Assembly (NCBI GenBank): GCA_029838195.1
Contig: JALGVJ010000038.1
Coordinates: forward strand, 1-64,000
Reading direction: 5' to 3'
Source: Promethearchaeota archaeon
GTDB lineage: Archaea > Asgardarchaeota > Lokiarchaeia > Sigyniarchaeales > SOKP01
Length of the DNA stretch: 64,000 nucleotides
Part shown: positions 1 through 64,000 of the stretch, one piece after another
How the letters are laid out: each line of letters begins with the position of its first letter
Numbering within the stretch: the stretch's first letter is position 1
Notes under the pieces: generated by a model
Told to the model about the DNA's origin: nothing
Seen by the model: only the letters and a program-made list of their open reading frames with translations
Database searches by the model: none
Position numbers and translations under genes: made by a program

Positions 1-1
1 C

Positions 2-1536
2 GTCGCAAAGGAATAAGCTTCAAATAGAAGATTGAAATAGGAGCTCGTCCTCGACGCCATCCATTCCGTCGCAGTGGTCGCAAAGGAATAAGCTTCAAAT
101 AGAAGATTGAAATTGTCACAGCCGTGTCACAGTTAGTTGTTTTAAGAAGTGTCGCAAAGGAATAAGCTTCAAATAGAAGATTGAAATACTGGTTTTAACC
201 CCAAGCTTGTTTTAAATAGTTTCATTGTCGCAAAGGAATAAGCTTCAAATAGAAGATTGAAATAACATGGTGGGATATGACAAAAATCTCAGGTTCAAGC
301 GTCGCAAAGGAATAAGCTTCAAATAGAAGATTGAAATCGAAAACTCATAATTCGTAATTTTAAACAATACGTGGGGGTCGCAAAGGAATAAGCTTCAAAT
401 AGAAGATTGAAATTGGTACAGCAATACAAACAGCAACAGCAAGAATTAGAGCGTCGCAAAGGAATAAGCTTCAAATAGAAGATTGAAATACGCTTTCATA
501 ATTTTTGATAAAATTTACCAATTTTTTTGTCGCAAAGGAATAAGCTTCAAATAGAAGATTGAAATTTAATTTTAATGACTATTTTAGTCTTGTTTTTTTC
601 AATGTCGCAAAGGAATAAGCTTCAAATAGAAGATTGAAATTCTATGTCTTCTATAGCCTTCCTCCAATTACACTTGTTGTCGCAAAGGAATAAGCTTCAA
701 ATAGAAGATTGAAATTGGCGTTTATTTGCGTTATTCTTTTAATTAAACCGTTATGTCGCAAAGGAATAAGCTTCAAATAGAAGATTGAAATAAGCCAAAA
801 GGGGATTTGAATGATAAGCTTTATCAAACGTCGCAAAGGAATAAGCTTCAAATAGAAGATTGAAATAATAACGCAAATAGGCACGAAGACGCATAGCCGA
901 ACGGTCGCAAAGGAATAAGCTTCAAATAGAAGATTGAAATAGAATCAAAAATTAAGAATCAAGATTTAAAAAATTGTCGCAAAGGAATAAGCTTCAAATA
1001 GAAGATTGAAATAGACAACTGCTCAAGAAGTAGAAGACTTGAAATCCCAAGTCGCAAAGGAATAAGCTTCAAATAGAAGATTGAAATTTCCCCCGTCCAC
1101 GACACCTGGAGCAGTTACTCTCGGTCGCAAAGGAATAAGCTTCAAATAGAAGATTGAAATATTCATCCATCTCTTCGTTAAGGAAAATGGAGAATGGTCG
1201 CAAAGGAATAAGCTTCAAATAGAAGATTGAAATCTTTTGTTCTCATCTCTTCAGAATCATAAATCTTTTTTGTCGCAAAGGAATAAGCTTCAAATAGAAG
1301 ATTGAAATATGAAGCTCTTGATGGCACCTTCTCATAGTCTATCTCATATCGCAAAGGAATAAGCTTCAAATAGAAGATTGAAATACCTCAACCTGTAATA
1401 GATACTCTCCATATCTATCCAGGGTCGCAAAGGAATAAGCTTCAAATAGAAGATTGAAATGAATAAGTAGTTCTCCTCACATCATATGGTTTTAATGATG
1501 TCGCAAAGGAATAAGCTTCATATAGAAGATTGAAAT
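2..1536 (+). CRISPR. CRISPR array, 21 repeats of GTCGCAAAGGAATAAGCTTCAAATAGAAGATTGAAAT (37 bp) and 20 unique spacers of about 35-39 nt; probably continues left of the window
   Basis: Repeats start at 2, 77, 151, 227, 301, 377, 453, 529, 604, 679, 755, 830, 904, 976, 1051, 1124, 1197, 1272, 1348, 1424 and 1500. The 3' end ATTGAAAT gives the orientation. Variant repeats at 1348 (G>A) and 1500 (A>T) mark the trailer end. Confidence 0.99.
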
Positions 1537-1838
1537 CTGAATTCTCGAAGGGGAAAAGATTCATTGAAGGAGGGGGGTTGGAAGCGATCATGTCTTTTTT
1601 TTACTGATTTTTTTATCGAAAGTAATTCAAATGATTTAGTGTGGTAGGAAAGGGAGGGAAGGGAAGTAGTTTTTCATGCGAGTGAGGGGGCATATTGGCG
1701 GGGTTTAGGGATGCGTGAGGGTAGAATATTCAATAAATTCAATTAAAAAAAAGTAATAGGTGGGGGCATGAGAAAAAATTTTTAAATTAGGTATGATTTA
1801 TCAAGTTTATTTAGAAAGTAAGGAAGGAGGTGGTAGCG

Positions 1839-2615
1839 ATGAGGTCGATTTATTTAATAACATCATTGGGATTGTCTCCTGGGGTGGTAACGGGGACTAT
1901 TGATGCGTTGCAATACGGCGATTTAGGGGAGAGTTATAGTCCAACCCATGTGGCTGTTATTACGACGGATAATGAATTAACACGGTTATCTTTAGAGGTG
2001 GTGGAGCATGATATTAAAAAGCATAATCCGCAACTTGTCATTCATCCATTTATCATGAGTGGGCTTTCTGATATTAACACGCGGGGGGACAATTACAAGG
2101 TAATGAAAATGTTTGTATCAGTGATAAGGGAGGGCATGAAATTAAAAGAAAAAGGAGCGGTGGAAGAGATTCACGTGAACATTGCGGGAGGGAGGAAGAC
2201 CATGTCGGGAATTTTTACGACGTTATCAAATATTTTCCCGGTGGACATGGTTTATCATTTAATTACCAGTCCGGAGATAGAGAGAGAGGGAAACATTAAA
2301 AATTTTTTGCGGGCGGATAATACATTAAATTTAGAAAAACTATCCTCTGAGGAGAGCAAGCGGATTTTACATCCGAAAGCGATGGGACTTCATGCGGTGT
2401 TAGTGGAGATTCCGATCTTGCGTTCCATTGATTTTAATGATCTTTTAGACGTGAGTTTAAAAATCCATGAGAGACGTAAAGTTCATTCTAATCATCATTT
2501 AATTCGTCTAATGGTAAGGCAAGGGTTATTGAGGGAAAAAGGGCGGGAAACATTGGAAATCACTTCGAGGGGGCATGTATTATTTGAGCTTTTGAGTAGT
2601 TTTAAAAAATCCTAA
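1839..2615 (+). CDS. CARF-domain protein (NE0113/Csx14/Crn1-like) with C-terminal winged HTH; candidate ring nuclease or regulator
   Basis: CARF motifs SLGLSPGVVT and IHVNIAGGRKTMS; wHTH-like tail (LEITSRGHVLF); GGAGGTG RBS before ATG 1839; next to the array. Confidence 0.8.
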   Translation: MRSIYLITSLGLSPGVVTGTIDALQYGDLGESYSPTHVAVITTDNELTRLSLEVVEHDIKKHNPQLVIHPFIMSGLSDINTRGDNYKVMKMFVSVIREGMKLKEKGAVEEIHVNIAGGRKTMSGIFTTLSNIFPVDMVYHLITSPEIEREGNIKNFLRADNTLNLEKLSSEESKRILHPKAMGLHAVLVEIPILRSIDFNDLLDVSLKIHERRKVHSNHHLIRLMVRQGLLREKGRETLEITSRGHVLFELLSSFKKS

Positions 2616-2866
2616 ATCAAATACTTATTTATTTTGGAATGATAAGGCGAAGAGGGCATTAAAGAAAGAAAAGACAGCACTAAATAAAAAAAAATAAATA
2701 AAAAAAAAAAATGAAATAAATAGCATTTTTTTCGGATGAACTGAGCAGGCTCAACATCGCTTGAAACAATTTTTAGCGAACGGAGTAAATTTACGATGAA
2801 GAGAAAAAAATAAAATTTTCGAGAGCGTTGAATATAAATAAATTATTACGATGAGAATGAGATCTC

Positions 2867-3088
2867 ATGAGGATTCAAAAAACCAGGACAATTATATATA
2901 TTTTGGGTCCTTCGAAGTGTATAGAAGTTGAATTTATCCATGCCGGCAAATGAATTAAAACGATCTCATTTAAATTTGCCCTTAGCAAGCTCCTTCCTAT
3001 TGATACAAGAGTTAAATTAATTTTTTTCATTCCTAAAAGCGTTGTTACTTCTTTACATGAAAACAAGGAGGAAATACTTCAAAGTTAA
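2867..3088 (+). pseudogene. Possible remnant of a Csx1-like CARF N-terminus
   Basis: Manual translation MRIQKTRTIIYILGPSKCIEVEFIHAGK*IKTISFKFALSKLLPIDTRVKLIFFIPKSVV, with an in-frame TGA at 2951; resembles Csx1-type CARF starts by eye only. Confidence 0.35.
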
Positions 3089-3618
3089 CGCTTTCGCGGG
3101 GTTTTGTGGATGCTTATGGTGATAAATGTTTTAATTTAGATTTAGAAACGCTTCATAAATTTCAACCCTTCAATCTTTAGGGCTTTATAACGTTCATGCT
3201 ACTAATTTTGAGGATAATTTTTTTTCAAAGGATCTTAAAAATTTAAATCGAATCAATGAAAGAGTATCAATAATGACTCATGTAATTGAATCTCAGAGAC
3301 ACTGAGTTATAGAATGCATTTCATTGGAACATTTATTAAATGACAGAAAGAAAACGAGCTTACTCTTTTAATACATTAAATATTATCAACGAGGAGCAAA
3401 ATAAAATAACACACTTGAAATCATGGTAAAAGATGAAATAAAAAAAATTTACTTACTTGAGAGAGAAAAGTTAAGTAGTGAATTGAGGGATTTTGGTTTT
3501 CTGAGGGATTTTAGTTTTCAACAAAATCAGCTAATTAAGACTGATAAAAAAACGAGACATCTCCTATTTTATTTCATGAAATAATAATCACGAGATTCCA
3601 AGAAGATTACAATAAGTT

Positions 3619-3681
3619 AATTAATTGAAAATTCATGTAAATTAATTGAAAATTCATGTAAATTAATTGAAAATTCATGTA
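3619..3681. repeat. Perfect tandem repeat, 3 x 21 bp (AATTAATTGAAAATTCATGTA)
   Basis: Units at 3619, 3640 and 3661, ending about 30 bp upstream of the CARF-HEPN ORF. Confidence 0.95.
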
Positions 3682-3713
3682 AAAAGATAATTTTCAATAG
3701 TAATGATCATTAT

Positions 3714-5351
3714 ATGGATTATAGTTATAAAATAGCACCAGAGAATAAAATGAACCAAGGAGAAGAAAAAGGAATGGGAGAAGCTGAGGAAGAATGCTTA
3801 GCGAGGGAAAAGGTTCGGGAGATTTCAGCTCAAATAAGTCAGATATTAGAGGAGATTCCCGAGTTAGAGAGCAACAGTGAAGAATATCAAGCAAAAATGA
3901 AAATGTTATGGGAATTGAGCAAGCAAAGATTTGTCGCTTGTTTTCACTCAGAATGGCATTTGGAAAAATATAAAGGCATTATTTTCACGGTGGGATATTC
4001 TCCCGAACCCATTATTTTATCCATATTAGCGAATGAACCGGAATGCGTTTTTTTCATTCATACGAGAGAAACAGAAAGAATCTTGGATGAAATCATCGAG
4101 CAGACGGGATTAAAGCCGTCCCAGTACAAGCGAGAAGGCATCGAGCGCGTTTCGGCTGCGGGTGCGTATGATTTAGTTAAAAGAGGAATTAAATTTCTTG
4201 TAGAGAAGAAAAACATCGAGAAAAATCGCATAGCGATTGATCCCACGGGAGGGACAAAAATCATGAGCGTGGGATGCGGCATTGCGGCGTCCGTATTCAA
4301 TTTAAATATTTTATACGTTAATAATCAAAATTATAATCCAAAATTGCGAAGACCTGAACCTGGTTCGGAGATTTTGGTTTCCATTCCGAATCCGTTCGAT
4401 ATATTCCAGGATGATAAACTAATTGATGGGCTAAAATATTTCTTGAATTTTAAATTTAATATTGCGGTGGATACTTTTAATCTCATCAAGCAGTCCTCGA
4501 ACAATCCGCTTTTTCCAGAATTATTGGCCAACTTGGCGAATTTATTGTTTCATTGGAACGCTATTGACTATAAGCGGGCATTAAGCTTTCTTGATAAGAC
4601 AAGAAATTCATTTAAACAATTAGGAGAACGAGTAGCCCACATACAAGACGAATTTTTACACATCCTCGACCAATGGGAACATTATTTATCTGAAATTCAT
4701 GATGGCATGATTCGTGGAGAAAAAGAGGTCGAAAAAATCAGCCCTCTCTTGATTCATGATATCTTGAAAAATGCAGAGCGAGAATTTTTTGACCAGGCCT
4801 ATAATAACGCCGCTCTCAAATATTATCGAACGATTGAAATGATCAATCAATACATTCTCTTCACGCATCATGAATTAAACACGCAAGATCCTGATTATTC
4901 ACGATTAAAATGGCAAGGGGCACTTCCTGCCTCTCAACACGATCTTAATCAATCCGTTTCTCCATCGACTATTGAACAAGCTCTTTTAAACAAATATAAC
5001 GAAACATGGCGTTTTATTTACCAAAAACAAGGAAAAGCAGGCGAATTCAAGGAACAATCCACCTTGCCCCGCAAGATTGGTCTTGTCGCAGGTACCATCT
5101 TGCGGTCCATTTTAGGTGAAAATGCCATCACGAAACAATCTATTTTTAACCTTCTCCAAATCATTGAAAAAAGAAATCAATCCATTTATGCCCACGGAAT
5201 AACTTCCATTAAAAAAAGTGATTGTGAAAAATTAAAAAAATGCGCAGAACAAATGTTAAAAGTAATCAAAATCCCAAGCCCCTTGAAAAATTACGTGTTT
5301 AATCAAAAAATGATGCAAACCATTGTTGACCTTTTCATCCAAGTCTTATAA
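3714..5351 (+). CDS. CARF-HEPN CRISPR-associated ribonuclease (TIGR02710/Csm6-like), cyclic-oligoadenylate effector
   Basis: CARF motifs FTVGYSPEPIILSI and IDPTGGTKIMS; C-terminal HEPN motif RNQSIYAH. Confidence 0.88.
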   Translation: MDYSYKIAPENKMNQGEEKGMGEAEEECLAREKVREISAQISQILEEIPELESNSEEYQAKMKMLWELSKQRFVACFHSEWHLEKYKGIIFTVGYSPEPIILSILANEPECVFFIHTRETERILDEIIEQTGLKPSQYKREGIERVSAAGAYDLVKRGIKFLVEKKNIEKNRIAIDPTGGTKIMSVGCGIAASVFNLNILYVNNQNYNPKLRRPEPGSEILVSIPNPFDIFQDDKLIDGLKYFLNFKFNIAVDTFNLIKQSSNNPLFPELLANLANLLFHWNAIDYKRALSFLDKTRNSFKQLGERVAHIQDEFLHILDQWEHYLSEIHDGMIRGEKEVEKISPLLIHDILKNAEREFFDQAYNNAALKYYRTIEMINQYILFTHHELNTQDPDYSRLKWQGALPASQHDLNQSVSPSTIEQALLNKYNETWRFIYQKQGKAGEFKEQSTLPRKIGLVAGTILRSILGENAITKQSIFNLLQIIEKRNQSIYAHGITSIKKSDCEKLKKCAEQMLKVIKIPSPLKNYVFNQKMMQTIVDLFIQVL

Positions 5352-6254
5352 TGCCTCATCTCAATCACGTTTCTCTTCACTCATTATCTTAATAATAATT
5401 AAAAAACCTCCTCCTCCGGCGCCCATTTTTCGAGTGAAACAATTAAAAATCTCTATTAACTTACTTACTTATTTTCTTTCCTTCCTTTCAAACCGCTTCT
5501 TACATTAACTCTGCTTATTTGGCTTATGACCTTTTTTTTCCATTTTTAATAGAGACTCCATGATTTAAGAAATTCTCCTAAAAAGGAATCTTAGAGTTAT
5601 TCCTTCCTTTCTATATTAGTAGTATTATAGAATATTTTAGGTCCTTTATTTTCTATATTTGAATAACCAGTTCTATTAATTTACACCTTTTTATCATGAT
5701 TGATTCTATAAACGAATTCCTCCAAATTTAATCTTCCCAAATCATGAATTCTTAATGCATTGCCTCATATAACCACTTATCAATAAGAACTTAATTATCA
5801 TCATAAAATTTTTCCTATTATCTCAATGGGAAAAGCGTCCTCAATTTTTTCCTTTAAACTCATGGGATACTCATCCCTATTTTTCTATTTAAACGTCTTA
5901 AATATTTTCGAGCAACACCCCACTCCCATTTATGAAGGAAAAAGACCACGAGAAAAATCTCTTTGCTATATCAGAAAAAAGTCAAATAAACTAAAATTAA
6001 AACTTAGTTGATGGAGCGATTTTTCATGAAATCAATGGTTCATGCCCATAGGGTTTTTTCTGGGTACTGGATATTAGGTTTCTCATTGATATGGATCTAA
6101 AAATTTCCAGATTCAACTTTTATTTTTCTTTCAAATGGGATGTGTTCTCTTGTTGCGAACAATATAAATAAATATTAAAGCCTTTAGAGGTTATCCCAGA
6201 TAAGGCTGTATTAGATTAAAAAACTAAGTATTTATAAAAATTTAATAAAAATTC

Positions 6255-6293
6255 ATTGCCCTCAAATACGAGGAGAGGGGTAAATGGAAAGTG
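6255..6293 (+). repeat. Degenerate copy of the solitary CRISPR-repeat-like unit
   Basis: ATTGCCCTCAAATACGAGG-AGAG-GGGTAAATGGAAAGTG aligns to the 7950/8393/11636 unit: 14/19 in the 5' part, a 4-nt insertion, and a near-identical 3' end. Confidence 0.55.
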
Positions 6294-6530
6294 CTCATTC
6301 ATTTGCTTGATGAGAGATTAAAATCGTTTGTCCATGGATTCGAAACACTCCATCAATTTTCTTAAAAGAACTACATTGCTATTAAAAATATTCATAAATT
6401 AATGAGCTCCCGATCATTTTCTATTAATTTTATGATTAATTCCCCTATTTCGTCCGCAGAAAATTTTTTTTACTGACGCTAAAAAGTAGTCATTTAATTT
6501 TATTTTATGTATTTCTTCTATAAAGGTTTT
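6293..6530 (-). pseudogene. Fragments homologous to the heptad-repeat nuclease gene at 13563-14393
   Basis: 6293-6343 matches 14018-14068 at 48/51 nt. 6391-6465 matches the 3' end 13562-13636 at roughly 79% (hand count). Confidence 0.8.
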
Positions 6531-6593
6531 TCTCTAATAAAATAGATTTACATTCATAGTATATTTTAATATTCTCTATTTTAATGTCATGTT

Positions 6594-6926
6594 TTAATAT
6601 TTTTTTGCGTATTTTAAAATTTCAAGGATAAAAGGATTTTTGTTTTTAATCATGTCATCAAATTCATTTTCCGTGTAAACGAGAGGTTCAATAGGGAGGT
6701 CGGTGAGTTCCAATATTTTTCCTATTCTTTCAATGAAGCGTTCCTTGAAATTGCCGATGATAATTAAATCAATATCACTTCCTTCATGGATATTGCCCGA
6801 TGCAAAAGAGCCGAATACGTAAATTGATTTTATTGGAAATTTTTGTTTTAAATCATTTAAGAAGGCATTTAATTTTAAATATATTTTTTCACGATCTTCA
6901 ATATTAATTCTGCATAATTTATGCAT
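6594..6926 (-). CDS. Minimal nucleotidyltransferase (MNT), antitoxin-type
   Basis: IYVFGSFASG...SDIDLIII Pol-beta motif; overlaps the HEPN gene. Confidence 0.9.
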   Translation of the reverse strand: MHKLCRINIEDREKIYLKLNAFLNDLKQKFPIKSIYVFGSFASGNIHEGSDIDLIIIGNFKERFIERIGKILELTDLPIEPLVYTENEFDDMIKNKNPFILEILKYAKKY

Positions 6927-7279
6927 TTTTCAGCATCACCTTTTTCATAAAATTCGGATGGCGTTAAATTTCCTGCTAAGCCATTCGGATAGCGTGTAGG
7001 GATATAAAACATGTCCAAAAATCTTGCTTCAGATTTTACATTTGAGAATTCCGATTGTTTTTTTTCCGCTTCCATTACCAATTCTTTTAAAGAATGGGTA
7101 ATGATTGAAGTGTAGCCTAAATTATATAAAAAAGCCTTCAAACTCTTTTCGGCGGCTTGCTGTGCTTGAAAACAACTCCAATCAAAGTTTTTAGAACTTA
7201 GACTGTTTTTAGCCGCATTTAAATCTGATTCAGCTTGTTTTAACCATCTTCGTGCTATTAATGACGCGATTTTTATCAC
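6875..7279 (-). CDS. HEPN domain protein (HEPN-MNT pair)
   Basis: WLKQAESDL, CFQAQQAAEKSLKA, THSL, YIPTRYPN. Confidence 0.92.
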   Translation of the reverse strand: MIKIASLIARRWLKQAESDLNAAKNSLSSKNFDWSCFQAQQAAEKSLKAFLYNLGYTSIITHSLKELVMEAEKKQSEFSNVKSEARFLDMFYIPTRYPNGLAGNLTPSEFYEKGDAEKCINYAELILKIVKKYI

Positions 7280-7816
7280 TTAGAATTATATTATGATAAT
7301 AATTATTACATTTTTTATTATTTTCATTATATTAAATTATACTTTATATTCATTTAAAATTAAATTATTTGCTTTTATATGACATGAGGGGAATTATTTT
7401 AGTCAATTAACTTCAAATTTTTTAAATGTGAATTCTGATTAGGCAATTTTATCTTAATATTATTGAAGCATTAATTTCAAATTAACTATAAAATATTTTT
7501 TATTTATAAAATATACCATATTGAATAATTAGAAGTTAAGTGGTAAAAATATGGAATTTTATGCTTTAAAAAAATTTTATTAAAAGAATATTAAGAAGAC
7601 TTAAATATGGATCATACCATATTATGATCAATAAATAAAATATATTTTTAAAAATAGGATTTCATATATTTAATAAAGACAAATAAAGACAATTATCAAA
7701 AAAAGTGCCTAAAGAATAGAAGATGGATGAAAATTAAAATATATATGGGGAAAAGCAGAGTATATTATTTTCAAATTTAGAACAATTTTTAAAAATAATA
7801 AAAATGAGGTGAAATA

Positions 7817-7945
7817 ATGCCGCTTTTAAAATTGGTCATACGACATGGGAAAGTAATGTTGGTTCCGAGAGAAGGAATCTCCACTATCGAAACTGAACAG
7901 ACGATCAGAATTTATAAAGAGAGTGATAAAAAGAAGGATGATTGA
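7817..7945 (+). CDS. 42-aa small hypothetical protein (not in the ORF track)
   Basis: GAGGTGA RBS, then MPLLKLVIRHGKVMLVPREGISTIETEQTIRIYKESDKKKDD*; stop lies 4 nt before repeat unit 1. Confidence 0.55.
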   Translation: MPLLKLVIRHGKVMLVPREGISTIETEQTIRIYKESDKKKDD

Positions 7946-7949
7946 ATGC

Positions 7950-7983
7950 ATTGTCCCCACACACGTGGGGGTGAATGGAAAGT
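7950..7983 (+). repeat. Solitary CRISPR-repeat-like hairpin unit, copy 1
   Basis: ATTGTCCCCACACACGTGGGGGTGAATGGAAAGT; stem CCCCAC/GTGGGG with a 4-nt loop. Confidence 0.85.
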
Positions 7984-8005
7984 AAAAAAAAAGAGGTGTA
8001 AAAAA

Positions 8006-8371
8006 ATGGAAATGAAAAAACTGAATTTAGATGAGGACGAATGGTTTTATCTCGTCGTCCAGGCGGAGCATGGGGAAGAGTATTTCATTCTTCTCCCCGT
8101 GGTGAATTCACGTGGATTCGTGATTATGGACTTGGACGCTCATAATTTCTGGGGAATTATGGAGTCGAGAGATCTCCGGTATTGGCTTTACGAACTCTTT
8201 GGTGACACGGACGTCCCACGGCATTTAGTCAATAGTCGGATATTGGACTTGAAATATCCCGCAAATTCATTCCTCGATATCGAGGAACTCATTTATCGGA
8301 GTCAAATGAAGCATGAAAAAGCCTTCGGTATATATCGGGGAGGTCCTTATCTGGATCCGCGGGAAAAATGA
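8006..8371 (+). CDS. 121-aa hypothetical protein
   Basis: GAGGTG RBS before ATG 8006. The ORF-track start at 7946 runs through the repeat. No family recognised. Confidence 0.7.
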   Translation: MEMKKLNLDEDEWFYLVVQAEHGEEYFILLPVVNSRGFVIMDLDAHNFWGIMESRDLRYWLYELFGDTDVPRHLVNSRILDLKYPANSFLDIEELIYRSQMKHEKAFGIYRGGPYLDPREK

Positions 8372-8392
8372 AAGAGTGAAAAAAATGATTAA

Positions 8393-8426
8393 ATTGTCCC
8401 CACACACGTGGGGGTGAATGGAAAGT
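8393..8426 (+). repeat. Solitary CRISPR-repeat-like hairpin unit, copy 2
   Basis: Identical to copy 1 over 34 nt. Confidence 0.85.
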
Positions 8427-8453
8427 GGGAGAATGGGAGTAGGGAGGGAGCAC

Positions 8454-8552
8454 ATGGTTAGTTGTAATGAATGCGGATATGAAAGAGAGGATATTGTAGA
8501 AGAGGGATTTTATTATTGTCCTATTTGTGATGAATATACCTATTTTTCATGA
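8454..8552 (+). CDS. 32-aa Zn-ribbon microprotein, copy A (not in the ORF track)
   Basis: MVSCNECGYEREDIVEEGFYYCPICDEYTYFS*; CxxC...CxxC; G-rich RBS; paralog at 11698. Confidence 0.75.
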   Translation: MVSCNECGYEREDIVEEGFYYCPICDEYTYFS

Positions 8553-9140
8553 TTCAAGCGCATGCGGAAAGTTTTAGGAATAGATTTAATATTTTTGAGA
8601 GAGGGGTTCTATAATAATTTATTTTGGGGGGGGCGTCATGAGATAAATTTTCGAGAGAATTTATTCCAAAACATCGCTTTCTCGGATTAATTTTTCACAG
8701 GAATAATTATGTGTCAATTTGTTAAATTCTTATATTTTTTAGAGAGAAATTTTTTTTCTTATATTAGGCTCATTAATCAATCTCATAAGGTTTGTTCCGC
8801 CCAAATTTTTCCTATTAAGTTATATGTATGACTTTCATTATCCTTTATTTCCCATGATAATTCATGGTGGGGGAGTATTTATATAACAAGTTTTTCATTT
8901 AATAGAGAATAGAAGAAAGATGATGCATTTTCTTTGATTTTCATATGAATTAAGATTTTATTATTTTTTCCTATTCAATATATAAATACATTTTTATTGA
9001 GAGAACTGGGCGTGCTAAGTAATGAATGTATTCAGAGAGGTTATTCTACTTTATTTTTTGTTTGTTTTTTGTCAGTATATTTCTAATTATTAATTTCTTA
9101 ATAAAATCCTTTATTATTTACGTTATTTTAATTATATATC

Positions 9141-11384
9141 ATGAATTTTAATCTTAATGATTTCATAAAAAATTGCAATAAAACATTACCTAATTATCTT
9201 CACCTACTCTCCAATTCAGGTTTATCTGAAGCGGAGATTAAATTGCGTAAGCGTTTAATTGTTTTATTTCTCAGAGAATATTTTATTAATAATAATACAA
9301 AGTATTATCGTTCTCAATTTAATGTTAATTTTTTCGGGAGATTTTTTTCTGAGAAACTCCAAAAAAGTAATTCTGAATTTTTTCAATTTTCTTTTAGTAA
9401 ATTACAATCCATTCTTAAAGATTACTTCGATTATTTGAAGACACAGAGAATTTTAAGTAGAAAATTACATCAAAACATCATTCGAAATCTTGATGCTAAA
9501 CAAGCGGTTATTAATAAAAAGAATGAGTCTAATAACGATTTAAATTCATATTCATTTCAAGAGGAGAGAGAAGATTTTTCGAAAGAAGTATTTGATAAAA
9601 TGCTTAAAAAATGTGATAAATGGGTAGAGGAATTTATTCAGACAGATTATTTTAAAAATTTAACGAACGAAGAGAAAAAATATATGGATTTCATTATATC
9701 TAGTTTTTTTCAATACTTATATATTTATTTTCTTAAAACGCCCGAACAAATTGATGAGGAGGATTTAGAAGAGATGTGTCTTTTCATTCTCCCGAGAAAA
9801 ATCACAGCAGAGGATTCCTATTTCAAGGCAATAGTACCGGTTTTAACCGGTTTTTTTAAATTTTTAGAAAATAAAGGTATAATTCATAATGCCAATGAAT
9901 TAAACACGAAATTAAATGGAATGCGAGAAAAAATCATGGAAGAGGTAAGAAATCCTAATAATTGGGGAATATCTAAGTTTTTACTCAACAGTGCCAAGGC
10001 GGCAGGAATAAATATATATGACGAGAGAGAGCTTAATGCCTATTTTAACGTTTTAAATGAATTGAATTTAGTACTTCAAAATATAAAAGATCAAGAATTT
10101 TTAACTATAGAAGATGTTGAGGATCTCAAGACTAGTGAAATTATTAAAAAATTACGCACTTTTGGCATTACCTTTGATAGAAAGCAATTTATAGAAGACA
10201 CACGTCGCATGTTTTCTATCTTCGAAATACTGAAAGAATGGAAGGATAAGAATTTTATAAAAGATGACTTAGGTAATTTATACTTCATTTGCTTGGCAAT
10301 TATTGTTTTATGGAATCGATTGTCTCCTGGTTTAGCCAATAGAGAACAGATAATTTCTCAGATAATAGAAGGATATGGGCTGATTAAAGATCATGAAATA
10401 GTTAAAGGATGTAAACTTTGGCTTCAAGTATGGGAGCTCATAAAAGGACGTATCCAACCGGAAATGTCTTCTATCGAGGATTTAGAAAAATTATTCAGTT
10501 GGACAACCTCTATTTATGATTGGACGCTTGATTTATCAGTTGAATTGTATAATGCGGGCGTTGAGGCAAATAAAGCTTTTTTTCTAAAAAGGATAAGATT
10601 TTGTAAAGAAATTCTCAAATATTTTCCTAAATCTGATGATTCTTATCTCCAAAACATTATGATGGATTTAGCTGAAACTTATTTTTTATTAGGTTTAATA
10701 GATCTTGGCGATAAAATGTATCGTATTTTAGTTAAGAAATTTCCTTCATTTACATTTGGCTATATAAGATGGGGGGATCAATATGCTGGAATTTATAATT
10801 ATAACATGGAGCTTTTTAATCCTGAAAAAGCATTGTCTATTTATAAAATGGGGTTAAAAAATGGGAGAGAAGACATAAAAATTCTAAAAAACCACATTGA
10901 AGAGCTTTTATTTTTAAAAAAAGCGCTACCATTTAAAGAGAAAATGCTTTCAGATTTTAAAGCATTTCTATCTAAAAAGAATTTAAGTCAGAAAAATCAT
11001 GAAAAAAAAGTAAAACATGTGGAATTTTTTTTAGATTTTGCTCTTTTTATCTATGATATTGATGATCTTAAAAGTCTTGCTGAGTATAGTCCAGATATTA
11101 TTTTGGAATTCCTGGCAAGCTGGAGCATTGAATATTTAAACCTTTCTAAAACCTCTCAAAAGGAATTGATTAGAAACATTAAATATTATTTCATGTATCT
11201 CTTCAATATAATTCCCTTTTCGGATGAGGAAATGGAAAGAATAAAAAAGCTTTTAAATGCTACTGAATATTATCTTAAGCGTCTAAATGAATATAAAGAA
11301 TTGAAGGAACTAATAGCAACTAATAAATTAAAAATTGATGATCTCTTGAAATGGAGGGAACTCTATACAAAATGGCAAGATTGA
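9141..11384 (+). CDS. Large helical hypothetical protein with TPR-like segment
   Basis: 747-aa ORF. Segments LPRKITAEDSYF, NPNNWGISK and GYIRWGD resemble SEC-C-associated helical proteins, but no SEC-C motif was seen. Confidence 0.6.
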   Translation: MNFNLNDFIKNCNKTLPNYLHLLSNSGLSEAEIKLRKRLIVLFLREYFINNNTKYYRSQFNVNFFGRFFSEKLQKSNSEFFQFSFSKLQSILKDYFDYLKTQRILSRKLHQNIIRNLDAKQAVINKKNESNNDLNSYSFQEEREDFSKEVFDKMLKKCDKWVEEFIQTDYFKNLTNEEKKYMDFIISSFFQYLYIYFLKTPEQIDEEDLEEMCLFILPRKITAEDSYFKAIVPVLTGFFKFLENKGIIHNANELNTKLNGMREKIMEEVRNPNNWGISKFLLNSAKAAGINIYDERELNAYFNVLNELNLVLQNIKDQEFLTIEDVEDLKTSEIIKKLRTFGITFDRKQFIEDTRRMFSIFEILKEWKDKNFIKDDLGNLYFICLAIIVLWNRLSPGLANREQIISQIIEGYGLIKDHEIVKGCKLWLQVWELIKGRIQPEMSSIEDLEKLFSWTTSIYDWTLDLSVELYNAGVEANKAFFLKRIRFCKEILKYFPKSDDSYLQNIMMDLAETYFLLGLIDLGDKMYRILVKKFPSFTFGYIRWGDQYAGIYNYNMELFNPEKALSIYKMGLKNGREDIKILKNHIEELLFLKKALPFKEKMLSDFKAFLSKKNLSQKNHEKKVKHVEFFLDFALFIYDIDDLKSLAEYSPDIILEFLASWSIEYLNLSKTSQKELIRNIKYYFMYLFNIIPFSDEEMERIKKLLNATEYYLKRLNEYKELKELIATNKLKIDDLLKWRELYTKWQD

Positions 11385-11490
11385 AATTATTCAAGAAATC
11401 ATAAAATTATGAGAAAATAGAGAAAAAGGAGAATTTAAAAAAAATGAATATCTCCAAAGATGTAAGACTCTAACTATAAATTTAGATAAA

Positions 11491-11600
11491 ATGTCCTATC
11501 ATCCCATCACTCTCTCCATCGAAGAAATGATTTATCGGAGACAGATTAAGCACCACGGACCCTTGGACACGAAAATGGAAAATCCTCTCCAGGATTCAAA
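11491..11600 (+). pseudogene. 3' remnant paralogous to the 8006-8371 gene
   Basis: IEEMIYRRQIKH versus IEELIYRSQMKH, with matching DNA and the same position upstream of a repeat unit. Confidence 0.6.
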
Positions 11601-11635
11601 GAAAAAAAAAGAGGTAAAAAAAATGATAAAATTTA

Positions 11636-11669
11636 ATTGTCCCCATACACGTGGGGGTGAATGGAAAGT
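11636..11669 (+). repeat. Solitary CRISPR-repeat-like hairpin unit, copy 3
   Basis: ATTGTCCCCATACACGTGGGGGTGAATGGAAAGT; a single C>T change gives a U-G wobble in the stem. Confidence 0.85.
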
Positions 11670-11697
11670 GGGAGAATGGAAGTAAGGGGGAGAGCAC

Positions 11698-11796
11698 ATG
11701 GTTAGTTGTAATGAGTGTGGATTTGAATGCGAGGAGATTGAGGCGGAAGGATTTTATTATTGTCCAATATGTGATGATTTTACCTATTTTTCGTGA
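11698..11796 (+). CDS. 32-aa Zn-ribbon microprotein, copy B (not in the ORF track)
   Basis: MVSCNECGFECEEIEAEGFYYCPICDDFTYFS*; same length and same four Cys as copy A. Confidence 0.75.
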   Translation: MVSCNECGFECEEIEAEGFYYCPICDDFTYFS

Positions 11797-12177
11797 ATAG
11801 GGTCACGTGGAAGGGTTAGGGAGGAGGGAAAAGAAAGACCAGATATTTTTGAGAGTGTTTTAAAAGAGTGAGTGTTTTAGGTGTTTATTGACGATATTTT
11901 TTTACATGTGAATTTAATCGAAAAAACGGTTTCTTTCGAGAAATAGACCGTGAGAGCAGGGATCGTTAGAGGATTAGATGGATGGAAACAGAGAGGGGTA
12001 GATCGGGGGTGATTAGATGCATGGACGCGTGATTTGGGCGGGTGCGATTTTGGAAGAAAGGGTGGATCGCATGGGAGAAAGGGTACGTTTTAAAGGTGAA
12101 TGGAGATGCTAAAAAATTTAAGAGAAGAAGAAGATGATTAAGGTATCATTTTTAACTTTGGGTGATTAGAAGGGAGT

Positions 12178-13227
12178 GTGAGGGTTATTAACGAGGGAGA
12201 GAATAGGCGGCATCTAATCAGCCAGAAGAGAGACATCGATGATAAATATAAAGAGATAATAGACAGATTTATTGACGCATTTGATGAGATGTTAAAGGCA
12301 GGGGAGCGGGGCGTGGAGGTGAAGTGGATTAAGCCGTGGAGTCCACGAGGGGTATTGCATTCAAATATTTTCACGCCATATAGAGCGTATTCCGGGTGTA
12401 ACCAGTTGTTGTGTGATATATATTGTTTAAAACATGGATGGAGTTCAAGGTATTGGATAACTGAGGCCGGAATTAAAAAAGTGGGGGGTAAGGTGCGTGC
12501 TGGTGAGGAGCCTGTAATTATTCTTGGTTTTATTCCAAATTTAATTAGGGTTAAAATGGAGGGGGAAGAAGGGGAGAAATCGGAGCCGGAGGAAATTTAT
12601 GATGTTAGCTATTATATATTGGAGATACCAATTTATAATGTGGAGCAGACCCTGAACGTTCCTCTTCCAAGGCGTCGTGTTATTAAGAAAGAGAATAAGG
12701 CAGAGCGCATTATTGAAAGGATGGCGGATAAACCCCGGATTGTTCATGAAAAGATAGACGAGGCATTTTATAATGTTGTCACGGATACAATTCATTTGCC
12801 TCTTTTAGAAAATTTCAAATCAAGGGCATTTTATTATGATACTCTTTTTCATGAGTTAGCTCACAGTACGGGGCATGAAAGCCGATTAAATCGCAATACC
12901 TTGAATGAAGATGATTATTTTAACGTGCATTTATATGCAGAAGAGGAGCTCATTGCGGAATTGGCGAGCGCATTTTTATCTGATTATTGCGGGATTTCAT
13001 GTGAACGCTTGACAAATAACACCATGGAATACTTGAAGGCGTGGATCACCCGATTAAAAGAATGGAGAAAGCAAAAACCGGAAAAGCTCGCAATATATTC
13101 ATCAATGGCGATGCAGGCTTCAAATTATATTCTTGGCCGAAAGCCACCTAAACGCATCGACTTGTTTAAGCAAAAGCACGGGAAAAAAGTCGTAGAATTA
13201 AGTTTAGAGCAAGATATAGCGATTTAA
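12178..13227 (+). CDS. ardC: ArdC-family antirestriction / ssDNA-binding protein with zincin-like domain
   Basis: WIKPW, YSGCNQL, GGKVRAGE, YYDTLFHELAHSTGHESRLNR (HExxH), YAEEELIAEL. Confidence 0.9.
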   Translation: MRVINEGENRRHLISQKRDIDDKYKEIIDRFIDAFDEMLKAGERGVEVKWIKPWSPRGVLHSNIFTPYRAYSGCNQLLCDIYCLKHGWSSRYWITEAGIKKVGGKVRAGEEPVIILGFIPNLIRVKMEGEEGEKSEPEEIYDVSYYILEIPIYNVEQTLNVPLPRRRVIKKENKAERIIERMADKPRIVHEKIDEAFYNVVTDTIHLPLLENFKSRAFYYDTLFHELAHSTGHESRLNRNTLNEDDYFNVHLYAEEELIAELASAFLSDYCGISCERLTNNTMEYLKAWITRLKEWRKQKPEKLAIYSSMAMQASNYILGRKPPKRIDLFKQKHGKKVVELSLEQDIAI

Positions 13228-13562
13228 AGAGGGGGATGAGGCGGAAAGCGGAGAGAGGGATGAGATTTAAGCATTTGGGATTTATTTACAAAAGTGTTAA
13301 GTGGTCTTAATTATCATGCGATTCGATCTTGAAAGAAATGAATTGTATTATGGGGAGAATTTTTTGGGAAAAAAAAAGGGGAGTGGGCTTAATAGGTTTT
13401 CATGAGAAATAGAATGAGAGTATATAAAATGACATGAATGAAATTATTTTATTGGGAATGGAAAATGTTTTAAAGAAAGAAGATACATTTAAACATTTAA
13501 AACAAGGTAGCACGCGAAGGAGGGTTTTAAGGGGGGTTTTTTCAATTAAAAATAAAACAAGT

Positions 13563-14393
13563 TCATAAATTGATGAGTTCACAATTGTTTTGCCTTAATT
13601 TTATAATTAGTTCTCCCATTTCTTCTGCTGAAAATTCGGTGGTGGCTACCACGAAATATCCCTTGAATTTAACATCGTATAATTTTTCTACGAATATTTT
13701 TTTTCGCAAGAAAGTTTCGATTTTTTCTTTTGTTCTTAAAACGGAAACGATTTCAACGATGACGGGGGGATCGATTGAGAAACCATCTATTTCAACTTCT
13801 GTAATCCCGGGAGAAACGAATTTTTCGGGATCTTGAAGTATTTTCTTTTCTAACCTCACGTTTTCAATGCCTTCACTTTGAAGTAATTTAATGACTACAT
13901 TTCTCCCAAATTGCTCAAATTGTTTTCCAAGGGTTTTTTGTAGACTTTTAAGCATAATTTTTATCTCATGAAAATGGGTTTCAATTGCTTCAAATCGCTT
14001 ATCTGCGGATTCAAATCGCTCATTCATTTGCTTGATGAGATATTCAAATCGCTTGTCCATGGATTCGAATCGCTTGTCCATGGATTCGAATCGCTTGTCC
14101 ATGGATTCGAATCGCTTGTCCATGGATTCAAATCGCTTGTCCATGGATTCGAATCGCTCATTCATTTGCTTGATGAGATATTCGAATCGCTTGTCCATGG
14201 ATTCGAATCGCTCATTCATTTGCTTGATGAGAGCCTCAAATCGCTTGTCCATGGCTTTATTTAATTGAACGATATCTTCATGAGTAGCTACAACGCCAGA
14301 CAATGCGCTAATGATGGCACCTTTAACTTCGTCGCTTTCTCTGATTAATTTTGGGAGAATTTTTAATAATTCATCAATGTTTATATGGCTCAT
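13563..14393 (-). CDS. Coiled-coil heptad-repeat protein with C-terminal PD-(D/E)XK-like domain
   Basis: (MDKRFES)n repeats followed by EVEIDGF...VIVEI. Confidence 0.75.
   Translation of the reverse strand: MSHINIDELLKILPKLIRESDEVKGAIISALSGVVATHEDIVQLNKAMDKRFEALIKQMNERFESMDKRFEYLIKQMNERFESMDKRFESMDKRFESMDKRFESMDKRFESMDKRFEYLIKQMNERFESADKRFEAIETHFHEIKIMLKSLQKTLGKQFEQFGRNVVIKLLQSEGIENVRLEKKILQDPEKFVSPGITEVEIDGFSIDPPVIVEIVSVLRTKEKIETFLRKKIFVEKLYDVKFKGYFVVATTEFSAEEMGELIIKLRQNNCELINL
13990..14255. repeat. Intragenic 21/33-bp tandem repeats
   Basis: GAATCGCTTGTCCATGGATTC units interspersed with CGCTCATTCATTTGCTTGATGAGA units. Confidence 0.9.
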
Positions 14394-14902
14394 CTAAGGT
14401 ATAAAAGAACTTTTTTATAGAAAAAATTTTGTATTAAATTCATTCGGGAAGGTTTAAATTATTTAAAATTAAAACATTGTATCATGAATCGTGTAGGGTT
14501 TGAGACTTGTAGGATGAGGGTGATTTCCTTAAAAGTTTTCGAGGACAATGCGAGAAAAGACATGCAATCATCCCATGGTGAACATTTTTTCCGGTGTTTT
14601 GAATTTCAAGGATAAAGCAGGGGAGGATTCATTTTCTTCTTTTCCCGTTTTCTTGTGATTTTGTTTAGAGCAAGAATTAAATTTGCTGGCATGGTTTGAT
14701 TAATTTAAAACCACGTGTGTTGTTGTTATTCTTTAGATTTAACCTAAACGGATAAAATATACAACCATTAACAGAAAAGGAGGTAGATAATTTTCCAAAT
14801 TTTATTTATTTTAATTTTTTAGAATAACACCACGTATCAATGCACGTGATATATGAAAATAAAAAGAGAAATGTCGTCTTTGATCATTAGTAATATTACC
14901 AA

Positions 14903-17896
14903 GTGTATCGAATTATGAACGTGCATGGAGACATCAGGTTGGATTTAGGTGCCTTGAAGCGAGCAAAACAAGAGTTTGACGTTGAGCATTGGTTTGCTAC
15001 TCTTTTTGATCAATTAAGATTGGAGTATGAAGCCCAGCATCGGATTTTGAAGGGGCGTCCCGATTGTTTAATTGGAGATGTCATTATTGATTATAAATAC
15101 GGTATTTCAGAAAGAGAATTGGAACGTTGGGTTCGTTCAAAAGGCCGTCAATACGTACAAGAATATTTTTCAACACGCGGAAGATATCCCTCGCTTTTAA
15201 TCGTACTCACGGAAGAATACATGTATTATTATCATGATAAAAATCTCGAATTGGAGAGCAAGCGAGCGATTACAGAAAAAACCTTGCTCTCTTTAATCGA
15301 GAGTCTTTTAGATCCCAAGGTATTAGATTCAGAACAGTTTGCCACGCTATTTGGAGTGGATTCGCCGTTGTACGTGTTAGCCCATTCACGATTGAAACGG
15401 CATTTTGAGGAGCGGGCGGGGGAGAAAACCGCATGTTATCAGCAATGGAAAAAACATTTTTCCTTAGCGTACCATGATGAAGATATAGGAAAAGATTTGT
15501 TCTTGCGGCATTCCTATTTGAGCATGCTGATAAAGCTAATTCTTTATCGGGATTTCATGGTGCCTCATGAATATTCGAGAGATTCTTTTAAACAATTAGA
15601 AAATTATTTTGAAATATTAGGAATCTCCTTATTTCATCATGATTTTTTCAGATGGGTAATCAATGTGGAGGGGCTGTGCAATGACTTTTTCAACAAGTTG
15701 AAAACGGTAAATTTTGAAGCCACGGATATTTTTCGGACGATTTATCAAGAAATGATCATTTCGGGCGTGCGCCATCGCTTGGGCGAATATTATACTCCTG
15801 AGCAATTATGTAAAAAAATGATTGAGAAAGAATATGAGATCGGCATGCGGGTTTTAGATTCTTCTTGTGGCTCGGGCACGTTTCTCATTGAGATGCTCAA
15901 AAAAATAGATGGGCATTTTTCTTTAGGAGAGGACGAGGAGCCGCCTGAAGAATGGTTTAAAGCCGTGAATAATATTTTTGGTTTTGATATTAATCCCATT
16001 GCCATCTTAACTTCGAAAGCCAACCTTCTTCTATACTTGAAGAAAAGACGGCCGTGGATAGAAAAAATCTCAATTAATATTTATTTATGTAATTCTATTG
16101 ATCCCTTGAAATTTTCTCCCACGCAAGACATACAGCTCGGAAGATTTTATAGTTTTTGCATCGACCTTTTAGGCGAAGAGAAGGAATTGCGGATTCCTCA
16201 AGAAGCGTTGAGTGCTGAAAATATAGAGTTTTTTCAAGCATTAATTAGAGCCATATATAATGTATGGGAAGATTTTAACCATTTTCAAGATGCTTGGGAG
16301 GCGGGCCTGACAAGACTTCCGGAAGCGACACTGAAATGTTTTTTACAACAAAATGCAAAATTAATAGATTTCCTTCAGAATTTTTTTCATCAACTTTTTG
16401 AGTTAAAAGCTCAAGATAAAGATCATATTTGGTTGTACATTCTCAATAATCTCGTGGGAATACGCTCTTTATTATTGCAAAAAAAGATGGATTTAATCAT
16501 TACTAATCCTCCTTGGTTAACCTATAAGGATGCTGATGATAAGCTTAGAATGGATATGAAACGCATTTCCGAGGAGCTTAATATTAAACCAGGTGCTCAG
16601 AATATCACGAACATGGAGGAGGCCGTGGTATTTTTATATAAAATTCCCGATTTGTACTTGCGTCGAGACGGAAAGGGAAGGGTCGCCTTTGTCATGCCCA
16701 GGTCCTTATTAGTTTCCTCTCAAAATCAACACGCTCGGAGATTTGATCAGTTTGAGAATATTGAATTTTTTGAATTTAATGATTTAATATTTAACATAGA
16801 GTGTTGTTGTTTTTTTGGAACATTCGTACCGAAAGTCGTTAATCGAAGGGAGGTATTTTCTAAATATCCGGCAAGATGTAGTCATTTTGATGCTTCCACG
16901 ATGGTCTTGCTCGAAGTATATGAATTGGAGCCGTACGTGTATTTTGAGCCAAAAAGAGGAGAGAAATATCTTGTTAAAAAATTAGTAAAAAAGGAGGAAA
17001 AGGAAAAGCTACTTCCTTGCTACTTATCTGAGTATTATAATGATTTCATTCAAGGAGCGGATTTAATTCCAAAATCATTATTGCACGTCAAGATCCGTGG
17101 CATTTCCAATGATGGAAAAATTGCGATTATTGATCCGTGGATCTCTCCGCAAGCGAAAGGATTTTGGAAACAAGAGCATTTTTCTCGGGTACGTGTTGAA
17201 ATGGAAAATCTATTCAAAGCCACGTTATCGAGGGGTTTATATCCCTATTATATTGAATTGCATGACATTTTTCTTCCCTTAAATTCCCAATTGGAGTATA
17301 GAATAGACACGCTTGGGCCTTTTAGTAGAAAACATTGGAGGTATATTAAATCCATTTATGAGAAAGAAACGGGGAGGGATCTTTTTGAAGTAGGGATCAA
17401 TTATCGGAATAAATTATGCAAGGAAAATGCCGTGAAAGAGGAGCAGAGAAAATCCTACAAGGTGGTATTTCCCAATGCTAAATCCTTAATGGCGGCTGTT
17501 ATTAAAGGCCCTCAAGGAAGAATTTATGTGGATTCCACATTATATTATTTCGGCACGGACAATGAAAAAGAAGCTTATTATCTTTGTGGAATGCTCAACA
17601 TCACGGAACTCAAGAAAAGCACGAAAATTATTAGCGATACCCGACACCATCATAAACGGCCCCTTTATTTTAATATTCCTAAATATAGAGGCTCGAAAGA
17701 ACAACTCGAAATTGCACACTTGGCAAAAAAATGTTCCGATAAGATTGAATCGCTTGTTAAATCCGGAATTGAAATAAAAATGGCGGCGATACGGGAGCTG
17801 ATCAAGGATGAGCACCAAAAAATTCATGAAGTGGGTATCAAGATTCTTAAAAGCGCAGAAGGAACTCAGATTATAAAAGAATATCTATTAGATTAA
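14903..17896 (+). CDS. Fused restriction-modification enzyme (type IIG/IIL-like; N6-adenine MTase with N-terminal nuclease)
   Basis: GRPD...IIDYK at the N-terminus; GEYYTP, VLDSSCGSGTFL, GFDINP, ITNPPW; TRD-like C-terminus. Confidence 0.85.
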   Translation: MYRIMNVHGDIRLDLGALKRAKQEFDVEHWFATLFDQLRLEYEAQHRILKGRPDCLIGDVIIDYKYGISERELERWVRSKGRQYVQEYFSTRGRYPSLLIVLTEEYMYYYHDKNLELESKRAITEKTLLSLIESLLDPKVLDSEQFATLFGVDSPLYVLAHSRLKRHFEERAGEKTACYQQWKKHFSLAYHDEDIGKDLFLRHSYLSMLIKLILYRDFMVPHEYSRDSFKQLENYFEILGISLFHHDFFRWVINVEGLCNDFFNKLKTVNFEATDIFRTIYQEMIISGVRHRLGEYYTPEQLCKKMIEKEYEIGMRVLDSSCGSGTFLIEMLKKIDGHFSLGEDEEPPEEWFKAVNNIFGFDINPIAILTSKANLLLYLKKRRPWIEKISINIYLCNSIDPLKFSPTQDIQLGRFYSFCIDLLGEEKELRIPQEALSAENIEFFQALIRAIYNVWEDFNHFQDAWEAGLTRLPEATLKCFLQQNAKLIDFLQNFFHQLFELKAQDKDHIWLYILNNLVGIRSLLLQKKMDLIITNPPWLTYKDADDKLRMDMKRISEELNIKPGAQNITNMEEAVVFLYKIPDLYLRRDGKGRVAFVMPRSLLVSSQNQHARRFDQFENIEFFEFNDLIFNIECCCFFGTFVPKVVNRREVFSKYPARCSHFDASTMVLLEVYELEPYVYFEPKRGEKYLVKKLVKKEEKEKLLPCYLSEYYNDFIQGADLIPKSLLHVKIRGISNDGKIAIIDPWISPQAKGFWKQEHFSRVRVEMENLFKATLSRGLYPYYIELHDIFLPLNSQLEYRIDTLGPFSRKHWRYIKSIYEKETGRDLFEVGINYRNKLCKENAVKEEQRKSYKVVFPNAKSLMAAVIKGPQGRIYVDSTLYYFGTDNEKEAYYLCGMLNITELKKSTKIISDTRHHHKRPLYFNIPKYRGSKEQLEIAHLAKKCSDKIESLVKSGIEIKMAAIRELIKDEHQKIHEVGIKILKSAEGTQIIKEYLLD

Positions 17897-17904
17897 ATCT
17901 CATG

Positions 17905-18573
17905 TTAATTACTATCGCATTCTCGTTCCTGAGAATATCGAAAAATTATTTCAATTACTTCTTTCCAAGAGAATATTCTGATAATATTTTTAGCGTGAAT
18001 ATCGGTTTGGTTCCATGGTTGATTGAATAATAACAAATATTTTTCAGGATAATCCGGCATGGCATCAATGAGATAAGGATTATCATCAATAAAAATATCG
18101 TGCTCATGTTTTAATTTGGAATCGGGGGGTGTTTTTTCCACCATGATTAATTCACGATAATGAATAGTTTTTACAATTCCATGGTATTTTAAGATTTCTA
18201 CTAAATTTTCCCGATTTTCTTTTTCTCGTGCCGTAACGATATCAACGGACCACGTTTGATTTAACAATTCCAAAATACGTGGAATATCTTCATCAATGAG
18301 GGGCGCTAAAATTTTATTATTCAGGATTAAATTAAAAGCAGTATCTATTTCTTTTTCAGGAAGGTTCCACTGCAAAAAAGAATCCCATTCTACAATATCT
18401 TGAATGGCATAATTCGTATTAAATTTCTCATTTAAGTAATGGCAAAACGGACTCATGATATCCAAGATCACGCCGTCCACGTCAATGGCTAATTTTAAAA
18501 TTCGGCATTTTTTCTTATTCATTTTCTTGATTGTACTCCATGTTTCATTAATTAAACAATTAAATAATCTCAT
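17905..18573 (-). CDS. HAD-family 5'(3')-deoxyribonucleotidase-like (NT5C)
   Basis: IDVDGVI, IVTAR, IFIDDNP, FNQPWN. Confidence 0.85.
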   Translation of the reverse strand: MRLFNCLINETWSTIKKMNKKKCRILKLAIDVDGVILDIMSPFCHYLNEKFNTNYAIQDIVEWDSFLQWNLPEKEIDTAFNLILNNKILAPLIDEDIPRILELLNQTWSVDIVTAREKENRENLVEILKYHGIVKTIHYRELIMVEKTPPDSKLKHEHDIFIDDNPYLIDAMPDYPEKYLLLFNQPWNQTDIHAKNIIRIFSWKEVIEIIFRYSQERECDSN

Positions 18574-18824
18574 GTTTTGTTTCTAAAAAATTTAAAGATG
18601 GAATGCGTGAGGGGAAAAAAAAAGCTGCATTACCGCAATAAAAATCGTAAAAACGGGTAAAGAGGGATTTATACCACGTCCATGATCTCTTGATTATTAT
18701 ATTTTAAATCGTGAAATCACGAGGAGAAGTTTCCTTCTCTATTAAAAACTGGCTCCAGAAATTTCACGAGAAGATTTGAGATTTTTTAGGAGTTTAAAAG
18801 AGTTAGGGAAGAATAGTAAATGAG

Positions 18825-19367
18825 ATGGAACTTTCATTAGAGAGCAGGACTTCCCTCTATTTAGGACAAAAAGTTGAGATTAAAAGGAAATTTACCAATA
18901 AGGAGATAACCCTCAGCAAGAAATTCGCATCTTATGCCAAAGTTCAACCAGATAACATTATTTTCATTGAGCCGTATATTTTTTTCTTTTTAGAACCGGA
19001 TAAATATTATAAGACAAAATATTTCATTCAAACTCTAAAAAAAGAGTTAGGAAAAAAAATCCGGTTAGTGAAATTCAGAAATAAACGAGATACCCTATTA
19101 GATTTAATTACCTCCCTTTTTCCCGAGATTTTTATCAATGATTATGGATATTATTTCGACTCCAACAACCAAATGGATGTCATCGTGGTAGAAACGCTTA
19201 CTCTTCAAGAGCGAGGGATTGCTATAGGAAGAAACGGCGAATATATCAAGGCTATCAATGCATTATTAACAAATCACGCCTTGTACGATTATCGAACGAA
19301 ATACGTGCAAATTAGATGCGTTCATGGAAACTTACAACATTATATTTATCATAAAATAAAACATTAA
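18825..19367 (+). CDS. NusA-like KH-domain protein
   Basis: ERGIAIGRNGEYIK KH motif and archaeal NusA size. Confidence 0.65.
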   Translation: MELSLESRTSLYLGQKVEIKRKFTNKEITLSKKFASYAKVQPDNIIFIEPYIFFFLEPDKYYKTKYFIQTLKKELGKKIRLVKFRNKRDTLLDLITSLFPEIFINDYGYYFDSNNQMDVIVVETLTLQERGIAIGRNGEYIKAINALLTNHALYDYRTKYVQIRCVHGNLQHYIYHKIKH

Positions 19368-19527
19368 ATCTTCTTCTTCCTCTCTCGGAGAAAAATCGAA
19401 AAATTTAAATTTAAATTTCCTTTTCTTTCCCCCACGCGTGCTTCCACGAGAAGAGGAAAAGAAGTTGTTAGATAAAAGGAGCAGAGAACCTTTTCTTGAA
19501 AATGTCGACATTTGTTAAAGTGAATTG

Positions 19528-19866
19528 CTATTGAAAGAAAATTCCTTGAAATTCTTTTTTTAAAATGTCAAGAACCACGCATTTATCTTTAATGTCTAAT
19601 TGGTCAAAAGAGCATCCTTTTGAATGATACATGTCCGGTGCTTTGTCCTCAAACAGCGCTTGAATCAGGATTAATCCATTTTTAATGACCTCATTATACT
19701 CCGAATTATCGGCCAAAGACATTAATTCAATGAAGGATTTTCCCATTAAGCGAACTCTTTTACTCGGATCTTGCTCTACCTCCTTATAGAGTTCAAGTAT
19801 TTGATTAAAGGGCTCAATTTCATGATCAGAACTATTCTCAAGAGAATTCTTAATTCCTTTCATCAC
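19528..19866 (-). CDS. Hypothetical protein
   Basis: 112-aa ORF with plausible composition. Confidence 0.6.
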   Translation of the reverse strand: MMKGIKNSLENSSDHEIEPFNQILELYKEVEQDPSKRVRLMGKSFIELMSLADNSEYNEVIKNGLILIQALFEDKAPDMYHSKGCSFDQLDIKDKCVVLDILKKEFQGIFFQ

Positions 19867-20175
19867 TAGTTAAATCCCCTAATTTAGAGCAATTTCCTAA
19901 GAATTCTTTTTGAAGGTCAAATAAACCTATAAACAACCTTAAATAATATATTTGTGGTTCATAATAAAACCTAATTTTTTTTTACTTTTTTGTACGATTG
20001 CTACAGACAAAAAAGCACATGAGAAGTTAGAATTTTTCCATGAAAATGTTCTCAATGTCATGAAAAATAATCAAAAATCCTTCATTCTTTTAAAAAAAGA
20101 TGATTTCACGCCCCTCGACTAAAAAATTTAGGAGTATCGAAACACGCGAAAATTCCGAATTCCATGATAATGTAA

Positions 20176-21189
20176 TTAAATAAGCCCGATTTTTTCTAAC
20201 TCGGGAGGCACGTGGTGATACGTTTCATAATAGCGTTTTCTCACGTCCGTGAGGGTATAAGAATGTGTTTGAGCCCCGATCGTTTCTATTGTGAATGAGC
20301 TCACCACGGAGCCTAATCTGCAAGCATCTAATAAGGTCATGTTTAATAGCAAGCCTGTCAAGATTCCCGCTCGATATCCATCACCAGCCCCTGTAGAGTC
20401 AGAAAATTTTTCCGGCTTAGCAATTGGAATGAGAATTTCATGTATTTTTTGGTTATCATCTTTATACGTGAGTTTGGACCCTTCTACGCCCATGGTCGTG
20501 ATGATGGCATGTAATTCTCCAATCAATCCATGTTCATCCATGTTCAATTTATTTTTAATTTGTTTAAGCTCATGAATGTTTCCAATGAGAATTTCTGATT
20601 TTTTTATTATCTCAAGCAATAATTCTTTTGGAAAGAGGGGGACGACTTGGCCGGGGTCAAAAATAGTAGGGATGCCCATCTCGTATAGTTGTTCTCCAAA
20701 ATTCACCATGGCGTCCACGCTTTGCGTGGAATTAATCGCATGAAGATAATTTTCAGGATCGGGTATTTTTTCTTTCAAATTAATGTCTTTACACTTGTCA
20801 AGAGCACCTCCGTGGAAAATAATCATTTGATTCGCTTTAATGTCATTAACAATGTAGCATGCTGCAGTATGAAGATTTTCGTGGATATCCATATTTAAAT
20901 TAATATTGGGAAATTGTTCCATGTGGTTTTTATATCCTAAATGCTCAAAATCTTTTCCAACAGAGCCCACGACCGTGACGTGCGAAAGATTCAATAATCC
21001 TAAATTATATGCAATATTTCCCGCTGTTCCTCCAAAATGCTGTACCCTGCTTTTAGCGGTAATCGTTCCTTGATACTGCTCTTTTTCATGATCCACCGAT
21101 ACAGCATTTAAAAAGCTTTCCTCAAAAGTGAAGATATAATCAAATGCCAAGGACCCTAAGACCAAAATTTTATTTTTTTTCAACGTCAT
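20176..21189 (-). CDS. PfkB-family carbohydrate/nucleoside kinase
   Basis: GSLAFD, GGTAGNIA, FDPGQ, DSTGAGDGYRAG. Confidence 0.92.
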   Translation of the reverse strand: MTLKKNKILVLGSLAFDYIFTFEESFLNAVSVDHEKEQYQGTITAKSRVQHFGGTAGNIAYNLGLLNLSHVTVVGSVGKDFEHLGYKNHMEQFPNINLNMDIHENLHTAACYIVNDIKANQMIIFHGGALDKCKDINLKEKIPDPENYLHAINSTQSVDAMVNFGEQLYEMGIPTIFDPGQVVPLFPKELLLEIIKKSEILIGNIHELKQIKNKLNMDEHGLIGELHAIITTMGVEGSKLTYKDDNQKIHEILIPIAKPEKFSDSTGAGDGYRAGILTGLLLNMTLLDACRLGSVVSSFTIETIGAQTHSYTLTDVRKRYYETYHHVPPELEKIGLI

Positions 21190-21329
21190 GACATGAATGA
21201 AAGTTAAATTAATTTAAGTTCATGATAAAATAACATTCGATTAATTAAATGTATTGTGAGGATTAATAAATTAATTGGTGAAATTTGATAATGCTTACTG
21301 ATTTTTACCATGGACCATTATTCTTTATC

Positions 21330-21956
21330 ATGTCAGATTTAATTCGTTCTATAGAACAGCTTAAAAAAACGAATATTAACGGTACAATTAAAGAGAGAAT
21401 CCGTCAATTTGAGAACAAGAGAACTCAATCCATTGAAGAGAACTTTAAAGATTTATGTTTTTGCATCATGACTGCAAATTGTTCTGCCGAAAAATGCTTG
21501 GAAATTTATGAAACAATAGATGATGGCTTTTTATATCTTTCGGAAGAGGAATTATCATTAAAATTCAGGGAATTGGGCTATCGTTTTCCGAAGAAGAGAG
21601 CAGAATATATCATTGAAGCGAGGAATTCCATGGATATATTGGAAACACTATTATCCAGCAATCTAGAAGCCAAGCTCTTAAGAGAACAATTAGTTAGACA
21701 CTTTAGAGGAATAGGATATAAAGAAGGAAGTCATTTTCTACGAAATATTGGGTTTAAGAATGTAGCAATCATAGATTCTCACGTGATAGATCTTTTAGTA
21801 AAATATAATTTAATTTCGAGACCCAACACCTTAACAAGAAATAGATACATGGAAATCGAAGAAATTTGCGAAAAAATCGCAGCAGAGTTGAATCTCACTC
21901 TAGCAGAGTTAGATTTTTATTTCTTGTATTTAGAAATCAAGAAAATTTTAAGATAA
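21330..21956 (+). CDS. ogg: 8-oxoguanine DNA glycosylase/AP lyase
   Basis: LCFCIMTAN, GYRFP, GIGYKEGSHFLRNIG, AIID; start placed at the ATG 21330. Confidence 0.9.
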   Translation: MSDLIRSIEQLKKTNINGTIKERIRQFENKRTQSIEENFKDLCFCIMTANCSAEKCLEIYETIDDGFLYLSEEELSLKFRELGYRFPKKRAEYIIEARNSMDILETLLSSNLEAKLLREQLVRHFRGIGYKEGSHFLRNIGFKNVAIIDSHVIDLLVKYNLISRPNTLTRNRYMEIEEICEKIAAELNLTLAELDFYFLYLEIKKILR

Positions 21957-22278
21957 CCAAGAGCTCTACCTAATTTAAAATATAATAAAAAAGGAGATGT
22001 CTTGCGGTAAGAATAAAAATAAAACAAGCAGTATTTTCAAAAAATTTTTTTTAATTCTCATGGGCTAAAAAATTCTTCTCGTTACATGTCCCTTCTTAGA
22101 AGTTATTAAAAGTAATTTATTTAATAAAGCCTTAAAGCATTTTAAAAGACTCATCCATGAGAAAATGAGAAAACCTCATAAAATGAAAACGTTTCATGTA
22201 TTTGAAGGATGATAACAATCAAGATTAATTAAAGAAAAAAAGAAACGTTTTAGTGGAGATTTTGGAACGAGATCTCCT

Positions 22279-22998
22279 CTAATTATTTGGTTTTATTCGA
22301 TTTGCAATGAACTTGGGCGTGAAAAATCCAAGATATAAAAAGAAAGCTCCAATAATTAACACTATCCGGATAATGACCAAGGAAACATGATTTAATTCCA
22401 CCCCCCCATCAATTACTCCGCAAATGGGATACGTAATAAAGGCAATTATTAAGACTTTTCCTTTAAATTTCACGAGCGGATCCTTCGAACTAAGAGAAGC
22501 ACGGGCAAATATTAATCCCGTAATGGTAATGGAGAAATTAATGAATAATAAATAGATCAGCAGGAAAGGTGAAAAATTGATGTCAAAAAGACCTGTAAAA
22601 ATTCCCAAGTATTGCGGATCAACAAATAAATTGTACACGATAAAACTTTCCGCAATGACGAAGACAATTCCATAGAAAATCAAGAGATACTTGCGAAACT
22701 TCTGAAACATCATTTCTGTAAAGCCTATTAAGTAAAATGTCATGAAAAGCGGAATGGAAAGCGTGCCGATTGCGATGTATGAAAATAATGTAAGTGGAGT
22801 TCCTGTAATTAGCGTCATGAGGAAAGAAAGGGCAGATGACCACCATGGGGAATAAAATCCTATATAAGCAACACCCCAATAAATGAATATTCTTTTTCGA
22901 TAATTAAAGAAATTGAAAATGATAGAAAGCCCGATAATCACGCTAATTATCATTACAGCCAAGCTCATGGAACCATTTAAAATATCATACAGATCCAT
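22279..22998 (-). CDS. Multi-pass (about 7 TM) membrane protein
   Basis: Hydrophobic segments throughout. Confidence 0.75.
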   Translation of the reverse strand: MDLYDILNGSMSLAVMIISVIIGLSIIFNFFNYRKRIFIYWGVAYIGFYSPWWSSALSFLMTLITGTPLTLFSYIAIGTLSIPLFMTFYLIGFTEMMFQKFRKYLLIFYGIVFVIAESFIVYNLFVDPQYLGIFTGLFDINFSPFLLIYLLFINFSITITGLIFARASLSSKDPLVKFKGKVLIIAFITYPICGVIDGGVELNHVSLVIIRIVLIIGAFFLYLGFFTPKFIANRIKPNN

Positions 22999-23149
22999 GT
23001 TTTTCCCTCTTCATTTGCGATTAAATATATTAACCCGTTATTAGAGAATTATATCATATAGGAATGAAAAAAGAGAACTATAATTTAAATTATTGCATTA
23101 ATGTAAAATAATTTTTAGCCGATAGAAAATACATGAGGCTTTAATCCAT

Positions 23150-23600
23150 TTAAACAGAAAAAAATACTTGAAAAAATCGAAAAAACACTTAATGAAATAG
23201 TTAAAAGGATGAATCTTACTTTAGTAGAGTTAGATCTCTATCCATGTTATCTTGAAACAAACAAAATTTTAAAACAAATCATCTTAATCTTTAAATTGGA
23301 AAAAAAAATTTATCCCAATTTGGTAAAATTACAGATACAAATTAAAAAGAAAAAATTTTTTAGAAACAATATTCCTCTTAAGGTTTTGTTTTAAGACATT
23401 TAGCAATGAATTTTGGCGTGAAGAATCCTAGATATAAAAAGTACACTCCCGTGATTAATACTAATCTGACAATAACCAAGGAAATATGATTGAGTTCTAC
23501 CCTACCATCAATTATTTCATAGTTGGGATACTTGATAAACGCAATTATCAAAATTTTTCCCTTTAATTTTATATAAAGGTTATTCGAGCTCAGCGAATTC
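23150..23600. pseudogene. Degenerate duplicate of the ogg 3' end (+) and the membrane-protein 3' end (-)
   Basis: 23209 reads MNLTLVELDLYPCYLETNKILK, versus ogg LNLTLAELDFYFLYLEIKKILR. 23402-23590 aligns with 22304-22495. Confidence 0.8.
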
Positions 23601-24000
23601 GTTTCCTCACGTTAAAACACGATTTCAATTCTCATGCTTTTAAAATTACACATTTGTTCCGTTTAGCTCATGATTTTTATGGGTAATATGAAATGCTCTA
23701 GCGTGCAATCAAAGAGAAAAAAGTCGTAGAATTCGGTGTAATGTGTTTTCAAGCAGTTTTTCAAAGAAAGGAATTTCTTTCAGATATCCATATCCAATGC
23801 CTTTCATATTGTTTCATTTCTATTAATTTAAGGTGTATCTTCGAAAGCATGTATCTTTCCATCTCTGAAATAAATCCGTGAAATTAAATAATACAGTAGA
23901 AACAAATTGGTTGATTCAATTATCTAAAAAGAAAATAAATTTTTTAAAAGAATAAATTATTATGTTATTGAAAGAGTTATTTAAAAGATGGTAAAAAAAC

Positions 24001-24771
24001 ATGACCCTTGATCCTAATGTAATGCAAGAAATAAAAGAGTATGTAGATACTCAAATTGAAAAACAAGTCAAGTCCATTCAAATTCAGTACCTCAAAGATC
24101 ATTTTCATCATTTTCTTACAAGAGAAGAATTTTTAGACGCAATGAATAAATTAGACCAGCGGTTCGAGGCCATACAGGAGCAGATGGACAAGCGCTTCGA
24201 TCAGATGGACAAGCGATTCGAGGCCATGCAGGAGCAGATGGACAAGCGGTTTGAGCAGATGGACAAGCGATTCGAGGCCATGCAGGAGCAGATGGACAAG
24301 CGGTTTGAGCAGATGGACAAGCGATTCGATGCTTTACAGGAACAGATAGACAAGCGATTTGAAAAGGTCTATGAACGTTTTGAACAAATGGATTTTGGTC
24401 GTGCTGAGATCGTTGAGGGAATATTATATATCGTCGTAAAAAGAGAATTAAAAAAAAGGGGTCATGATGTTAAATTAAAAACCCGTCAACATTTTACAGA
24501 TGAGAAATATGAAGTCCATCCCGATACAAAAGACGTGGAAATCGACATGTTGCATTTGTCCCCGAATATAATTGGAGAGGCAACCTTAAAATTAACCGAT
24601 GTTGAAAAATTGAGGACTTTTATCCGTAAGATTCAATTCATCGAATCGTATTATGGTGAATCCTTTGAAAGATATTTCTTTTGCTATACGATCTACGATG
24701 ATGTACGAGCAGAGATAAAACCCTTGCTCGAAAAATATCGGATTGAACTCATCATTCCTGAAAAATCTTAA
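24001..24771 (+). CDS. Coiled-coil heptad-repeat protein with C-terminal PD-(D/E)XK-like domain (paralog of 13563)
   Basis: MDKRFEQ/MDKRFEAMQEQ repeats; DVEIDML...IIGEATLK. Confidence 0.75.
   Translation: MTLDPNVMQEIKEYVDTQIEKQVKSIQIQYLKDHFHHFLTREEFLDAMNKLDQRFEAIQEQMDKRFDQMDKRFEAMQEQMDKRFEQMDKRFEAMQEQMDKRFEQMDKRFDALQEQIDKRFEKVYERFEQMDFGRAEIVEGILYIVVKRELKKRGHDVKLKTRQHFTDEKYEVHPDTKDVEIDMLHLSPNIIGEATLKLTDVEKLRTFIRKIQFIESYYGESFERYFFCYTIYDDVRAEIKPLLEKYRIELIIPEKS
24154..24362. repeat. Intragenic tandem repeats built on the CAGATGGACAAGCG core
   Basis: Alternating 21- and 33-bp units, GC-richer than the flanks. Confidence 0.88.
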
Positions 24772-25037
24772 TTAACCAAAATAAGGAAATTGAAAAACAT
24801 GGCTCTCGTTTTTAACTGACATAAAGAGTTGGCCACGTGAATTTTTATTTTAAAAAAATCTTCAAGGCTATCATACCTATTTATATCGATCGCAAAAAAA
24901 GAAAATATCCTGGTTGAGAGAGTAATAAGACCTAAGCGCCATACTGATACGAATTAATTAGAAGATAAAAAATGTTCCGAATGGAGATAAGTTTTTACAC
25001 CGGATACAGGAGATTATTTTTAGTGAATACAATAGAG

Positions 25038-25565
25038 TTACAGCAAGTTTTCATATCTTCGCTTCTTGATCAGGATCCCTATAATGGAAATGAAGGATCC
25101 TGCAAATATTAAATAGAGGCCGGGACCCATGTAAAAATATCTCCAAAAACTCACGGTTCGGCCATAAAAAATAATAAAAGCCACGTGTATCAAAAGCATC
25201 CATGCAAGAGAAAAGAGAAAAGAGAAAAACGAGTAAAAAATCCAGTTATTTTCCACATCTTCCATTTCTAATTTCCCTTTTTTCACTAAATAAGATTGCC
25301 TCAGCAAGAAAATGTTGAACGCGATTATACAAAATGAGCACGCAATAGAAGAGAGGATGATGAGAGGATAATCATGAAAATAGAGCGTAGGAAAGGCGGA
25401 AACGAGATAATCCTCCACCAACCCGATCATCCAAATAAATTTATAATAAATATCTCCATTAGGAAAATACCTAACAGACCAAGCAGCAGGAAATAAAAAA
25501 GATAGTAAGCACATGGCACTTCCAAGAAAAGAACCCATCCAATATTTTTCATTTACACGTGTCAT
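25038..25565 (-). CDS. Membrane protein (about 4 TM)
   Basis: Hydrophobic ORF. Confidence 0.7.
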   Translation of the reverse strand: MTRVNEKYWMGSFLGSAMCLLSFLFPAAWSVRYFPNGDIYYKFIWMIGLVEDYLVSAFPTLYFHDYPLIILSSIACSFCIIAFNIFLLRQSYLVKKGKLEMEDVENNWIFYSFFSFLFSLAWMLLIHVAFIIFYGRTVSFWRYFYMGPGLYLIFAGSFISIIGILIKKRRYENLL

Positions 25566-26147
25566 TAATTATTAACTCTTTTATTTGGAAAGATTATTTG
25601 AGATATCTCATGAACGCTATGAAACATAATCTATTATTATTTTTAAATCATATTTAAAATTTAATAGAAAGCTAGTTTTCCTTGGTTTGTTTAATCTAAT
25701 GGAAGAACAATGCGTATGCCATAAGGTTTTAAGATCTACCACTTGGAATAGCAAGCTCTTAATCTTGAGATGATAGTTCTTACATCATTTCCTAAAAAAA
25801 TTTACTATTCCATGAATCACCTCCTCAAAAATCAATTTTTCCAAGCATTGAAACAACTATTTGAATTATTGATAGGCCTCTGATGACGTTTAATGAGATT
25901 TCTTTTTTTTCGAGTGAATCCCAATTAACAGGACGAGTGAAGGCCTTATATTTTTAAGGAGAACGATAGGAGGATCGGGCATAATGAATTTCCGACAAGT
26001 TGTCTTAAGAAATAGCCACGATCATGATTTTTAGAATAGCAGAATGCCTTTTTTGATTCTTGATCATTGAAGAAATAAGGACTGAGTCAAAATCAAAAGA
26101 ATGAATTAAAAAAAATAAAAATTTATCCATGCAACGGCTAAATAAGA

Positions 26148-27653
26148 TTAAAAAAATTCAGGAGGGCGTTTTCCTTCCGTTATATAAGGCTCATTTCTAT
26201 CTAAAATTTTTTGAATTAAATGTTCACGGTCTGATTTTTTTAAGCGCTTAAGATACTCTTTTAATTCATATCTCGCATGATGGGGACCCCCCTCTTTAAT
26301 CACGATCTCTATGGGGTCGATACCCGTCTCCGAGGTTTTCATCATTTCCCAATGCCATTCATCCAACATGCGTAATGCCTCATTCCGAACGTCCGCATGT
26401 TGTTCAGAGAGATTAGTGGTCATGTGAAAATCTTTTTCATAATCAAATAACATGTAGTTTGGAAAGTCCTTTAAACCAGTATGATAGGTTCGAATGAAGG
26501 TCCACTTATCAAATCGTACTGCTCTCTGACAACTCCACGCATTTTGACTCAATACTAAGTACTCGCGCCCAAAATCTTCGTCATTTTGGATTTGCTTGAA
26601 AAAACTCTTGCCATCCCACGTTTTTGGTATTCTCCCACCAATACCCTCAATAATAGTGGCAGCAACGTCAAATTGATAAATGAGGGAAGAATATTCTTTA
26701 TTCCAATCCATGTTCGGCCATTTTATTATCATGGGGACTCTATTAATGATGTGATCAGCCGTGCAATGATCTCCATACACGTTTAATTCTCCTTGACATT
26801 CGCCATGATCCGAACTAATAATGATGAGCGTGTCCTCGATTACTTCTAAATTTTTTAGAATTTCTACAATTTTTCCTACCATGTTATCTGCGTAATGAAT
26901 TCCGGTATCATATCCATCAATCCACCTTTTATAATCTTCGAGTGTCTCCATTTCTAAAATTTCTGCTCTTGGGAATGATTTCATGTAAAATCTTGCCTCG
27001 AGAGTAGAACCTATCCCCCAAATATCTCTTGCAGAGTGCGGACCGTATCCTTTCCGATGCTCATCAATAATATCTTGTGTGATCCAAGAGGGTATTGGTT
27101 CTTCCAAGAAGGGATTTTCATATTCTAAAGGGGTACGATAAGGCGTGTGGGGATCCCACGTATTCACGTGAAGAAACCAATTATCCCCCTTGCCATTCTT
27201 ATTTAACCAGCTTTCAGCGTAAGGAAATACTACATTAGCAGTTTCCAAACCCATTTGCCCCGGATTAAACATTTCCCTCCAGCCCGCATTAAACCAATAC
27301 GCAGAATGCCGTTCAGCAAAAGGGGAAATAGATACCGGATAATATCGGGCTTTTCGAATGAGATACGTCCAGAAATCCTGATATCTAGCGTCAACAAATC
27401 CGCGTTCCTTTCCCTTGAGGCGTAAATCTGCAGCCGTTCCCCCGTGGCCAACAACTCCCGTATGAATACCAAACTGTCCCATAAAGAGAGCAGCACGAGA
27501 TGGAAGGCAAGGAGCGTCGGAGACATAACATTCGGTAAAGATCGTTCCTTCTTGAGCAATTTTATCGATATTAGGACTGGTCTTGCGGTGATATCCATAA
27601 CACGATAGATGATCGGCTCGCGTGGTATCAATATCAATATATAAAATTCGCAT
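26148..27653 (-). CDS. Sulfatase (Cys-type formylglycine)
   Basis: DTTRADH, CLPSRA (CxPxR), WDPHTPY, SSDHGE. Confidence 0.93.
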   Translation of the reverse strand: MRILYIDIDTTRADHLSCYGYHRKTSPNIDKIAQEGTIFTECYVSDAPCLPSRAALFMGQFGIHTGVVGHGGTAADLRLKGKERGFVDARYQDFWTYLIRKARYYPVSISPFAERHSAYWFNAGWREMFNPGQMGLETANVVFPYAESWLNKNGKGDNWFLHVNTWDPHTPYRTPLEYENPFLEEPIPSWITQDIIDEHRKGYGPHSARDIWGIGSTLEARFYMKSFPRAEILEMETLEDYKRWIDGYDTGIHYADNMVGKIVEILKNLEVIEDTLIIISSDHGECQGELNVYGDHCTADHIINRVPMIIKWPNMDWNKEYSSLIYQFDVAATIIEGIGGRIPKTWDGKSFFKQIQNDEDFGREYLVLSQNAWSCQRAVRFDKWTFIRTYHTGLKDFPNYMLFDYEKDFHMTTNLSEQHADVRNEALRMLDEWHWEMMKTSETGIDPIEIVIKEGGPHHARYELKEYLKRLKKSDREHLIQKILDRNEPYITEGKRPPEFF

Positions 27654-27838
27654 TTATTCCTACCTTTAAACGATAAAAAACATCAAACAATCATTTTCAT
27701 TTAATCATGAAATTTAAAACGATTATTATTAATCTAGCATTCAAAAATATTCTTTATCTTTTTAACAAGTCAAGGGAATTAGAATGCATGCAAAAATATT
27801 CTTTATTTTTTTAACAAATCGTAATGGAAAAAAAGGGT

Positions 27839-30166
27839 TTAAATAGAAAAGAGCACCCATAAAAAACCGGTCATCATAAATAAAGGTAAAAACGTGAGCG
27901 CCATCGTGTTAATGGTAGTTATAATGATATTCATTGAGGGGCCGGCACTATCTTTTAGAGGATCGCCCAAAGTATCTCCTACAATAGCTGATTTATGAGC
28001 AAAACTTCCCTTCCCCCCATATAATCCCGCTTCAATCCCTTTTTTAGCGTTATCGAAAGAAGCACCCCCTATGGAAAAAAATAGACCAACAATTAAACAG
28101 CCGGCGAGATTTCCAATTAAATAACCCGCAACCACTAGGGGTCCGAATAAAATTCCAATAGAAAGTGTGATGAGGAGGACGGTGAAAATGGGTTGGGTGA
28201 GTTTTTTTAAGGCACTTTTAGCAGATATATTAATGCATTTTTCATAATCCGGTTTTGAGAGACCTTCTTTTAATCCGGGGATTTCTCGATACTGCCTTCG
28301 AACTTCTTGAACCATTTCCTTGGCACCTTCTTCCACTGCTCGAAGGATCATGGCAGAAATTAAAAATGGCCCCGTGAATCCAATCAACAAACCAAAAATG
28401 ATGAGGGGTTTAAAAATTTCCAAATTCACGAATATATTGATAAAAGTTTCTTTGGGAATGAGGGTGTTTAATTCAGGGGCCAAGGCATGGACATTTATCA
28501 AAAACGTCAAGAATAACACGATACTACTAAAGCCGCCACAAACTAAAGCAAATCCTTTTGAAATCGCCTTGGTGGTATTTCCTACAGCGTCTAATTGATT
28601 CAAATTATATTTTAACTCTTCAGAAGCTTCCTCCCCGCCCATTTCAGAGAGACCTTGGGCATTATCCATGATGGGGCCAAAGGTATCAAAGCTTAATACG
28701 GTACTAATGATGGTATCACTGGAGGAAGATGCCATGGAAACACCCCATATGCCAAAACAGATTAAATAAAAAGAATAATCTACATTTTCGCCAAAAATAT
28801 TAATGAGATGATTATTCATGACACTTTCATGATATAAAATCCCAAAATAATATCCACACTGGAAAGATATAACCACCGCCACCCCAAAAATTAAGATCGG
28901 CCAGAACGTCGAGTACAAGCCCGCAGAGATTCCCGCTAATATATTAATCGATGGCCCCTCATTGCTCGCATCTGCAACTTTGCGCGTGTGTTTATAGTGA
29001 ATGTCCGTGTAATAAATCGTGAATAGAATTGAAATGAAGACCGTGATTAATCCTGTAAAACTCGCAAGAAAAAGATAAATCCCAATGGAACCAAATAGAA
29101 CGATGTTTAAAAAGAACAATATGAGGGCGTTTAAGGATGTAGAGGAGATAAAGACTTTCCAAATGCTTTTAGACGGCTTATTAAAATTTACCTTCAAGAA
29201 AAGAGTAGTAAAAAAGAGAGAGAACATGCCTAAAGCAATGAGCGTGAAATTCACGATAATAAAAATCGGCTCCCCCGTGATGATAAATAAGATTAACCCT
29301 AACACCATTCCCCCTATGACATCTGAGGATGCACTCTCAAATAAATCAGCTCCTCTCCCCGCGCAATCTCCGACGTTATCTCCTACGAGATCTGCTATGA
29401 TTGCGGGATTGCTGGGGTCGTCTTCTTTAATGCTCATCTCATATTTTCCTACTAAATCTGCACCCATATCAGCTGATTTGGTGAAGATGCCGCCTCCTAC
29501 TTGAGCCAACAAAGAGGAAACGCTGGCTCCAAAACTAAACCCTACGATTAAATAGATATTTCCATTAAAGAGTAATAATATGATCCAAATGCCCAGAATG
29601 AACAGACTAATGTTTAAGATCCCGGTAATCATGCCACCATAATATGCTAATTTAAAACCTTCATTCGGATCTTTCATGGAGGCTTCGACGACTAAGATAT
29701 TTGTTCTCGTGGCGGTCGTCATTCCGATGTAGCCCGCGAGCAAGGAACTCAAGGCTCCAATGAGGAAAATGATGCCCGTAAACATGAAGCCCAAGAAAGG
29801 CACTTCTAAAAATTGAATGCCTGTAAGTCCCACGGGAATGAAAAGAATGGCTAAAATTACGAATAATACTTTCCCTTGCTGACTCAAGTACACCCGTGCG
29901 CCTCTCTGAATGTAATTGCTTATTTCCCTCATTTTCCCGTTGTTTTTTTCCACATGTTTGATTTTCTTGAAAATGAGAAGCAAGCAAATAAAAGAAAAGA
30001 CTAATGTCAAGGGGATGATGATGCATAAGCAAACAAAAAATAGCGGATGAGAAGTAAGATCTTTAAAAAGCGAATCTCTTAATTCATCGATTACCGGCAA
30101 TTCAAATATCAAGACAATACTCCTCGAAATCCACGAGTGGGAAATCGTAAAAAAGAACTGCTCCAA
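27839..30166 (-). CDS. hppA: Membrane-integral ion-translocating pyrophosphatase
   Basis: ADMGADLVGK, DNVGDCAG, GPIMDNA, LDAVGNTTKA, GDTLGDPLKD; true start likely slightly downstream. Confidence 0.93.
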   Translation of the reverse strand: MEQFFFTISHSWISRSIVLIFELPVIDELRDSLFKDLTSHPLFFVCLCIIIPLTLVFSFICLLLIFKKIKHVEKNNGKMREISNYIQRGARVYLSQQGKVLFVILAILFIPVGLTGIQFLEVPFLGFMFTGIIFLIGALSSLLAGYIGMTTATRTNILVVEASMKDPNEGFKLAYYGGMITGILNISLFILGIWIILLLFNGNIYLIVGFSFGASVSSLLAQVGGGIFTKSADMGADLVGKYEMSIKEDDPSNPAIIADLVGDNVGDCAGRGADLFESASSDVIGGMVLGLILFIITGEPIFIIVNFTLIALGMFSLFFTTLFLKVNFNKPSKSIWKVFISSTSLNALILFFLNIVLFGSIGIYLFLASFTGLITVFISILFTIYYTDIHYKHTRKVADASNEGPSINILAGISAGLYSTFWPILIFGVAVVISFQCGYYFGILYHESVMNNHLINIFGENVDYSFYLICFGIWGVSMASSSSDTIISTVLSFDTFGPIMDNAQGLSEMGGEEASEELKYNLNQLDAVGNTTKAISKGFALVCGGFSSIVLFLTFLINVHALAPELNTLIPKETFINIFVNLEIFKPLIIFGLLIGFTGPFLISAMILRAVEEGAKEMVQEVRRQYREIPGLKEGLSKPDYEKCINISAKSALKKLTQPIFTVLLITLSIGILFGPLVVAGYLIGNLAGCLIVGLFFSIGGASFDNAKKGIEAGLYGGKGSFAHKSAIVGDTLGDPLKDSAGPSMNIIITTINTMALTFLPLFMMTGFLWVLFSI

Positions 30167-30580
30167 GATTTTTATTCAAGGTTCAAGGATTTAATCAAAT
30201 GAATGTTTTTAGACACGTGTTTAGCTCCTTTACACAATTTTCTAAAAATCTTGGTCATTTATTCTCTTTTTAACGACACCCAACCCTTTATTATCTATAA
30301 TTAAGGAAAAGAAGCCAAGAATAAATAATTTTCGAAAAGGAAAGATTTAAAAGCGCATGTTAGAAAAAAATAAAGGAAAAATTTTTATATTATTTCTTGA
30401 CTTGCGAACTTGACATTTGGAACCAAAACGTTTAATTAAAATTTTTTTTGTCATTTAAACTAAAGGTGATAAATTTTAAATTCATACATGACTATTCAAT
30501 TCAATAAAATGCCATCTATTTAAATCAAAAACAAATCATGGATGAGATAAAGAATATCGGAAGGGAGGGGGAATGTTAAC

Positions 30581-31852
30581 GTGAGCGGCCAAACCATTGC
30601 ACAAAAAATTTTGAGTTCTCATTGCATCCCGGAAAATCCCTTTCCCCAACCGGATGATATCATCATGGCTAAAATAGATTTGATCATGAGTCATTTTGGA
30701 ACGGCAAAGGTCCTGTTAGATTTTAACAAGATACGCCCCTCTAAAAAAAGAAAAGTGTTTGATCCCGAGAAAGTGGTTATTCTTTTTGATCATTACAATC
30801 CTGCCCCTTCTGAAAAATGGGCGTCTGTTCATGATTTAATACGAAAATTTGTGAAAAATCAAAAAATCAAGCATTTTTATGATATTAAAGAAGGAATTTG
30901 TCATCAAGTTCTCCCGGAAAAAGGTCATGTAAGGCCAGGAATGCTCATTATCGGAGGAGATAGCCATACCACGACACATGGGGCTTTCAATGCGGCAGGT
31001 TGCGGAGTTGGTAATACCGATTTATTTTACGCGTATGTCAAGGGGCAAACATGGCTAAGAGTTCCTCACACGATACAATTTAATATCTCAGGAAAATTGC
31101 CGCATAATGTCATGAGCAAGGATATTATCATTAAAATTGCGGGAGATCATGGCGCAGATGTAGCAAATTATAAAGCGATTGAATTCACCGGAGATACGAT
31201 GGAACAATTGAGCATTGCTTCACGAATGACCATGAGCAATTTTGCTTTGGAATTGGGGGCAAAATTTGCGTTTGGAGTTCCCGATCAAAAAGTGGCCGAT
31301 TGGGTTAAACAGCGAACATCTGTCCCCTTTGAATTAGTGAAAGCAGATGAGGATGCCGTCTATGAAAAGGTTCATGAAATGGATGTGAGTGAATTAGAAC
31401 CTCAAGTATCCTGTCCTCACACGGTAGATAACGTGAAACCCATTTCAGAGGTCGTTGGTATAAAAATCAACCAAGCATTCTTGGGATCTTGCACGAATGG
31501 AAGATTGGAAGATTTACAAGTTGCGGCAAAAATTTTGGAGGGCCATCAAGTACATCCAGATGTCCGCATGATTATCACGCCCGCCAGCAAAGAAGTGTGG
31601 TTAGATGCCATGAAAGCAGGTCTTTTTGAAATCTTCATAAATGCTGGTGCCGTTATCACAAATCCTAACTGTGGGGCTTGTTTCGGAGCCCATGGAGGAG
31701 TACTGGCTCCGAGTGAGCGGTGTATTTCGAGCTCTAATAGAAATTTTCAAGGAAGAATGGGGAGCATCGCTTCTGAAATATATTTAGCCTCTCCCGCCAC
31801 GGTGGCAGCTTCTGCCATTAAGGGAGAAATAACAGATCCAAGAACTTTTTAG
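30581..31852 (+). CDS. Isopropylmalate dehydratase/homoaconitase-family large subunit (LeuC/HacA/DmdA-like)
   Basis: GICHQV, DSHTTTHGA, GSCTNGR, CGACFG, SNRNFQGRMG. Confidence 0.92.
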   Translation: MSGQTIAQKILSSHCIPENPFPQPDDIIMAKIDLIMSHFGTAKVLLDFNKIRPSKKRKVFDPEKVVILFDHYNPAPSEKWASVHDLIRKFVKNQKIKHFYDIKEGICHQVLPEKGHVRPGMLIIGGDSHTTTHGAFNAAGCGVGNTDLFYAYVKGQTWLRVPHTIQFNISGKLPHNVMSKDIIIKIAGDHGADVANYKAIEFTGDTMEQLSIASRMTMSNFALELGAKFAFGVPDQKVADWVKQRTSVPFELVKADEDAVYEKVHEMDVSELEPQVSCPHTVDNVKPISEVVGIKINQAFLGSCTNGRLEDLQVAAKILEGHQVHPDVRMIITPASKEVWLDAMKAGLFEIFINAGAVITNPNCGACFGAHGGVLAPSERCISSSNRNFQGRMGSIASEIYLASPATVAASAIKGEITDPRTF

Positions 31853-31865
31853 GAGGGATCATGAA

Positions 31866-32402
31866 ATGGCAATGGGAGGAACAAAATCCATTAAAGAATA
31901 TAAAGATGTAATTAAAGGGAAAACATGGGTCTTTCCCGATAATGTAAATACCGATGAGATCTCGCCAAGTAAGTATTTGGATGATCTTAAAGCAACCTTA
32001 GAACATACATGTGAAACCATAATTAGAGAATTTCCTCAGCAAGTAAAAGAAGGTGATATCATTATAGCGGGAAAAAACTTCGGATGCGGTTCCAGTAGGG
32101 AAACGGCACCCATCATTTTTCAAGAAAAAGGAATTGCCGCCATTGTGGCGGAATCGTTTGCTCGAATTTTCTATCGATCTTCCATTGCACGAGCACTTCC
32201 CATTTTAGAAGTGGAAGGAATCGCCAAGGAATTCCAAACGGGAGATGAAGTAGAAATAAATATTCCAAAAGCGGAAGTCATTAATAAACGGACGGGGAAA
32301 ACCTTTATCGGAAAAAAGCTTCATCCGATCTTGTTAAATATTCTAAAACAAGGAGGATTAGAACGAATGTTATTAGAGGAATTAAAACAAAAAAATAGAT
32401 GA
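31866..32402 (+). CDS. LeuD/HacB/DmdB-like small subunit
   Basis: DNVNTDEI, GKNFGCGSSRE, SFARIFYR. Confidence 0.92.
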   Translation: MAMGGTKSIKEYKDVIKGKTWVFPDNVNTDEISPSKYLDDLKATLEHTCETIIREFPQQVKEGDIIIAGKNFGCGSSRETAPIIFQEKGIAAIVAESFARIFYRSSIARALPILEVEGIAKEFQTGDEVEINIPKAEVINKRTGKTFIGKKLHPILLNILKQGGLERMLLEELKQKNR

Positions 32403-32468
32403 TTTTTTTTAAAATCTTTTTTTATTTAATATTCTCCAGTACTTTTATTTCTAATGCGCCTTCAGGTT

Positions 32469-33881
32469 TCAGAGATTTAATTTTTTCAATTTTTCTTTAT
32501 TCTCAGCCACTTTTTCCGGAGTCAAGTCATAAAAATACCAAAATAAAATCCCCGCTATTAGCATTAATATTAACGGCACTAAAGCAAATTGCAATCTAAG
32601 TCCCCAAAGTGCAAGTTCCGTCTGAATTTGGACCGCAGGATCAAATCCCGTGGTAATGTGAATGGCCCAAAACACGACGGCTTGGATGATTATGGAAAGT
32701 CTTACCATGAAGGTGCGAATACCTAAAAACACTCCTTCTTGCCGTATCTCGCTTTCAAGAATGATCTCATCGATACAATCCGAAAAGATCAATTGATTTC
32801 CATAATAGATAGAGGAGACACCAAATCCTAAAATGGCAATGAAAATAGAATATAGCACCAAGTTGTTCAAGAATATCATGGGAAATAACACGATTGCCGC
32901 CCAGAAAAATCCTAACATGAATAATTTTCGATGTCCAAGCTTGTTAATCACCTTAATCCAAAGGGCTATCCCCGCTAACTGCCCGATTAGAAGCCCGGCT
33001 GAAAGCGCAATCTCAAAAGTAGCCGGTAAACGTAAGATGTAGGGAACAACATAAGGAATGGAAGCTAACATGATGGTCGTTAACGAATGGAAAAAAAGAT
33101 AAGCGACCAAATAAGCAAGAAAATTTTTTTGGTGCCTCAACCGCTTCAAGACCTCTAAAAACGATTCCATGGTTTCCTTTTCTCTTTCGAATTCCATCGC
33201 CCTTTGTTTCATTTCTTCGGTTTCTCTTGAACCCGGTACTGAAATCACGAATGCCCCGAATGATATGAAAGACATGACGATCATTGCCATGAGATACGAT
33301 TGCTTGTTCCCGTATTCAATAAAAAGAGGAGGTAATAAAGTGCCTAAAGCTGACGCTATTAACCCCAAAGGACTTCCAATTCCCGCAATTTTTCTTCTTT
33401 CTTTATCAGAACGAAATTTATCCGGAAATAAACTATAATAATTTGTCATCCAACCGGAATAAAACGCATCATAAAGACAAATCGTCACGAGAAACCAAAT
33501 GAAAATTACCACCGAATACATGTCAATATTTAATGCCGGAGGTATGAATACGAGAATGATGAAAAAACAATAAGGCACGCCCATGGCCACGATCCAAGGG
33601 AATCGTCTCCCATATTTTTTCCAAAAGCGATTTGGTTTATCAGAAATCCAACCTAAAAGGGGATCATTTATCATGTTCCAAACTCCATAAATGACATAAC
33701 CGATTAAAACTAATGTAACGTTCAAGCGAACTTCATTTTCGTAAAATGCAAATACCCTTGCGGCAAATACGGTAAACAAAAATGACCTGACAAAATAACC
33801 GAACGCAAAAGATACATGAATTTTTGAAGAATATTGTATTTCTTCAGAAATCATGCTCATGCCTTTATTAGAGAGATTCAA
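32469..33881 (-). CDS. MFS transporter, GPH/MelB family
   Basis: WNMINDPLLGWISD, GRRFPW, RQEGVFLG. Confidence 0.88.
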   Translation of the reverse strand: MNLSNKGMSMISEEIQYSSKIHVSFAFGYFVRSFLFTVFAARVFAFYENEVRLNVTLVLIGYVIYGVWNMINDPLLGWISDKPNRFWKKYGRRFPWIVAMGVPYCFFIILVFIPPALNIDMYSVVIFIWFLVTICLYDAFYSGWMTNYYSLFPDKFRSDKERRKIAGIGSPLGLIASALGTLLPPLFIEYGNKQSYLMAMIVMSFISFGAFVISVPGSRETEEMKQRAMEFEREKETMESFLEVLKRLRHQKNFLAYLVAYLFFHSLTTIMLASIPYVVPYILRLPATFEIALSAGLLIGQLAGIALWIKVINKLGHRKLFMLGFFWAAIVLFPMIFLNNLVLYSIFIAILGFGVSSIYYGNQLIFSDCIDEIILESEIRQEGVFLGIRTFMVRLSIIIQAVVFWAIHITTGFDPAVQIQTELALWGLRLQFALVPLILMLIAGILFWYFYDLTPEKVAENKEKLKKLNL

Positions 33882-34145
33882 GACTACATTCCTCTATTGG
33901 TATTTAATTTAAAATTTTAACAACGACGTGTTGATATAGTTTTTGATTCATGTTTATTTAAAATTTTGGGCATGTTTAAAAAACCGCAATTTTTAGAAAA
34001 TTATTAAATTCCGTTATATTTTTTGATTGAGAAGGCATGTTAGTTTTAAAGAGAGGAGTATCAAGGGAAAGAAGGAAAAAATAAGAATATTTAATGGAAA
34101 CTATAGAACTATTAGATATTAGAATAAATAAGTTTTATATTATTT

Positions 34146-35030
34146 TCAATGGACGTCGGTGTCATTGCTATATTTTTTTTGCAACTGATCATAATAGGGA
34201 ACATTTAAGAATTCATTGAGCTCTGTGAAAGAGCTCATGATATCTTTAAATTTCCGCTGTTTTCCCGTTTCTTTTAATAGCTGTAAATCAGTTCTACATG
34301 CTAAAATGGTGGCTGAAAGGCAGATCCCTGGATATATGGCAAGGGAATATCCCATTTGATTTAATTCTTCCACGGATACGTTAGGCGTGCGGGGAGATAA
34401 ATTAATAAGATGCGGAACGTCTGGTAATAGCTTGGGAATTTTTTTCATTTGATTTTTTGTCCTGGGTGCTTCAATAAATAATATATCTGCCCCCGCCTCA
34501 GCATAAATTTTTCCCCGTTCAATGGCCTCTTCGAAGCCGTGAGTAGCAATAGCATCCGTTCGGGCAATGATTAGAAAATCGGGATCTTTCCTGGCATCCA
34601 TAGCCGCTTTAATTTTGTTTACCATCTCCTCAATATCAATTACTTTTTTTCCTAACATGTGTCCGCATCGTTTGGGCCATTTTTGGTCTTCAACATGAAT
34701 GGCAGCCACCCCTGCTTTTTCATATTCTTTCACGGTTCGGTGCACGTTAATGGGGTTTCCATATCCCGTATCGGCATCCGCAATTACTGGAATGGATACC
34801 GCATTGGCGATTCTAGAAGCATTTTCGACCATTTCTGTCATAGTCAGTAATCCAAGATCAGGTAATCCAAAATCTGCGGCCGCTGTTCCATAGCCCGTCA
34901 TGTAAACGGCTTGGAATCCTTCATTTTCGATGATCTTAGCAGTTAATGCATCATAGGCCCCTGGCACCACGAGCACCCTATTAGATTTGAGTAATGCTCT
35001 CAAATTTTTTTTATCTTTCATGAATTTCAC
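34146..35030 (-). CDS. Isocitrate lyase/PEP mutase family lyase (methylisocitrate or dimethylmalate lyase-like)
   Basis: GAYDALTA, DADTGYG, EDQKWPKRCGH, IIARTDA. Confidence 0.9.
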   Translation of the reverse strand: MKFMKDKKNLRALLKSNRVLVVPGAYDALTAKIIENEGFQAVYMTGYGTAAADFGLPDLGLLTMTEMVENASRIANAVSIPVIADADTGYGNPINVHRTVKEYEKAGVAAIHVEDQKWPKRCGHMLGKKVIDIEEMVNKIKAAMDARKDPDFLIIARTDAIATHGFEEAIERGKIYAEAGADILFIEAPRTKNQMKKIPKLLPDVPHLINLSPRTPNVSVEELNQMGYSLAIYPGICLSATILACRTDLQLLKETGKQRKFKDIMSSFTELNEFLNVPYYDQLQKKYSNDTDVH

Positions 35031-35086
35031 GATCTTTTATTCATGTCTAGCATGTTTGAATTTAGCTAAATAAAATAAAATAAAAA

Positions 35087-35974
35087 TTATTTAATAAACC
35101 CTGCCGCTTTTAAACATTCAATATTTTGTTCTATATTCCATTGGAGGCCTTGAAGTGATTCTTTAGTAAACAAGGGTGAATTTGGGATGATACTTTCTTG
35201 ATAAAGTTCCGTAATTTTTTCTACCGAATACCCTTCTTCATGCCACTGGATAAGTGCGTTTTTCGCTTTCATGTACATGTCTTCTACATTATTCAAAATG
35301 AAATCGACATCATCATCAGTATAAGTTCCAAAGTGGGAAAATGAGATAGAATTAATCATTGGCCGCATTTTTTTTAATTTTTTATAAGTATTCAGCAAGG
35401 ATGCTTCATTAAAGTTAGGGCCAAATAATACGGGAACGTAAGTGTCATGGTCTAAAATATCGATCACAGCATCCCCTACAATTAAATTCCTATTCTTTTT
35501 ATCATAAATTGCAATGGAATCTTGCGTGTGACCAAAAAATTCAAAAATTTCCAACTCTAACCCATCTAATTTAATTATATCTCCCTCTTTTAAGGGCGTG
35601 GCATTCTCAATGGGCTCCACGGAATATTTGAAAAATTCATTCATTTTTTCGGGATTCTTTAACACGGGAAGGGCGTTTTCATGGGCTAATACTTCAATTT
35701 CCGTGTCTTGCATAATTTTTTTAAGACGATGATACGCTTGAATGTGATCCCAATGAGCGTGTGTAAATAGAATCTTTTGGATGGGATAAAGATTAAAATT
35801 TTTTAATTTTTTCACGATTTTTCTTGCGGATAAGGTTTCTCCCGTATCAATTAACATTCGAGAAGTACCACTTTCAAACACGTAAAGTGCTAAGGTTTTT
35901 TTGAGCTTAAAAAATTCCGCATCTATGAGAGTCATATTGGGATTAATTTTTCCTTCCTCATTTAAATGAGCCAT
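35087..35974 (-). CDS. MBL-fold metallohydrolase
   Basis: IDTG, THAHWDH, GHT, GDA, HFG. Confidence 0.88.
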   Translation of the reverse strand: MAHLNEEGKINPNMTLIDAEFFKLKKTLALYVFESGTSRMLIDTGETLSARKIVKKLKNFNLYPIQKILFTHAHWDHIQAYHRLKKIMQDTEIEVLAHENALPVLKNPEKMNEFFKYSVEPIENATPLKEGDIIKLDGLELEIFEFFGHTQDSIAIYDKKNRNLIVGDAVIDILDHDTYVPVLFGPNFNEASLLNTYKKLKKMRPMINSISFSHFGTYTDDDVDFILNNVEDMYMKAKNALIQWHEEGYSVEKITELYQESIIPNSPLFTKESLQGLQWNIEQNIECLKAAGFIK

Positions 35975-36688
35975 TATAGATTTCCTTTTTATTATCTTTA
36001 ATTAAAATTTAGTTTTTCGATATGTTATAAATTAAGAATTGAATAAAATATTTAAATAAGAATAGTATTACTTCTCGGCATTGAGAGCCATGAAAAGAGG
36101 ATGTTGAATAATAGCAACGACTACCTCATGTTAACTCACGTTTTAATTACTTAACCATCTATTCTAATCATATATTTTTAGAGAAATTTATATTTTCTCG
36201 GTTTATTTGAATTTCTAAAAATTTTATTACCTTTTATTAAATACTTGAAAACTTCCTTTGGTGAACATATAGGTGAAGATTAAATAGAATCTAAATTAAA
36301 TTCTATCGAGTTCTCTTCATGAAGTTTAACGGATGATGGCGATGGTTTTGATTAGCAACTTACTTCTCTAATCGATTTTTATGGGGCATAGTAATTACGT
36401 TAAATTAGACGTATTTTTCTTAATTTATTTTCAAAAATTCTATAATTTTTGTTAAAATGGGAATGTTCTCTCTCCAATTAAATAGTGCTAAGATATATCT
36501 CGCATTTTGTGGATATATAAGAAATTTATTTTTCTTTAGAACAATAAGATGGAGCAGGGTCACGTAAAGAAGAACTTAAAGGAAAGGGAAAAAAATGTAA
36601 AATTTACCCCATCCAAAAATTAACAAACTAGCATTAATATTTAGATAGTATCATTTCTTTAATAAGTACACTTCTTTCTAAAAAAAAA

Positions 36689-37741
36689 TTATTCAATAGT
36701 AGTTTTTAACTTTACACGCTTGAGTTCCGAAACGAAAATGTAGACTATTGGTACGAGAATGATGCCTCCCAAAATGATAAGCATGATTTTCTCATCAATG
36801 TCAGCCGGTAAGCTAATTATAGTTATTAACGTTATTACCGCTATCGCTGCTAGCGCCAGAGTTATTAGCGTTTCTTTAGCGTCATGTTTTCCAGAAATTT
36901 CCCGGGGTCGTGGCGCTTGCATTAAGAATATTGAAATCCAAGTTAAAATGCTAAAATAGGCAGAAAACCATATCAGAAAACCAAAACCCCAATCTCTATA
37001 CTCTAAAGATGTTCGGGTTCTAAATCCAAGGGCATCAATTATCGCTTGTAAGCCCGTTTCAGGAGGAGGTAACCCAGTTTTTAATATAGATAATGCACTA
37101 GCCCACATTGCAGGTAAAGTAAATATCCACCTGTATATACAATACATTACGCACCAAGTTGCAATTATTACCGAAGAATATTTCATTATTCGAAACCGTT
37201 CTAATTTTTCTTTGTCTTTTATCGAAAAAACACGGCGCAGTTGCATGATTGCAAGTGGAAGTATTGACAGGAACCCAATCCCCCATAATGTCTCCACTAA
37301 TACACTCGTTAATGCAAAATGGGTGATCCCACCCCATGTATCAATGGGTTGTGCTAGAACTATACATCCTACTAGGATATAAGGAGTCTTAGTAATGAAT
37401 GACTTGAATTTATTAGCACGTGTGTCTTCGGAAGGAGGAATATAAGTATCAAACTTTAACATCGCATATGCAATTAATCCCGCAAACGAAACTTCCGCAA
37501 ACGTGTTCGGTATTCGGAAAGTATATGGTAAACACCATACACCAATCGCTCGATAGGCAGAAACTAAGGTAACGATTACCCCCATGATTCGCATCCATTT
37601 CCGATATGTTAGATCCTTACCATCCCTTGGAAGTAGGGATTTTTTATAAACAATTGCACAATACACCACGCTCATGACGTTAATAATCACCATGGTTGTA
37701 TACCAAGGGATTGCCCAGGCTGTGTTAATGTGCTCGAACAT
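36689..37741 (-). CDS. Multi-pass membrane protein
   Basis: 350-aa hydrophobic ORF with RBS. Confidence 0.7.
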   Translation of the reverse strand: MFEHINTAWAIPWYTTMVIINVMSVVYCAIVYKKSLLPRDGKDLTYRKWMRIMGVIVTLVSAYRAIGVWCLPYTFRIPNTFAEVSFAGLIAYAMLKFDTYIPPSEDTRANKFKSFITKTPYILVGCIVLAQPIDTWGGITHFALTSVLVETLWGIGFLSILPLAIMQLRRVFSIKDKEKLERFRIMKYSSVIIATWCVMYCIYRWIFTLPAMWASALSILKTGLPPPETGLQAIIDALGFRTRTSLEYRDWGFGFLIWFSAYFSILTWISIFLMQAPRPREISGKHDAKETLITLALAAIAVITLITIISLPADIDEKIMLIILGGIILVPIVYIFVSELKRVKLKTTIE

Positions 37742-38172
37742 GTTTTTATCCTCGTCTTTTCTTAATTTTTATAAACATGTAAATTTTTATATTTTACTTC
37801 AATTATATATTTCTTTATTATTTATTTAGCAGATTGATCTAAGATTTTGTTCTTTTAAAATTTTCCTAATTCCGGAGTAAAATGTCATCAAATTTAAATA
37901 TTGAATAATCTTGTACAAATTCAATTCTTACTACGAATCTCCGTGATTCTTATAAATGCATTCCTGATTTGATTGTTTTAACCCCCCAATAATTTATTAA
38001 AACCTATCTTTGAACAATCATGATTCCTTTTTCAATTCTCGATATTTAAGGAACGTAATTCCCCTTGAGGTTATTTTTTAATAATATCTTACATGTTAAA
38101 TTATTATTCTTTACAAAGATAATTAAACAAAGCATGGTAAATGAATAGATCAACACCTTTCCATGACTGAAA

Positions 38173-39600
38173 ATGAATGCTGTAAAACTCCGTAAATTAA
38201 AGGGTATTAGAGTAATCGGATATACCGCCACCACTCTTGGGATGTTTTTGAATAACATCTTCTTTAGCGTGTTTATCTTTCAATTTTATGTATATACCAT
38301 TAATCTTGATTCTATTTTTGTCTCTATTGGTGTATCGATTAATGCTTTTGTTGCTGCCATTGTTTCCATCATTAGTGGCGTCGTTGCTGATAATAAAAAG
38401 CCAAATAAATTAGGAAAGCGACGCGTTCTCATGCTCTATGGCATGCCTATCTGGTTTCTTGCAACAATTCTCATATGGAATCCTCCTTGGTATTGCCCTC
38501 CTGATAATCAGTTATTTCTCCCCACAGCTCTCTTCTTTTGGACGATCACCATGATCCGTGCTCTATCAGGTTCGTTTATTTTGACAGTACATACCTCCAT
38601 GCTGCCCGAACAATCTCAAACTCATCAAAATAGAGAAAAAATCGCAAGCTGGAACACTTTTTTCTCGATTACCGCTTCCGTTTTCTCCTTAATGCTTCCT
38701 CTCCTCGTTCAGAGTCTATTGGAAGACCCGCAAAACGTGAAATGGTGGCAACCCTCGGGTAAAATCGTTCTTCTCTACGTTCCACTGATTGGATTCTTGT
38801 TTGCATCGTTAGGTATTCTTACTATGCTCTTCACTTTTTTTTCTGTTGACGAATCCTTTCATGCGAGGGCCACGAAATCTCATGAAAAACGCTCGATTAA
38901 AAAGTCTTTTAAACAAATGTTAAAACCGGCACGAAACAAGGAGTTCAAAAAATTCTTGATAGTTCGTTTTTTACACAGTTCAGCGGGCAAAATCTTAGGA
39001 ATCGTTATCATTCCTTTTCTCACCTACACCTTAAAATTTAAGGAAACCGAATTCTTACTATACGTGTTAGTTTCAATCACGAGTAAATATTGCCTCTTGT
39101 ATCTCTGGAAAAAAATCTTGAATCGAAAAGGATTAATTTCATCCTATTTCATCAGCGTGGAAATAACTTTAGGAGCCACGTTCCTCATCATTTTCTTTTT
39201 ATTTGAGGATTTAGCCTTCTGGTTAAAGATTTTCATTTTCGTGGTCTCTATAGGTACCATTTTAGGAAACATGTATGCATTTGGCCTTTTCACGACTCCC
39301 ATCACAGGAGCTCTCATTCATGACGAAGCCGAGAAAACCATGCTCATTAAGATGGATATTAGCCTGGATTCTTCTATCTCCCAAATATCCGGATCGTATT
39401 TTGGATTACAAGGTTTTATTGAAGCCGTAGGAATCGCTTTTGCCTCTCTCTTAATAGGATTCATCTTAACCGGGGAAAACCAAAAAAACGCAAGTTTAAT
39501 CACGCTATGCCTCTTATCCATGAGCCTTTTCTACATCATTAGCTTATTTTTCCTGAAAAAAATAAAAATAAATAATAGAACGCCCCTTTCTTCCAAGTGA
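38173..39600 (+). CDS. MFS transporter, GPH family
   Basis: GVVADN...GKRR, SMLPEQ, about 12 TM. Confidence 0.82.
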   Translation: MNAVKLRKLKGIRVIGYTATTLGMFLNNIFFSVFIFQFYVYTINLDSIFVSIGVSINAFVAAIVSIISGVVADNKKPNKLGKRRVLMLYGMPIWFLATILIWNPPWYCPPDNQLFLPTALFFWTITMIRALSGSFILTVHTSMLPEQSQTHQNREKIASWNTFFSITASVFSLMLPLLVQSLLEDPQNVKWWQPSGKIVLLYVPLIGFLFASLGILTMLFTFFSVDESFHARATKSHEKRSIKKSFKQMLKPARNKEFKKFLIVRFLHSSAGKILGIVIIPFLTYTLKFKETEFLLYVLVSITSKYCLLYLWKKILNRKGLISSYFISVEITLGATFLIIFFLFEDLAFWLKIFIFVVSIGTILGNMYAFGLFTTPITGALIHDEAEKTMLIKMDISLDSSISQISGSYFGLQGFIEAVGIAFASLLIGFILTGENQKNASLITLCLLSMSLFYIISLFFLKKIKINNRTPLSSK

Positions 39601-39820
39601 ACCGATAAATCTTCTTTTTAAACCCTACAAACATTAGAAATAATTCCAATCATGAAAATGATTATCAAATTCTTAAAAAATATTTAATAAAAAGCAATGA
39701 TTTTTTGTTCATAATATAAAAAATAACTACCTTGTTTGATCAAACAAATATAAGGAAAAGCTTATTACTAAAATAATATCAAATCTAATTAAAAAATAAA
39801 AAAGAGACATGGCATGAGTA

Positions 39821-40447
39821 ATGAGTGAAAATGTAGAAAAATATATAAAAAGAGACGTGTACAAGTCAACAAGTTCAAGAATAGCACAAAAATTTGTAGA
39901 TGCGGGTTTGGAAAGAATTCGCTCTTGCATAAATTGTGGAACGTGTACGGGCAGTTGTCCATCAGGACGTCGAACTGCTTATCGAACGAGAAGTGCAATA
40001 CGGCGCGCTTTAACCGGAGATGAATCCGTGTTATCGGATATTGACATATGGTTTTGTAGCACGTGTTATTATTGCTATGAACGTTGTCCCCGTAATATCC
40101 CTGTAACTGACATGATTATTAAACTCCGGAATATTGCCGTGGAAGAAGGCTACATGCTAGATTCTCATTTAATATTAGCAAGGAATATCTTTTATGAAAC
40201 AGGACACGGAGTACCTGCTAGCGGTGAGGCAAATAAAAAATGGAGAGATTTAAGGGAATCGTATGGTTTACCGCCGTTACCGCCTACTGTTCATTCACAC
40301 CCGGAAGCAGTGAAAGAATGTCAAGAATTAATGGATGCGGTAGGGTTTAAAGAATTACTGGATAATGCAAAAAGGCTCAAAGAAGAAAGAAAAAAAGCTC
40401 AAGAAAAAAAAAATAATGAGGAAAAAATAGAGGAGAATTCTAAATGA
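39821..40447 (+). CDS. hdrC: Heterodisulfide reductase subunit C
   Basis: CINCGTCTGSCPSGR; WFCSTCYYCYERCPR. Confidence 0.93.
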   Translation: MSENVEKYIKRDVYKSTSSRIAQKFVDAGLERIRSCINCGTCTGSCPSGRRTAYRTRSAIRRALTGDESVLSDIDIWFCSTCYYCYERCPRNIPVTDMIIKLRNIAVEEGYMLDSHLILARNIFYETGHGVPASGEANKKWRDLRESYGLPPLPPTVHSHPEAVKECQELMDAVGFKELLDNAKRLKEERKKAQEKKNNEEKIEENSK

Positions 40448-41394
40448 GTGAAAAATACAAATGGAGATATGGATTTTTTTTAGGATGTGTTATTCCTAAC
40501 AGGTATCCCATGATAGAAGCTTCTATAAGGAGTGTTTTCGATCATTTAGGTGCAGAACTTTTAGATTTAGAAGGAGCTTCTTGTTGCCCTGCTCCCGGCG
40601 TGTTTCGGGCCTTTCATATTCCCACATGGTTCGTAATCGCCGCAAGAAACATCTCTATTGCTGAGGAATTAGGCGTGAGTCCCATTACCGGTTGTAATGG
40701 ATGCTACGGGACGCTTAGGGATGCATGGTATGATCTGGAACATGAACCTGAATTAAAAAATGAAGTAAACAAGCAGCTTGCTAAAATTGGCCGTCAATAT
40801 AAGGGAACTTTCGAACCAAAACATATAATTCAAGCTTTTTATTTGGATATGGGGTTAGACTATTTAAAAGATTTCATAAGATATAAATTCAATGATTTGA
40901 AAGTAGGTGTACATTATGGTTGTCATATACTTAAACCAAGTGATAAACGGCCTTGGAAGGGTGATTATGAATACCCTACCTTCTTAGATGAAATCGTGGA
41001 AATAACCGGAGCAAAAAGCATTGATTATAAGGATAAATACATGTGCTGCGGTGCTGGAGGTGCAGTCAGGTCTGCAATTAAAGAAGTTGCCGCAGATTTT
41101 ACCCGAGAAAAATTAATGAACATGAGAGATGCTGGAGTTGATATAATTGTCGATTGCTGTCCCTTTTGTCATTTGCAACTTGATTTGGGACAAGTTGAAG
41201 TTAATAATTTCTATAAAGATATTATTGGAGAACCTTTCAACATACCCATCATTTATATTACTCAATTATTAGGTGTTGCTTTCGGAATAGACCCAAATTT
41301 ATTGGGTTTAATAAAGAATCATGAATTATCAGGAGTTAGTCCTTTCATATCTATAGATCCTTTTTTAAAACTTGTAAAAGAACAATTAATTTAG
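40444..41394 (+). CDS. hdrB: Heterodisulfide reductase subunit B
   Basis: FLGC, SCCPAPG, HYGCH, CCGAGG, CPFCHLQ. Confidence 0.95.
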   Translation: MSEKYKWRYGFFLGCVIPNRYPMIEASIRSVFDHLGAELLDLEGASCCPAPGVFRAFHIPTWFVIAARNISIAEELGVSPITGCNGCYGTLRDAWYDLEHEPELKNEVNKQLAKIGRQYKGTFEPKHIIQAFYLDMGLDYLKDFIRYKFNDLKVGVHYGCHILKPSDKRPWKGDYEYPTFLDEIVEITGAKSIDYKDKYMCCGAGGAVRSAIKEVAADFTREKLMNMRDAGVDIIVDCCPFCHLQLDLGQVEVNNFYKDIIGEPFNIPIIYITQLLGVAFGIDPNLLGLIKNHELSGVSPFISIDPFLKLVKEQLI

Positions 41395-41405
41395 GAGGTC
41401 AGAAA

Positions 41406-43430
41406 ATGGCAATATCTGAAAATGAGAAAAAAATCGTTATATCAGGAAAAGAAAAGCCAAGAATTGGAGTTTACATTTGCCATTGTGGAATGAATATAGC
41501 CGGTGTTGTAGATCCTAAAAAATTAGCAGAATATGCTAAAAGTTTACCAGGTGTTGTTCTCGCAAAAGATTATAAATTCATGTGTTCTGATAACGGGCAG
41601 CAATTGATTAAGGAAGATATTGAAGCAGGTCTAATTAATAGAGTTGTGGTTGCGGCTTGTTCTCCAAGAATGCACGAACCTACTTTTCGATTAGTGTGCA
41701 AGGAAGCGGGTTTAAATCAATTTTTATTTGAGCAGGCAAATATCAGAGAACACGCAACATGGGTAAACATGTATGAGCCGGAAGGTGCTGAAAAAATCTC
41801 TAAGGATCACATTCGCATGGCCGTGGCAAAAGTAAGAGAATTAAAGCCCTTAGACGTACAAAAAGTGAGAGTAGAACCGGCTTGCTTAATTATTGGAGCA
41901 GGCATTGCTGGAATGAATTCTGCTCTTGATTTAGCGAAAGAAGGTTATAAGGTATATTTAGTTGAAAGTTCTCCCACTATTGGAGGACACATGGCCCAAT
42001 TAGATAAAACTTTTCCAACCATGGACTGTAGTGCTTGTATTTTAACCCCAAGAATGGTAGATGTAGGACGTGAAAAAAATATAGAATTATTAACATATTC
42101 AGAAGTCGTAGATGTCGAAGGATATGTTGGTAATTTTGAAGTTACAATAATGAAAAAGCCCCATTACGTAGATCAGGAAAAATGTACAGGATGCGGAGCT
42201 TGCGTGGAGACATGTCCGGTTACATGTGGAAATGAATTTGATCTTGGAATGGCTACCAGAAAAGCCATTTATATTCCATTTCCTCAAGCAGTTCCGGGTC
42301 AATATACTATTGACATGGAAAAATGTATTAAATGCGGAATATGTGCTCGGCCCGAAGTATGTGAACCCGGAGCCATTAAATATGACGATAAGCCGGAATA
42401 TATTAAAGTGAAAGTGGGAACAATAATCGTAGCAACAGGTTGGGATTTATATGATCCCATTGAGCTTAAACAATATGGATATGGGCGATTACCAAACGTG
42501 ATCACGGGTCTACAAATGGAACGTTTATTAAGTTCTTTTGGACCTGTATTAGGAAAACCGGTGCGTCCTTCGGATTTAAAAGCACCTCATAGTATTGCTT
42601 TTCTTCAATGTGTTGGAAGTAGATATTTTAGAGAAGGCGGAAACAAGTATTGTTCAAGAGTATGTTGCATGTATGCCACGAAACAAGCCCGGCAATACAA
42701 AGAAAAGCATCCTGAAGCAGATGTATACATTTTTTACATGGATATTAGAGCTTTTGGAAAAGGATATGAGGAGTTTTATGAATCTGCTTCAGAAAATTTT
42801 GGTATAAACTATATTCGAGGGAGAATTGCTGAAGTATATGAAAATAATGATCATGATATAATCATTCGCGCCGAAGATACTCTTCTTCAAACTCTCATTG
42901 AATTAAAAGTAGACATGTTAGTACTATCTTGCGGATTAGTACCTCGAGCTAATTCTGATGAAATTGCATCTTTATTGAGCATTCAGAAATCGGGAGATGG
43001 ATTTTTCATGGAAGCACATCCGAAATTAAAACCCGTAGATACTCTAACAGATGGCATTTTCGTGGCCGGAGTAGCCCAAGGACCGAAAGATATTCCGGAT
43101 ACTGTTGCGCAAGCTAAAGGGGCGGCATCCAGTGCAGCTGCATTAATGTCTCAAGGAGAGGTAGAAATTGAACCTTATTATGCAATAGTCATTGATCATT
43201 TATGTTCGGGATGCAAAACTTGTCAATCTTTATGTCCTTTTGGAGCAATAGATTTTGATGAATTTAAGAAAGTAGCTATTGTAAATCCCGCCTTATGCAA
43301 GGGCTGTGGCACTTGCGTGGCAGCTTGTCCCTCGGGAGCTATGATTCAGAACCATTTTGCCACGTATCAATTGAATGCCATGATAAATGTGGCATTAAAG
43401 CGTCCTACCGTGGAAAATGGTGGGAAATAA
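41406..43430 (+). CDS. hdrA: Heterodisulfide reductase subunit A
   Basis: GVYICHCG, AACSPRMHE, GAGIAG, LDKTFPTMDCSACI, CSRVCC and ferredoxin motifs. Confidence 0.96.
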   Translation: MAISENEKKIVISGKEKPRIGVYICHCGMNIAGVVDPKKLAEYAKSLPGVVLAKDYKFMCSDNGQQLIKEDIEAGLINRVVVAACSPRMHEPTFRLVCKEAGLNQFLFEQANIREHATWVNMYEPEGAEKISKDHIRMAVAKVRELKPLDVQKVRVEPACLIIGAGIAGMNSALDLAKEGYKVYLVESSPTIGGHMAQLDKTFPTMDCSACILTPRMVDVGREKNIELLTYSEVVDVEGYVGNFEVTIMKKPHYVDQEKCTGCGACVETCPVTCGNEFDLGMATRKAIYIPFPQAVPGQYTIDMEKCIKCGICARPEVCEPGAIKYDDKPEYIKVKVGTIIVATGWDLYDPIELKQYGYGRLPNVITGLQMERLLSSFGPVLGKPVRPSDLKAPHSIAFLQCVGSRYFREGGNKYCSRVCCMYATKQARQYKEKHPEADVYIFYMDIRAFGKGYEEFYESASENFGINYIRGRIAEVYENNDHDIIIRAEDTLLQTLIELKVDMLVLSCGLVPRANSDEIASLLSIQKSGDGFFMEAHPKLKPVDTLTDGIFVAGVAQGPKDIPDTVAQAKGAASSAAALMSQGEVEIEPYYAIVIDHLCSGCKTCQSLCPFGAIDFDEFKKVAIVNPALCKGCGTCVAACPSGAMIQNHFATYQLNAMINVALKRPTVENGGK

Positions 43431-43956
43431 AAAATTACCGTTTTATTTTATTTATTTTCTTTTAGATTATATTAATTTTTTAGTGATATCTCGTTTTTTC
43501 TCGATATAAATAAAAGCACGGCCCATTAAGATCTTAACAAATTTTAGTTTTGAAGTAAATCACTTATGAGGGGATATCTCTATAAATTATAATCGGATGA
43601 GATAAGCATGAGAGGTCATGGAATAAACATGGAAAATAAAAGTGGTATCTCTTTTTTTCTCACGAATATGAAATTCCAAGGCTTCGAATGATGATTCAAA
43701 ATCGAAATTTTATTAACTCTTATATTTTAAAAAAACGATAGGTGCTAACCAAATTCGATATAATCGATCATTTTTTCAAATTTCTTTTAAAATTCCTCCA
43801 AGATCTCGATTTTTTTTAATTAAATTTGAAATGGTTTTAGTTCTAACAAGGATTAAAGAGAAATTGTGCGTGACCTTGAATTTTTGCAATTATTCATAAA
43901 TTTTAAGAAATTTTTTTGATTCTCATTCATAATTTAGCAAATAGTTTAGAAAAAAA

Positions 43957-45312
43957 ATGTATAAATATAAAGTTTCAATTTTAGGAACCGGTTTTATAGG
44001 ATTATGCAGTGCTGCTTGTTTTGCGCAAAAAGACATCAAGGTTCTAGCATCTACTCATGATGAGACTAAAGCAAATTTAATTAATGAAGGTAAAGCGCCG
44101 TTTTTTGAAGAAAATCTACAAGAAATGATGGATGATATCAAAAAAGAAAAGCCCGACCTACTGCAATGCCTTTTGAATCCCATTCAAGCCGTTGTTGAAA
44201 CCGATATTTCCATGATAACGCAAGGAACCCCGATGAGAAAAGATAAAAGCATAAATTTGAGATATATAGAAAATACTGCTAAAGAAATTGGAGAAGCATT
44301 AAAAAAGAAAAAAGATTATCATCTAATCGTAGTTCGATCTACCGTGGTTCCCGGCACTACTAGAACGTTGGTGGGTAAAACCATAACGGAGGTCTCGGGT
44401 AAGCACCCCGGTGAAGATTTTGGGTTATGCATGCAACCCGAATTTTTAGCTGAAGGGCGTTCCATTCAAGATACGTTATATCCAGATAGAATCATCATTG
44501 GGGAATTTGACAAGCGAAGCGGGGACATGTTACAAGAATTTTATGAATATTTTTATGGTGACCATTTAAAAAACTGCCCCATCTTAAGAATGAATTTAGA
44601 AAGTGCCGAGTTGGTAAAATACGGAAATAATTGTCTTTTATCCACGAAAATTAGTTTTGCTAACGAATTTGCCAATTTCGCTGAATTAGTTCCTAATGTC
44701 GATGTAGTTCAAGTCATGAAAGGAGTGGGATTGGATTATAGAATTAATCCACGTTTTTTAGGGGCGGGTGTAGGATTCGGAGGCTCTTGTTTTCACAAAG
44801 ACGTGAATGCCATTAAAGCCTGGGCAAAATCAAAGGGATATCACTCCAGACTCCTAGAAGCCGTGTTAGAAATTAATGATGATCAAGCCATCCACGTGGT
44901 CGATATCGCAGAACAGTTAGTAGGCTCCCTAAAAGAGAAAAAAATCACGTTATTAGGATTATCTTTTAAACCCGGCACGGATGACATGCGAGAAGCCGCC
45001 AGCATCCGAGTAATCAATGAATTAATAAAACGAGGAGCGACCAACATTATTGGATATGATCCCAAGGCCTTAGAAACCGCAAGAAAAGAATTAGGAGATA
45101 AAATTGATTATGCTAAAAACGTGGAAGAGGCACTACAGAATTCGGAATGCGCTTTCCTCATTACCGAATGGGAGGAATTCAAGCGCCTCACGCCTGAAGA
45201 TTTTTTAAAACACATGAAATCACCAAATCTAATCGACGGTAGGAGAATTTATGATTATGATTTATTTAATTCAAAATTAAACTTCAGGGCTATCGGAAGA
45301 ATTAATCCCTGA
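43957..45312 (+). CDS. UDP-glucose/GDP-mannose dehydrogenase family
   Basis: GTGFIG, RSTVVPGT, PEFLAEG, GFGGSCFHKD, SFKPGTDDMRE. Confidence 0.93.
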   Translation: MYKYKVSILGTGFIGLCSAACFAQKDIKVLASTHDETKANLINEGKAPFFEENLQEMMDDIKKEKPDLLQCLLNPIQAVVETDISMITQGTPMRKDKSINLRYIENTAKEIGEALKKKKDYHLIVVRSTVVPGTTRTLVGKTITEVSGKHPGEDFGLCMQPEFLAEGRSIQDTLYPDRIIIGEFDKRSGDMLQEFYEYFYGDHLKNCPILRMNLESAELVKYGNNCLLSTKISFANEFANFAELVPNVDVVQVMKGVGLDYRINPRFLGAGVGFGGSCFHKDVNAIKAWAKSKGYHSRLLEAVLEINDDQAIHVVDIAEQLVGSLKEKKITLLGLSFKPGTDDMREAASIRVINELIKRGATNIIGYDPKALETARKELGDKIDYAKNVEEALQNSECAFLITEWEEFKRLTPEDFLKHMKSPNLIDGRRIYDYDLFNSKLNFRAIGRINP

Positions 45313-45437
45313 AAAATAATACGCATTTTTTTTTTTCTCTTAACCACATGATTTTATAATATAAAAACATCAATGTTTTAGGTAAAAATGTAGTTACATA
45401 CGTTTAATGTTAAAAAACCAAAAATATTTAACAACAT

Positions 45438-46060
45438 TTATTTTTCTTTCAAAATTTCTCTCAATTTTTCCAACCGTTGAGTTCGACTCAAACTATTTTT
45501 CACGGGATTGAATTTTCCGTATAATTTTTCATGATAAAACGCTTCCCTTGCTTGATAAAAAATTCCTATCACGTATCGGTGAGCCTTGTTGGCAGTAATG
45601 AGTGCTTCTTCTTTAGATTTTGGAATAGTTTTTTGAAATGCCACTTTTTCCCGATATTCTTCCCAAGAATGATATGGAACGGCAGATTGCAATATTTCAA
45701 GGAATGAAAAGCCCTCATATTTAATGGCTTCAATTAAAATGCTAATTAAATGAGTCAGTTCTCCTGAAAACGCTCTCGCAACAAACGTCGCTCCTGCTTC
45801 AATCAACAAGGAAACAGCATTAAATGGTTTTTCAATGCTTCCCTCAGGAGTAGAGGGGCCTTTCCAGCCCGTTTCTGAAAGAGGTGAAAATTGTCCCGTG
45901 GTAAGAGCATTCACGCTATTATCGTGTAAAATAAGCGTCATATCCTGGTTTCTTTTTGCAGCAAATAGAGCATGCGCTAAACCTTCCCCTAAACCATTCC
46001 CGTCTCCCGAAAAAGTAATAACTTTTAATTCGGGATTAGCTATTTTCACGCCCTGGACGA
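45438..46060 (-). pseudogene. 5'-truncated 2-oxoacid:ferredoxin oxidoreductase beta subunit
   Basis: QGVKIANP, GDGNG TPP-binding motif, LTTGQFSP and FVARAF are present. The N-terminal WCPGCG region is absent and there is no adjacent alpha subunit. Confidence 0.75.
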
Positions 46061-46390
46061 ACCCCGCTTTTTTTATTCTTCACCCGCTTTTCCCCCTACT
46101 AAAAAAGTAAATGTCTCTTTCATGGAATCTACCGCCGAAATTTTTCTTTAGATATCAAAAAATTAAGGTGGATTATTAAAAATTTCAATTTCATGTGATA
46201 TTTAGAATTTTACCTCCTTTTAAAAATAATGATTATAAAGACTAGGGCTTACCAGTATTAATAAAGCACTTTTTTACTTCTTGAAATGATTAAGATCTTT
46301 AACCAAGAACCCAATTCAATTAAAAAGAGAGACAAGGATTTAACATTAAATTTTCTAATTAAATCAAATCTAGAGGGTCTTACAAATCAT

Positions 46391-48055
46391 TCATTTTTTT
46401 AAATAAAACAGATTTCTCTCTCGCTTGGCATGATTTTCTAAAGCTTGTAATCCCTTGTAAGTATTCTTACAAAATTTAATGATCTCTTCCCAATCATATT
46501 TTTTCCACGCTTTTCCACTCACGAGGAAGTGAAAACAGTACTTGATGAATCTTTCTCTTAACAATGGAAACTCTTCTTTAGAGGGAATCCCTCTTCGGAA
46601 ATTCATCGCTTCTAACATTATATCGAGGAAATCCGTATCGATTTTTCCTTCCCTCACTAATTTTTTAATTTGATTAGAAATCCACGAAATCGAGGTAAAC
46701 TGAAAGGTATCATCATGAAAAACGCACGTCAAGAATGCAAATTTAAAAATAGCTTTAGTAAATCGCTTCTTGGAAGCTTGCTCGTTTTTTTCCTTAAGAC
46801 TTTCATTTAAATGATAAAGCGCATGTCTTAATAAATCTTCATGGTCGTGGAAAATCGCGTTCATATTGGGAAGCTCTTTCGCAATATTTTGTCCGTAGAA
46901 TTTTACATTATTATAGGGGACGGTTAGATCCAAGAGAGCCCATTTATAGTTAGCCCATGATTCTTTCTTGAATTTCTCCTCATCTTTCAGTCCTTCTAAG
47001 GAATTGAAAAAGAGGTTGATGGTAAGATCCCCAATATTATAATCCTTTTTTCTAACATCCGTCCAATCATGGGTTTTAGGAATCGCTTCAAGATTTTTTA
47101 CAACGCAGATCATGTCAATATCAGTTTTAATCCAATCCTCCGGGAGATATTTATCAAAGAAGCTTCCAATCCCGTGAATGCTAATAATATTATCGGAATA
47201 TTCCTCCACGAGTTTTTTAACGAGGGAGAGAATGATCTTGCACGCATGACCATTCTCACGCATCTCACAGCCTTTCATAAGATCTGAAAGCGATATGGTT
47301 CGCTTTTCTTTCCAATATTCGAGCGCCCATTCCAAATGCTCTCGAGCAGTTTCAGGGTGATATTTGTATAGAAAGACGTGAATGGTACCAAATTGGAGCT
47401 CCAGCTTTTCTTCCTTGAGAAGAAAATTAAAATTCGTGGTATCCAAAATTTTTCGAGGGATCGCTTTCAATTCTTTATTTTTTAATGATTGAGAGCGGGC
47501 TGCTATAATTATTCCATAAAATAAGAGATTTGTATTAAAACCCATTTCATTTAAAATGTGACAATAAATTTGGGCTTGAACTCTTTGATTCTGAAACGTT
47601 TTCATAGTATACTTGCTAAACTTGTATTCAAAAAGGAGAAGGGGTATTCCTCTTTTAAAAATGATCAAATCTGGCTTCCCAATAATGAAAACGTCTTCAA
47701 ATTTCATGAGAAAAAAGGATTCAGCAATTTTTATTTCTTCTGCTTCTAACATTTCTCTAAACATCTCCTCTTGGCTAATAGGAATAGCATCTCCGATTAA
47801 TTTCTCGTGCAAAATCGCACCTATTTCTTGTTCGGGAGTTTTTATTTTACCAAAAAGATGATTGAGTTCTAATCGTATTTCAGAATAAAATTGCTCTGCT
47901 ATATCCGAAACGGATAAAAATGGTAAACCAAATTTTAGGGATGATTTTCCTTGTTTCATGCGATTGATTAATTCCCTCCATAAATTCATCTGCCTTTTTA
48001 AGATTTCTTTCCAAGTAACATAATTTTCCTTGTTTAATTTATTAGGCGTTTTCAA
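46391..48055 (-). CDS. Cas4/Exo5-like PD-(D/E)XK nuclease fused to a Pol-beta-type nucleotidyltransferase and a helical C-terminal domain
   Basis: LSVSDIAEQFYSE, GAILH, GKPD, EYKFS and QAQIY, followed by IHGIGSFF...DIDMICV. Confidence 0.72.
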   Translation of the reverse strand: MKTPNKLNKENYVTWKEILKRQMNLWRELINRMKQGKSSLKFGLPFLSVSDIAEQFYSEIRLELNHLFGKIKTPEQEIGAILHEKLIGDAIPISQEEMFREMLEAEEIKIAESFFLMKFEDVFIIGKPDLIIFKRGIPLLLFEYKFSKYTMKTFQNQRVQAQIYCHILNEMGFNTNLLFYGIIIAARSQSLKNKELKAIPRKILDTTNFNFLLKEEKLELQFGTIHVFLYKYHPETAREHLEWALEYWKEKRTISLSDLMKGCEMRENGHACKIILSLVKKLVEEYSDNIISIHGIGSFFDKYLPEDWIKTDIDMICVVKNLEAIPKTHDWTDVRKKDYNIGDLTINLFFNSLEGLKDEEKFKKESWANYKWALLDLTVPYNNVKFYGQNIAKELPNMNAIFHDHEDLLRHALYHLNESLKEKNEQASKKRFTKAIFKFAFLTCVFHDDTFQFTSISWISNQIKKLVREGKIDTDFLDIMLEAMNFRRGIPSKEEFPLLRERFIKYCFHFLVSGKAWKKYDWEEIIKFCKNTYKGLQALENHAKRERNLFYLKK

Positions 48056-48230
48056 ATCGGTTTTTTCTCCTTTTTATCATGTAAAATTTAAGAACCTTTT
48101 TATTTTGGGGTCCTCTACATCAATAATTTTATTTATTAAACACTTTTAGGGTATCTTTTATAATTTTATCATCATGGCTATTTAAATTCATGTCTAAATA
48201 ATAGATCATTTGGTTAACTTTAAATATTAA

Positions 48231-49337
48231 GTGATATTTATAAAAAATCAAAAAATACGAGGGAAAGAAATGGGATCCACAGGGTCTGAAAAGGAAGAAA
48301 AAATTAAATCCGTAGAAAAAGAAATCCTCTCGACGGAAAATAAATTAAGGGAATTAAAGAATCAATATAAATCTTTAACAGGGCACGTACCTTTAAGAAA
48401 ATTATCGGATCATGATTGGAAATGGACAATTTTTATGGTATTGGGTTTTGAATTCATTTCTTGCATGGTGTATTTATTAGGAATTAGAAAAGCGGGTAGA
48501 GACTTAAATACCGGTATTCCATCCATTTTTTTTAGTACGGATTTTGCCTATTTCGCTATATTATCTTTTTATATCCTTTTCATGGTATTGGTAATCCAAC
48601 CGGAGAAATTAGGAAGCATTCAAACGATTTCTTTATTTCTCGGATTTTGGTGCTTCCATTGGCTAATTTATGATTGGAGCTGGTGGGCAATTCAAGCGGG
48701 ATTTGGAAACATCGGAGATCCCTCTCAATTTTGGGTTACTCCCTTTGGTTTTGATGCCTTGATTCCTGACCCACCCATGTGGCTTTTTTTAACGGAGGCT
48801 TTACTTGGAAGTATCATGGGATTATATACCTTTACCGTGGCTGATTCTTACAAAAAAGTAATTCCTCCGGCTATTTGGTTGTTTGCGATTTATGGAAACG
48901 CCATGATTGGAGCCCAAATAGGTTTAAGTAGGGGCATGATAATATTCACGGGAATAGCTTTAGTTGTTATTGCATTTGCCCTCGCAGGATTTTTCACCTT
49001 CCAAAAAATTAAAAGAAATGATTACCCTTCTTGGTTAAAAAATTTTAATACGCTGAAAAACAAGTTAAAAAGAGAAAATTGGTCCTTAGATCCTCTTAGT
49101 CCTCCCTGTATTCTTATCATTTTAATCATGTTATTTCTCATGCATCTCTTTTTAGTCCTCATCCCCGTAGTGGGGTTGTTTTTGGGAATGATTGCCTGGT
49201 ATTTCCTTCCCTTTTTCATCATCTTATATCATGCTTCTAATGCGCCTAAATATGCTAAGAACAAACGATTAGGGATTATTATATTTTTAATCGCCTTTAT
49301 TGTTATTCTATGGTTGTTTTTTATATTAATTTCTTAA
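48231..49337 (+). CDS. Membrane protein with N-terminal coiled coil
   Basis: Charged heptad N-terminus and multiple TM segments. Confidence 0.7.
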   Translation: MIFIKNQKIRGKEMGSTGSEKEEKIKSVEKEILSTENKLRELKNQYKSLTGHVPLRKLSDHDWKWTIFMVLGFEFISCMVYLLGIRKAGRDLNTGIPSIFFSTDFAYFAILSFYILFMVLVIQPEKLGSIQTISLFLGFWCFHWLIYDWSWWAIQAGFGNIGDPSQFWVTPFGFDALIPDPPMWLFLTEALLGSIMGLYTFTVADSYKKVIPPAIWLFAIYGNAMIGAQIGLSRGMIIFTGIALVVIAFALAGFFTFQKIKRNDYPSWLKNFNTLKNKLKRENWSLDPLSPPCILIILIMLFLMHLFLVLIPVVGLFLGMIAWYFLPFFIILYHASNAPKYAKNKRLGIIIFLIAFIVILWLFFILIS

Positions 49338-49597
49338 TTCTTTTTCAATTTTTTAAATGAAAATTCCAGACAGAATCAAATTAATAAGGCAGAAAATCGT
49401 GGTACTAATTAAAACGATGATGAAACCTTCTTCATGACTCGCTAAAACACCTACTAAATAAAATATAATTGAGAAAAAAATTAATATCAAAACTACAAAG
49501 AATAAAAAGGAATAGGAGGGAATTAATGATCTTTTTTTTTCTCAAAAATGCGGTATCATCATGTTAATTTTAAAATGGGGTTTGATATCGGTCATTA

Positions 49598-49981
49598 TTA
49601 CTTCAAATTCACGGCTTTTTTGATATTACTAATTAAATTTTCAATTGTAAAGGGCTTGTCTTTAAAACAAATTATACCCAAGGCAAAAGCTTCTTTTTTA
49701 ATGGAAGAATCCGCTGAGGTAAAGATAATTTTCGCACTACTATCAAGGGCTAAAATTTCCCTCGTAGCTTCTAAACCGGTTTTTATCGGCATGCGATGAT
49801 CCATTAAGATTACATCCGGTTTTTCAGGATGTTTTTGAAAAAGCTCCAGCGCTTCCATTCCATTACTCGCAATACCAAAAATAGTAAAGCCGTTTAACAA
49901 TAACACTTGCTTGTAAAGAAACTGGAGGGACGCATCGTCCTCAACAATTAAGATAGAAACCATTAAGCCCTCTAAAATCAT
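49598..49981 (-). CDS. Single-domain response regulator (receiver)
   Basis: IVEDD, ILMDHRMP, TSA, KPF. Confidence 0.9.
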   Translation of the reverse strand: MILEGLMVSILIVEDDASLQFLYKQVLLLNGFTIFGIASNGMEALELFQKHPEKPDVILMDHRMPIKTGLEATREILALDSSAKIIFTSADSSIKKEAFALGIICFKDKPFTIENLISNIKKAVNLK

Positions 49982-49999
49982 ATTTTAATGTGATTTTAT

Positions 50000-50275
50000 T
50001 AATTTTTTAGTAGTGGTAATTGTATATAAAATTTTCACCCTTTCGAAGGTTCACCTTTAATTCTATCTTCCACCCAAATTTTTCCTTTATAACCATCGAT
50101 GATCATCTTTACTAACAATAATCCAATTCCCATGCCGTGAATTGTACCCTTATCTGTTGTTCCTCTGAGAAAAATGCTTTCTTTTCTCTCATCTTCAATT
50201 CCTTTTCCATTATCCACAAATTCAATTAAAATGCAATCCTCATCGGTTTTTTCTCTTGTAATATTTATTATGAGT
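50000..50275 (-). pseudogene. Histidine-kinase HATPase 3' remnant
   Basis: IEFVDNGKGI...GMGIGL...GKIWVE, with the N-terminus missing and a premature stop; paralogous to the C-terminus of 52792-54267. Confidence 0.8.
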
Positions 50276-50537
50276 TTTAGGTAAGACCATCTTATATTAA
50301 ATTCAAATCATCTATAAATTTGAATGATAATGACCGATAGTAAAGAATGGAGTCCTTATTTCCTTGTTCTTTCCATCTTTTCAATAGTGAAAGAACTCCA
50401 TCAAACGTATAATTAGTAAACTTAATCTGCCTTGGGGATATGCCTTCTTTTTTTTCTCTTAAAATTTTTAATAAAATAACCATGTTCTTAACCTTATCCA
50501 ATCGCATAAATAAAAAATAATTTAGAGGTATTTAAAT

Positions 50538-50612
50538 GAAAAATCTCAACTTGAAAAATCTCAACTCGAAAAATTCCAACTTGAAAAACTTCAAATAGAA
50601 AAAAATCAACTT
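50538..50612. repeat. Imperfect tandem repeat, 5 x 15 bp (GAAAAATCTCAACTT consensus)
   Basis: Units at 50538, 50553, 50568, 50583 and 50598. Confidence 0.8.
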
Positions 50613-51095
50613 AAATTTTAAAGTGAAATCCTTTCAAAAAAATAAAAATAAAAATTAATAATAATGTAAAAAGGCTTTAAAAACCTTAAAAGAATGAAGA
50701 ATTTTTAATCTGGGAAAGAAAAAATCCATTGATAAAATGATTTCATCATTATTCTTAATTTAATGCCTTTATTTTCTTTAAAATCAGGTTTATTAAAGCT
50801 AAATCTTAATTTTAAATTTATTTTTAATATTTACGATTAAGCGAGAGATGTTTTAAAATTTACTAACTATAAATTAAAGATGTAGAAAAGAATCCAATTT
50901 TTGTCAAATTCAAGTTTTTAACAAGGAAAAACATGTTAAATAGTAGAGTTCTTTTAATCAAGTTATATTTTAATTAATTTCACATGGTCTGATAACCTAA
51001 AAAAATAAGTTTAGAAAAAATATTAAAAATAGTGAATATCTCTTGGAGATTCTTTTTAATTTTTTTGGCCTTGAAATGAATTTGATACAAAATCA

Positions 51096-52391
51096 TCATT
51101 TCCCGATATCATTTATAAGAGGGAGCAAAATGCTAATGTCCATTCCTTTTAATTCGTTGTTTTCGATTCTATTTTCAATTAAAATTTGACCATTGAACAA
51201 TTCAAGAATTTTTTTAACGATAAAAAATCTTATTTCTCTACTGGAAAGGTGAGTAATATCTTGGTCATTATTATTATTATTACCAAGATTTAATTTCAAT
51301 AAATCTTCATTGATGCCTTTTCCATTATTGATAAATTCAATTTTTACATTATTTTGGCGATTTTTTTCTAGAATAGTAATTTTGATAAATATCTTAACAA
51401 TTTCATTATTATTATCCACAATAGCATCAATTAGCAAATTCTCAAAAACTTGGTCAATGAAATGATTAGCTCGAATATTATAAAATTCAAAATCATTATC
51501 GATCGAAATCTCTAAATTAATATAATTACATGCCTTCTTAATTTGCTTAATAACCATCCTTAAATTTTCTAAGACATTTATCCTATAGAAAAATTCGTTT
51601 TCTAATTCTAATGAACTAATTATATTTAAATTCGAAATAAGATTAAAACCTTTTAAAGCTTGCTTTTCATGAATAACTTTAGCCTTTCCTATAATTTGAT
51701 CAAGTTTTTTCTCATATTTGCTAATGGAGTCCATAGTTTGAATTCCTGTAAGAAAATTTTGAAATATATTTTTCATGTCATGACCTAATACATTTTGAGA
51801 GAATTGTATCATTTTATTTTTTTTTTGAATAACTTTTAGTGATGATTCTAATGTTTTGGTTGAATACCATATTAAAAATGCAATTATAAAATAAGCAATT
51901 AGTGGTATAAAATCAAGAGTGTATTGAAGAAGAAGAAGAGCATAAATTATATTTAGAATAATAACAAGTCCACATGTAAAAAAACTAGATTTTGGTTTTA
52001 ATATAAAACTTGAAATAATAATAGGTATGGAATAAAGCAATAATCCCCGCCCTTTAATAAGATTTTCTAAAGTATCAATAATTGAGATAATTAAAATAAC
52101 TATAAAAATGAAACAATAAGCGACAATTTTTGTTTTTTGAGCAACATTATTTATTAAGAAAAGAATAAAACTTGAAATAAAAAACGATATAATTCCAATT
52201 ACCACAAAAAATGTGTATTCTTCAAAAGTAGTATTAAATATCAATAATAAGATATTTTTTAATTCAAAAATAAGAAGTAAAATGCCAAATACCATTAATG
52301 AGAGCAAGAAAAGATTTAGAGTTTTTCTTTTTCTTACTGATTCAGAATCTCTTAGATTTATTTTAAAATACGATGCTATTTTTTTCATCAA
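51096..52391 (-). CDS. Membrane sensor histidine kinase-like protein with degenerate ATP-binding boxes
   Basis: About 6 TM; H-box GHDMKN; G1 reads NNGKGI; no GxGL G2 box. Confidence 0.75.
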   Translation of the reverse strand: MMKKIASYFKINLRDSESVRKRKTLNLFLLSLMVFGILLLIFELKNILLLIFNTTFEEYTFFVVIGIISFFISSFILFLINNVAQKTKIVAYCFIFIVILIISIIDTLENLIKGRGLLLYSIPIIISSFILKPKSSFFTCGLVIILNIIYALLLLQYTLDFIPLIAYFIIAFLIWYSTKTLESSLKVIQKKNKMIQFSQNVLGHDMKNIFQNFLTGIQTMDSISKYEKKLDQIIGKAKVIHEKQALKGFNLISNLNIISSLELENEFFYRINVLENLRMVIKQIKKACNYINLEISIDNDFEFYNIRANHFIDQVFENLLIDAIVDNNNEIVKIFIKITILEKNRQNNVKIEFINNGKGINEDLLKLNLGNNNNNDQDITHLSSREIRFFIVKKILELFNGQILIENRIENNELKGMDISILLPLINDIGK

Positions 52392-52393
52392 AA

Positions 52394-52759
52394 TTACTTA
52401 TTACTTATTACTTTTTTGATATTTTTTATTAAATGTTCAATTGTAAAGGGTTTATCCATAAAACTACAAGCTCCAAGTTCAAGAGTATCCTCATAAATTG
52501 TTTTATCAGCAGTTGTAAAAATTATTTTAGCTTTTTTATCGATCGATAATATTTCCCTAGAAGCTTCTAATCCGTTTTTTACTGGCATTCGATGGTCCAT
52601 TAAAATCACGTCTGGTTTCTTATTACTTCTCTTGAATATTTCCACTGCCTCTTCTCCATTATTAGCAATGCCAAAAATTTCAAATCCATTAATTTCCAAT
52701 ACTTGCTTATAAAAAACTTGAAGACCCTCATCATCTTCAACTATAAAAACCGAAACCAT
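52394..52759 (-). CDS. Single-domain response regulator (receiver)
   Basis: IVEDD, ILMDHRMP, KPF. Confidence 0.92.
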   Translation of the reverse strand: MVSVFIVEDDEGLQVFYKQVLEINGFEIFGIANNGEEAVEIFKRSNKKPDVILMDHRMPVKNGLEASREILSIDKKAKIIFTTADKTIYEDTLELGACSFMDKPFTIEHLIKNIKKVISNK

Positions 52760-52791
52760 AAATTGTCCTATCAGACTTTTTTAATATCTCT

Positions 52792-54267
52792 CTAATTTGG
52801 TATAACGGGTAATAATATTAAAAATTTACTTCCTTTTGAATGGTCTCCCGTTATTCTATTTTCAATCCATATCTTTCCTTTATAACTATTAATGATCAAC
52901 TTCGTTAAATAAAGTCCAATTCCCATCCTAAAAGATTTAGATTCATGCATTTTTTCTATCGAAAAAATCATTTCTTTCCTCTCATCTCCAATTCCCCTTC
53001 CATTATCAATGAATTCTATCTTTGCATATTCCCTTTCTTTAACTTCTCGTGAGAGGTTTATGATAATTTCTTTAACTTCAGAATCATTATGAACGATTGC
53101 ATTTGTTAAAATATTTTTAAATACATCCTCAAGAAGTTTATTAGCTATAACATATAATTTTAAATTGTTAAGATTTAGAGTAATATTCACGTTCTTGTCT
53201 TGAAATCTTTTTTTTATTGTCTTGATTGATTTTCTTAACATTCTATTGAGAGCAATGGGCTTTAATTCTAATGATATGTTTTCGAGTTCAGAGATTTTAT
53301 TAACATTTGTCGATAATTTTATTCCTTGTTTTACTTGTTTTTTTAAAACGAAAATATTTTTTTTCAATATATTTCTATCAATAGAGTTAGCATTCAAATA
53401 GGTATCACATAACTGCAGGCCTAAATAAATTCCTTGCAAAAGATTATTAATGTCATGAACAAATATATCTTTATATAAATTAGTTTTCTGAATTACTTCT
53501 TTAAGATTTGCCTCTAAAATCTTTATGGGAGTAATATCCCAAGCAAAAACTAATATTTCTTTTATTTTATTGTTTTTTTTGATGGGAACCGAAATAACTT
53601 CGAGTGGAATCTGTTTTCCATCTTTATATTTAGACACTGTCTGATAATGAAATTCACTTGAATTGCCTTTTAATCTTTTTCTAAATTTTCTTAATGTAAT
53701 TTTCAAATGATGCATGGGTAAAAACTTTGAAAAAGGATTGTTTAACACATCTTCTTTGGTATAACCACTTAATTCTAACCCTTTTTCATTTATATATTTG
53801 ATTCTTCCCTTGAGATCAAGAATTACTAGAAAATCAACCCCATGTTTAGCAAAAATTTTATATTTTTTTTCAAAATTTTCTACTTTATCTTCCAGTTGTT
53901 TTTTGTCCGAAATATCATTGAAAACTAAATTCAAGAAATCCTTATTTCCTATATTTATCAATTTACCATTTAAAGCCGCACAAAATTTACTCCCTTCTTT
54001 TCTTCTTAATTGCATTTCATAATTCTCTATAGCTCCTTGTTCTCTTAATAATGTAAGCACATGCCTAAAGTCTTCAGATTTCTCAAAAAATTTTAAAAAA
54101 GTTGTATTTTTAAGCTCTTGAAAAGTATATCCCGTTAAAATCTCCATTTTTAAATTCATTACTAAAATATTTCCCCTTAGATCAGAGATGATCATTCCAC
54201 AAGGAGTAATATCAAATACTTTTTTGTAGTAATGAAAATTTTTAAATAATTCTTGTTCAATTTTCAT
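52792..54267 (-). CDS. PAS-PAS sensor histidine kinase
   Basis: Two PAS repeats; HDINN H-box, NILTNA, DNGRGI, GIGL. Confidence 0.92.
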   Translation of the reverse strand: MKIEQELFKNFHYYKKVFDITPCGMIISDLRGNILVMNLKMEILTGYTFQELKNTTFLKFFEKSEDFRHVLTLLREQGAIENYEMQLRRKEGSKFCAALNGKLINIGNKDFLNLVFNDISDKKQLEDKVENFEKKYKIFAKHGVDFLVILDLKGRIKYINEKGLELSGYTKEDVLNNPFSKFLPMHHLKITLRKFRKRLKGNSSEFHYQTVSKYKDGKQIPLEVISVPIKKNNKIKEILVFAWDITPIKILEANLKEVIQKTNLYKDIFVHDINNLLQGIYLGLQLCDTYLNANSIDRNILKKNIFVLKKQVKQGIKLSTNVNKISELENISLELKPIALNRMLRKSIKTIKKRFQDKNVNITLNLNNLKLYVIANKLLEDVFKNILTNAIVHNDSEVKEIIINLSREVKEREYAKIEFIDNGRGIGDERKEMIFSIEKMHESKSFRMGIGLYLTKLIINSYKGKIWIENRITGDHSKGSKFLILLPVIPN

Positions 54268-54842
54268 TATTTATTTCTATTTATCAGTACTTAATCGCTA
54301 GATCATATAGAAAATTATACTTTTCCTCTTTTGAATCGCTAACTTCATAAGGGAAAAGGAAGATAGTATAGTACATGATAATATATAATAATTATTTTCG
54401 GAAAGATTCCTTTTCTACTTTTTCTCTAATTACTAAAGAACATTCTTTTTATAAAAATGTTTTGCATCCTCTCTTGACTTCTTTTACGAAGCCACAAGAA
54501 GGCCGGAAGGTAGCCCATTCCAGCCAGGAAAACTCCATGCTCATGTTCCTAAATGCATTATTAAGATACACCCAAAATTCGGGACCTCAGCTGCTTGAGC
54601 GAAAGTTATATTTACTATTAAATGGGAATATTGAGCCCTTCATTAAAGACACGCACATTCTACTTCATTCTTCATAGTTAAAAAAATTCTAAGGAGTTTA
54701 AAATCTCGATATGTATCTTGTTTTTATGAAATCAATAAGAAATTTTTTATAAAAGAATACTTTTTTTGTCATAACCCTATTATTACAAATCATTTTTAGG
54801 TACGACCGTCTTATATTAAATTCAAATCAACTAAAAATTTGA

Positions 54843-55292
54843 ATGATAATGACTAATAGTAAAGAATGGAGTCCTTATATCCTCGGAATCTGCTGTAACT
54901 GGTGTACGTACGCCGGGGCTGACCAAGCTGGCACTTCTCGCATGCAGCGACCCCCAAATCTTCGCATCATGCGTGTCATGTGTGGTGGACGCGTTGAACC
55001 TCAATTCGTTCTTGACGCCCTCATGCAAGGTGTCGATGGTGTCTTGGTTTCCCATTGCCATCCAGGAGACTGCCATTATGTCGAAGGAAATTATAAAACC
55101 ATTCGAAAAATTCCCATGCTACACCTCTACTTGAAGCAATTCGGAATTAATCCTAAACGAGTCAAATATACTTTCGTTTCGGCATCGGAAGGAGCAGAAC
55201 TCACCGAAATCGTCAAGGAATTCGTGGAAGAACTGAAAGAATTGGGGCCTAATCCCATCAATCAAACAACTAAAAAGGAGGGAGCAAATTAA
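54843..55292 (+). CDS. mvhD: Hydrogenase iron-sulfur subunit MvhD
   Basis: CCNWCTYAGAD, RVMCGGRV, CHPGDCHY, VSASEG. Confidence 0.93.
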   Translation: MIMTNSKEWSPYILGICCNWCTYAGADQAGTSRMQRPPNLRIMRVMCGGRVEPQFVLDALMQGVDGVLVSHCHPGDCHYVEGNYKTIRKIPMLHLYLKQFGINPKRVKYTFVSASEGAELTEIVKEFVEELKELGPNPINQTTKKEGAN

Positions 55293-55293
55293 A

Positions 55294-55554
55294 ATGCAAA
55301 TATACATGCTGAAAATTAATAAGAATACATGTACGGGCTGTAATGCATGTGTCGTGAGTTGTCCAATTAATTTTAATCAATTGAGAAAAATGAGCTACTT
55401 GAATGAAGAAAATGCTGTCATTTTAGTAAAAAATGGGATTGCTACGCCCATTTATGATGAAAAAAGGGAGATTAACTGCGATGGTTGCGGAATATGCGTC
55501 CAGATCTGCCCACAAGTAGCCATAAAAATAAATTGCGTGGAGGAGGTGATATGA
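55294..55554 (+). CDS. 2x[4Fe-4S] ferredoxin, FwdG-like
   Basis: CTGCNACVVSCP; CDGCGICVQICP; operon context. Confidence 0.8.
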   Translation: MQIYMLKINKNTCTGCNACVVSCPINFNQLRKMSYLNEENAVILVKNGIATPIYDEKREINCDGCGICVQICPQVAIKINCVEEVI

Positions 55555-55558
55555 AAAA

Positions 55559-56281
55559 GTGTCTTTCCCAAAAATAACCAGAAATATTTCAAAAGAACAA
55601 GAACAAGTAAAAGTTCAATTTCTCACGGAAAGCTTGGAACTTATTTTAGATAGAGCAAAATGTGTAGGTTGTGGGACTTGTGCAAGAGTGTGTCCTAAAG
55701 AAGCTATTAGTAGAGGACCCGTGGGTGCTTCACGACGCTTTCCGACCACCGAAAATATCATTCCTGAAGTATATGACCCAAAGAAATGCTCATTTTGCGC
55801 CACGTGCGTGATCATGTGTCCTTTTAGTGCGCTCACGTTTAAGAAAAATGGAGAAGTGGTTAATTTAGAAGATCTCACGCTTATTAGCGAGAAAGCCATG
55901 CCTGAATTGAAATTCGAAGTTAAAAAAGTTAAAAATAATGAAGGCGTTGAGCGCGTGGTCAAGCAATATGTCAAGGCTAGCGTGAGTATTGATAATGAAG
56001 TATGTGCGGGCGGATGCAGTAGTTGTGCCATTGTTTGTCCAACGGGGGCCATTAGCATTGCGAAGAAACCGGAAAAAGGATGGGAAGCCTCAGCAAAAGT
56101 CGAGGTCGTAGATGAAGCGAAGTGTGTAGGCTGCGGGGCTTGCGATAACGTATGTCCAACAGGCGCAGTCCAATTAAGGATCGAGGAAGTGCATTATTCA
56201 GGCGAATATAATGAGATATTTTGGGATCCGCTCATTGAGAGATTAAAAGATTTAAGATGGAGTAAAAAGGAGGAGGAGTGA
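55559..56281 (+). CDS. Polyferredoxin, FwdF-like
   Basis: Four ferredoxin-type Cys motifs; operon context. Confidence 0.8.
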   Translation: MSFPKITRNISKEQEQVKVQFLTESLELILDRAKCVGCGTCARVCPKEAISRGPVGASRRFPTTENIIPEVYDPKKCSFCATCVIMCPFSALTFKKNGEVVNLEDLTLISEKAMPELKFEVKKVKNNEGVERVVKQYVKASVSIDNEVCAGGCSSCAIVCPTGAISIAKKPEKGWEASAKVEVVDEAKCVGCGACDNVCPTGAVQLRIEEVHYSGEYNEIFWDPLIERLKDLRWSKKEEE

Positions 56282-56682
56282 AAATGAGTTTGGATAATTT
56301 AATTTTATTAACCGGACGCACCATTAATCAAGGGATTGCTTTAGAAGGGAGCAAGTTGGGGAGGGAAAACGTGCGGGCAGCGGCAATTTGTGCCTTTGAT
56401 AAGGAGGATTTCAAGAAATTAAATTGTTTAGCGGGGACACCAGTTAAAGTATCAACGGAGCATGGGGAAGTAGTGGTATATTCTACGATTTCGGAGGAGG
56501 GCCCTCATCCCGGGATAATTTTTATTCCGTTAGGGCCTTGGGCGAATCAAGTGGTAAATCCCGATTCTCAATCTTGTGGTACTCCGACGTATAAAGGGAT
56601 AAAAGCGAAGGTGGAAGTCGTGAAGAATGGGAAGGTATTAGACGCGTTAGATTTGATTAAAAATTTAAAGGAGGAGGCATGA
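56278..56682 (+). CDS. fwdD: Formylmethanofuran dehydrogenase subunit D
   Basis: LLTGRTINQG, IFIPLGPWAN, GTPTYKG. Confidence 0.9.
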   Translation: MKMSLDNLILLTGRTINQGIALEGSKLGRENVRAAAICAFDKEDFKKLNCLAGTPVKVSTEHGEVVVYSTISEEGPHPGIIFIPLGPWANQVVNPDSQSCGTPTYKGIKAKVEVVKNGKVLDALDLIKNLKEEA

Positions 56683-57964
56683 AAATCATGGAAAAGAAAT
56701 ACAAGACCGTGTATGATGTGGCATGTCCATTTTGCGGGACGCTTTGTGATGATGTGGAGGTAGACGTGGATATTAAGAAAGGAGAGATTATTGAAGTGAG
56801 AAATGCGTGTCAGATTGGAACTAAAAAGTTCTTTTCTTCCAATCCCAGTGCGCATCGATATACAAAACCGTTAATTAAGAAGAACGGTACCCACGTAGAG
56901 GCATCTTGGGAAGAAGCAATTGAAAGGGCAGCAGATATTTTAGTGAAAGCGAAACGTCCCTTACTATATGGTTTTTCCAGTACAGAATGTGAGGCTCAAT
57001 CAAAAGGAGTGATCTTGGCAGAGGAATTAGGAGGTATATTGGATAACACAGCTTCAGTTTGTCATGGTCCTTCCTTGTTAGCCATTCAAGATGTGGGTGC
57101 ACCTCTTTCGACCTTAGGAGAATTCAAGAATCGGGCCGATTTAGTAATATTTTGGGGCTCGAATCCCGTACATGCGCATCCTCGTCATCTTGGGAGATAT
57201 AGTGAGTTCGTTAGGGGATTCTTTAGAAGGGACGGAAGAAATGAGCGGTTTGTCGTGGTGGTAGATCCGAGAAACACGCATACAGCTCAAATCGCTGATT
57301 TATACATTCCCATTCGGCCAAATGAGGATTATGAATTGATTAATGCAATTCGTGCTCTTTTAAGAGGAGTTGAATTAGATGAACAAGAAATTTCGGGAGT
57401 ACCCTTGGAAAAGATAAAAGAATTAGTGAGTGTCCTTAAATCGCACATCATCGGAACATTGATGCTGCAATTTGTTTGGTACGCGAGTTAAATGATCACA
57501 CGAAATTTCTTTTATTACCCATGCGGGGGCATTATAACGTTACGGGGGCAAATGTAGTCTTCACGTGGAATACGGGGTATGGATATTCCATTGATTTTTC
57601 AAAAGGGTATCCTCGTTATAATCCCGGAGAATTCTCAAGCGTGGACGTTTTATTAAGAGATGAGATCGATGCATCCTTAATCGTGGCGTCGGATCCTGCC
57701 AGTAATTTTCCGGCAGCGGCAGTTAAGAATCTATTCAAACATCCATTAATAGTTCTTGAACCTCATGAGACGCCAACCTCCATGTTCGCGGATGTCATTT
57801 TACCACCGGCTTTTGCCGGCATAGAAGTGGAAGGTACGGCCTATCGCATGGATAAAATACCCATTCGATTAAGAAAAGTAAAGGATGCTCCTGAAGGATG
57901 CTTGAGTGATAAAGAGATCTTGGAATTAATAATTGAAAAAGTGAAAGAAAAAAAAGGTGAATGA
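56679..57964 (+). pseudogene. fwdB: Formylmethanofuran dehydrogenase subunit B, split by a deletion/frameshift near 57444
   Basis: CPFCGTLCDD, NTASVCHGPS and HAHPRH lie in one frame. HRNIDAAICLVRELN...MRGHYNV...GTAYRMD continue in another. Confidence 0.85.
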
Positions 57965-58775
57965 TTTGGCAGAAATCAAATTAAAATTAAAAAATAAATT
58001 GACCTTTCCTTTAGAAGCAGAATCCATCACGCCCGATAATTTTGCTGGAAAATCCTTGGAGGAGATTAAAAAATTACCCGTGTATTACGGGAATGAAGAG
58101 GCGACCATTGGAGACTTTTTTGATGTCTCCGGCAAAACGAGCAAGCTGGAGGAAATGAAAATCATCATGGAGGGAGATCTTTCCAAGGTAAAACGCATTG
58201 GAGAGAAAATGTCTGGAGGAGTAATCGAGATTAAGGGAAATGTAGGAATGCACGTGGGAAATCAAATGAAAGGAGGAAAAATCGTGGTAAATGGAAATGC
58301 AGATGATTGGGCAGGAGCCATGCTTCAAGGAGGAGAGCTCATCATAAATGGAGATGCAGGAAATTATGTTGGAGCCGCTTATAGAGGGTATTGGATTGGC
58401 ATGACAAATGGCGTGATTCGGGTAAAAGGGAAGGTAGGAATGGAGGCGCTATTATGGGCTCGAAGCTCCAAAGGGGCAAAAAAATGGCCAATATTATATT
58501 GCGGTAGTGCTGCGGGCTTTTTAGGGGCTCATAATCACGGAGGCACGATAATCGTGGAAGGAGATTGTGAACGCTGCGTGGGTGCAGATCAAGCATGGGG
58601 TACCATAGTAATAAAGGGCAAGGTATCCCGATTATTGCCATCGTTCAAGAAACTTGGAGAAGTTTCTGAAATAGAATTGCCCAATGGAGAGAAAATAACG
58701 GGTAAATTTGTAGAACTAAGCGGGGATCATAGCGTTAAAAAAGAGACGAATGGTCGTCTCTATGTAGCTGCATGA
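57957..58775 (+). CDS. fwdC: Formylmethanofuran dehydrogenase subunit C
   Basis: LEAESITPD, Gly-rich beta-helix repeats, GAAYRG. Confidence 0.92.
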   Translation: MNDLAEIKLKLKNKLTFPLEAESITPDNFAGKSLEEIKKLPVYYGNEEATIGDFFDVSGKTSKLEEMKIIMEGDLSKVKRIGEKMSGGVIEIKGNVGMHVGNQMKGGKIVVNGNADDWAGAMLQGGELIINGDAGNYVGAAYRGYWIGMTNGVIRVKGKVGMEALLWARSSKGAKKWPILYCGSAAGFLGAHNHGGTIIVEGDCERCVGADQAWGTIVIKGKVSRLLPSFKKLGEVSEIELPNGEKITGKFVELSGDHSVKKETNGRLYVAA

Positions 58776-59037
58776 TTAATTTTCATTTTTATTGTATTTT
58801 TATTTCTTCTTTCATTTCTTTTTGTACATGAATTTCAGAAAAATTGTATTTGGTACGACAATTTAATTTTGAGTTCGATTTCGATAAAATATTTCTTACT
58901 AAATGAAAATGGGGCAAGAAATAAAGAGATTTCAAAATAAGGCTAAAAAAATAGGGATAAAAGGATCTTTTAAATAAAAAGAAGGTTTATTAACGTGACA
59001 AAAGAAATATGTATTAAATTTAAGTAAAAAAAAATAA

Positions 59038-59442
59038 ATGGTTAAAATGGATAATAAGGAAAGATATTACAAGTATTTATTCATTACGGGGGCTTTTTTC
59101 AACTGGATCAATGCCTTGACATTCACGATCCTTAGCATCTTTTTTCCAGAGGTTTTTACTTTATTTGGAACGTTAATACCTCCCACGCTTTTTTTCCTGC
59201 ACTCGCTATTAGGACTCATTTTCACCTATGGAATAGGATATTTCATCGTCGGATTAGATATTACGAAGAATAGAGGTGTCGTGTGGCTTGGAGTGATAAG
59301 CAAGCTATTTTTCTTTACCACGTGCGTTCTTTATTTTCTGCTTGGAGAAATCGCAGGAATAATTGTAATATTAGGTTCAGGTGATCTCATATATGCGTGT
59401 TTATTTATCGAGTTTTTAATGAAATTTAAAAAAAAGGAGTAA
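59038..59442 (+). CDS. Small membrane protein (about 4 TM)
   Basis: Hydrophobic ORF. Confidence 0.7.
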   Translation: MVKMDNKERYYKYLFITGAFFNWINALTFTILSIFFPEVFTLFGTLIPPTLFFLHSLLGLIFTYGIGYFIVGLDITKNRGVVWLGVISKLFFFTTCVLYFLLGEIAGIIVILGSGDLIYACLFIEFLMKFKKKE

Positions 59443-59501
59443 AGCCCGATACTTAGGATTTTGGCAAATTATAACTCTTTTTATTTTTTATTTTTTATTT
59501 T

Positions 59502-60365
59502 TTATTTCTTTCCTCCTTCTATTTTCAATAACATGTTTTCAATGAAATCATGGCTAAACACTTTAAAGATCTCAATTAATCTCCACCAGCGGGGCACGAA
59601 AAACTCTTTTCTATAAGAGAGAGAGGCCTTGAAGATGCTTTTTGCTATATCTTTTGCGGTAACATATTGATAAAGAAAGCCTCTTTTTTGATAATCCTTG
59701 GACCATTGTTGTAAATCAGAAGAGGCAGCCCAGAATTGCGTGCTTGCGGGAGCCGGACATGCGGTTATGACTTGAATATAATCTCCTCTCATGATATATT
59801 CCATGCGCAAGGAGTCAGCGAGGGCGATTACAGCATGCTTGCTCATGCTATACGCCGCTAAATGGGGAATGCCTGTTTTGCCCGCAGAACTAGCAGTAAA
59901 AATCAATTGTCCTTCTCTCCTTTCAGGATTTTCTTTTGTTGGAGAAGGCCTGCCGATATAAGGAAAAGCTGCTTGAAGGACCAGCCATATGCCATCTACA
60001 TTTACTGCCATAATTTTTCTATATTGCTCGAAGCTCTGATCGTCAGCAATTGAGAATTTATTTCCGATACCCGCATTATTATGAAGAATGTCGATGTATT
60101 TTTCCTTTTCTACAATTTTTTTTATTACGGCTTGTATTTGTTTCCGATCCGTGACATCACACTCAAGGGCTTCAGCATGGATGGCTCCTAATTCCTTGAG
60201 CTCTTCTAAGAAGGGGGTTGAAATCAAATTAGGCAAATCCAATAGGTACATGCGCATTTTTAATGTAGCGAATTTTTTACACACCTCTTTACCTATATCC
60301 CCAAAAGCGCCCGTAATCACAAATATCTTATTTTCATACCATTTCTTCTTCATGGATCTTACCAC
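59502..60365 (-). CDS. Short-chain dehydrogenase/reductase
   Basis: ITGAFGDIG, NNAGIG, YSMSK. Confidence 0.92.
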   Translation of the reverse strand: MVRSMKKKWYENKIFVITGAFGDIGKEVCKKFATLKMRMYLLDLPNLISTPFLEELKELGAIHAEALECDVTDRKQIQAVIKKIVEKEKYIDILHNNAGIGNKFSIADDQSFEQYRKIMAVNVDGIWLVLQAAFPYIGRPSPTKENPERREGQLIFTASSAGKTGIPHLAAYSMSKHAVIALADSLRMEYIMRGDYIQVITACPAPASTQFWAASSDLQQWSKDYQKRGFLYQYVTAKDIAKSIFKASLSYRKEFFVPRWWRLIEIFKVFSHDFIENMLLKIEGGKK

Positions 60366-60558
60366 TTACGATCAAGTACTTTTTCATTAGCATGCACTAA
60401 TTAAATTTTTATAAGTATTAAAATCCTCAAGGTATTCATTATCGGTCTACCTAAATTTATTAAGAAAAATTATCATTAATAAAATAAACTATTATTTCCC
60501 TTAAAAATCAACTTAATTTAAATAAAAATTTTAATCATTAATATAGTGAAAGCAAACC

Positions 60559-61287
60559 ATGAGCACTCAAAATGCATTAATTGTTCGCGGAGTTGTATTC
60601 ATTTTTACGGTTTTTGCATTTTTAACGCCGCTCTATACTCTTGGATGGGAAGTTGAGTCACACGGCACTCAATTTTACAGTAGTTCCGGAAGTCTAATTG
60701 AAATCCATGGGTACGGCATAAATTTATACAATTTAACGTATAACGAAGATGAACGACGGGTGTCTTCTGAAGAAATAGATCTTCCGCCGGGTGTAGATGA
60801 ATATAGCGGTGGAATTGGATTAACCAGCCTGCTTGCTATTATCATGCAGCTGATAACATTGATAGCATTATATACCAATCATCCAAAAGTTTCAATGCTG
60901 TTCGCCATTTTTGCCATATTTATCTTTATTGGACTAATGATATTCGTAACAACCGTGAAAAATTATTTTGAAGAAGGATTCGAAGCACAATTTAATAGGA
61001 AATTTACGAATGGAAAGGCGTATATTGAAAGTTATGAAATTCCTAACGAGGATGGTTCCGGTACTACTCTCTCGTTTTTCATAAAACCAGATGATAAAGT
61101 TGGGAAAGGAGAGCCCACCTTATCCCAACCTGGCCAAGTAATTCAACCCGCTGTTGTTATTCCAGTCCAACAAGTGAGTCCACCCCCAGTGCAGAGAAGA
61201 GAGGTGCGGCATTGCCCCGAATGTGGCCAACTGCGGAAAGAAAATGAGAAATATTGCACGTATTGCGGGCGCGAATTTAAAGATTGA
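60559..61287 (+). CDS. Membrane protein with Pro/Gln linker and C-terminal zinc ribbon
   Basis: TM segments; CPECG...YCTYCG. Confidence 0.75.
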   Translation: MSTQNALIVRGVVFIFTVFAFLTPLYTLGWEVESHGTQFYSSSGSLIEIHGYGINLYNLTYNEDERRVSSEEIDLPPGVDEYSGGIGLTSLLAIIMQLITLIALYTNHPKVSMLFAIFAIFIFIGLMIFVTTVKNYFEEGFEAQFNRKFTNGKAYIESYEIPNEDGSGTTLSFFIKPDDKVGKGEPTLSQPGQVIQPAVVIPVQQVSPPPVQRREVRHCPECGQLRKENEKYCTYCGREFKD

Positions 61288-61566
61288 TTTTTCTTTTTTT
61301 GTATTATCATTAAATTTTTTTATTTTTTTAGTTGATCTATTTTTCAAATATTAAAAGCATCTTATTCTTGTCAAAAAGATGCATGGTTTCTATTAGATGG
61401 TCATTCCGTAAAATTCCCATCAATTTCCCTTTAAAAATGAGTTTTCATGATTGAAAAGGGATTGGAACTTTATTTTTAACTTAATTTTTTAATTTAGCTT
61501 GCTGTTAATTTTATCATTACCATTCTTGGGAAACATTTTAATTAAGAGCCCTAATTTATTTTATTT

Positions 61567-62721
61567 ATGGGTTTATCAAAAAGAGAACGAGTCATTCGAA
61601 CTTTAGAACTTGAAGAACCGGATATGGTTCCCATTCATAACATGGGTTTTGAACGCACGAGCAAGGTATTTCAAGTTTTTCTTAAATCAGAAGAGCGGAA
61701 ACAATGCATGACACGAGTTAAGAGTAAAATTTCAAAGAAAAAATATTTGCTGACGGAACAGCGATTCTGGAATGTCGATATAATCGAGATGGACCCCTTC
61801 GGACCGAATAAATTAAAATATCGCTTACAACCTGCTCCTCCGGAATTTCCGAATTGCCGTCTTGATCCGCTCACCGGAAAAATTACTAAAAATGTTAAAC
61901 AAGTAGATACGGGTTTGGATTATACATGGTACGTGGATGGTTATTTTAAAACACCGGAAATTTTATATAGCTATTGGGATCAATACGGACGCCCTTCAGA
62001 GAATATAAATGAAAAGATTAATTATTCACCTCAAATCTGGAACGATTTTGTTGAAGTAGTGGCTCCATATTTTTATCCCATGGCATTAACTCCCATTAAC
62101 ATGGTAGAAGAATTAATAGGGGGCGTGACTTTTGGCCGTATCGCTTATTACATTCGAAAAGACCCGCAATTCATCCACGATATCATGAAAGAATATACCA
62201 AAACAAATTTAGAAATAATTAAAAGATACAATGAAGCTGGTGTGGAAATCGTCTTTTATGGAGATGATTTGGGGTATAAAGGGCATGCTATTTTTTCAAT
62301 TGAGCATTACAAGAAATTCATACTTCCATATCATGAACAAATTTATCAAGCGTGTAAAAAATATGGCATGTTCGTGGTTCATCATTCTGATGGCTACATA
62401 GACGAGCTCGTTCCTTACATGGTAAACGCCGGTTTGGATTGCATTCAAGCATTAGAACCTACTGCAGGAGTAGATTTGAAAAAGCTAAAAGAAAATCACG
62501 GAGATCGCTTGAGTTTCATGGGAGGAATGGATCATGCCGTTCTGGGATTCGGAACACCGAAGGACATAGAAGAAGAAGTAAAAAGATGCATTAAAGTGGC
62601 AGCTCCAGGAGGAGGTTATTTTGCGGGACCCGGCCATACCATTTTGAATGCGCCTTGGGAAAATATTTTAGCTTTTCGGGATGCTATCGAAAAATATCGC
62701 AAGTATCCTTTAAAATTTTAG
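61567..62721 (+). CDS. Uroporphyrinogen decarboxylase / methylcobamide methyltransferase family
   Basis: YGDDLG, HHSDG, GGMD, GGGYFAG. Confidence 0.85.
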   Translation: MGLSKRERVIRTLELEEPDMVPIHNMGFERTSKVFQVFLKSEERKQCMTRVKSKISKKKYLLTEQRFWNVDIIEMDPFGPNKLKYRLQPAPPEFPNCRLDPLTGKITKNVKQVDTGLDYTWYVDGYFKTPEILYSYWDQYGRPSENINEKINYSPQIWNDFVEVVAPYFYPMALTPINMVEELIGGVTFGRIAYYIRKDPQFIHDIMKEYTKTNLEIIKRYNEAGVEIVFYGDDLGYKGHAIFSIEHYKKFILPYHEQIYQACKKYGMFVVHHSDGYIDELVPYMVNAGLDCIQALEPTAGVDLKKLKENHGDRLSFMGGMDHAVLGFGTPKDIEEEVKRCIKVAAPGGGYFAGPGHTILNAPWENILAFRDAIEKYRKYPLKF

Positions 62722-62806
62722 TTTCATATTGCATGCTAAATGTCTCATTTTCAAATCTAAAGCGAAAACAAAAGAAAAAGAATATTATTAAATTAAATTC
62801 AATCTC

Positions 62807-63090
62807 TTATTTTTTATTTTAATGAATCCACCAGTTCTCATGAGTTCACGCGGTCTTAGAAATTCTTTCCCCGTTTTATCGGCTAATTCGTCCAACATTT
62901 TTGTCTACCTTCCATAATTTTTCTTTCCAGCACCAAAGAGCCCCCGTGTATTCATTCCTGCGAGGTTTGGCTCATCAATAGCTTTGTATCTAGACACATT
63001 CCCTTCTTCTAATAAACGAAATCCCTCATTTACCATCATGGCAATGGCTTATTCAGGATTAAAGAGAACCACTTTTTTTGATTTGTCAAT
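62807..63090 (-). pseudogene. 3' remnant of a 3-hydroxyacyl-CoA dehydrogenase-like gene
   Basis: Manual translation IDKSKKVVLFNPE*AIAMMVNEGFRLLEEGNVS...ID...GLFGAGKKNYGR*...LRPRELMRTGGF, with two in-frame stops. Confidence 0.6.
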
Positions 63091-63243
63091 GGAAATCACC
63101 CATAACTCTTGACTTTGTTAATTTTTCTTTGATGGCTTTTTTAATATTTATTTTCCCCTTCTAATTTTCATGGAGTTCCAAGTTTTTTTCATTCCGCAGT
63201 CTCAAGACGTCTAAGAATTAAAAAAACTTAATCACATCTCATC

Positions 63244-63651
63244 TTAAATCATCTTTTTTAGTTTATTGTATAAATTCGATAAAAAATTGAGGTGCTTTTT
63301 TAATATTTCCTGGAAATCTTCTTTCTTTACGGATCTTTGGATATTGAAAAATTTATTTAAAGAATTTTTTTCTTCAATCGTAATAATTTCAAAATAGGCT
63401 AAAATATCTTCGATAGTTCCATGTACCATACCCTCTTTTTCCATCTTTTTATATGCTACTCTCTCGGAAAGTTGATATAATTTATTTAAAAAATCGTCCA
63501 ATGTAGAATTAGCGCTTGTAAAGCAGGATTCATTCTCAAGAAACGTAGGAGCAGGCATGTCCGCTATCATTTTTAATTTAGAGAAACTATTCTCCATGGC
63601 CATTAATAAGTTTTTAATATTGTATTTTTCCTTCATGATTGTCAATACCAT
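63244..63651 (-). CDS. Hypothetical helical protein, possibly a degenerate HEPN/DUF86-like
   Basis: 135-aa helical ORF; no RxxxxH motif. Confidence 0.45.
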   Translation of the reverse strand: MVLTIMKEKYNIKNLLMAMENSFSKLKMIADMPAPTFLENESCFTSANSTLDDFLNKLYQLSERVAYKKMEKEGMVHGTIEDILAYFEIITIEEKNSLNKFFNIQRSVKKEDFQEILKKHLNFLSNLYNKLKKMI

Positions 63652-64000
63652 GTTGGATAAATTAGTAGTTGACTTAATTACTAAATTATTAAAAATTTCG
63701 ATAAATCTAATAAACGTTAAATCTTATATTTTAATTTCGGTAACTTTAAAACGATATTAAAATTAATACATTCTAAGACGAAGATAATTAATAAGTTGTT
63801 TAGATATTAATGACTAAATATAATTATAAAACATGAAGTGTAAAAAAAGAATAAATACAATATACTATAAAAAACAACCCATGACTCTCCCCCATAAAGC
63901 CTGGATTTTTGTCTTTTGGTTGGTGTAATGAATTTACGCCATAATTTCGCCCTCCTTTTTTTTAGAATTTTATTGGCCTTGTACTGAGGTCTTTTTATGG

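Follow-up and report, generated by a model that had tools for sequence, protein, structure and literature searches.

A degenerate solitary CRISPR-type repeat joined to scraps of a heptad-repeat gene is probably rearrangement debris in the defence island of a Loki-group archaeon

In defence islands, illegitimate recombination, template switching and the concerted evolution of tandem repeats can leave behind pseudogene fragments and short templated or gene-conversion patches. CRISPR-associated transposons can have homing guides that are delocalised or atypical, as reportedly described by Saito et al. 2021 and Petassi et al. 2020. Racrs (Camara-Wilpert et al. 2023; PMC10651486) occur on mobile elements as solitary repeats and often have other anti-defence genes as neighbours. 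CreA, CreR and viral Cracr reside in CRISPR-Cas loci or act on them and need a cognate effector; they comprise one or, mostly, two pseudo-repeats, and their pseudo-spacers, which are short (in the I-E example, 21-24 nt), partially match promoters in the PAM-proximal part (PMC9458426; bioRxiv 10.1101/2024.10.29.618823).

Here we consider a locus where a degenerate repeat unit (unit 4) runs directly into a 52-nt patch of a resident heptad-repeat gene, followed by a second scrap of a gene of the same type. Similarly to a Racr, unit 4 is a lone copy of a CRISPR repeat outside an array, in mobile-element-like DNA with an anti-defence gene (ArdC) nearby, and its I-E repeat type matches arrays in related genomes (G108, of the same family). 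On the other hand, its stem-loop is degraded, its host has no detectable cognate I-E system, and Racrs do not have a target-matching flank. With CreA, CreR, crlRNAs and the viral Cracr mini-arrays (PMC9458426; bioRxiv 10.1101/2023.03.10.532045; 10.1101/2024.10.29.618823) the locus shares a degenerate repeat followed by sequence matching a resident gene, and such an identity would account for the exact abutment of the unit and the patch; but there is only one repeat here, the match is a near-full one of 52 nt in the middle of a coding sequence, the seed is mismatched in the I-E register, and cognate cas genes were not detected. A lone atypical repeat next to a match to a chromosomal gene also recalls the transposon homing guides, although neither Tn7-like transposition genes nor a cognate effector were found in the stretches examined, and the match far exceeds the spacer length. 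Finally, as in patch and pseudogene debris, the pieces are short, broken and out of order, come from a nearby multi-copy gene, seem to differ in age, show possible microhomology and have a palindromic tandem-repeat donor; what differs is that one junction lies precisely at the edge of a CRISPR-type repeat unit. We consider it probable that the locus is recombination debris at a unit boundary, in which the 52-nt patch was copied or gene-converted more recently than the C-terminal scrap.

The window, that is, the whole stretch of 64,000 nt that was analysed, is contig C45 (1-64000) of a metagenome-assembled genome (MAG) of 4.5 Mb with 33% G+C in 94 contigs (96.6% complete, 7.9% estimated contamination). 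Its first 20 kb form a defence island with the following features.

1-1540, resident CRISPR array with the repeat GTCGCAAAGGAATAAGCTTCAAATAGAAGATTGAAAT
1830-2615, csx14-like CARF gene
3714-5351, csm6-like CARF gene
5352-6593, gene-free stretch of 1.24 kb that houses unit 4 and the gene scraps
6594-7279, minus strand, HEPN-MNT pair
7948, 8391 and 11634, a 35-nt hairpin unit interspersed with small orphan genes
12178-13227, ArdC-like gene
13563-14393, minus strand, resident heptad-repeat gene (P0001, 276 aa), the donor or nearest relative of both scraps
14903-17896, type IIG-like restriction-modification gene

The part from about 6255 to 13227 is a mosaic, mobile-element-like anti-defence stretch of solitary I-E repeats, small orphan genes and ArdC, lying within the defence island, and the unit 4 locus is situated at its edge. 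The array at 1-1540 has the same repeat variant (...ATTGAAAT) and the same orientation as the array running off the end of another contig (C48:45060-45398), so that C48 probably joins C45; if so, a Csm1/Cas10 gene (C48:16403-19132) and more than 120 repeats would be located upstream of the island.

The fourth repeat unit proposed at 6255-6293 in the original prediction is real and homologous to the three units at 7948, 8391 and 11634.

6255-6293, plus strand, unit 4, degenerate solitary type I-E-like CRISPR repeat (ATTG, CCCTC, 11-nt loop, GAGGG, GTAAATGG, shared AAAGTG extension)
7948-7984, plus strand, unit 1, intact solitary I-E-type repeat with AAAGT extension
8391-8427, plus strand, unit 2, intact solitary I-E-type repeat
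11634-11670, plus strand, unit 3, intact solitary I-E-type repeat with one mismatch

When the 3' 17-mer GGGGTGAATGGAAAGTG was searched in the entire 4.5-Mb genome with at most two mismatches, only four matches were obtained, all on the plus strand (6277, 7968, 8411 and 11654), and the score of the local alignment of 6255-6293 with the unit was reached by none of 5000 shuffles and none of 20000 random genomic 39-mers. Unit 4 has kept the 5' ATTG, the CCC...GGGG base of the stem and the 3' T(A/G)AATGGAAAGTG, while its stem-loop is altered (CCCTC / 11-nt loop / GAGGG vs CCCCAC / ACAC / GTGGGG); its predicted fold is a 5-bp CCCUC/GAGGG stem with an 11-nt loop (-10.2 kcal/mol, z = -1.1), and the intact 6-7-bp stem with a 4-nt loop expected before the 8-nt handle is absent from this prediction. 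All four units have in common the 29-nt repeat and the extension AAAGT(G/A). The common 3' boundary is ...AATGGAAAGT(G/A), beyond which the copies diverge completely and the downstream sequences are unrelated from copy to copy; those following units 1-3 have no match elsewhere in the genome. A reading of the units as coding sequence was rejected, as the shared frame contains a stop two codons before unit 2. A metagenome scan for the canonical unit gave no hits, a scan of species genomes for the unit plus AAAG retrieved ordinary bacterial I-E arrays and a mini-array in the genome G022 and nothing else, and an Rfam search over 5300-8700 yielded a single sub-threshold chance hit.

By its sequence, the core of the unit belongs to the type I-E CRISPR repeats. 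In a genome of the same family (G108), the repeat GTTGTCCCCACACACGTGGGGGTGTACCG occurs 24 times in an array on contig C32 (period 61, 32-nt spacers), situated 2 kb from a cas7e gene (PF09344, E = 5e-104), and units 1-3 share 23 consecutive nucleotides with this repeat. The similar tail GTGGATTGAAAC had suggested type I-C affinity of the unit, which was dropped in view of the true I-E array with the same core in G108 and the lack of a Cas5d match. The mini-array in G022 (L011; G022:C429, 894-954) consists of an intact repeat, a 32-nt spacer beginning with AAAG, and a degenerate repeat; it is isolated in an intergenic region, the Cas7e profile has no match in the G022 genome, and the spacer has no match in the genome studied here (G000). 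In the latter, profiles of Cas6e (PF08798), Cas7e (PF09344) and Cas5d (TIGR01876) gave no match, although in an incomplete, 96.6%-complete assembly this is not a proof of absence. The genome has two type III-A Csm1/Cas10 genes, on C48 and C79, and four CRISPR repeat families, all unrelated to the units. Thus, with no I-E cas match in the genome and with unrelated resident repeats, the units are orphan, foreign-type repeats.

If unit 4, in the same way as units 1-3, were a present or recent working solitary-repeat decoy (Racr-like) directed against the I-E Cas6e or Cascade of visited hosts, the adjacent scraps would be an irrelevant flank. Such a role would agree with the unit family and orientation being the same, with the location within 1.7 kb of unit 1 and the presence of ArdC in the stretch, with the setting in which Racrs are often found, and with the hairpin followed by the 8-nt handle-like GTAAATGG that is still predicted. 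However, the stem-loop, being the part recognised by Cas6e, is the most altered part of unit 4, the oppositely oriented HEPN-MNT pair stands between unit 4 and the other units, and no I-E host is known for the element. The scraps, moreover, would be left unexplained. We regard a decoy function as unlikely; it is, at the same time, compatible with the scar reading.

The sequence 3' of unit 4 is derived from a P0001-type gene.

6293-6344, minus strand, first scrap (the patch), 52 nt from the heptad-repeat region of a P0001-type gene, 49/52 identical to 14018-14069, with an in-frame stop (FESMDKRF*SLIKQMNEH)
6345-6374, minus strand, possible, far more diverged extension of the patch (LLRKLMEC vs LIKQMNER)
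6381-6470, minus strand, second scrap, from a paralog of the P0001 type (76% identity to 13552-13636): last 23 codons (FSADEIGELIIKLIENDRELINL) with the stop codon and some 10 nt of 3' flank

The match of 51 nt to 14018-14068 at 48/51 was reproduced and extended by one shared G, giving 6293-6344 vs 14018-14069. Two other sites in the same gene are also similar (14156-14207, 48/52; 14210-14254, 41/45), and the first 23-24 nt are exact at 14018, 14156 and 14210, in agreement with the three target copies described previously for the first 23 nt. Genome-wide, the 51-mer is indeed closer to 14018 than to any paralog, the next best match being C44:10864 at 82%. The patch abuts unit 4 and, as had been proposed, is antisense to the minus-strand gene 13563-14393. 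Compared with the gene peptide at this position, FESMDKRFEYLIKQMNER, the patch read from 6344 to 6293 has three nucleotide differences: one synonymous, one nonsense (an in-frame TAA) and one Tyr-to-Ser. The scrap may continue to about 6374: tblastx aligns 6368-6288 with 14231-14151 (E = 1.5e-4), and the global alignment of the extension with the continuation of the donor has p about 0.017.

The neighbouring remnant, placed originally at 6391-6465 with about 79% identity, is, as stated then, more diverged and out of collinear order; over 6381-6465 it matches 13552-13636 at 65/85 (76%), with the best 42 nt at 83%. The difference in identity between the scraps, 49/52 vs 65/85, is significant (Fisher p = 0.0086) and points to unequal age or to separate sources. 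They are about 20 nt apart, and on the strand of the gene the patch lies downstream of the C-terminal scrap, the order being the C-terminus, the stop codon, a short spacer, the heptad piece and the reverse-complemented unit. Thus, since the 3' end precedes the mid-gene piece, the locus is not a simple decay product of one gene. Both pieces combine homology to the P0001 family with a lesion or truncation, as pseudogene fragments do (tblastx E = 5e-7 and 1.5e-4). At the left junction there is possible microhomology between AAAGTG of the unit and AAATCG of the donor. Two further candidates were rejected. A small plus-strand ORF of 24 codons from GTG at 6291, behind a GAGG-rich stretch, is merely the antisense frame of the heptads and is open in the parent gene too. 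A template or variable repeat of a diversity-generating retroelement (DGR) is contradicted by the three mismatches, which have no adenine bias, and by inspection of the vicinity, where no reverse transcriptase was seen.

The P0001 protein consists of an N-terminal segment, about 12 MDKRFE-type heptads and a C-terminal domain; a Pfam search with its C-terminal half retrieved no family. The heptads are encoded by near-identical 21-nt tandem DNA repeats, partly palindromic with TTCGAA and CCATGG cores, and the near-identity of these repeats (14018-14260) indicates that they would be evolving in concert. Thus, the donor region is prone to slippage, conversion and breakage. The long antisense ORFs at 13968-14264 and 14032-14268 are a by-product of the same palindromic repeats. 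The heptad-repeat family occupies six loci in this genome and is unstable here, as the copy at C94:13845-13031 is broken into two frames (residues 1-124 and 136-227 of the C44-type protein). On a contig of an uncultured archaeon (L051, CAYLZE010000169.1; 981-4630), a 784-aa homologue of the orphan 747-aa gene of the window (9141-11384) immediately precedes a heptad-repeat gene of the C44 type that has the same orientation, and the orphan family and the heptad-repeat family may, by this arrangement, travel together.

Of the two alternatives put forward in the original prediction, the breakpoint or scar fits these observations: broken pieces of a P0001 paralog, one with an in-frame stop and the other a bare C-terminus with its stop codon, are found with their order exchanged where a solitary unit has its 3' edge. 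In the proposed history, unit 4 would be a decayed copy of the solitary repeat unit with a sharp 3' boundary after AAAGTG, and at this boundary it would have been joined to a heptad-region piece of a P0001-type gene. The junction could have arisen when the gene was duplicated, in tandem or in part, or through serial template switching during break repair. The rest of the gene would have been removed by later insertions, namely the HEPN-MNT pair at one end and the unit at the other. As the 52-nt piece is far less diverged than the C-terminal one, it would be either a later copy from 13563-14393 (templated patch repair from a donor 7.7 kb away) or a piece refreshed by gene conversion with the homogenised 21-nt repeats. 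The similarity of AAAGTG and AAATCG would be compatible with microhomology-mediated joining. This history, and the lack of function at the locus that it implies, are supported by the presence of only four unit copies in the genome, by the bare C-terminus with its stop and 10 nt of flank, by the other broken family member (C94) and by the palindromic 21-nt donor repeats, which are a good substrate for slippage and conversion.

Several observations count against debris. The conserved 3' edge of the unit is exactly where the join lies, and an antisense patch at this place is also what a guide would look like; the proposed history requires at least three events; and the 94% identity of a scrap that is free from coding constraint would need a recent event or ongoing conversion. 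Alignment of the locus in relatives revealed no earlier state: a genome of the same genus (G001) has no DNA match to 3700-8400, and the only other public contig comes from the same strain and is near-identical. Thus, with no match in G001 and with the other assembly identical at the locus, the history is reconstructed from one sequence.

The region upstream of unit 4 contains two tracts.

5660-6049, plus strand, copy of a non-coding block of about 390 nt (two blastn matches, 395 nt at 78% and 174 nt at 76%)
6100-6254, plus strand, AT-rich tract with TATA-like runs, 24% G+C

Each of the other two copies of the block (C48:44300-44687 and C48:5354-5525) is followed, after about 370 nt, by a resident CRISPR array associated with type III, and the block stands in the same relation to the unit 4 debris as to the arrays on C48. 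No array or leader homology follows the block here, since MAFFT homology ends near 6050. The block may be the sign of an array lost from this place or of a leader-distal element that is mobile. The upstream tract is AT-rich, as claimed (24% G+C in 6100-6254 vs 34% in the window). It was rejected as a CRISPR leader, having no homology to the C48 leaders past 6050 or to the G108 I-E leader. Within the tract, an AT-rich segment of 108 nt shortly before unit 4 (6118-6225) shares 79% identity with C61:275-169, an intergenic region near the end of a small contig, and has no match in Rfam. The sequence TAGATTAAAAAACTAAG as a common promoter motif was also discarded, as it has only eight loose, patternless matches in the genome, and the matches in relatives are short and AT-rich.

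The second alternative was a guide of the CreA/CreR type. In this case, a plus-strand RNA from the AT-rich tract, starting or processed in unit 4, would pair over 52 nt with up to three mRNA sites of 13563-14393. It would act in trans simply by antisense pairing, or else be loaded as a crRNA-like RNA into a foreign I-E Cascade or into the resident RNA-targeting type III-A complexes. The position and polarity of the patch, antisense and beginning at the 3' boundary of the unit, are those expected of a guide, its first 23-24 nt have three perfect target copies, and it is better preserved than the neighbouring scrap. In the flanks, there are TATA-like runs about 25 nt before the unit in the 24% G+C tract and T-runs at about 6356 and 6463-6470 that could terminate an archaeal transcript. 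The genome encodes type III-A Cas10 on C48 and C79, there are CARF genes at a distance of 1-4 kb, and regulatory crRNA-like RNAs with degenerate repeats are known, some of them borne by mobile elements (bioRxiv 10.1101/2024.10.29.618823; PMC9458426).

Nevertheless, this alternative failed most of the tests run: neither cognate Cas, nor a spacer-length match or second repeat, nor seed pairing at a promoter was found. No I-E cas genes were detected in the genome, and the hairpin is reduced to 5 bp with an 11-nt loop. If the RNA were instead loaded into resident complexes, unit 4 would be expected to be derived from the resident repeat with its 8-nt 5' tag, as in type III crRNAs, and it is not: its best match to the resident type III repeat is 7 nt (p about 0.2), which makes processing by the resident Cas6, tag recognition and type III loading unlikely. 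The tag-like ATGGAAAG in unit 4 agrees with the resident tag (ATTGAAAT/C) at 6/8 positions, and 1-2 nt separate it from the register in which the match starts. The idea that unit 4 is a hybrid containing the resident repeat (CCTCAAATACGAGG vs CTTCAAATAGAAG) was also rejected (p about 0.2), with 19% of random genomic 39-mers scoring equally. A full type III match to a resident mRNA would, in addition, be autoimmune.

There is a single pseudo-repeat, and the position of a second one (6320-6348) is itself inside the match to the gene. The match spans 52 nt, possibly about 80, vs 32-nt I-E spacers and the 21-24-nt pseudo-spacers of the known I-E examples. In the I-E register, with the repeat ending in ...AAATGG, the spacer would be AAAGTGCT vs the target AAATCGCT, so that seed positions 4-5 mismatch (GT vs TC). 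The targets are in the middle of the coding sequence, at codons about 50-125, rather than in the promoter. The flanks of units 1-3 target nothing, and none of the 189 resident spacers or 23 G108 I-E spacers matches 6000-15000 or the P0001 family. As to conservation, G001 has no match and the metagenome scan gave no other copy of the unit, and the adjacent second scrap marks pseudogene material. Taken in its general form, an antisense or guide RNA appears quite unlikely; the specific version, in which an element-borne single-repeat crRNA-like RNA with a 52-nt body antisense to the resident heptad-repeat gene would silence this gene in an Asgard archaeon, by plain antisense action or through one of these Cas effectors, we consider very unlikely. 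If true, it would carry the Cracr/crlRNA concept into archaea and beyond cas targets, and would be the first crRNA-like regulator of a non-cas gene on an archaeal mobile element.

The scrap could also be imagined as a silent donor cassette, serving as a gene-conversion template for the heptad array of 13563-14393 and generating variants or a stop-codon switch-off. This is pure speculation and highly improbable: the high identity over 52 nt to a concertedly evolving tandem-repeat region would fit, but there is a single 52-nt cassette, it has neither a recombinase nor any other hallmark, and variation in the population is not seen, as the second assembly is identical. Chance resemblance or an assembly chimera is hardly credible, even in a MAG with 7.9% estimated contamination, as chance is excluded by the statistics (genome scan, shuffles and random 39-mers), and the junctions recur, identical to the base, in an independent public assembly. 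This second assembly (GCA_029838175.1, L015) is identical across the junction of unit 4 and the scrap and, over 843-7900 of the window, differs only by a 32-nt deletion in the MNT gene. Thus, the junctions are not an assembler artefact. The deletion itself (window 6687-6718; JALGVK010000118.1) cuts the MNT nucleotidyltransferase (antitoxin-like) to 76 aa and is either a population variant or an assembly difference.

If the locus is indeed a rearrangement scar, its value is modest: a fourth, decayed copy is added to the solitary I-E repeats of this Loki-group genome. The coincidence of one junction with the unit hints that the unit edges themselves are preferred breakpoints. With the 3' edge of the unit (after AAAGTG) being a rearrangement junction, the locus would support the units marking sites of cassette gain, loss and breakage, and it would illustrate clearly how a gene with tandem repeats can have a short patch of itself maintained, or copied anew, at 94% identity beside an older scrap at 76%.

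Follow-up and report, generated by a model that had tools for sequence, protein, structure and literature searches.

Solitary units resembling a type I-E CRISPR repeat between small genes upstream of ardC in a Lokiarchaeial genome: a possible RNA anti-CRISPR-like operon

Introduction

The locus which we describe here raises a simple question: why are single copies of a CRISPR-like repeat found between the small genes of an archaeal chromosome? They lie in a stretch of 64,000 nucleotides from a Promethearchaeota archaeon of the Lokiarchaeia, which we call the window, upstream of the gene for an ArdC-type anti-restriction protein. According to the original prediction they have the pattern of a type I-E repeat and belong to an anti-defence module, in which they act as decoys for CRISPR or as sites cut by Cas6. 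Asgard (Lokiarchaeial) mobile elements and virus-host conflicts are barely known. We have studied the copies of the unit, their origin and their neighbourhood, and we will then compare the readings that these features allow.

Copies, position and structure of the unit

We have found three copies of a 34-nt unit and a fourth, diverged one; their coordinates are given in Table 1 together with those of the surrounding features. The four of them span 5.4 kb and are all found on the + strand; the number of matches expected from 100 shuffles is 0. In the 4.5-Mb assembly the 34-nt unit is present exactly three times, never on the reverse strand. A dispersed repeat of the REP/MITE type is ruled out, because the genome holds only these three copies, none of them reversed, and one diverged copy, on a single strand within 5.4 kb. 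The spacings between units 1, 2 and 3 are 443 and 3243 bp with genes in between, which is not the layout of an array with 32–33-nt spacers. They have instead the features of solitary repeat units (SRUs): a full-length match to a known repeat, an intergenic position and a distance of more than about 100 bp to any other repeat.

The unit folds into a 7-bp stem, including a closing U-G pair, with a 4-nt loop. In unit 3 the C>T change leaves the stem paired, as U-G. The units fill the intercistronic gaps of a run of small genes, always on the strand of these genes, and end 22–28 nt 5' of start codons which carry SD sites. We also considered a start site, SD and ATG, inside the unit itself. It is unlikely, since the SD-like G-run abuts the ATG with 0-nt spacing, as compared with 4–8 nt at the neighbouring genes; the frames also differ between copies, and this candidate was dropped. 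A C/D-box sRNA was dropped as well, the box matches being poor.

Most of this had been described correctly in the original prediction: the positions of the copies, their common strand, their spacings, their location between small ORFs, the inconsistent upstream reading frames and the substitution which preserves pairing as U-G. It had also stated that the unit and the 37-nt array repeat of the window are not related, which agrees with our comparison with the array at 2–1540. It had given the hairpin a 6-bp GC stem and a loop of 4 nt; counted with the closing U-G, the stem has 7 bp. Presence throughout the genome in both orientations, which it had named as an observation that would speak against it, is not seen: the units are solitary, specific for one strand, confined to a single island and placed beside small ORFs and ArdC.

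The units match no family in Rfam, either at gathering or at permissive thresholds, with the CRISPR-DR families included. The exact SRU form occurs 0 times in public metagenome contigs and 0 times in viral contigs. A looser pattern gave 130 metagenome matches, all of them in ordinary arrays whose spacer begins with AAAG. A solitary I-E repeat was found in one viral contig, which is bacterial sequence with 52% GC and is unrelated.

Table 1. Features of the unit-bearing region, in window coordinates
Feature	Position	Strand	Remarks
Unit 4, diverged	6255..6293	+	ATTG head and 11-nt tail as in units 1–3; different 5-bp stem, 11-nt loop
Two pseudogene fragments, paralogue of the coiled-coil gene 13563–14393	6288..6466	-	match residues 55–81 (one in-frame stop) and 253–276
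ORF42, basic, 42 aa, SD site	7817..7945	+	matches no family
Unit 1	7950..7983	+	begins 4 nt past the ORF42 stop; its end and the ORF121 start codon are 22 nt apart
ORF121, acidic orphan protein, pI 4.9	8006..8371	+	with one unit forms a 443-bp cassette
Unit 2	8393..8426	+	identical to unit 1; ends 27 nt before the Zn-ribbon gene start
Zn-ribbon microprotein 1, 32 aa, CxxC...CxxC, pI 4.05	8454..8552	+	
13-nt block with T5 run	8589..8601	+	identical in both duplication copies
ORF747, helical/TPR-like, function not predicted	9141..11384	+	bracketed by the duplication
ORF121 C-terminal remnant	11507..11635	+	left part of the second duplication copy
Unit 3	11636..11669	+	one C>T, stem kept as U-G
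Zn-ribbon microprotein 2	11698..11796	+	83/99 nt identical to copy 1
ArdC-type anti-restriction protein (ArdC-N and zincin peptidase)	12178..13227	+	

Relation to type I-E repeats

Judged by its sequence, the 34-nt unit is a derivative of a genuine type I-E CRISPR repeat. Its nucleotides 1–24 are identical (24/24) to the repeat of G227, a genome of the same family, in which an array of 24 repeats lies beside a complete I-E cas operon (Cas3, Cse1, Cse2, Cas7e, Cas5e, Cas6e); its Cas6e gene occupies 3468–4127 of the G227 contig. This repeat, with an identical ATTG head, is also present in another Loki genome, Loki_b31. The best bacterial I-E array repeat among the arrays that we fetched is 27/29 identical to the unit and the sole difference is CC -> TG in the 8-nt handle. 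The general layout is also the one found in G227, Loki_b31 and many bacterial arrays, with a length of about 29 nt, a GC-rich stem of 6–7 bp, a 4-nt loop and an 8-nt 3' handle. The unit departs from it by a handle which ends in ...ATGG in all copies, and also in the related contig L227 described below, instead of the conserved ...ACCG of type I-E, and by an extra extension of 5 nt common to all copies. With the altered handle, the ATT head can pair with AAT in the tail and lengthen the helix. From these matches, the I-E repeat copied by the units serves in a few related genomes of the Lokiarchaeia and in many bacteria; bacteria and Loki archaea have this type I-E repeat family in common.

The CRISPR systems of the host genome are of type III-A and of a type I-B-like kind, and it also contains four other repeat families. 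The body of the unit is unrelated to any of these four families; its last 8 nt coincide at only 6/8 with the resident class 1 tags. In this genome, which is 96.6% complete, we found no I-E cas gene, no cas remnant and no I-E array, and a tblastn search with all the I-E Cas proteins of G227 gave zero matches. The same-genus genome G162 was searched for Cas6e, Cas7e, other I-E Cas proteins and I-E arrays, and none was found. Cas6e is present in 3 of the 134 family genomes, all three of another genus, and none of the three has an SRU outside its own array. I-E-type repeats without Cas6e are found in five other family genomes (G159, G163, G184, G232 and G278), as mini-arrays or stubs in at least three of them; in this family they are commoner than I-E cas genes, which are found in three genomes. 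Of 91 spacers taken from I-E arrays that are of Loki origin or low in GC, none matches the host genome at 26/32 or better. In the opposite direction, comparison of the 40 nt past each unit with the G227 and G225 cas loci of type I-E gave only short A-rich chance matches, so that there is no Cracr-like targeting.

These results divide the original prediction into two parts. The type I-E pattern which it had recognized is confirmed, since the hairpin part of the unit is identical to that of I-E arrays which lie beside cas genes in a genome of the same family. The cas locus with a similar repeat for which it proposed to search is found in this relative, but not in the host. A target for the decoy was not found in the assembly, because the host has no I-E cas gene, remnant or array. 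The general interpretation stands as far as the units are CRISPR-derived, of type I-E, solitary and placed beside small orphan ORFs and ArdC; it does not stand for a target in the host.

Genes around the units

The run of small genes probably starts with ORF42. It comprises ORF42, ORF121 and the two Zn-ribbon microproteins, all of them orphan, mostly acidic and upstream of ArdC. Deep protein searches found no homologue of ORF121 and the ESM Atlas had no match for it; its AlphaFold model has a pLDDT of 47 and is unusable. PHROGs and PADLOC added nothing for the small ORFs. To consider them as Acr-type proteins is a guess. The larger ORF747 gave only vague TPR-like leads; it has a homologue in the same-genus genome G162, 39% identical, with no units nearby. 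Among 135 family genomes the ArdC gene is present here, plus a fragment in one other.

The island which contains the units adjoins the resident type III-A/I-B CRISPR locus. It is variable and probably horizontally acquired. The rarely found ArdC, the orphan genes, the pseudogene debris and the strain-level indels in the defence island are indirect signs of the element origin which the original prediction had proposed. In the ORFs that we screened there is no integrase, recombinase, relaxase or virus/plasmid hallmark gene. The annotated ORFs beyond about 20 kb are housekeeping genes of the chromosome.

Duplication and variation between strains

Units 2 and 3 are found within a diverged duplication of about 410 bp (8267–8680 and 11507–11935) which is 77% identical overall. 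Inside it the unit is conserved at 33/34. The probability of one change or less in the unit is 0.0015 at the overall divergence of the duplication and 0.02 at that of the Zn-ribbon ORF. The unit is the best-conserved part of this old duplication. The Zn-ribbon copies differ at 6 synonymous and 7 non-synonymous codons, with all four Cys kept. Unit, Zn-ribbon gene and T5 block are conserved together across the duplication as a module, for which the 13-nt T5 block is a candidate archaeal terminator.

Over 10.2 kb, the metagenome contig L227 shares 98.5% identity with the window. Where the window has a unit, ORF121 and a second unit, L227 has a single unit, flanked on the left as unit 1 and on the right as unit 2: ORF121 and one unit (443 bp) are absent. 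Therefore the breakpoints of this gain or loss of a cassette fall inside the unit. The other large indel between the window and L227 shows a TTTTTA microhomology only. A repeat mimic is thus able to act as a crossover point for cassette gain and loss between natural strains.

Interpretation

The reading which we favour, with a probability of about 0.45, is that the units are Racr-like SRUs derived from a type I-E repeat and placed in a racr/acr-like operon, where their mRNA hairpin would be bound or cut by Cas6e as a decoy and/or a processing site. The part of the repeat recognised by Cas6e (5' flank, 7-bp stem, loop and cleavage site) is kept entire. What has changed is the 8-nt 5' handle (...ACCG to ...ATGG), plus the 5-nt extension, and the units lie in the intercistronic leaders of small orphan genes upstream of ArdC. 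In a cell with a type I-E system each mRNA hairpin should bind Cas6e and be cut. The hairpin might then act as an RNA anti-CRISPR decoy and/or, in the manner of racr-acr operons, set free the messages of the small genes downstream. In the present host, where we found no I-E system, the units would lack a target.

Some observations point away from this reading. The subtype of the units does not match the host, while 83% of the SRUs in the Racr survey match the subtype of their own host (PMC10651486). The screened ORFs have no virus or plasmid hallmark genes and the housekeeping genes begin at about 20 kb. The conservation of the unit in a Cas6e-free host hints at a constraint independent of Cas6e, as does unit 4, in which the tail has been kept and the hairpin sequence has changed.

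Such a conservation is in favour of a hairpin exapted for cis-regulation of the small-gene operon, independent of Cas proteins (a stabiliser, an RNase site or a translational operator) and read by a factor of the host or of the operon. The constant distance of 22–28 nt to the downstream SD and start codon, the longer helix allowed by the changed handle, and the joint conservation of unit, Zn-ribbon gene and T5 block fit it too; so does unit 4, which retains head, tail and pairing potential despite a different stem sequence. However no candidate binding protein is known, and the microproteins should be poor RNA binders since they are acidic. The stem is identical to foreign I-E repeats, whereas a purely structural element is expected to drift, and the 0-nt spacing of the internal ATG makes a start site inside the hairpin unlikely. 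On balance we find this possibility rather unlikely.

It is also doubtful that the units are neutral relics of I-E material, left over when a system was lost or a mobile element decayed, and now without function, with units 1 and 2 identical through recent duplication or gene conversion. The host lacks I-E, the five family genomes mentioned above have I-E-like repeats without Cas6e, unit 4 appears decayed and the region is rich in pseudogene fragments and rearrangements. But a relic is not expected to be significantly better conserved than the remainder of an old duplication, nor to be present in 3–4 copies with different surroundings, each of which lies on the strand of the genes and takes up an intercistronic leader. 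A single handle variant is found throughout the copies and in the related contig, and the remnants of an array should be about 61 bp apart and not separated by genes.

A further reading, which we hold to be improbable, gives the units a dual role. At the RNA level they would be Cas6e decoys or processing sites; at the DNA level they would be portable blocks of homology, by which small counter-defence cassettes could be swapped. CRISPR-repeat mimics would then punctuate an 'anti-defence cassette array', which might circulate among Asgard populations with strain-variable defence islands, and owing to the CC -> TG change the downstream message would not be loaded by Cascade as a guide.

Very unlikely, in our opinion, is a role as crRNA-like guides, with the last 8 nt of the unit serving as the class 1 5' tag for the resident type III-A/I-B systems and the RNA of unit 4 acting as antisense to the coiled-coil gene 13563–14393. 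The 51 nt 3' of unit 4 match 14018–14068 at 48/51 in antisense orientation to this gene, an AT-rich TATA-like tract which resembles a promoter lies immediately 5' of unit 4, the tail agrees at 6/8 with the resident tags, and both crRNA-like regulators and one-guide units are known. But the match is explained by the paralogue pseudogene, stop codon included, whose first fragment starts precisely where unit 4 ends on its 3' side. As the body of the unit is unlike the four resident repeat families, it offers the resident Cas6 no site to recognise. Units 1–3 are followed only by their own genes, these pseudo-spacers match only themselves, and a second flanking repeat is absent.

Finally, it is highly improbable that the units are DNA-level recombination sites, cassette junctions for a site-specific recombinase as in integrons: the gain or loss of the cassette of ORF121 plus a unit, with breakpoints inside the unit, and the gene remnants which adjoin units 3 and 4 agree with it, but homologous recombination between identical 34-nt direct repeats suffices without any enzyme, the screened ORFs include no integrase or recombinase gene, the other large indel shows only microhomology, and a simple hairpin of 34 nt is far below the length of attC sites and lacks their architecture (an imperfect palindrome of 55–140 nt with paired core sites, and an integrase).

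If the units work as we infer, this locus would be the first concrete candidate for an RNA anti-CRISPR or anti-defence operon in the Asgard (Lokiarchaeial) lineage, and several orphan microproteins would become Acr candidates. As relics or Cas-independent hairpins, the units would be of modest interest.

Comparison with known systems

The crRNA-like regulators and CreA-type mini-arrays have in common with our units the presence of stand-alone repeat-like sequences near a CRISPR-cas locus and toxin-antitoxin genes, and unit 4 is followed by a sequence which matches a resident gene. However the repeat of those elements is a copy of the resident one, a pseudo-spacer usually lies between two such repeats, and their target is a promoter with an adjacent PAM. 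The units are of a non-resident subtype, stand alone without a second repeat and no match to an I-E cas promoter was found; their pseudo-spacers match themselves or, in unit 4, a paralogous coding repeat.

As regards type I-E repeats, the substrate of Cas6e, the first 29 nt of the unit have their layout, with 24 nt identical to the repeats of relatives and 27/29 to bacterial ones. The unit differs from them in not being arrayed, in having ...ATGG for ...ACCG and in its 5-nt extension.

The SRUs which act as Racrs, such as RacrIF1 and RacrIE1/2 (Camara-Wilpert et al. 2023, PMC10651486), require their stem-loop and tolerate changes in the 5' handle, and I-E Racrs are functional (PMC10651486). 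Our units are likewise lone, intergenic repeat mimics, with the Cas6-binding stem-loop intact, beside small genes without assigned function. The changes in their 5' handle would still allow decoy activity, since RacrIF1 tolerated handle changes. They differ by their location in a chromosomal island without recognisable virus or plasmid genes, by the absence of their cognate I-E subtype from the host and by their distribution: 3–4 units are spread along an operon, while a Racr is one small RNA gene with its own promoter.

There is also a likeness in organization with operons in which racr and acr genes sit on one transcript (PMC10651486), as in the bicistronic RNA of RacrIC1-AcrIC5 (PMC10651486). 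The small proteins of our locus resemble no known Acr, but in both cases a repeat mimic shares a transcript with the gene of a small protein, or presumably does so in our case, where unit, Zn-ribbon gene and T-run are conserved as a block. The use of RNA as a decoy or docking site is itself known; the lineage in which we propose it is new.

Solitary units related to type I-E repeats

The 34-nt unit recognized in the original prediction is present in three copies on the same strand, as had been claimed (Table). By chance no match is expected. In the whole host assembly (4.5 Mb in 94 contigs, 96.6% complete, 7.9% contamination), of which the window is C45:1-64000, we have found these three copies only and none in reverse; the genome-wide pattern in both orientations of a REP, MITE or IS end is absent. 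As RNA the unit folds into a 7-bp stem with a 4-nt loop and one closing U-G pair. The single change in unit 3 retains pairing in the stem as U-G, again as predicted.

Coordinates of the repeat units and of neighbouring features in the window
Feature	Position	Strand	Description
Unit 1	7950-7983	+	34 nt, identical to unit 2
Unit 2	8393-8426	+	34 nt, identical to unit 1
Unit 3	11636-11669	+	single C>T relative to units 1 and 2
Unit 4	6255-6293	+	diverged copy; ATTG head and 11-nt tail as in units 1-3, different 5-bp stem, 11-nt loop
Two pseudogene fragments	6288-6466	-	residues 55-81 (with stop codon) and 253-276 of a paralogue of the coiled-coil/DUF3782-like gene
ORF42	7817-7945	+	
ORF121	8006-8371	+	
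ORF747	9141-11384	+	
ArdC	12178-13227	+	

Genuine arrays with nearly the same repeat came to light when 400 genomes of the phylum, and then the 135 of the family, were scanned. In one genome of the same family (G227) an array of 24 repeats with a 61-nt period adjoins Cas3, Cse1, Cse2, Cas7e, Cas5e and Cas6e, a complete type I-E locus; its repeat corresponds to the first 24 nt of the unit, with the exception of the first base. An array repeat in the genome labelled Promethearchaeota archaeon Loki_b31 begins with the ATTG of the unit. When the 18-nt hairpin core was compared with all GTDB species, 74 loci were found, mostly bacterial I-E arrays (Chloroflexota, Planctomycetota, Desulfobacterota, Streptomyces). 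The closest array repeat in all the loci fetched has 27 of the first 29 nt of the unit, the region in which a type I-E pattern had rightly been noted; the sole change, CC to TG, falls within the final four bases of the 8-nt handle. These matches identify the unit as a type I-E repeat in which the Cas6e hairpin is intact, the 5' handle is altered and 5 nt have been added as an extension. The altered-handle form was not found in any array in the phylum genomes, in metagenome contigs or in the metagenome matches to a looser pattern.

Near-identical type I-E repeats are found both in high-GC bacteria of the Chloroflexota, Desulfobacterota and Planctomycetota (L013, L025, L030) and in Loki-like contigs with about 30% GC (L005, L017, L105, L152), which suggests that the I-E system has passed across domains by transfer. 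A viral contig with 52% GC (IMG/VR UViG_3300008002_000368, L209) has one solitary type I-E repeat with a canonical handle at 1232-1260; it is a bacterial candidate for a solitary repeat unit (SRU), unrelated to the window.

Type I-E systems in the host and its family

No array or cas locus using the repeat of the unit was found in the host. A profile search of its genome for Cas6e (PF08798) and Cas7e (PF09344) gave no match, although positive controls matched; a tblastn search with every I-E protein of G227 gave nothing, and the host arrays belong to four other repeat families. Cas6e is present in 3 of 134 family genomes, all three in one other genus, and five further family genomes have I-E-like repeats without it. 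Orphan I-E-like mini-arrays, with no Cas6e found, occur in two of these five: three units in G184 (L086, contig C30, about 86.9-87.2 kb) and two in G278 (L006/L071, contig C429). Both have 32-33-nt spacers, a degenerate last unit and an upstream AT-rich tract. The first unit of G278 has 30 of 33 nt in common with that of the window, extension included.

Beside the I-E array of G227 (contig C32, about 2.7-3.0 kb, L224) a Cas1-like frame seems to end after about 90 residues and is followed by an unannotated 270-aa ORF; the adaptation genes of this locus may be broken.

Gene neighbourhood

Another contig of the host assembly, C48 (L221, L222), has at its end a leader and an array whose repeat is that of window positions 2-1540, so that it evidently continues into the window. 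It carries a type III-A operon (Cas10, Csm2-5, Cas6, Csx1), a type I-B-like operon (Cas7, Cas5, Cas3, Cas6, Cas4, Cas1) with two Cas6 genes, and one more large array built on the repeat of the window array. After the window array come a CARF protein (Cas_NE0113), a CARF-HEPN protein of the Csm6 type, unit 4 and its pseudogene debris, a minus-strand HEPN/nucleotidyltransferase pair and the small-gene run with units 1-3, followed by ORF747, ArdC, a coiled-coil gene and a restriction-modification enzyme of type IIG. From about 20 kb on the annotated ORFs are chromosomal housekeeping genes. Among the ORFs screened we found neither an integrase nor any other gene that is a hallmark of mobile elements.

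Units 1-3 take up nearly the whole of the intercistronic gaps in which they lie. The stop of ORF42 is 4 nt upstream of unit 1, and the start of ORF121 is 22 nt downstream of its end; from the end of units 2 and 3 to the start of a 32-aa Zn-ribbon ORF the distance is 27-28 nt. Shine-Dalgarno sites precede every start codon downstream of these units. The products are acidic (pI 4.9 for ORF121, 4.05 for the Zn-ribbon proteins), and two very large protein searches gave no homologue of ORF121. ArdC matches a phage anti-restriction family; among 135 family genomes it is found in the host only, plus one fragment in another. In G162, a genome of the same genus, the restriction-modification enzyme and the genes that follow it are present with about 70% protein identity, and both the units and ArdC are absent; its homologue of ORF747 (39% identity) has a different location, with no units there.

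Duplication and the fourth unit

Units 2 and 3 are not independent copies, since both belong to a direct duplication, now diverged, whose copies of about 410 bp (8267-8680 and 11507-11935) bracket ORF747. What has been duplicated is the C-terminal region of ORF121, the unit with a leader rich in purines, the Zn-ribbon ORF, and 13 nt that contain a T5 run. Overall identity is 77%; within it the unit has 33/34. The probability of at most one change in the unit is 0.0015 if it diverged like the duplication as a whole, and 0.02 if it diverged like the Zn-ribbon ORF (16%). The Zn-ribbon pair differs by 6 synonymous and 7 non-synonymous codons and retains all four Cys; from these differences it appears to be a true gene, subject to a degree of constraint.

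The hairpin plus tail is found genome-wide in four places only, units 1-4. An AT-rich, TATA-like tract lies upstream of unit 4. The 51 nt on its 3' side match 14018-14068 in 48 positions, and tblastn places them in a pseudogene fragment, interrupted by an in-frame stop, whose source is a paralogue of the coiled-coil gene 13563-14393. The fragments, placed between unit 4 and the HEPN/nucleotidyltransferase pair, are a rearrangement scar.

A non-coding stretch of about 300 bp occurs three times near arrays (window 5690-6010; L222 9240-9620 and 9720-10080). In one copy (C48, about 44,051, minus strand) a G-run is followed by the unit tail with a 2-nt insertion, without the 5' arm. Two paralogous coiled-coil genes have 21-nt/54-nt tandem repeats with MDKRFES-type heptads (window 13981-14273 and 24154-24369); their opposite strand is also open, which gives spurious ORFs.

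Variation between strains

A natural variant was reached via a 44-aa reading of the Zn-ribbon ORF: the JGI metagenome contig Ga0366835_1004619 (51 kb), with 98.5% identity to window 8393-18481 over 10.2 kb. There a single unit takes the place of unit 1, ORF121 and unit 2. Its left flank is the ORF42 region (88-91% identical) and its right flank the Zn-ribbon leader. This demonstrates that the 443-bp cassette of ORF121 plus unit is a presence/absence polymorphism with breakpoints within the 34-nt unit. Segments of unequal divergence also meet at the unit. The gain or loss of the cassette is most simply explained by recombination between two identical direct repeats. The variant also lacks window 2218-7496 (5.3 kb), with the C-terminal part of CARF, Csm6, unit 4 and HEPN/MNT; at this junction, where the CARF gene is cut short, there is TTTTTA microhomology only. 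To its left the contig has a different set of defence genes; GmrSD/SLFN-like, AAA and SMC-like genes occupy the place of the CRISPR array. Close strains thus differ greatly in this island.

Possible function of the units

SRUs in mobile elements mimic CRISPR repeats; as RNA anti-CRISPRs (Racr) they are effective against type I-E, require the Cas6-binding stem-loop and tolerate changes in the 8-nt handle, and one transcript can carry a racr and an acr gene (PMC10651486). The units have a similar anatomy, with the hairpin kept and the handle changed, and a similar layout, with small orphan acidic genes downstream and an anti-restriction gene beside them. For these reasons we rank first a Racr-like, Cas6e-dependent role, to which we give a probability of about 0.45. 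The anti-CRISPR or anti-defence module originally predicted is thus supported in part, by its I-E hairpin, small orphan genes and ArdC. Against it, a cognate I-E system is absent from the host and rare in the family, and the units are conserved in a background free of Cas6e. Two other readings, neutral relics and a cis-regulatory hairpin independent of Cas proteins, appear unlikely, to the same degree. It is quite improbable that the units serve the resident systems as crRNA-like guides: no resident repeat is related to the unit body, and for unit 4 the idea loses weight since the "spacer" there is plain pseudogene sequence. A recombinase site is the least probable of all.

The units are SRU/Racr candidates, a known class, in a lineage without earlier description in the literature searched. 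Within this class they stand out by their several intercistronic copies, their fixed handle variant and their demonstrated role as cassette breakpoints.
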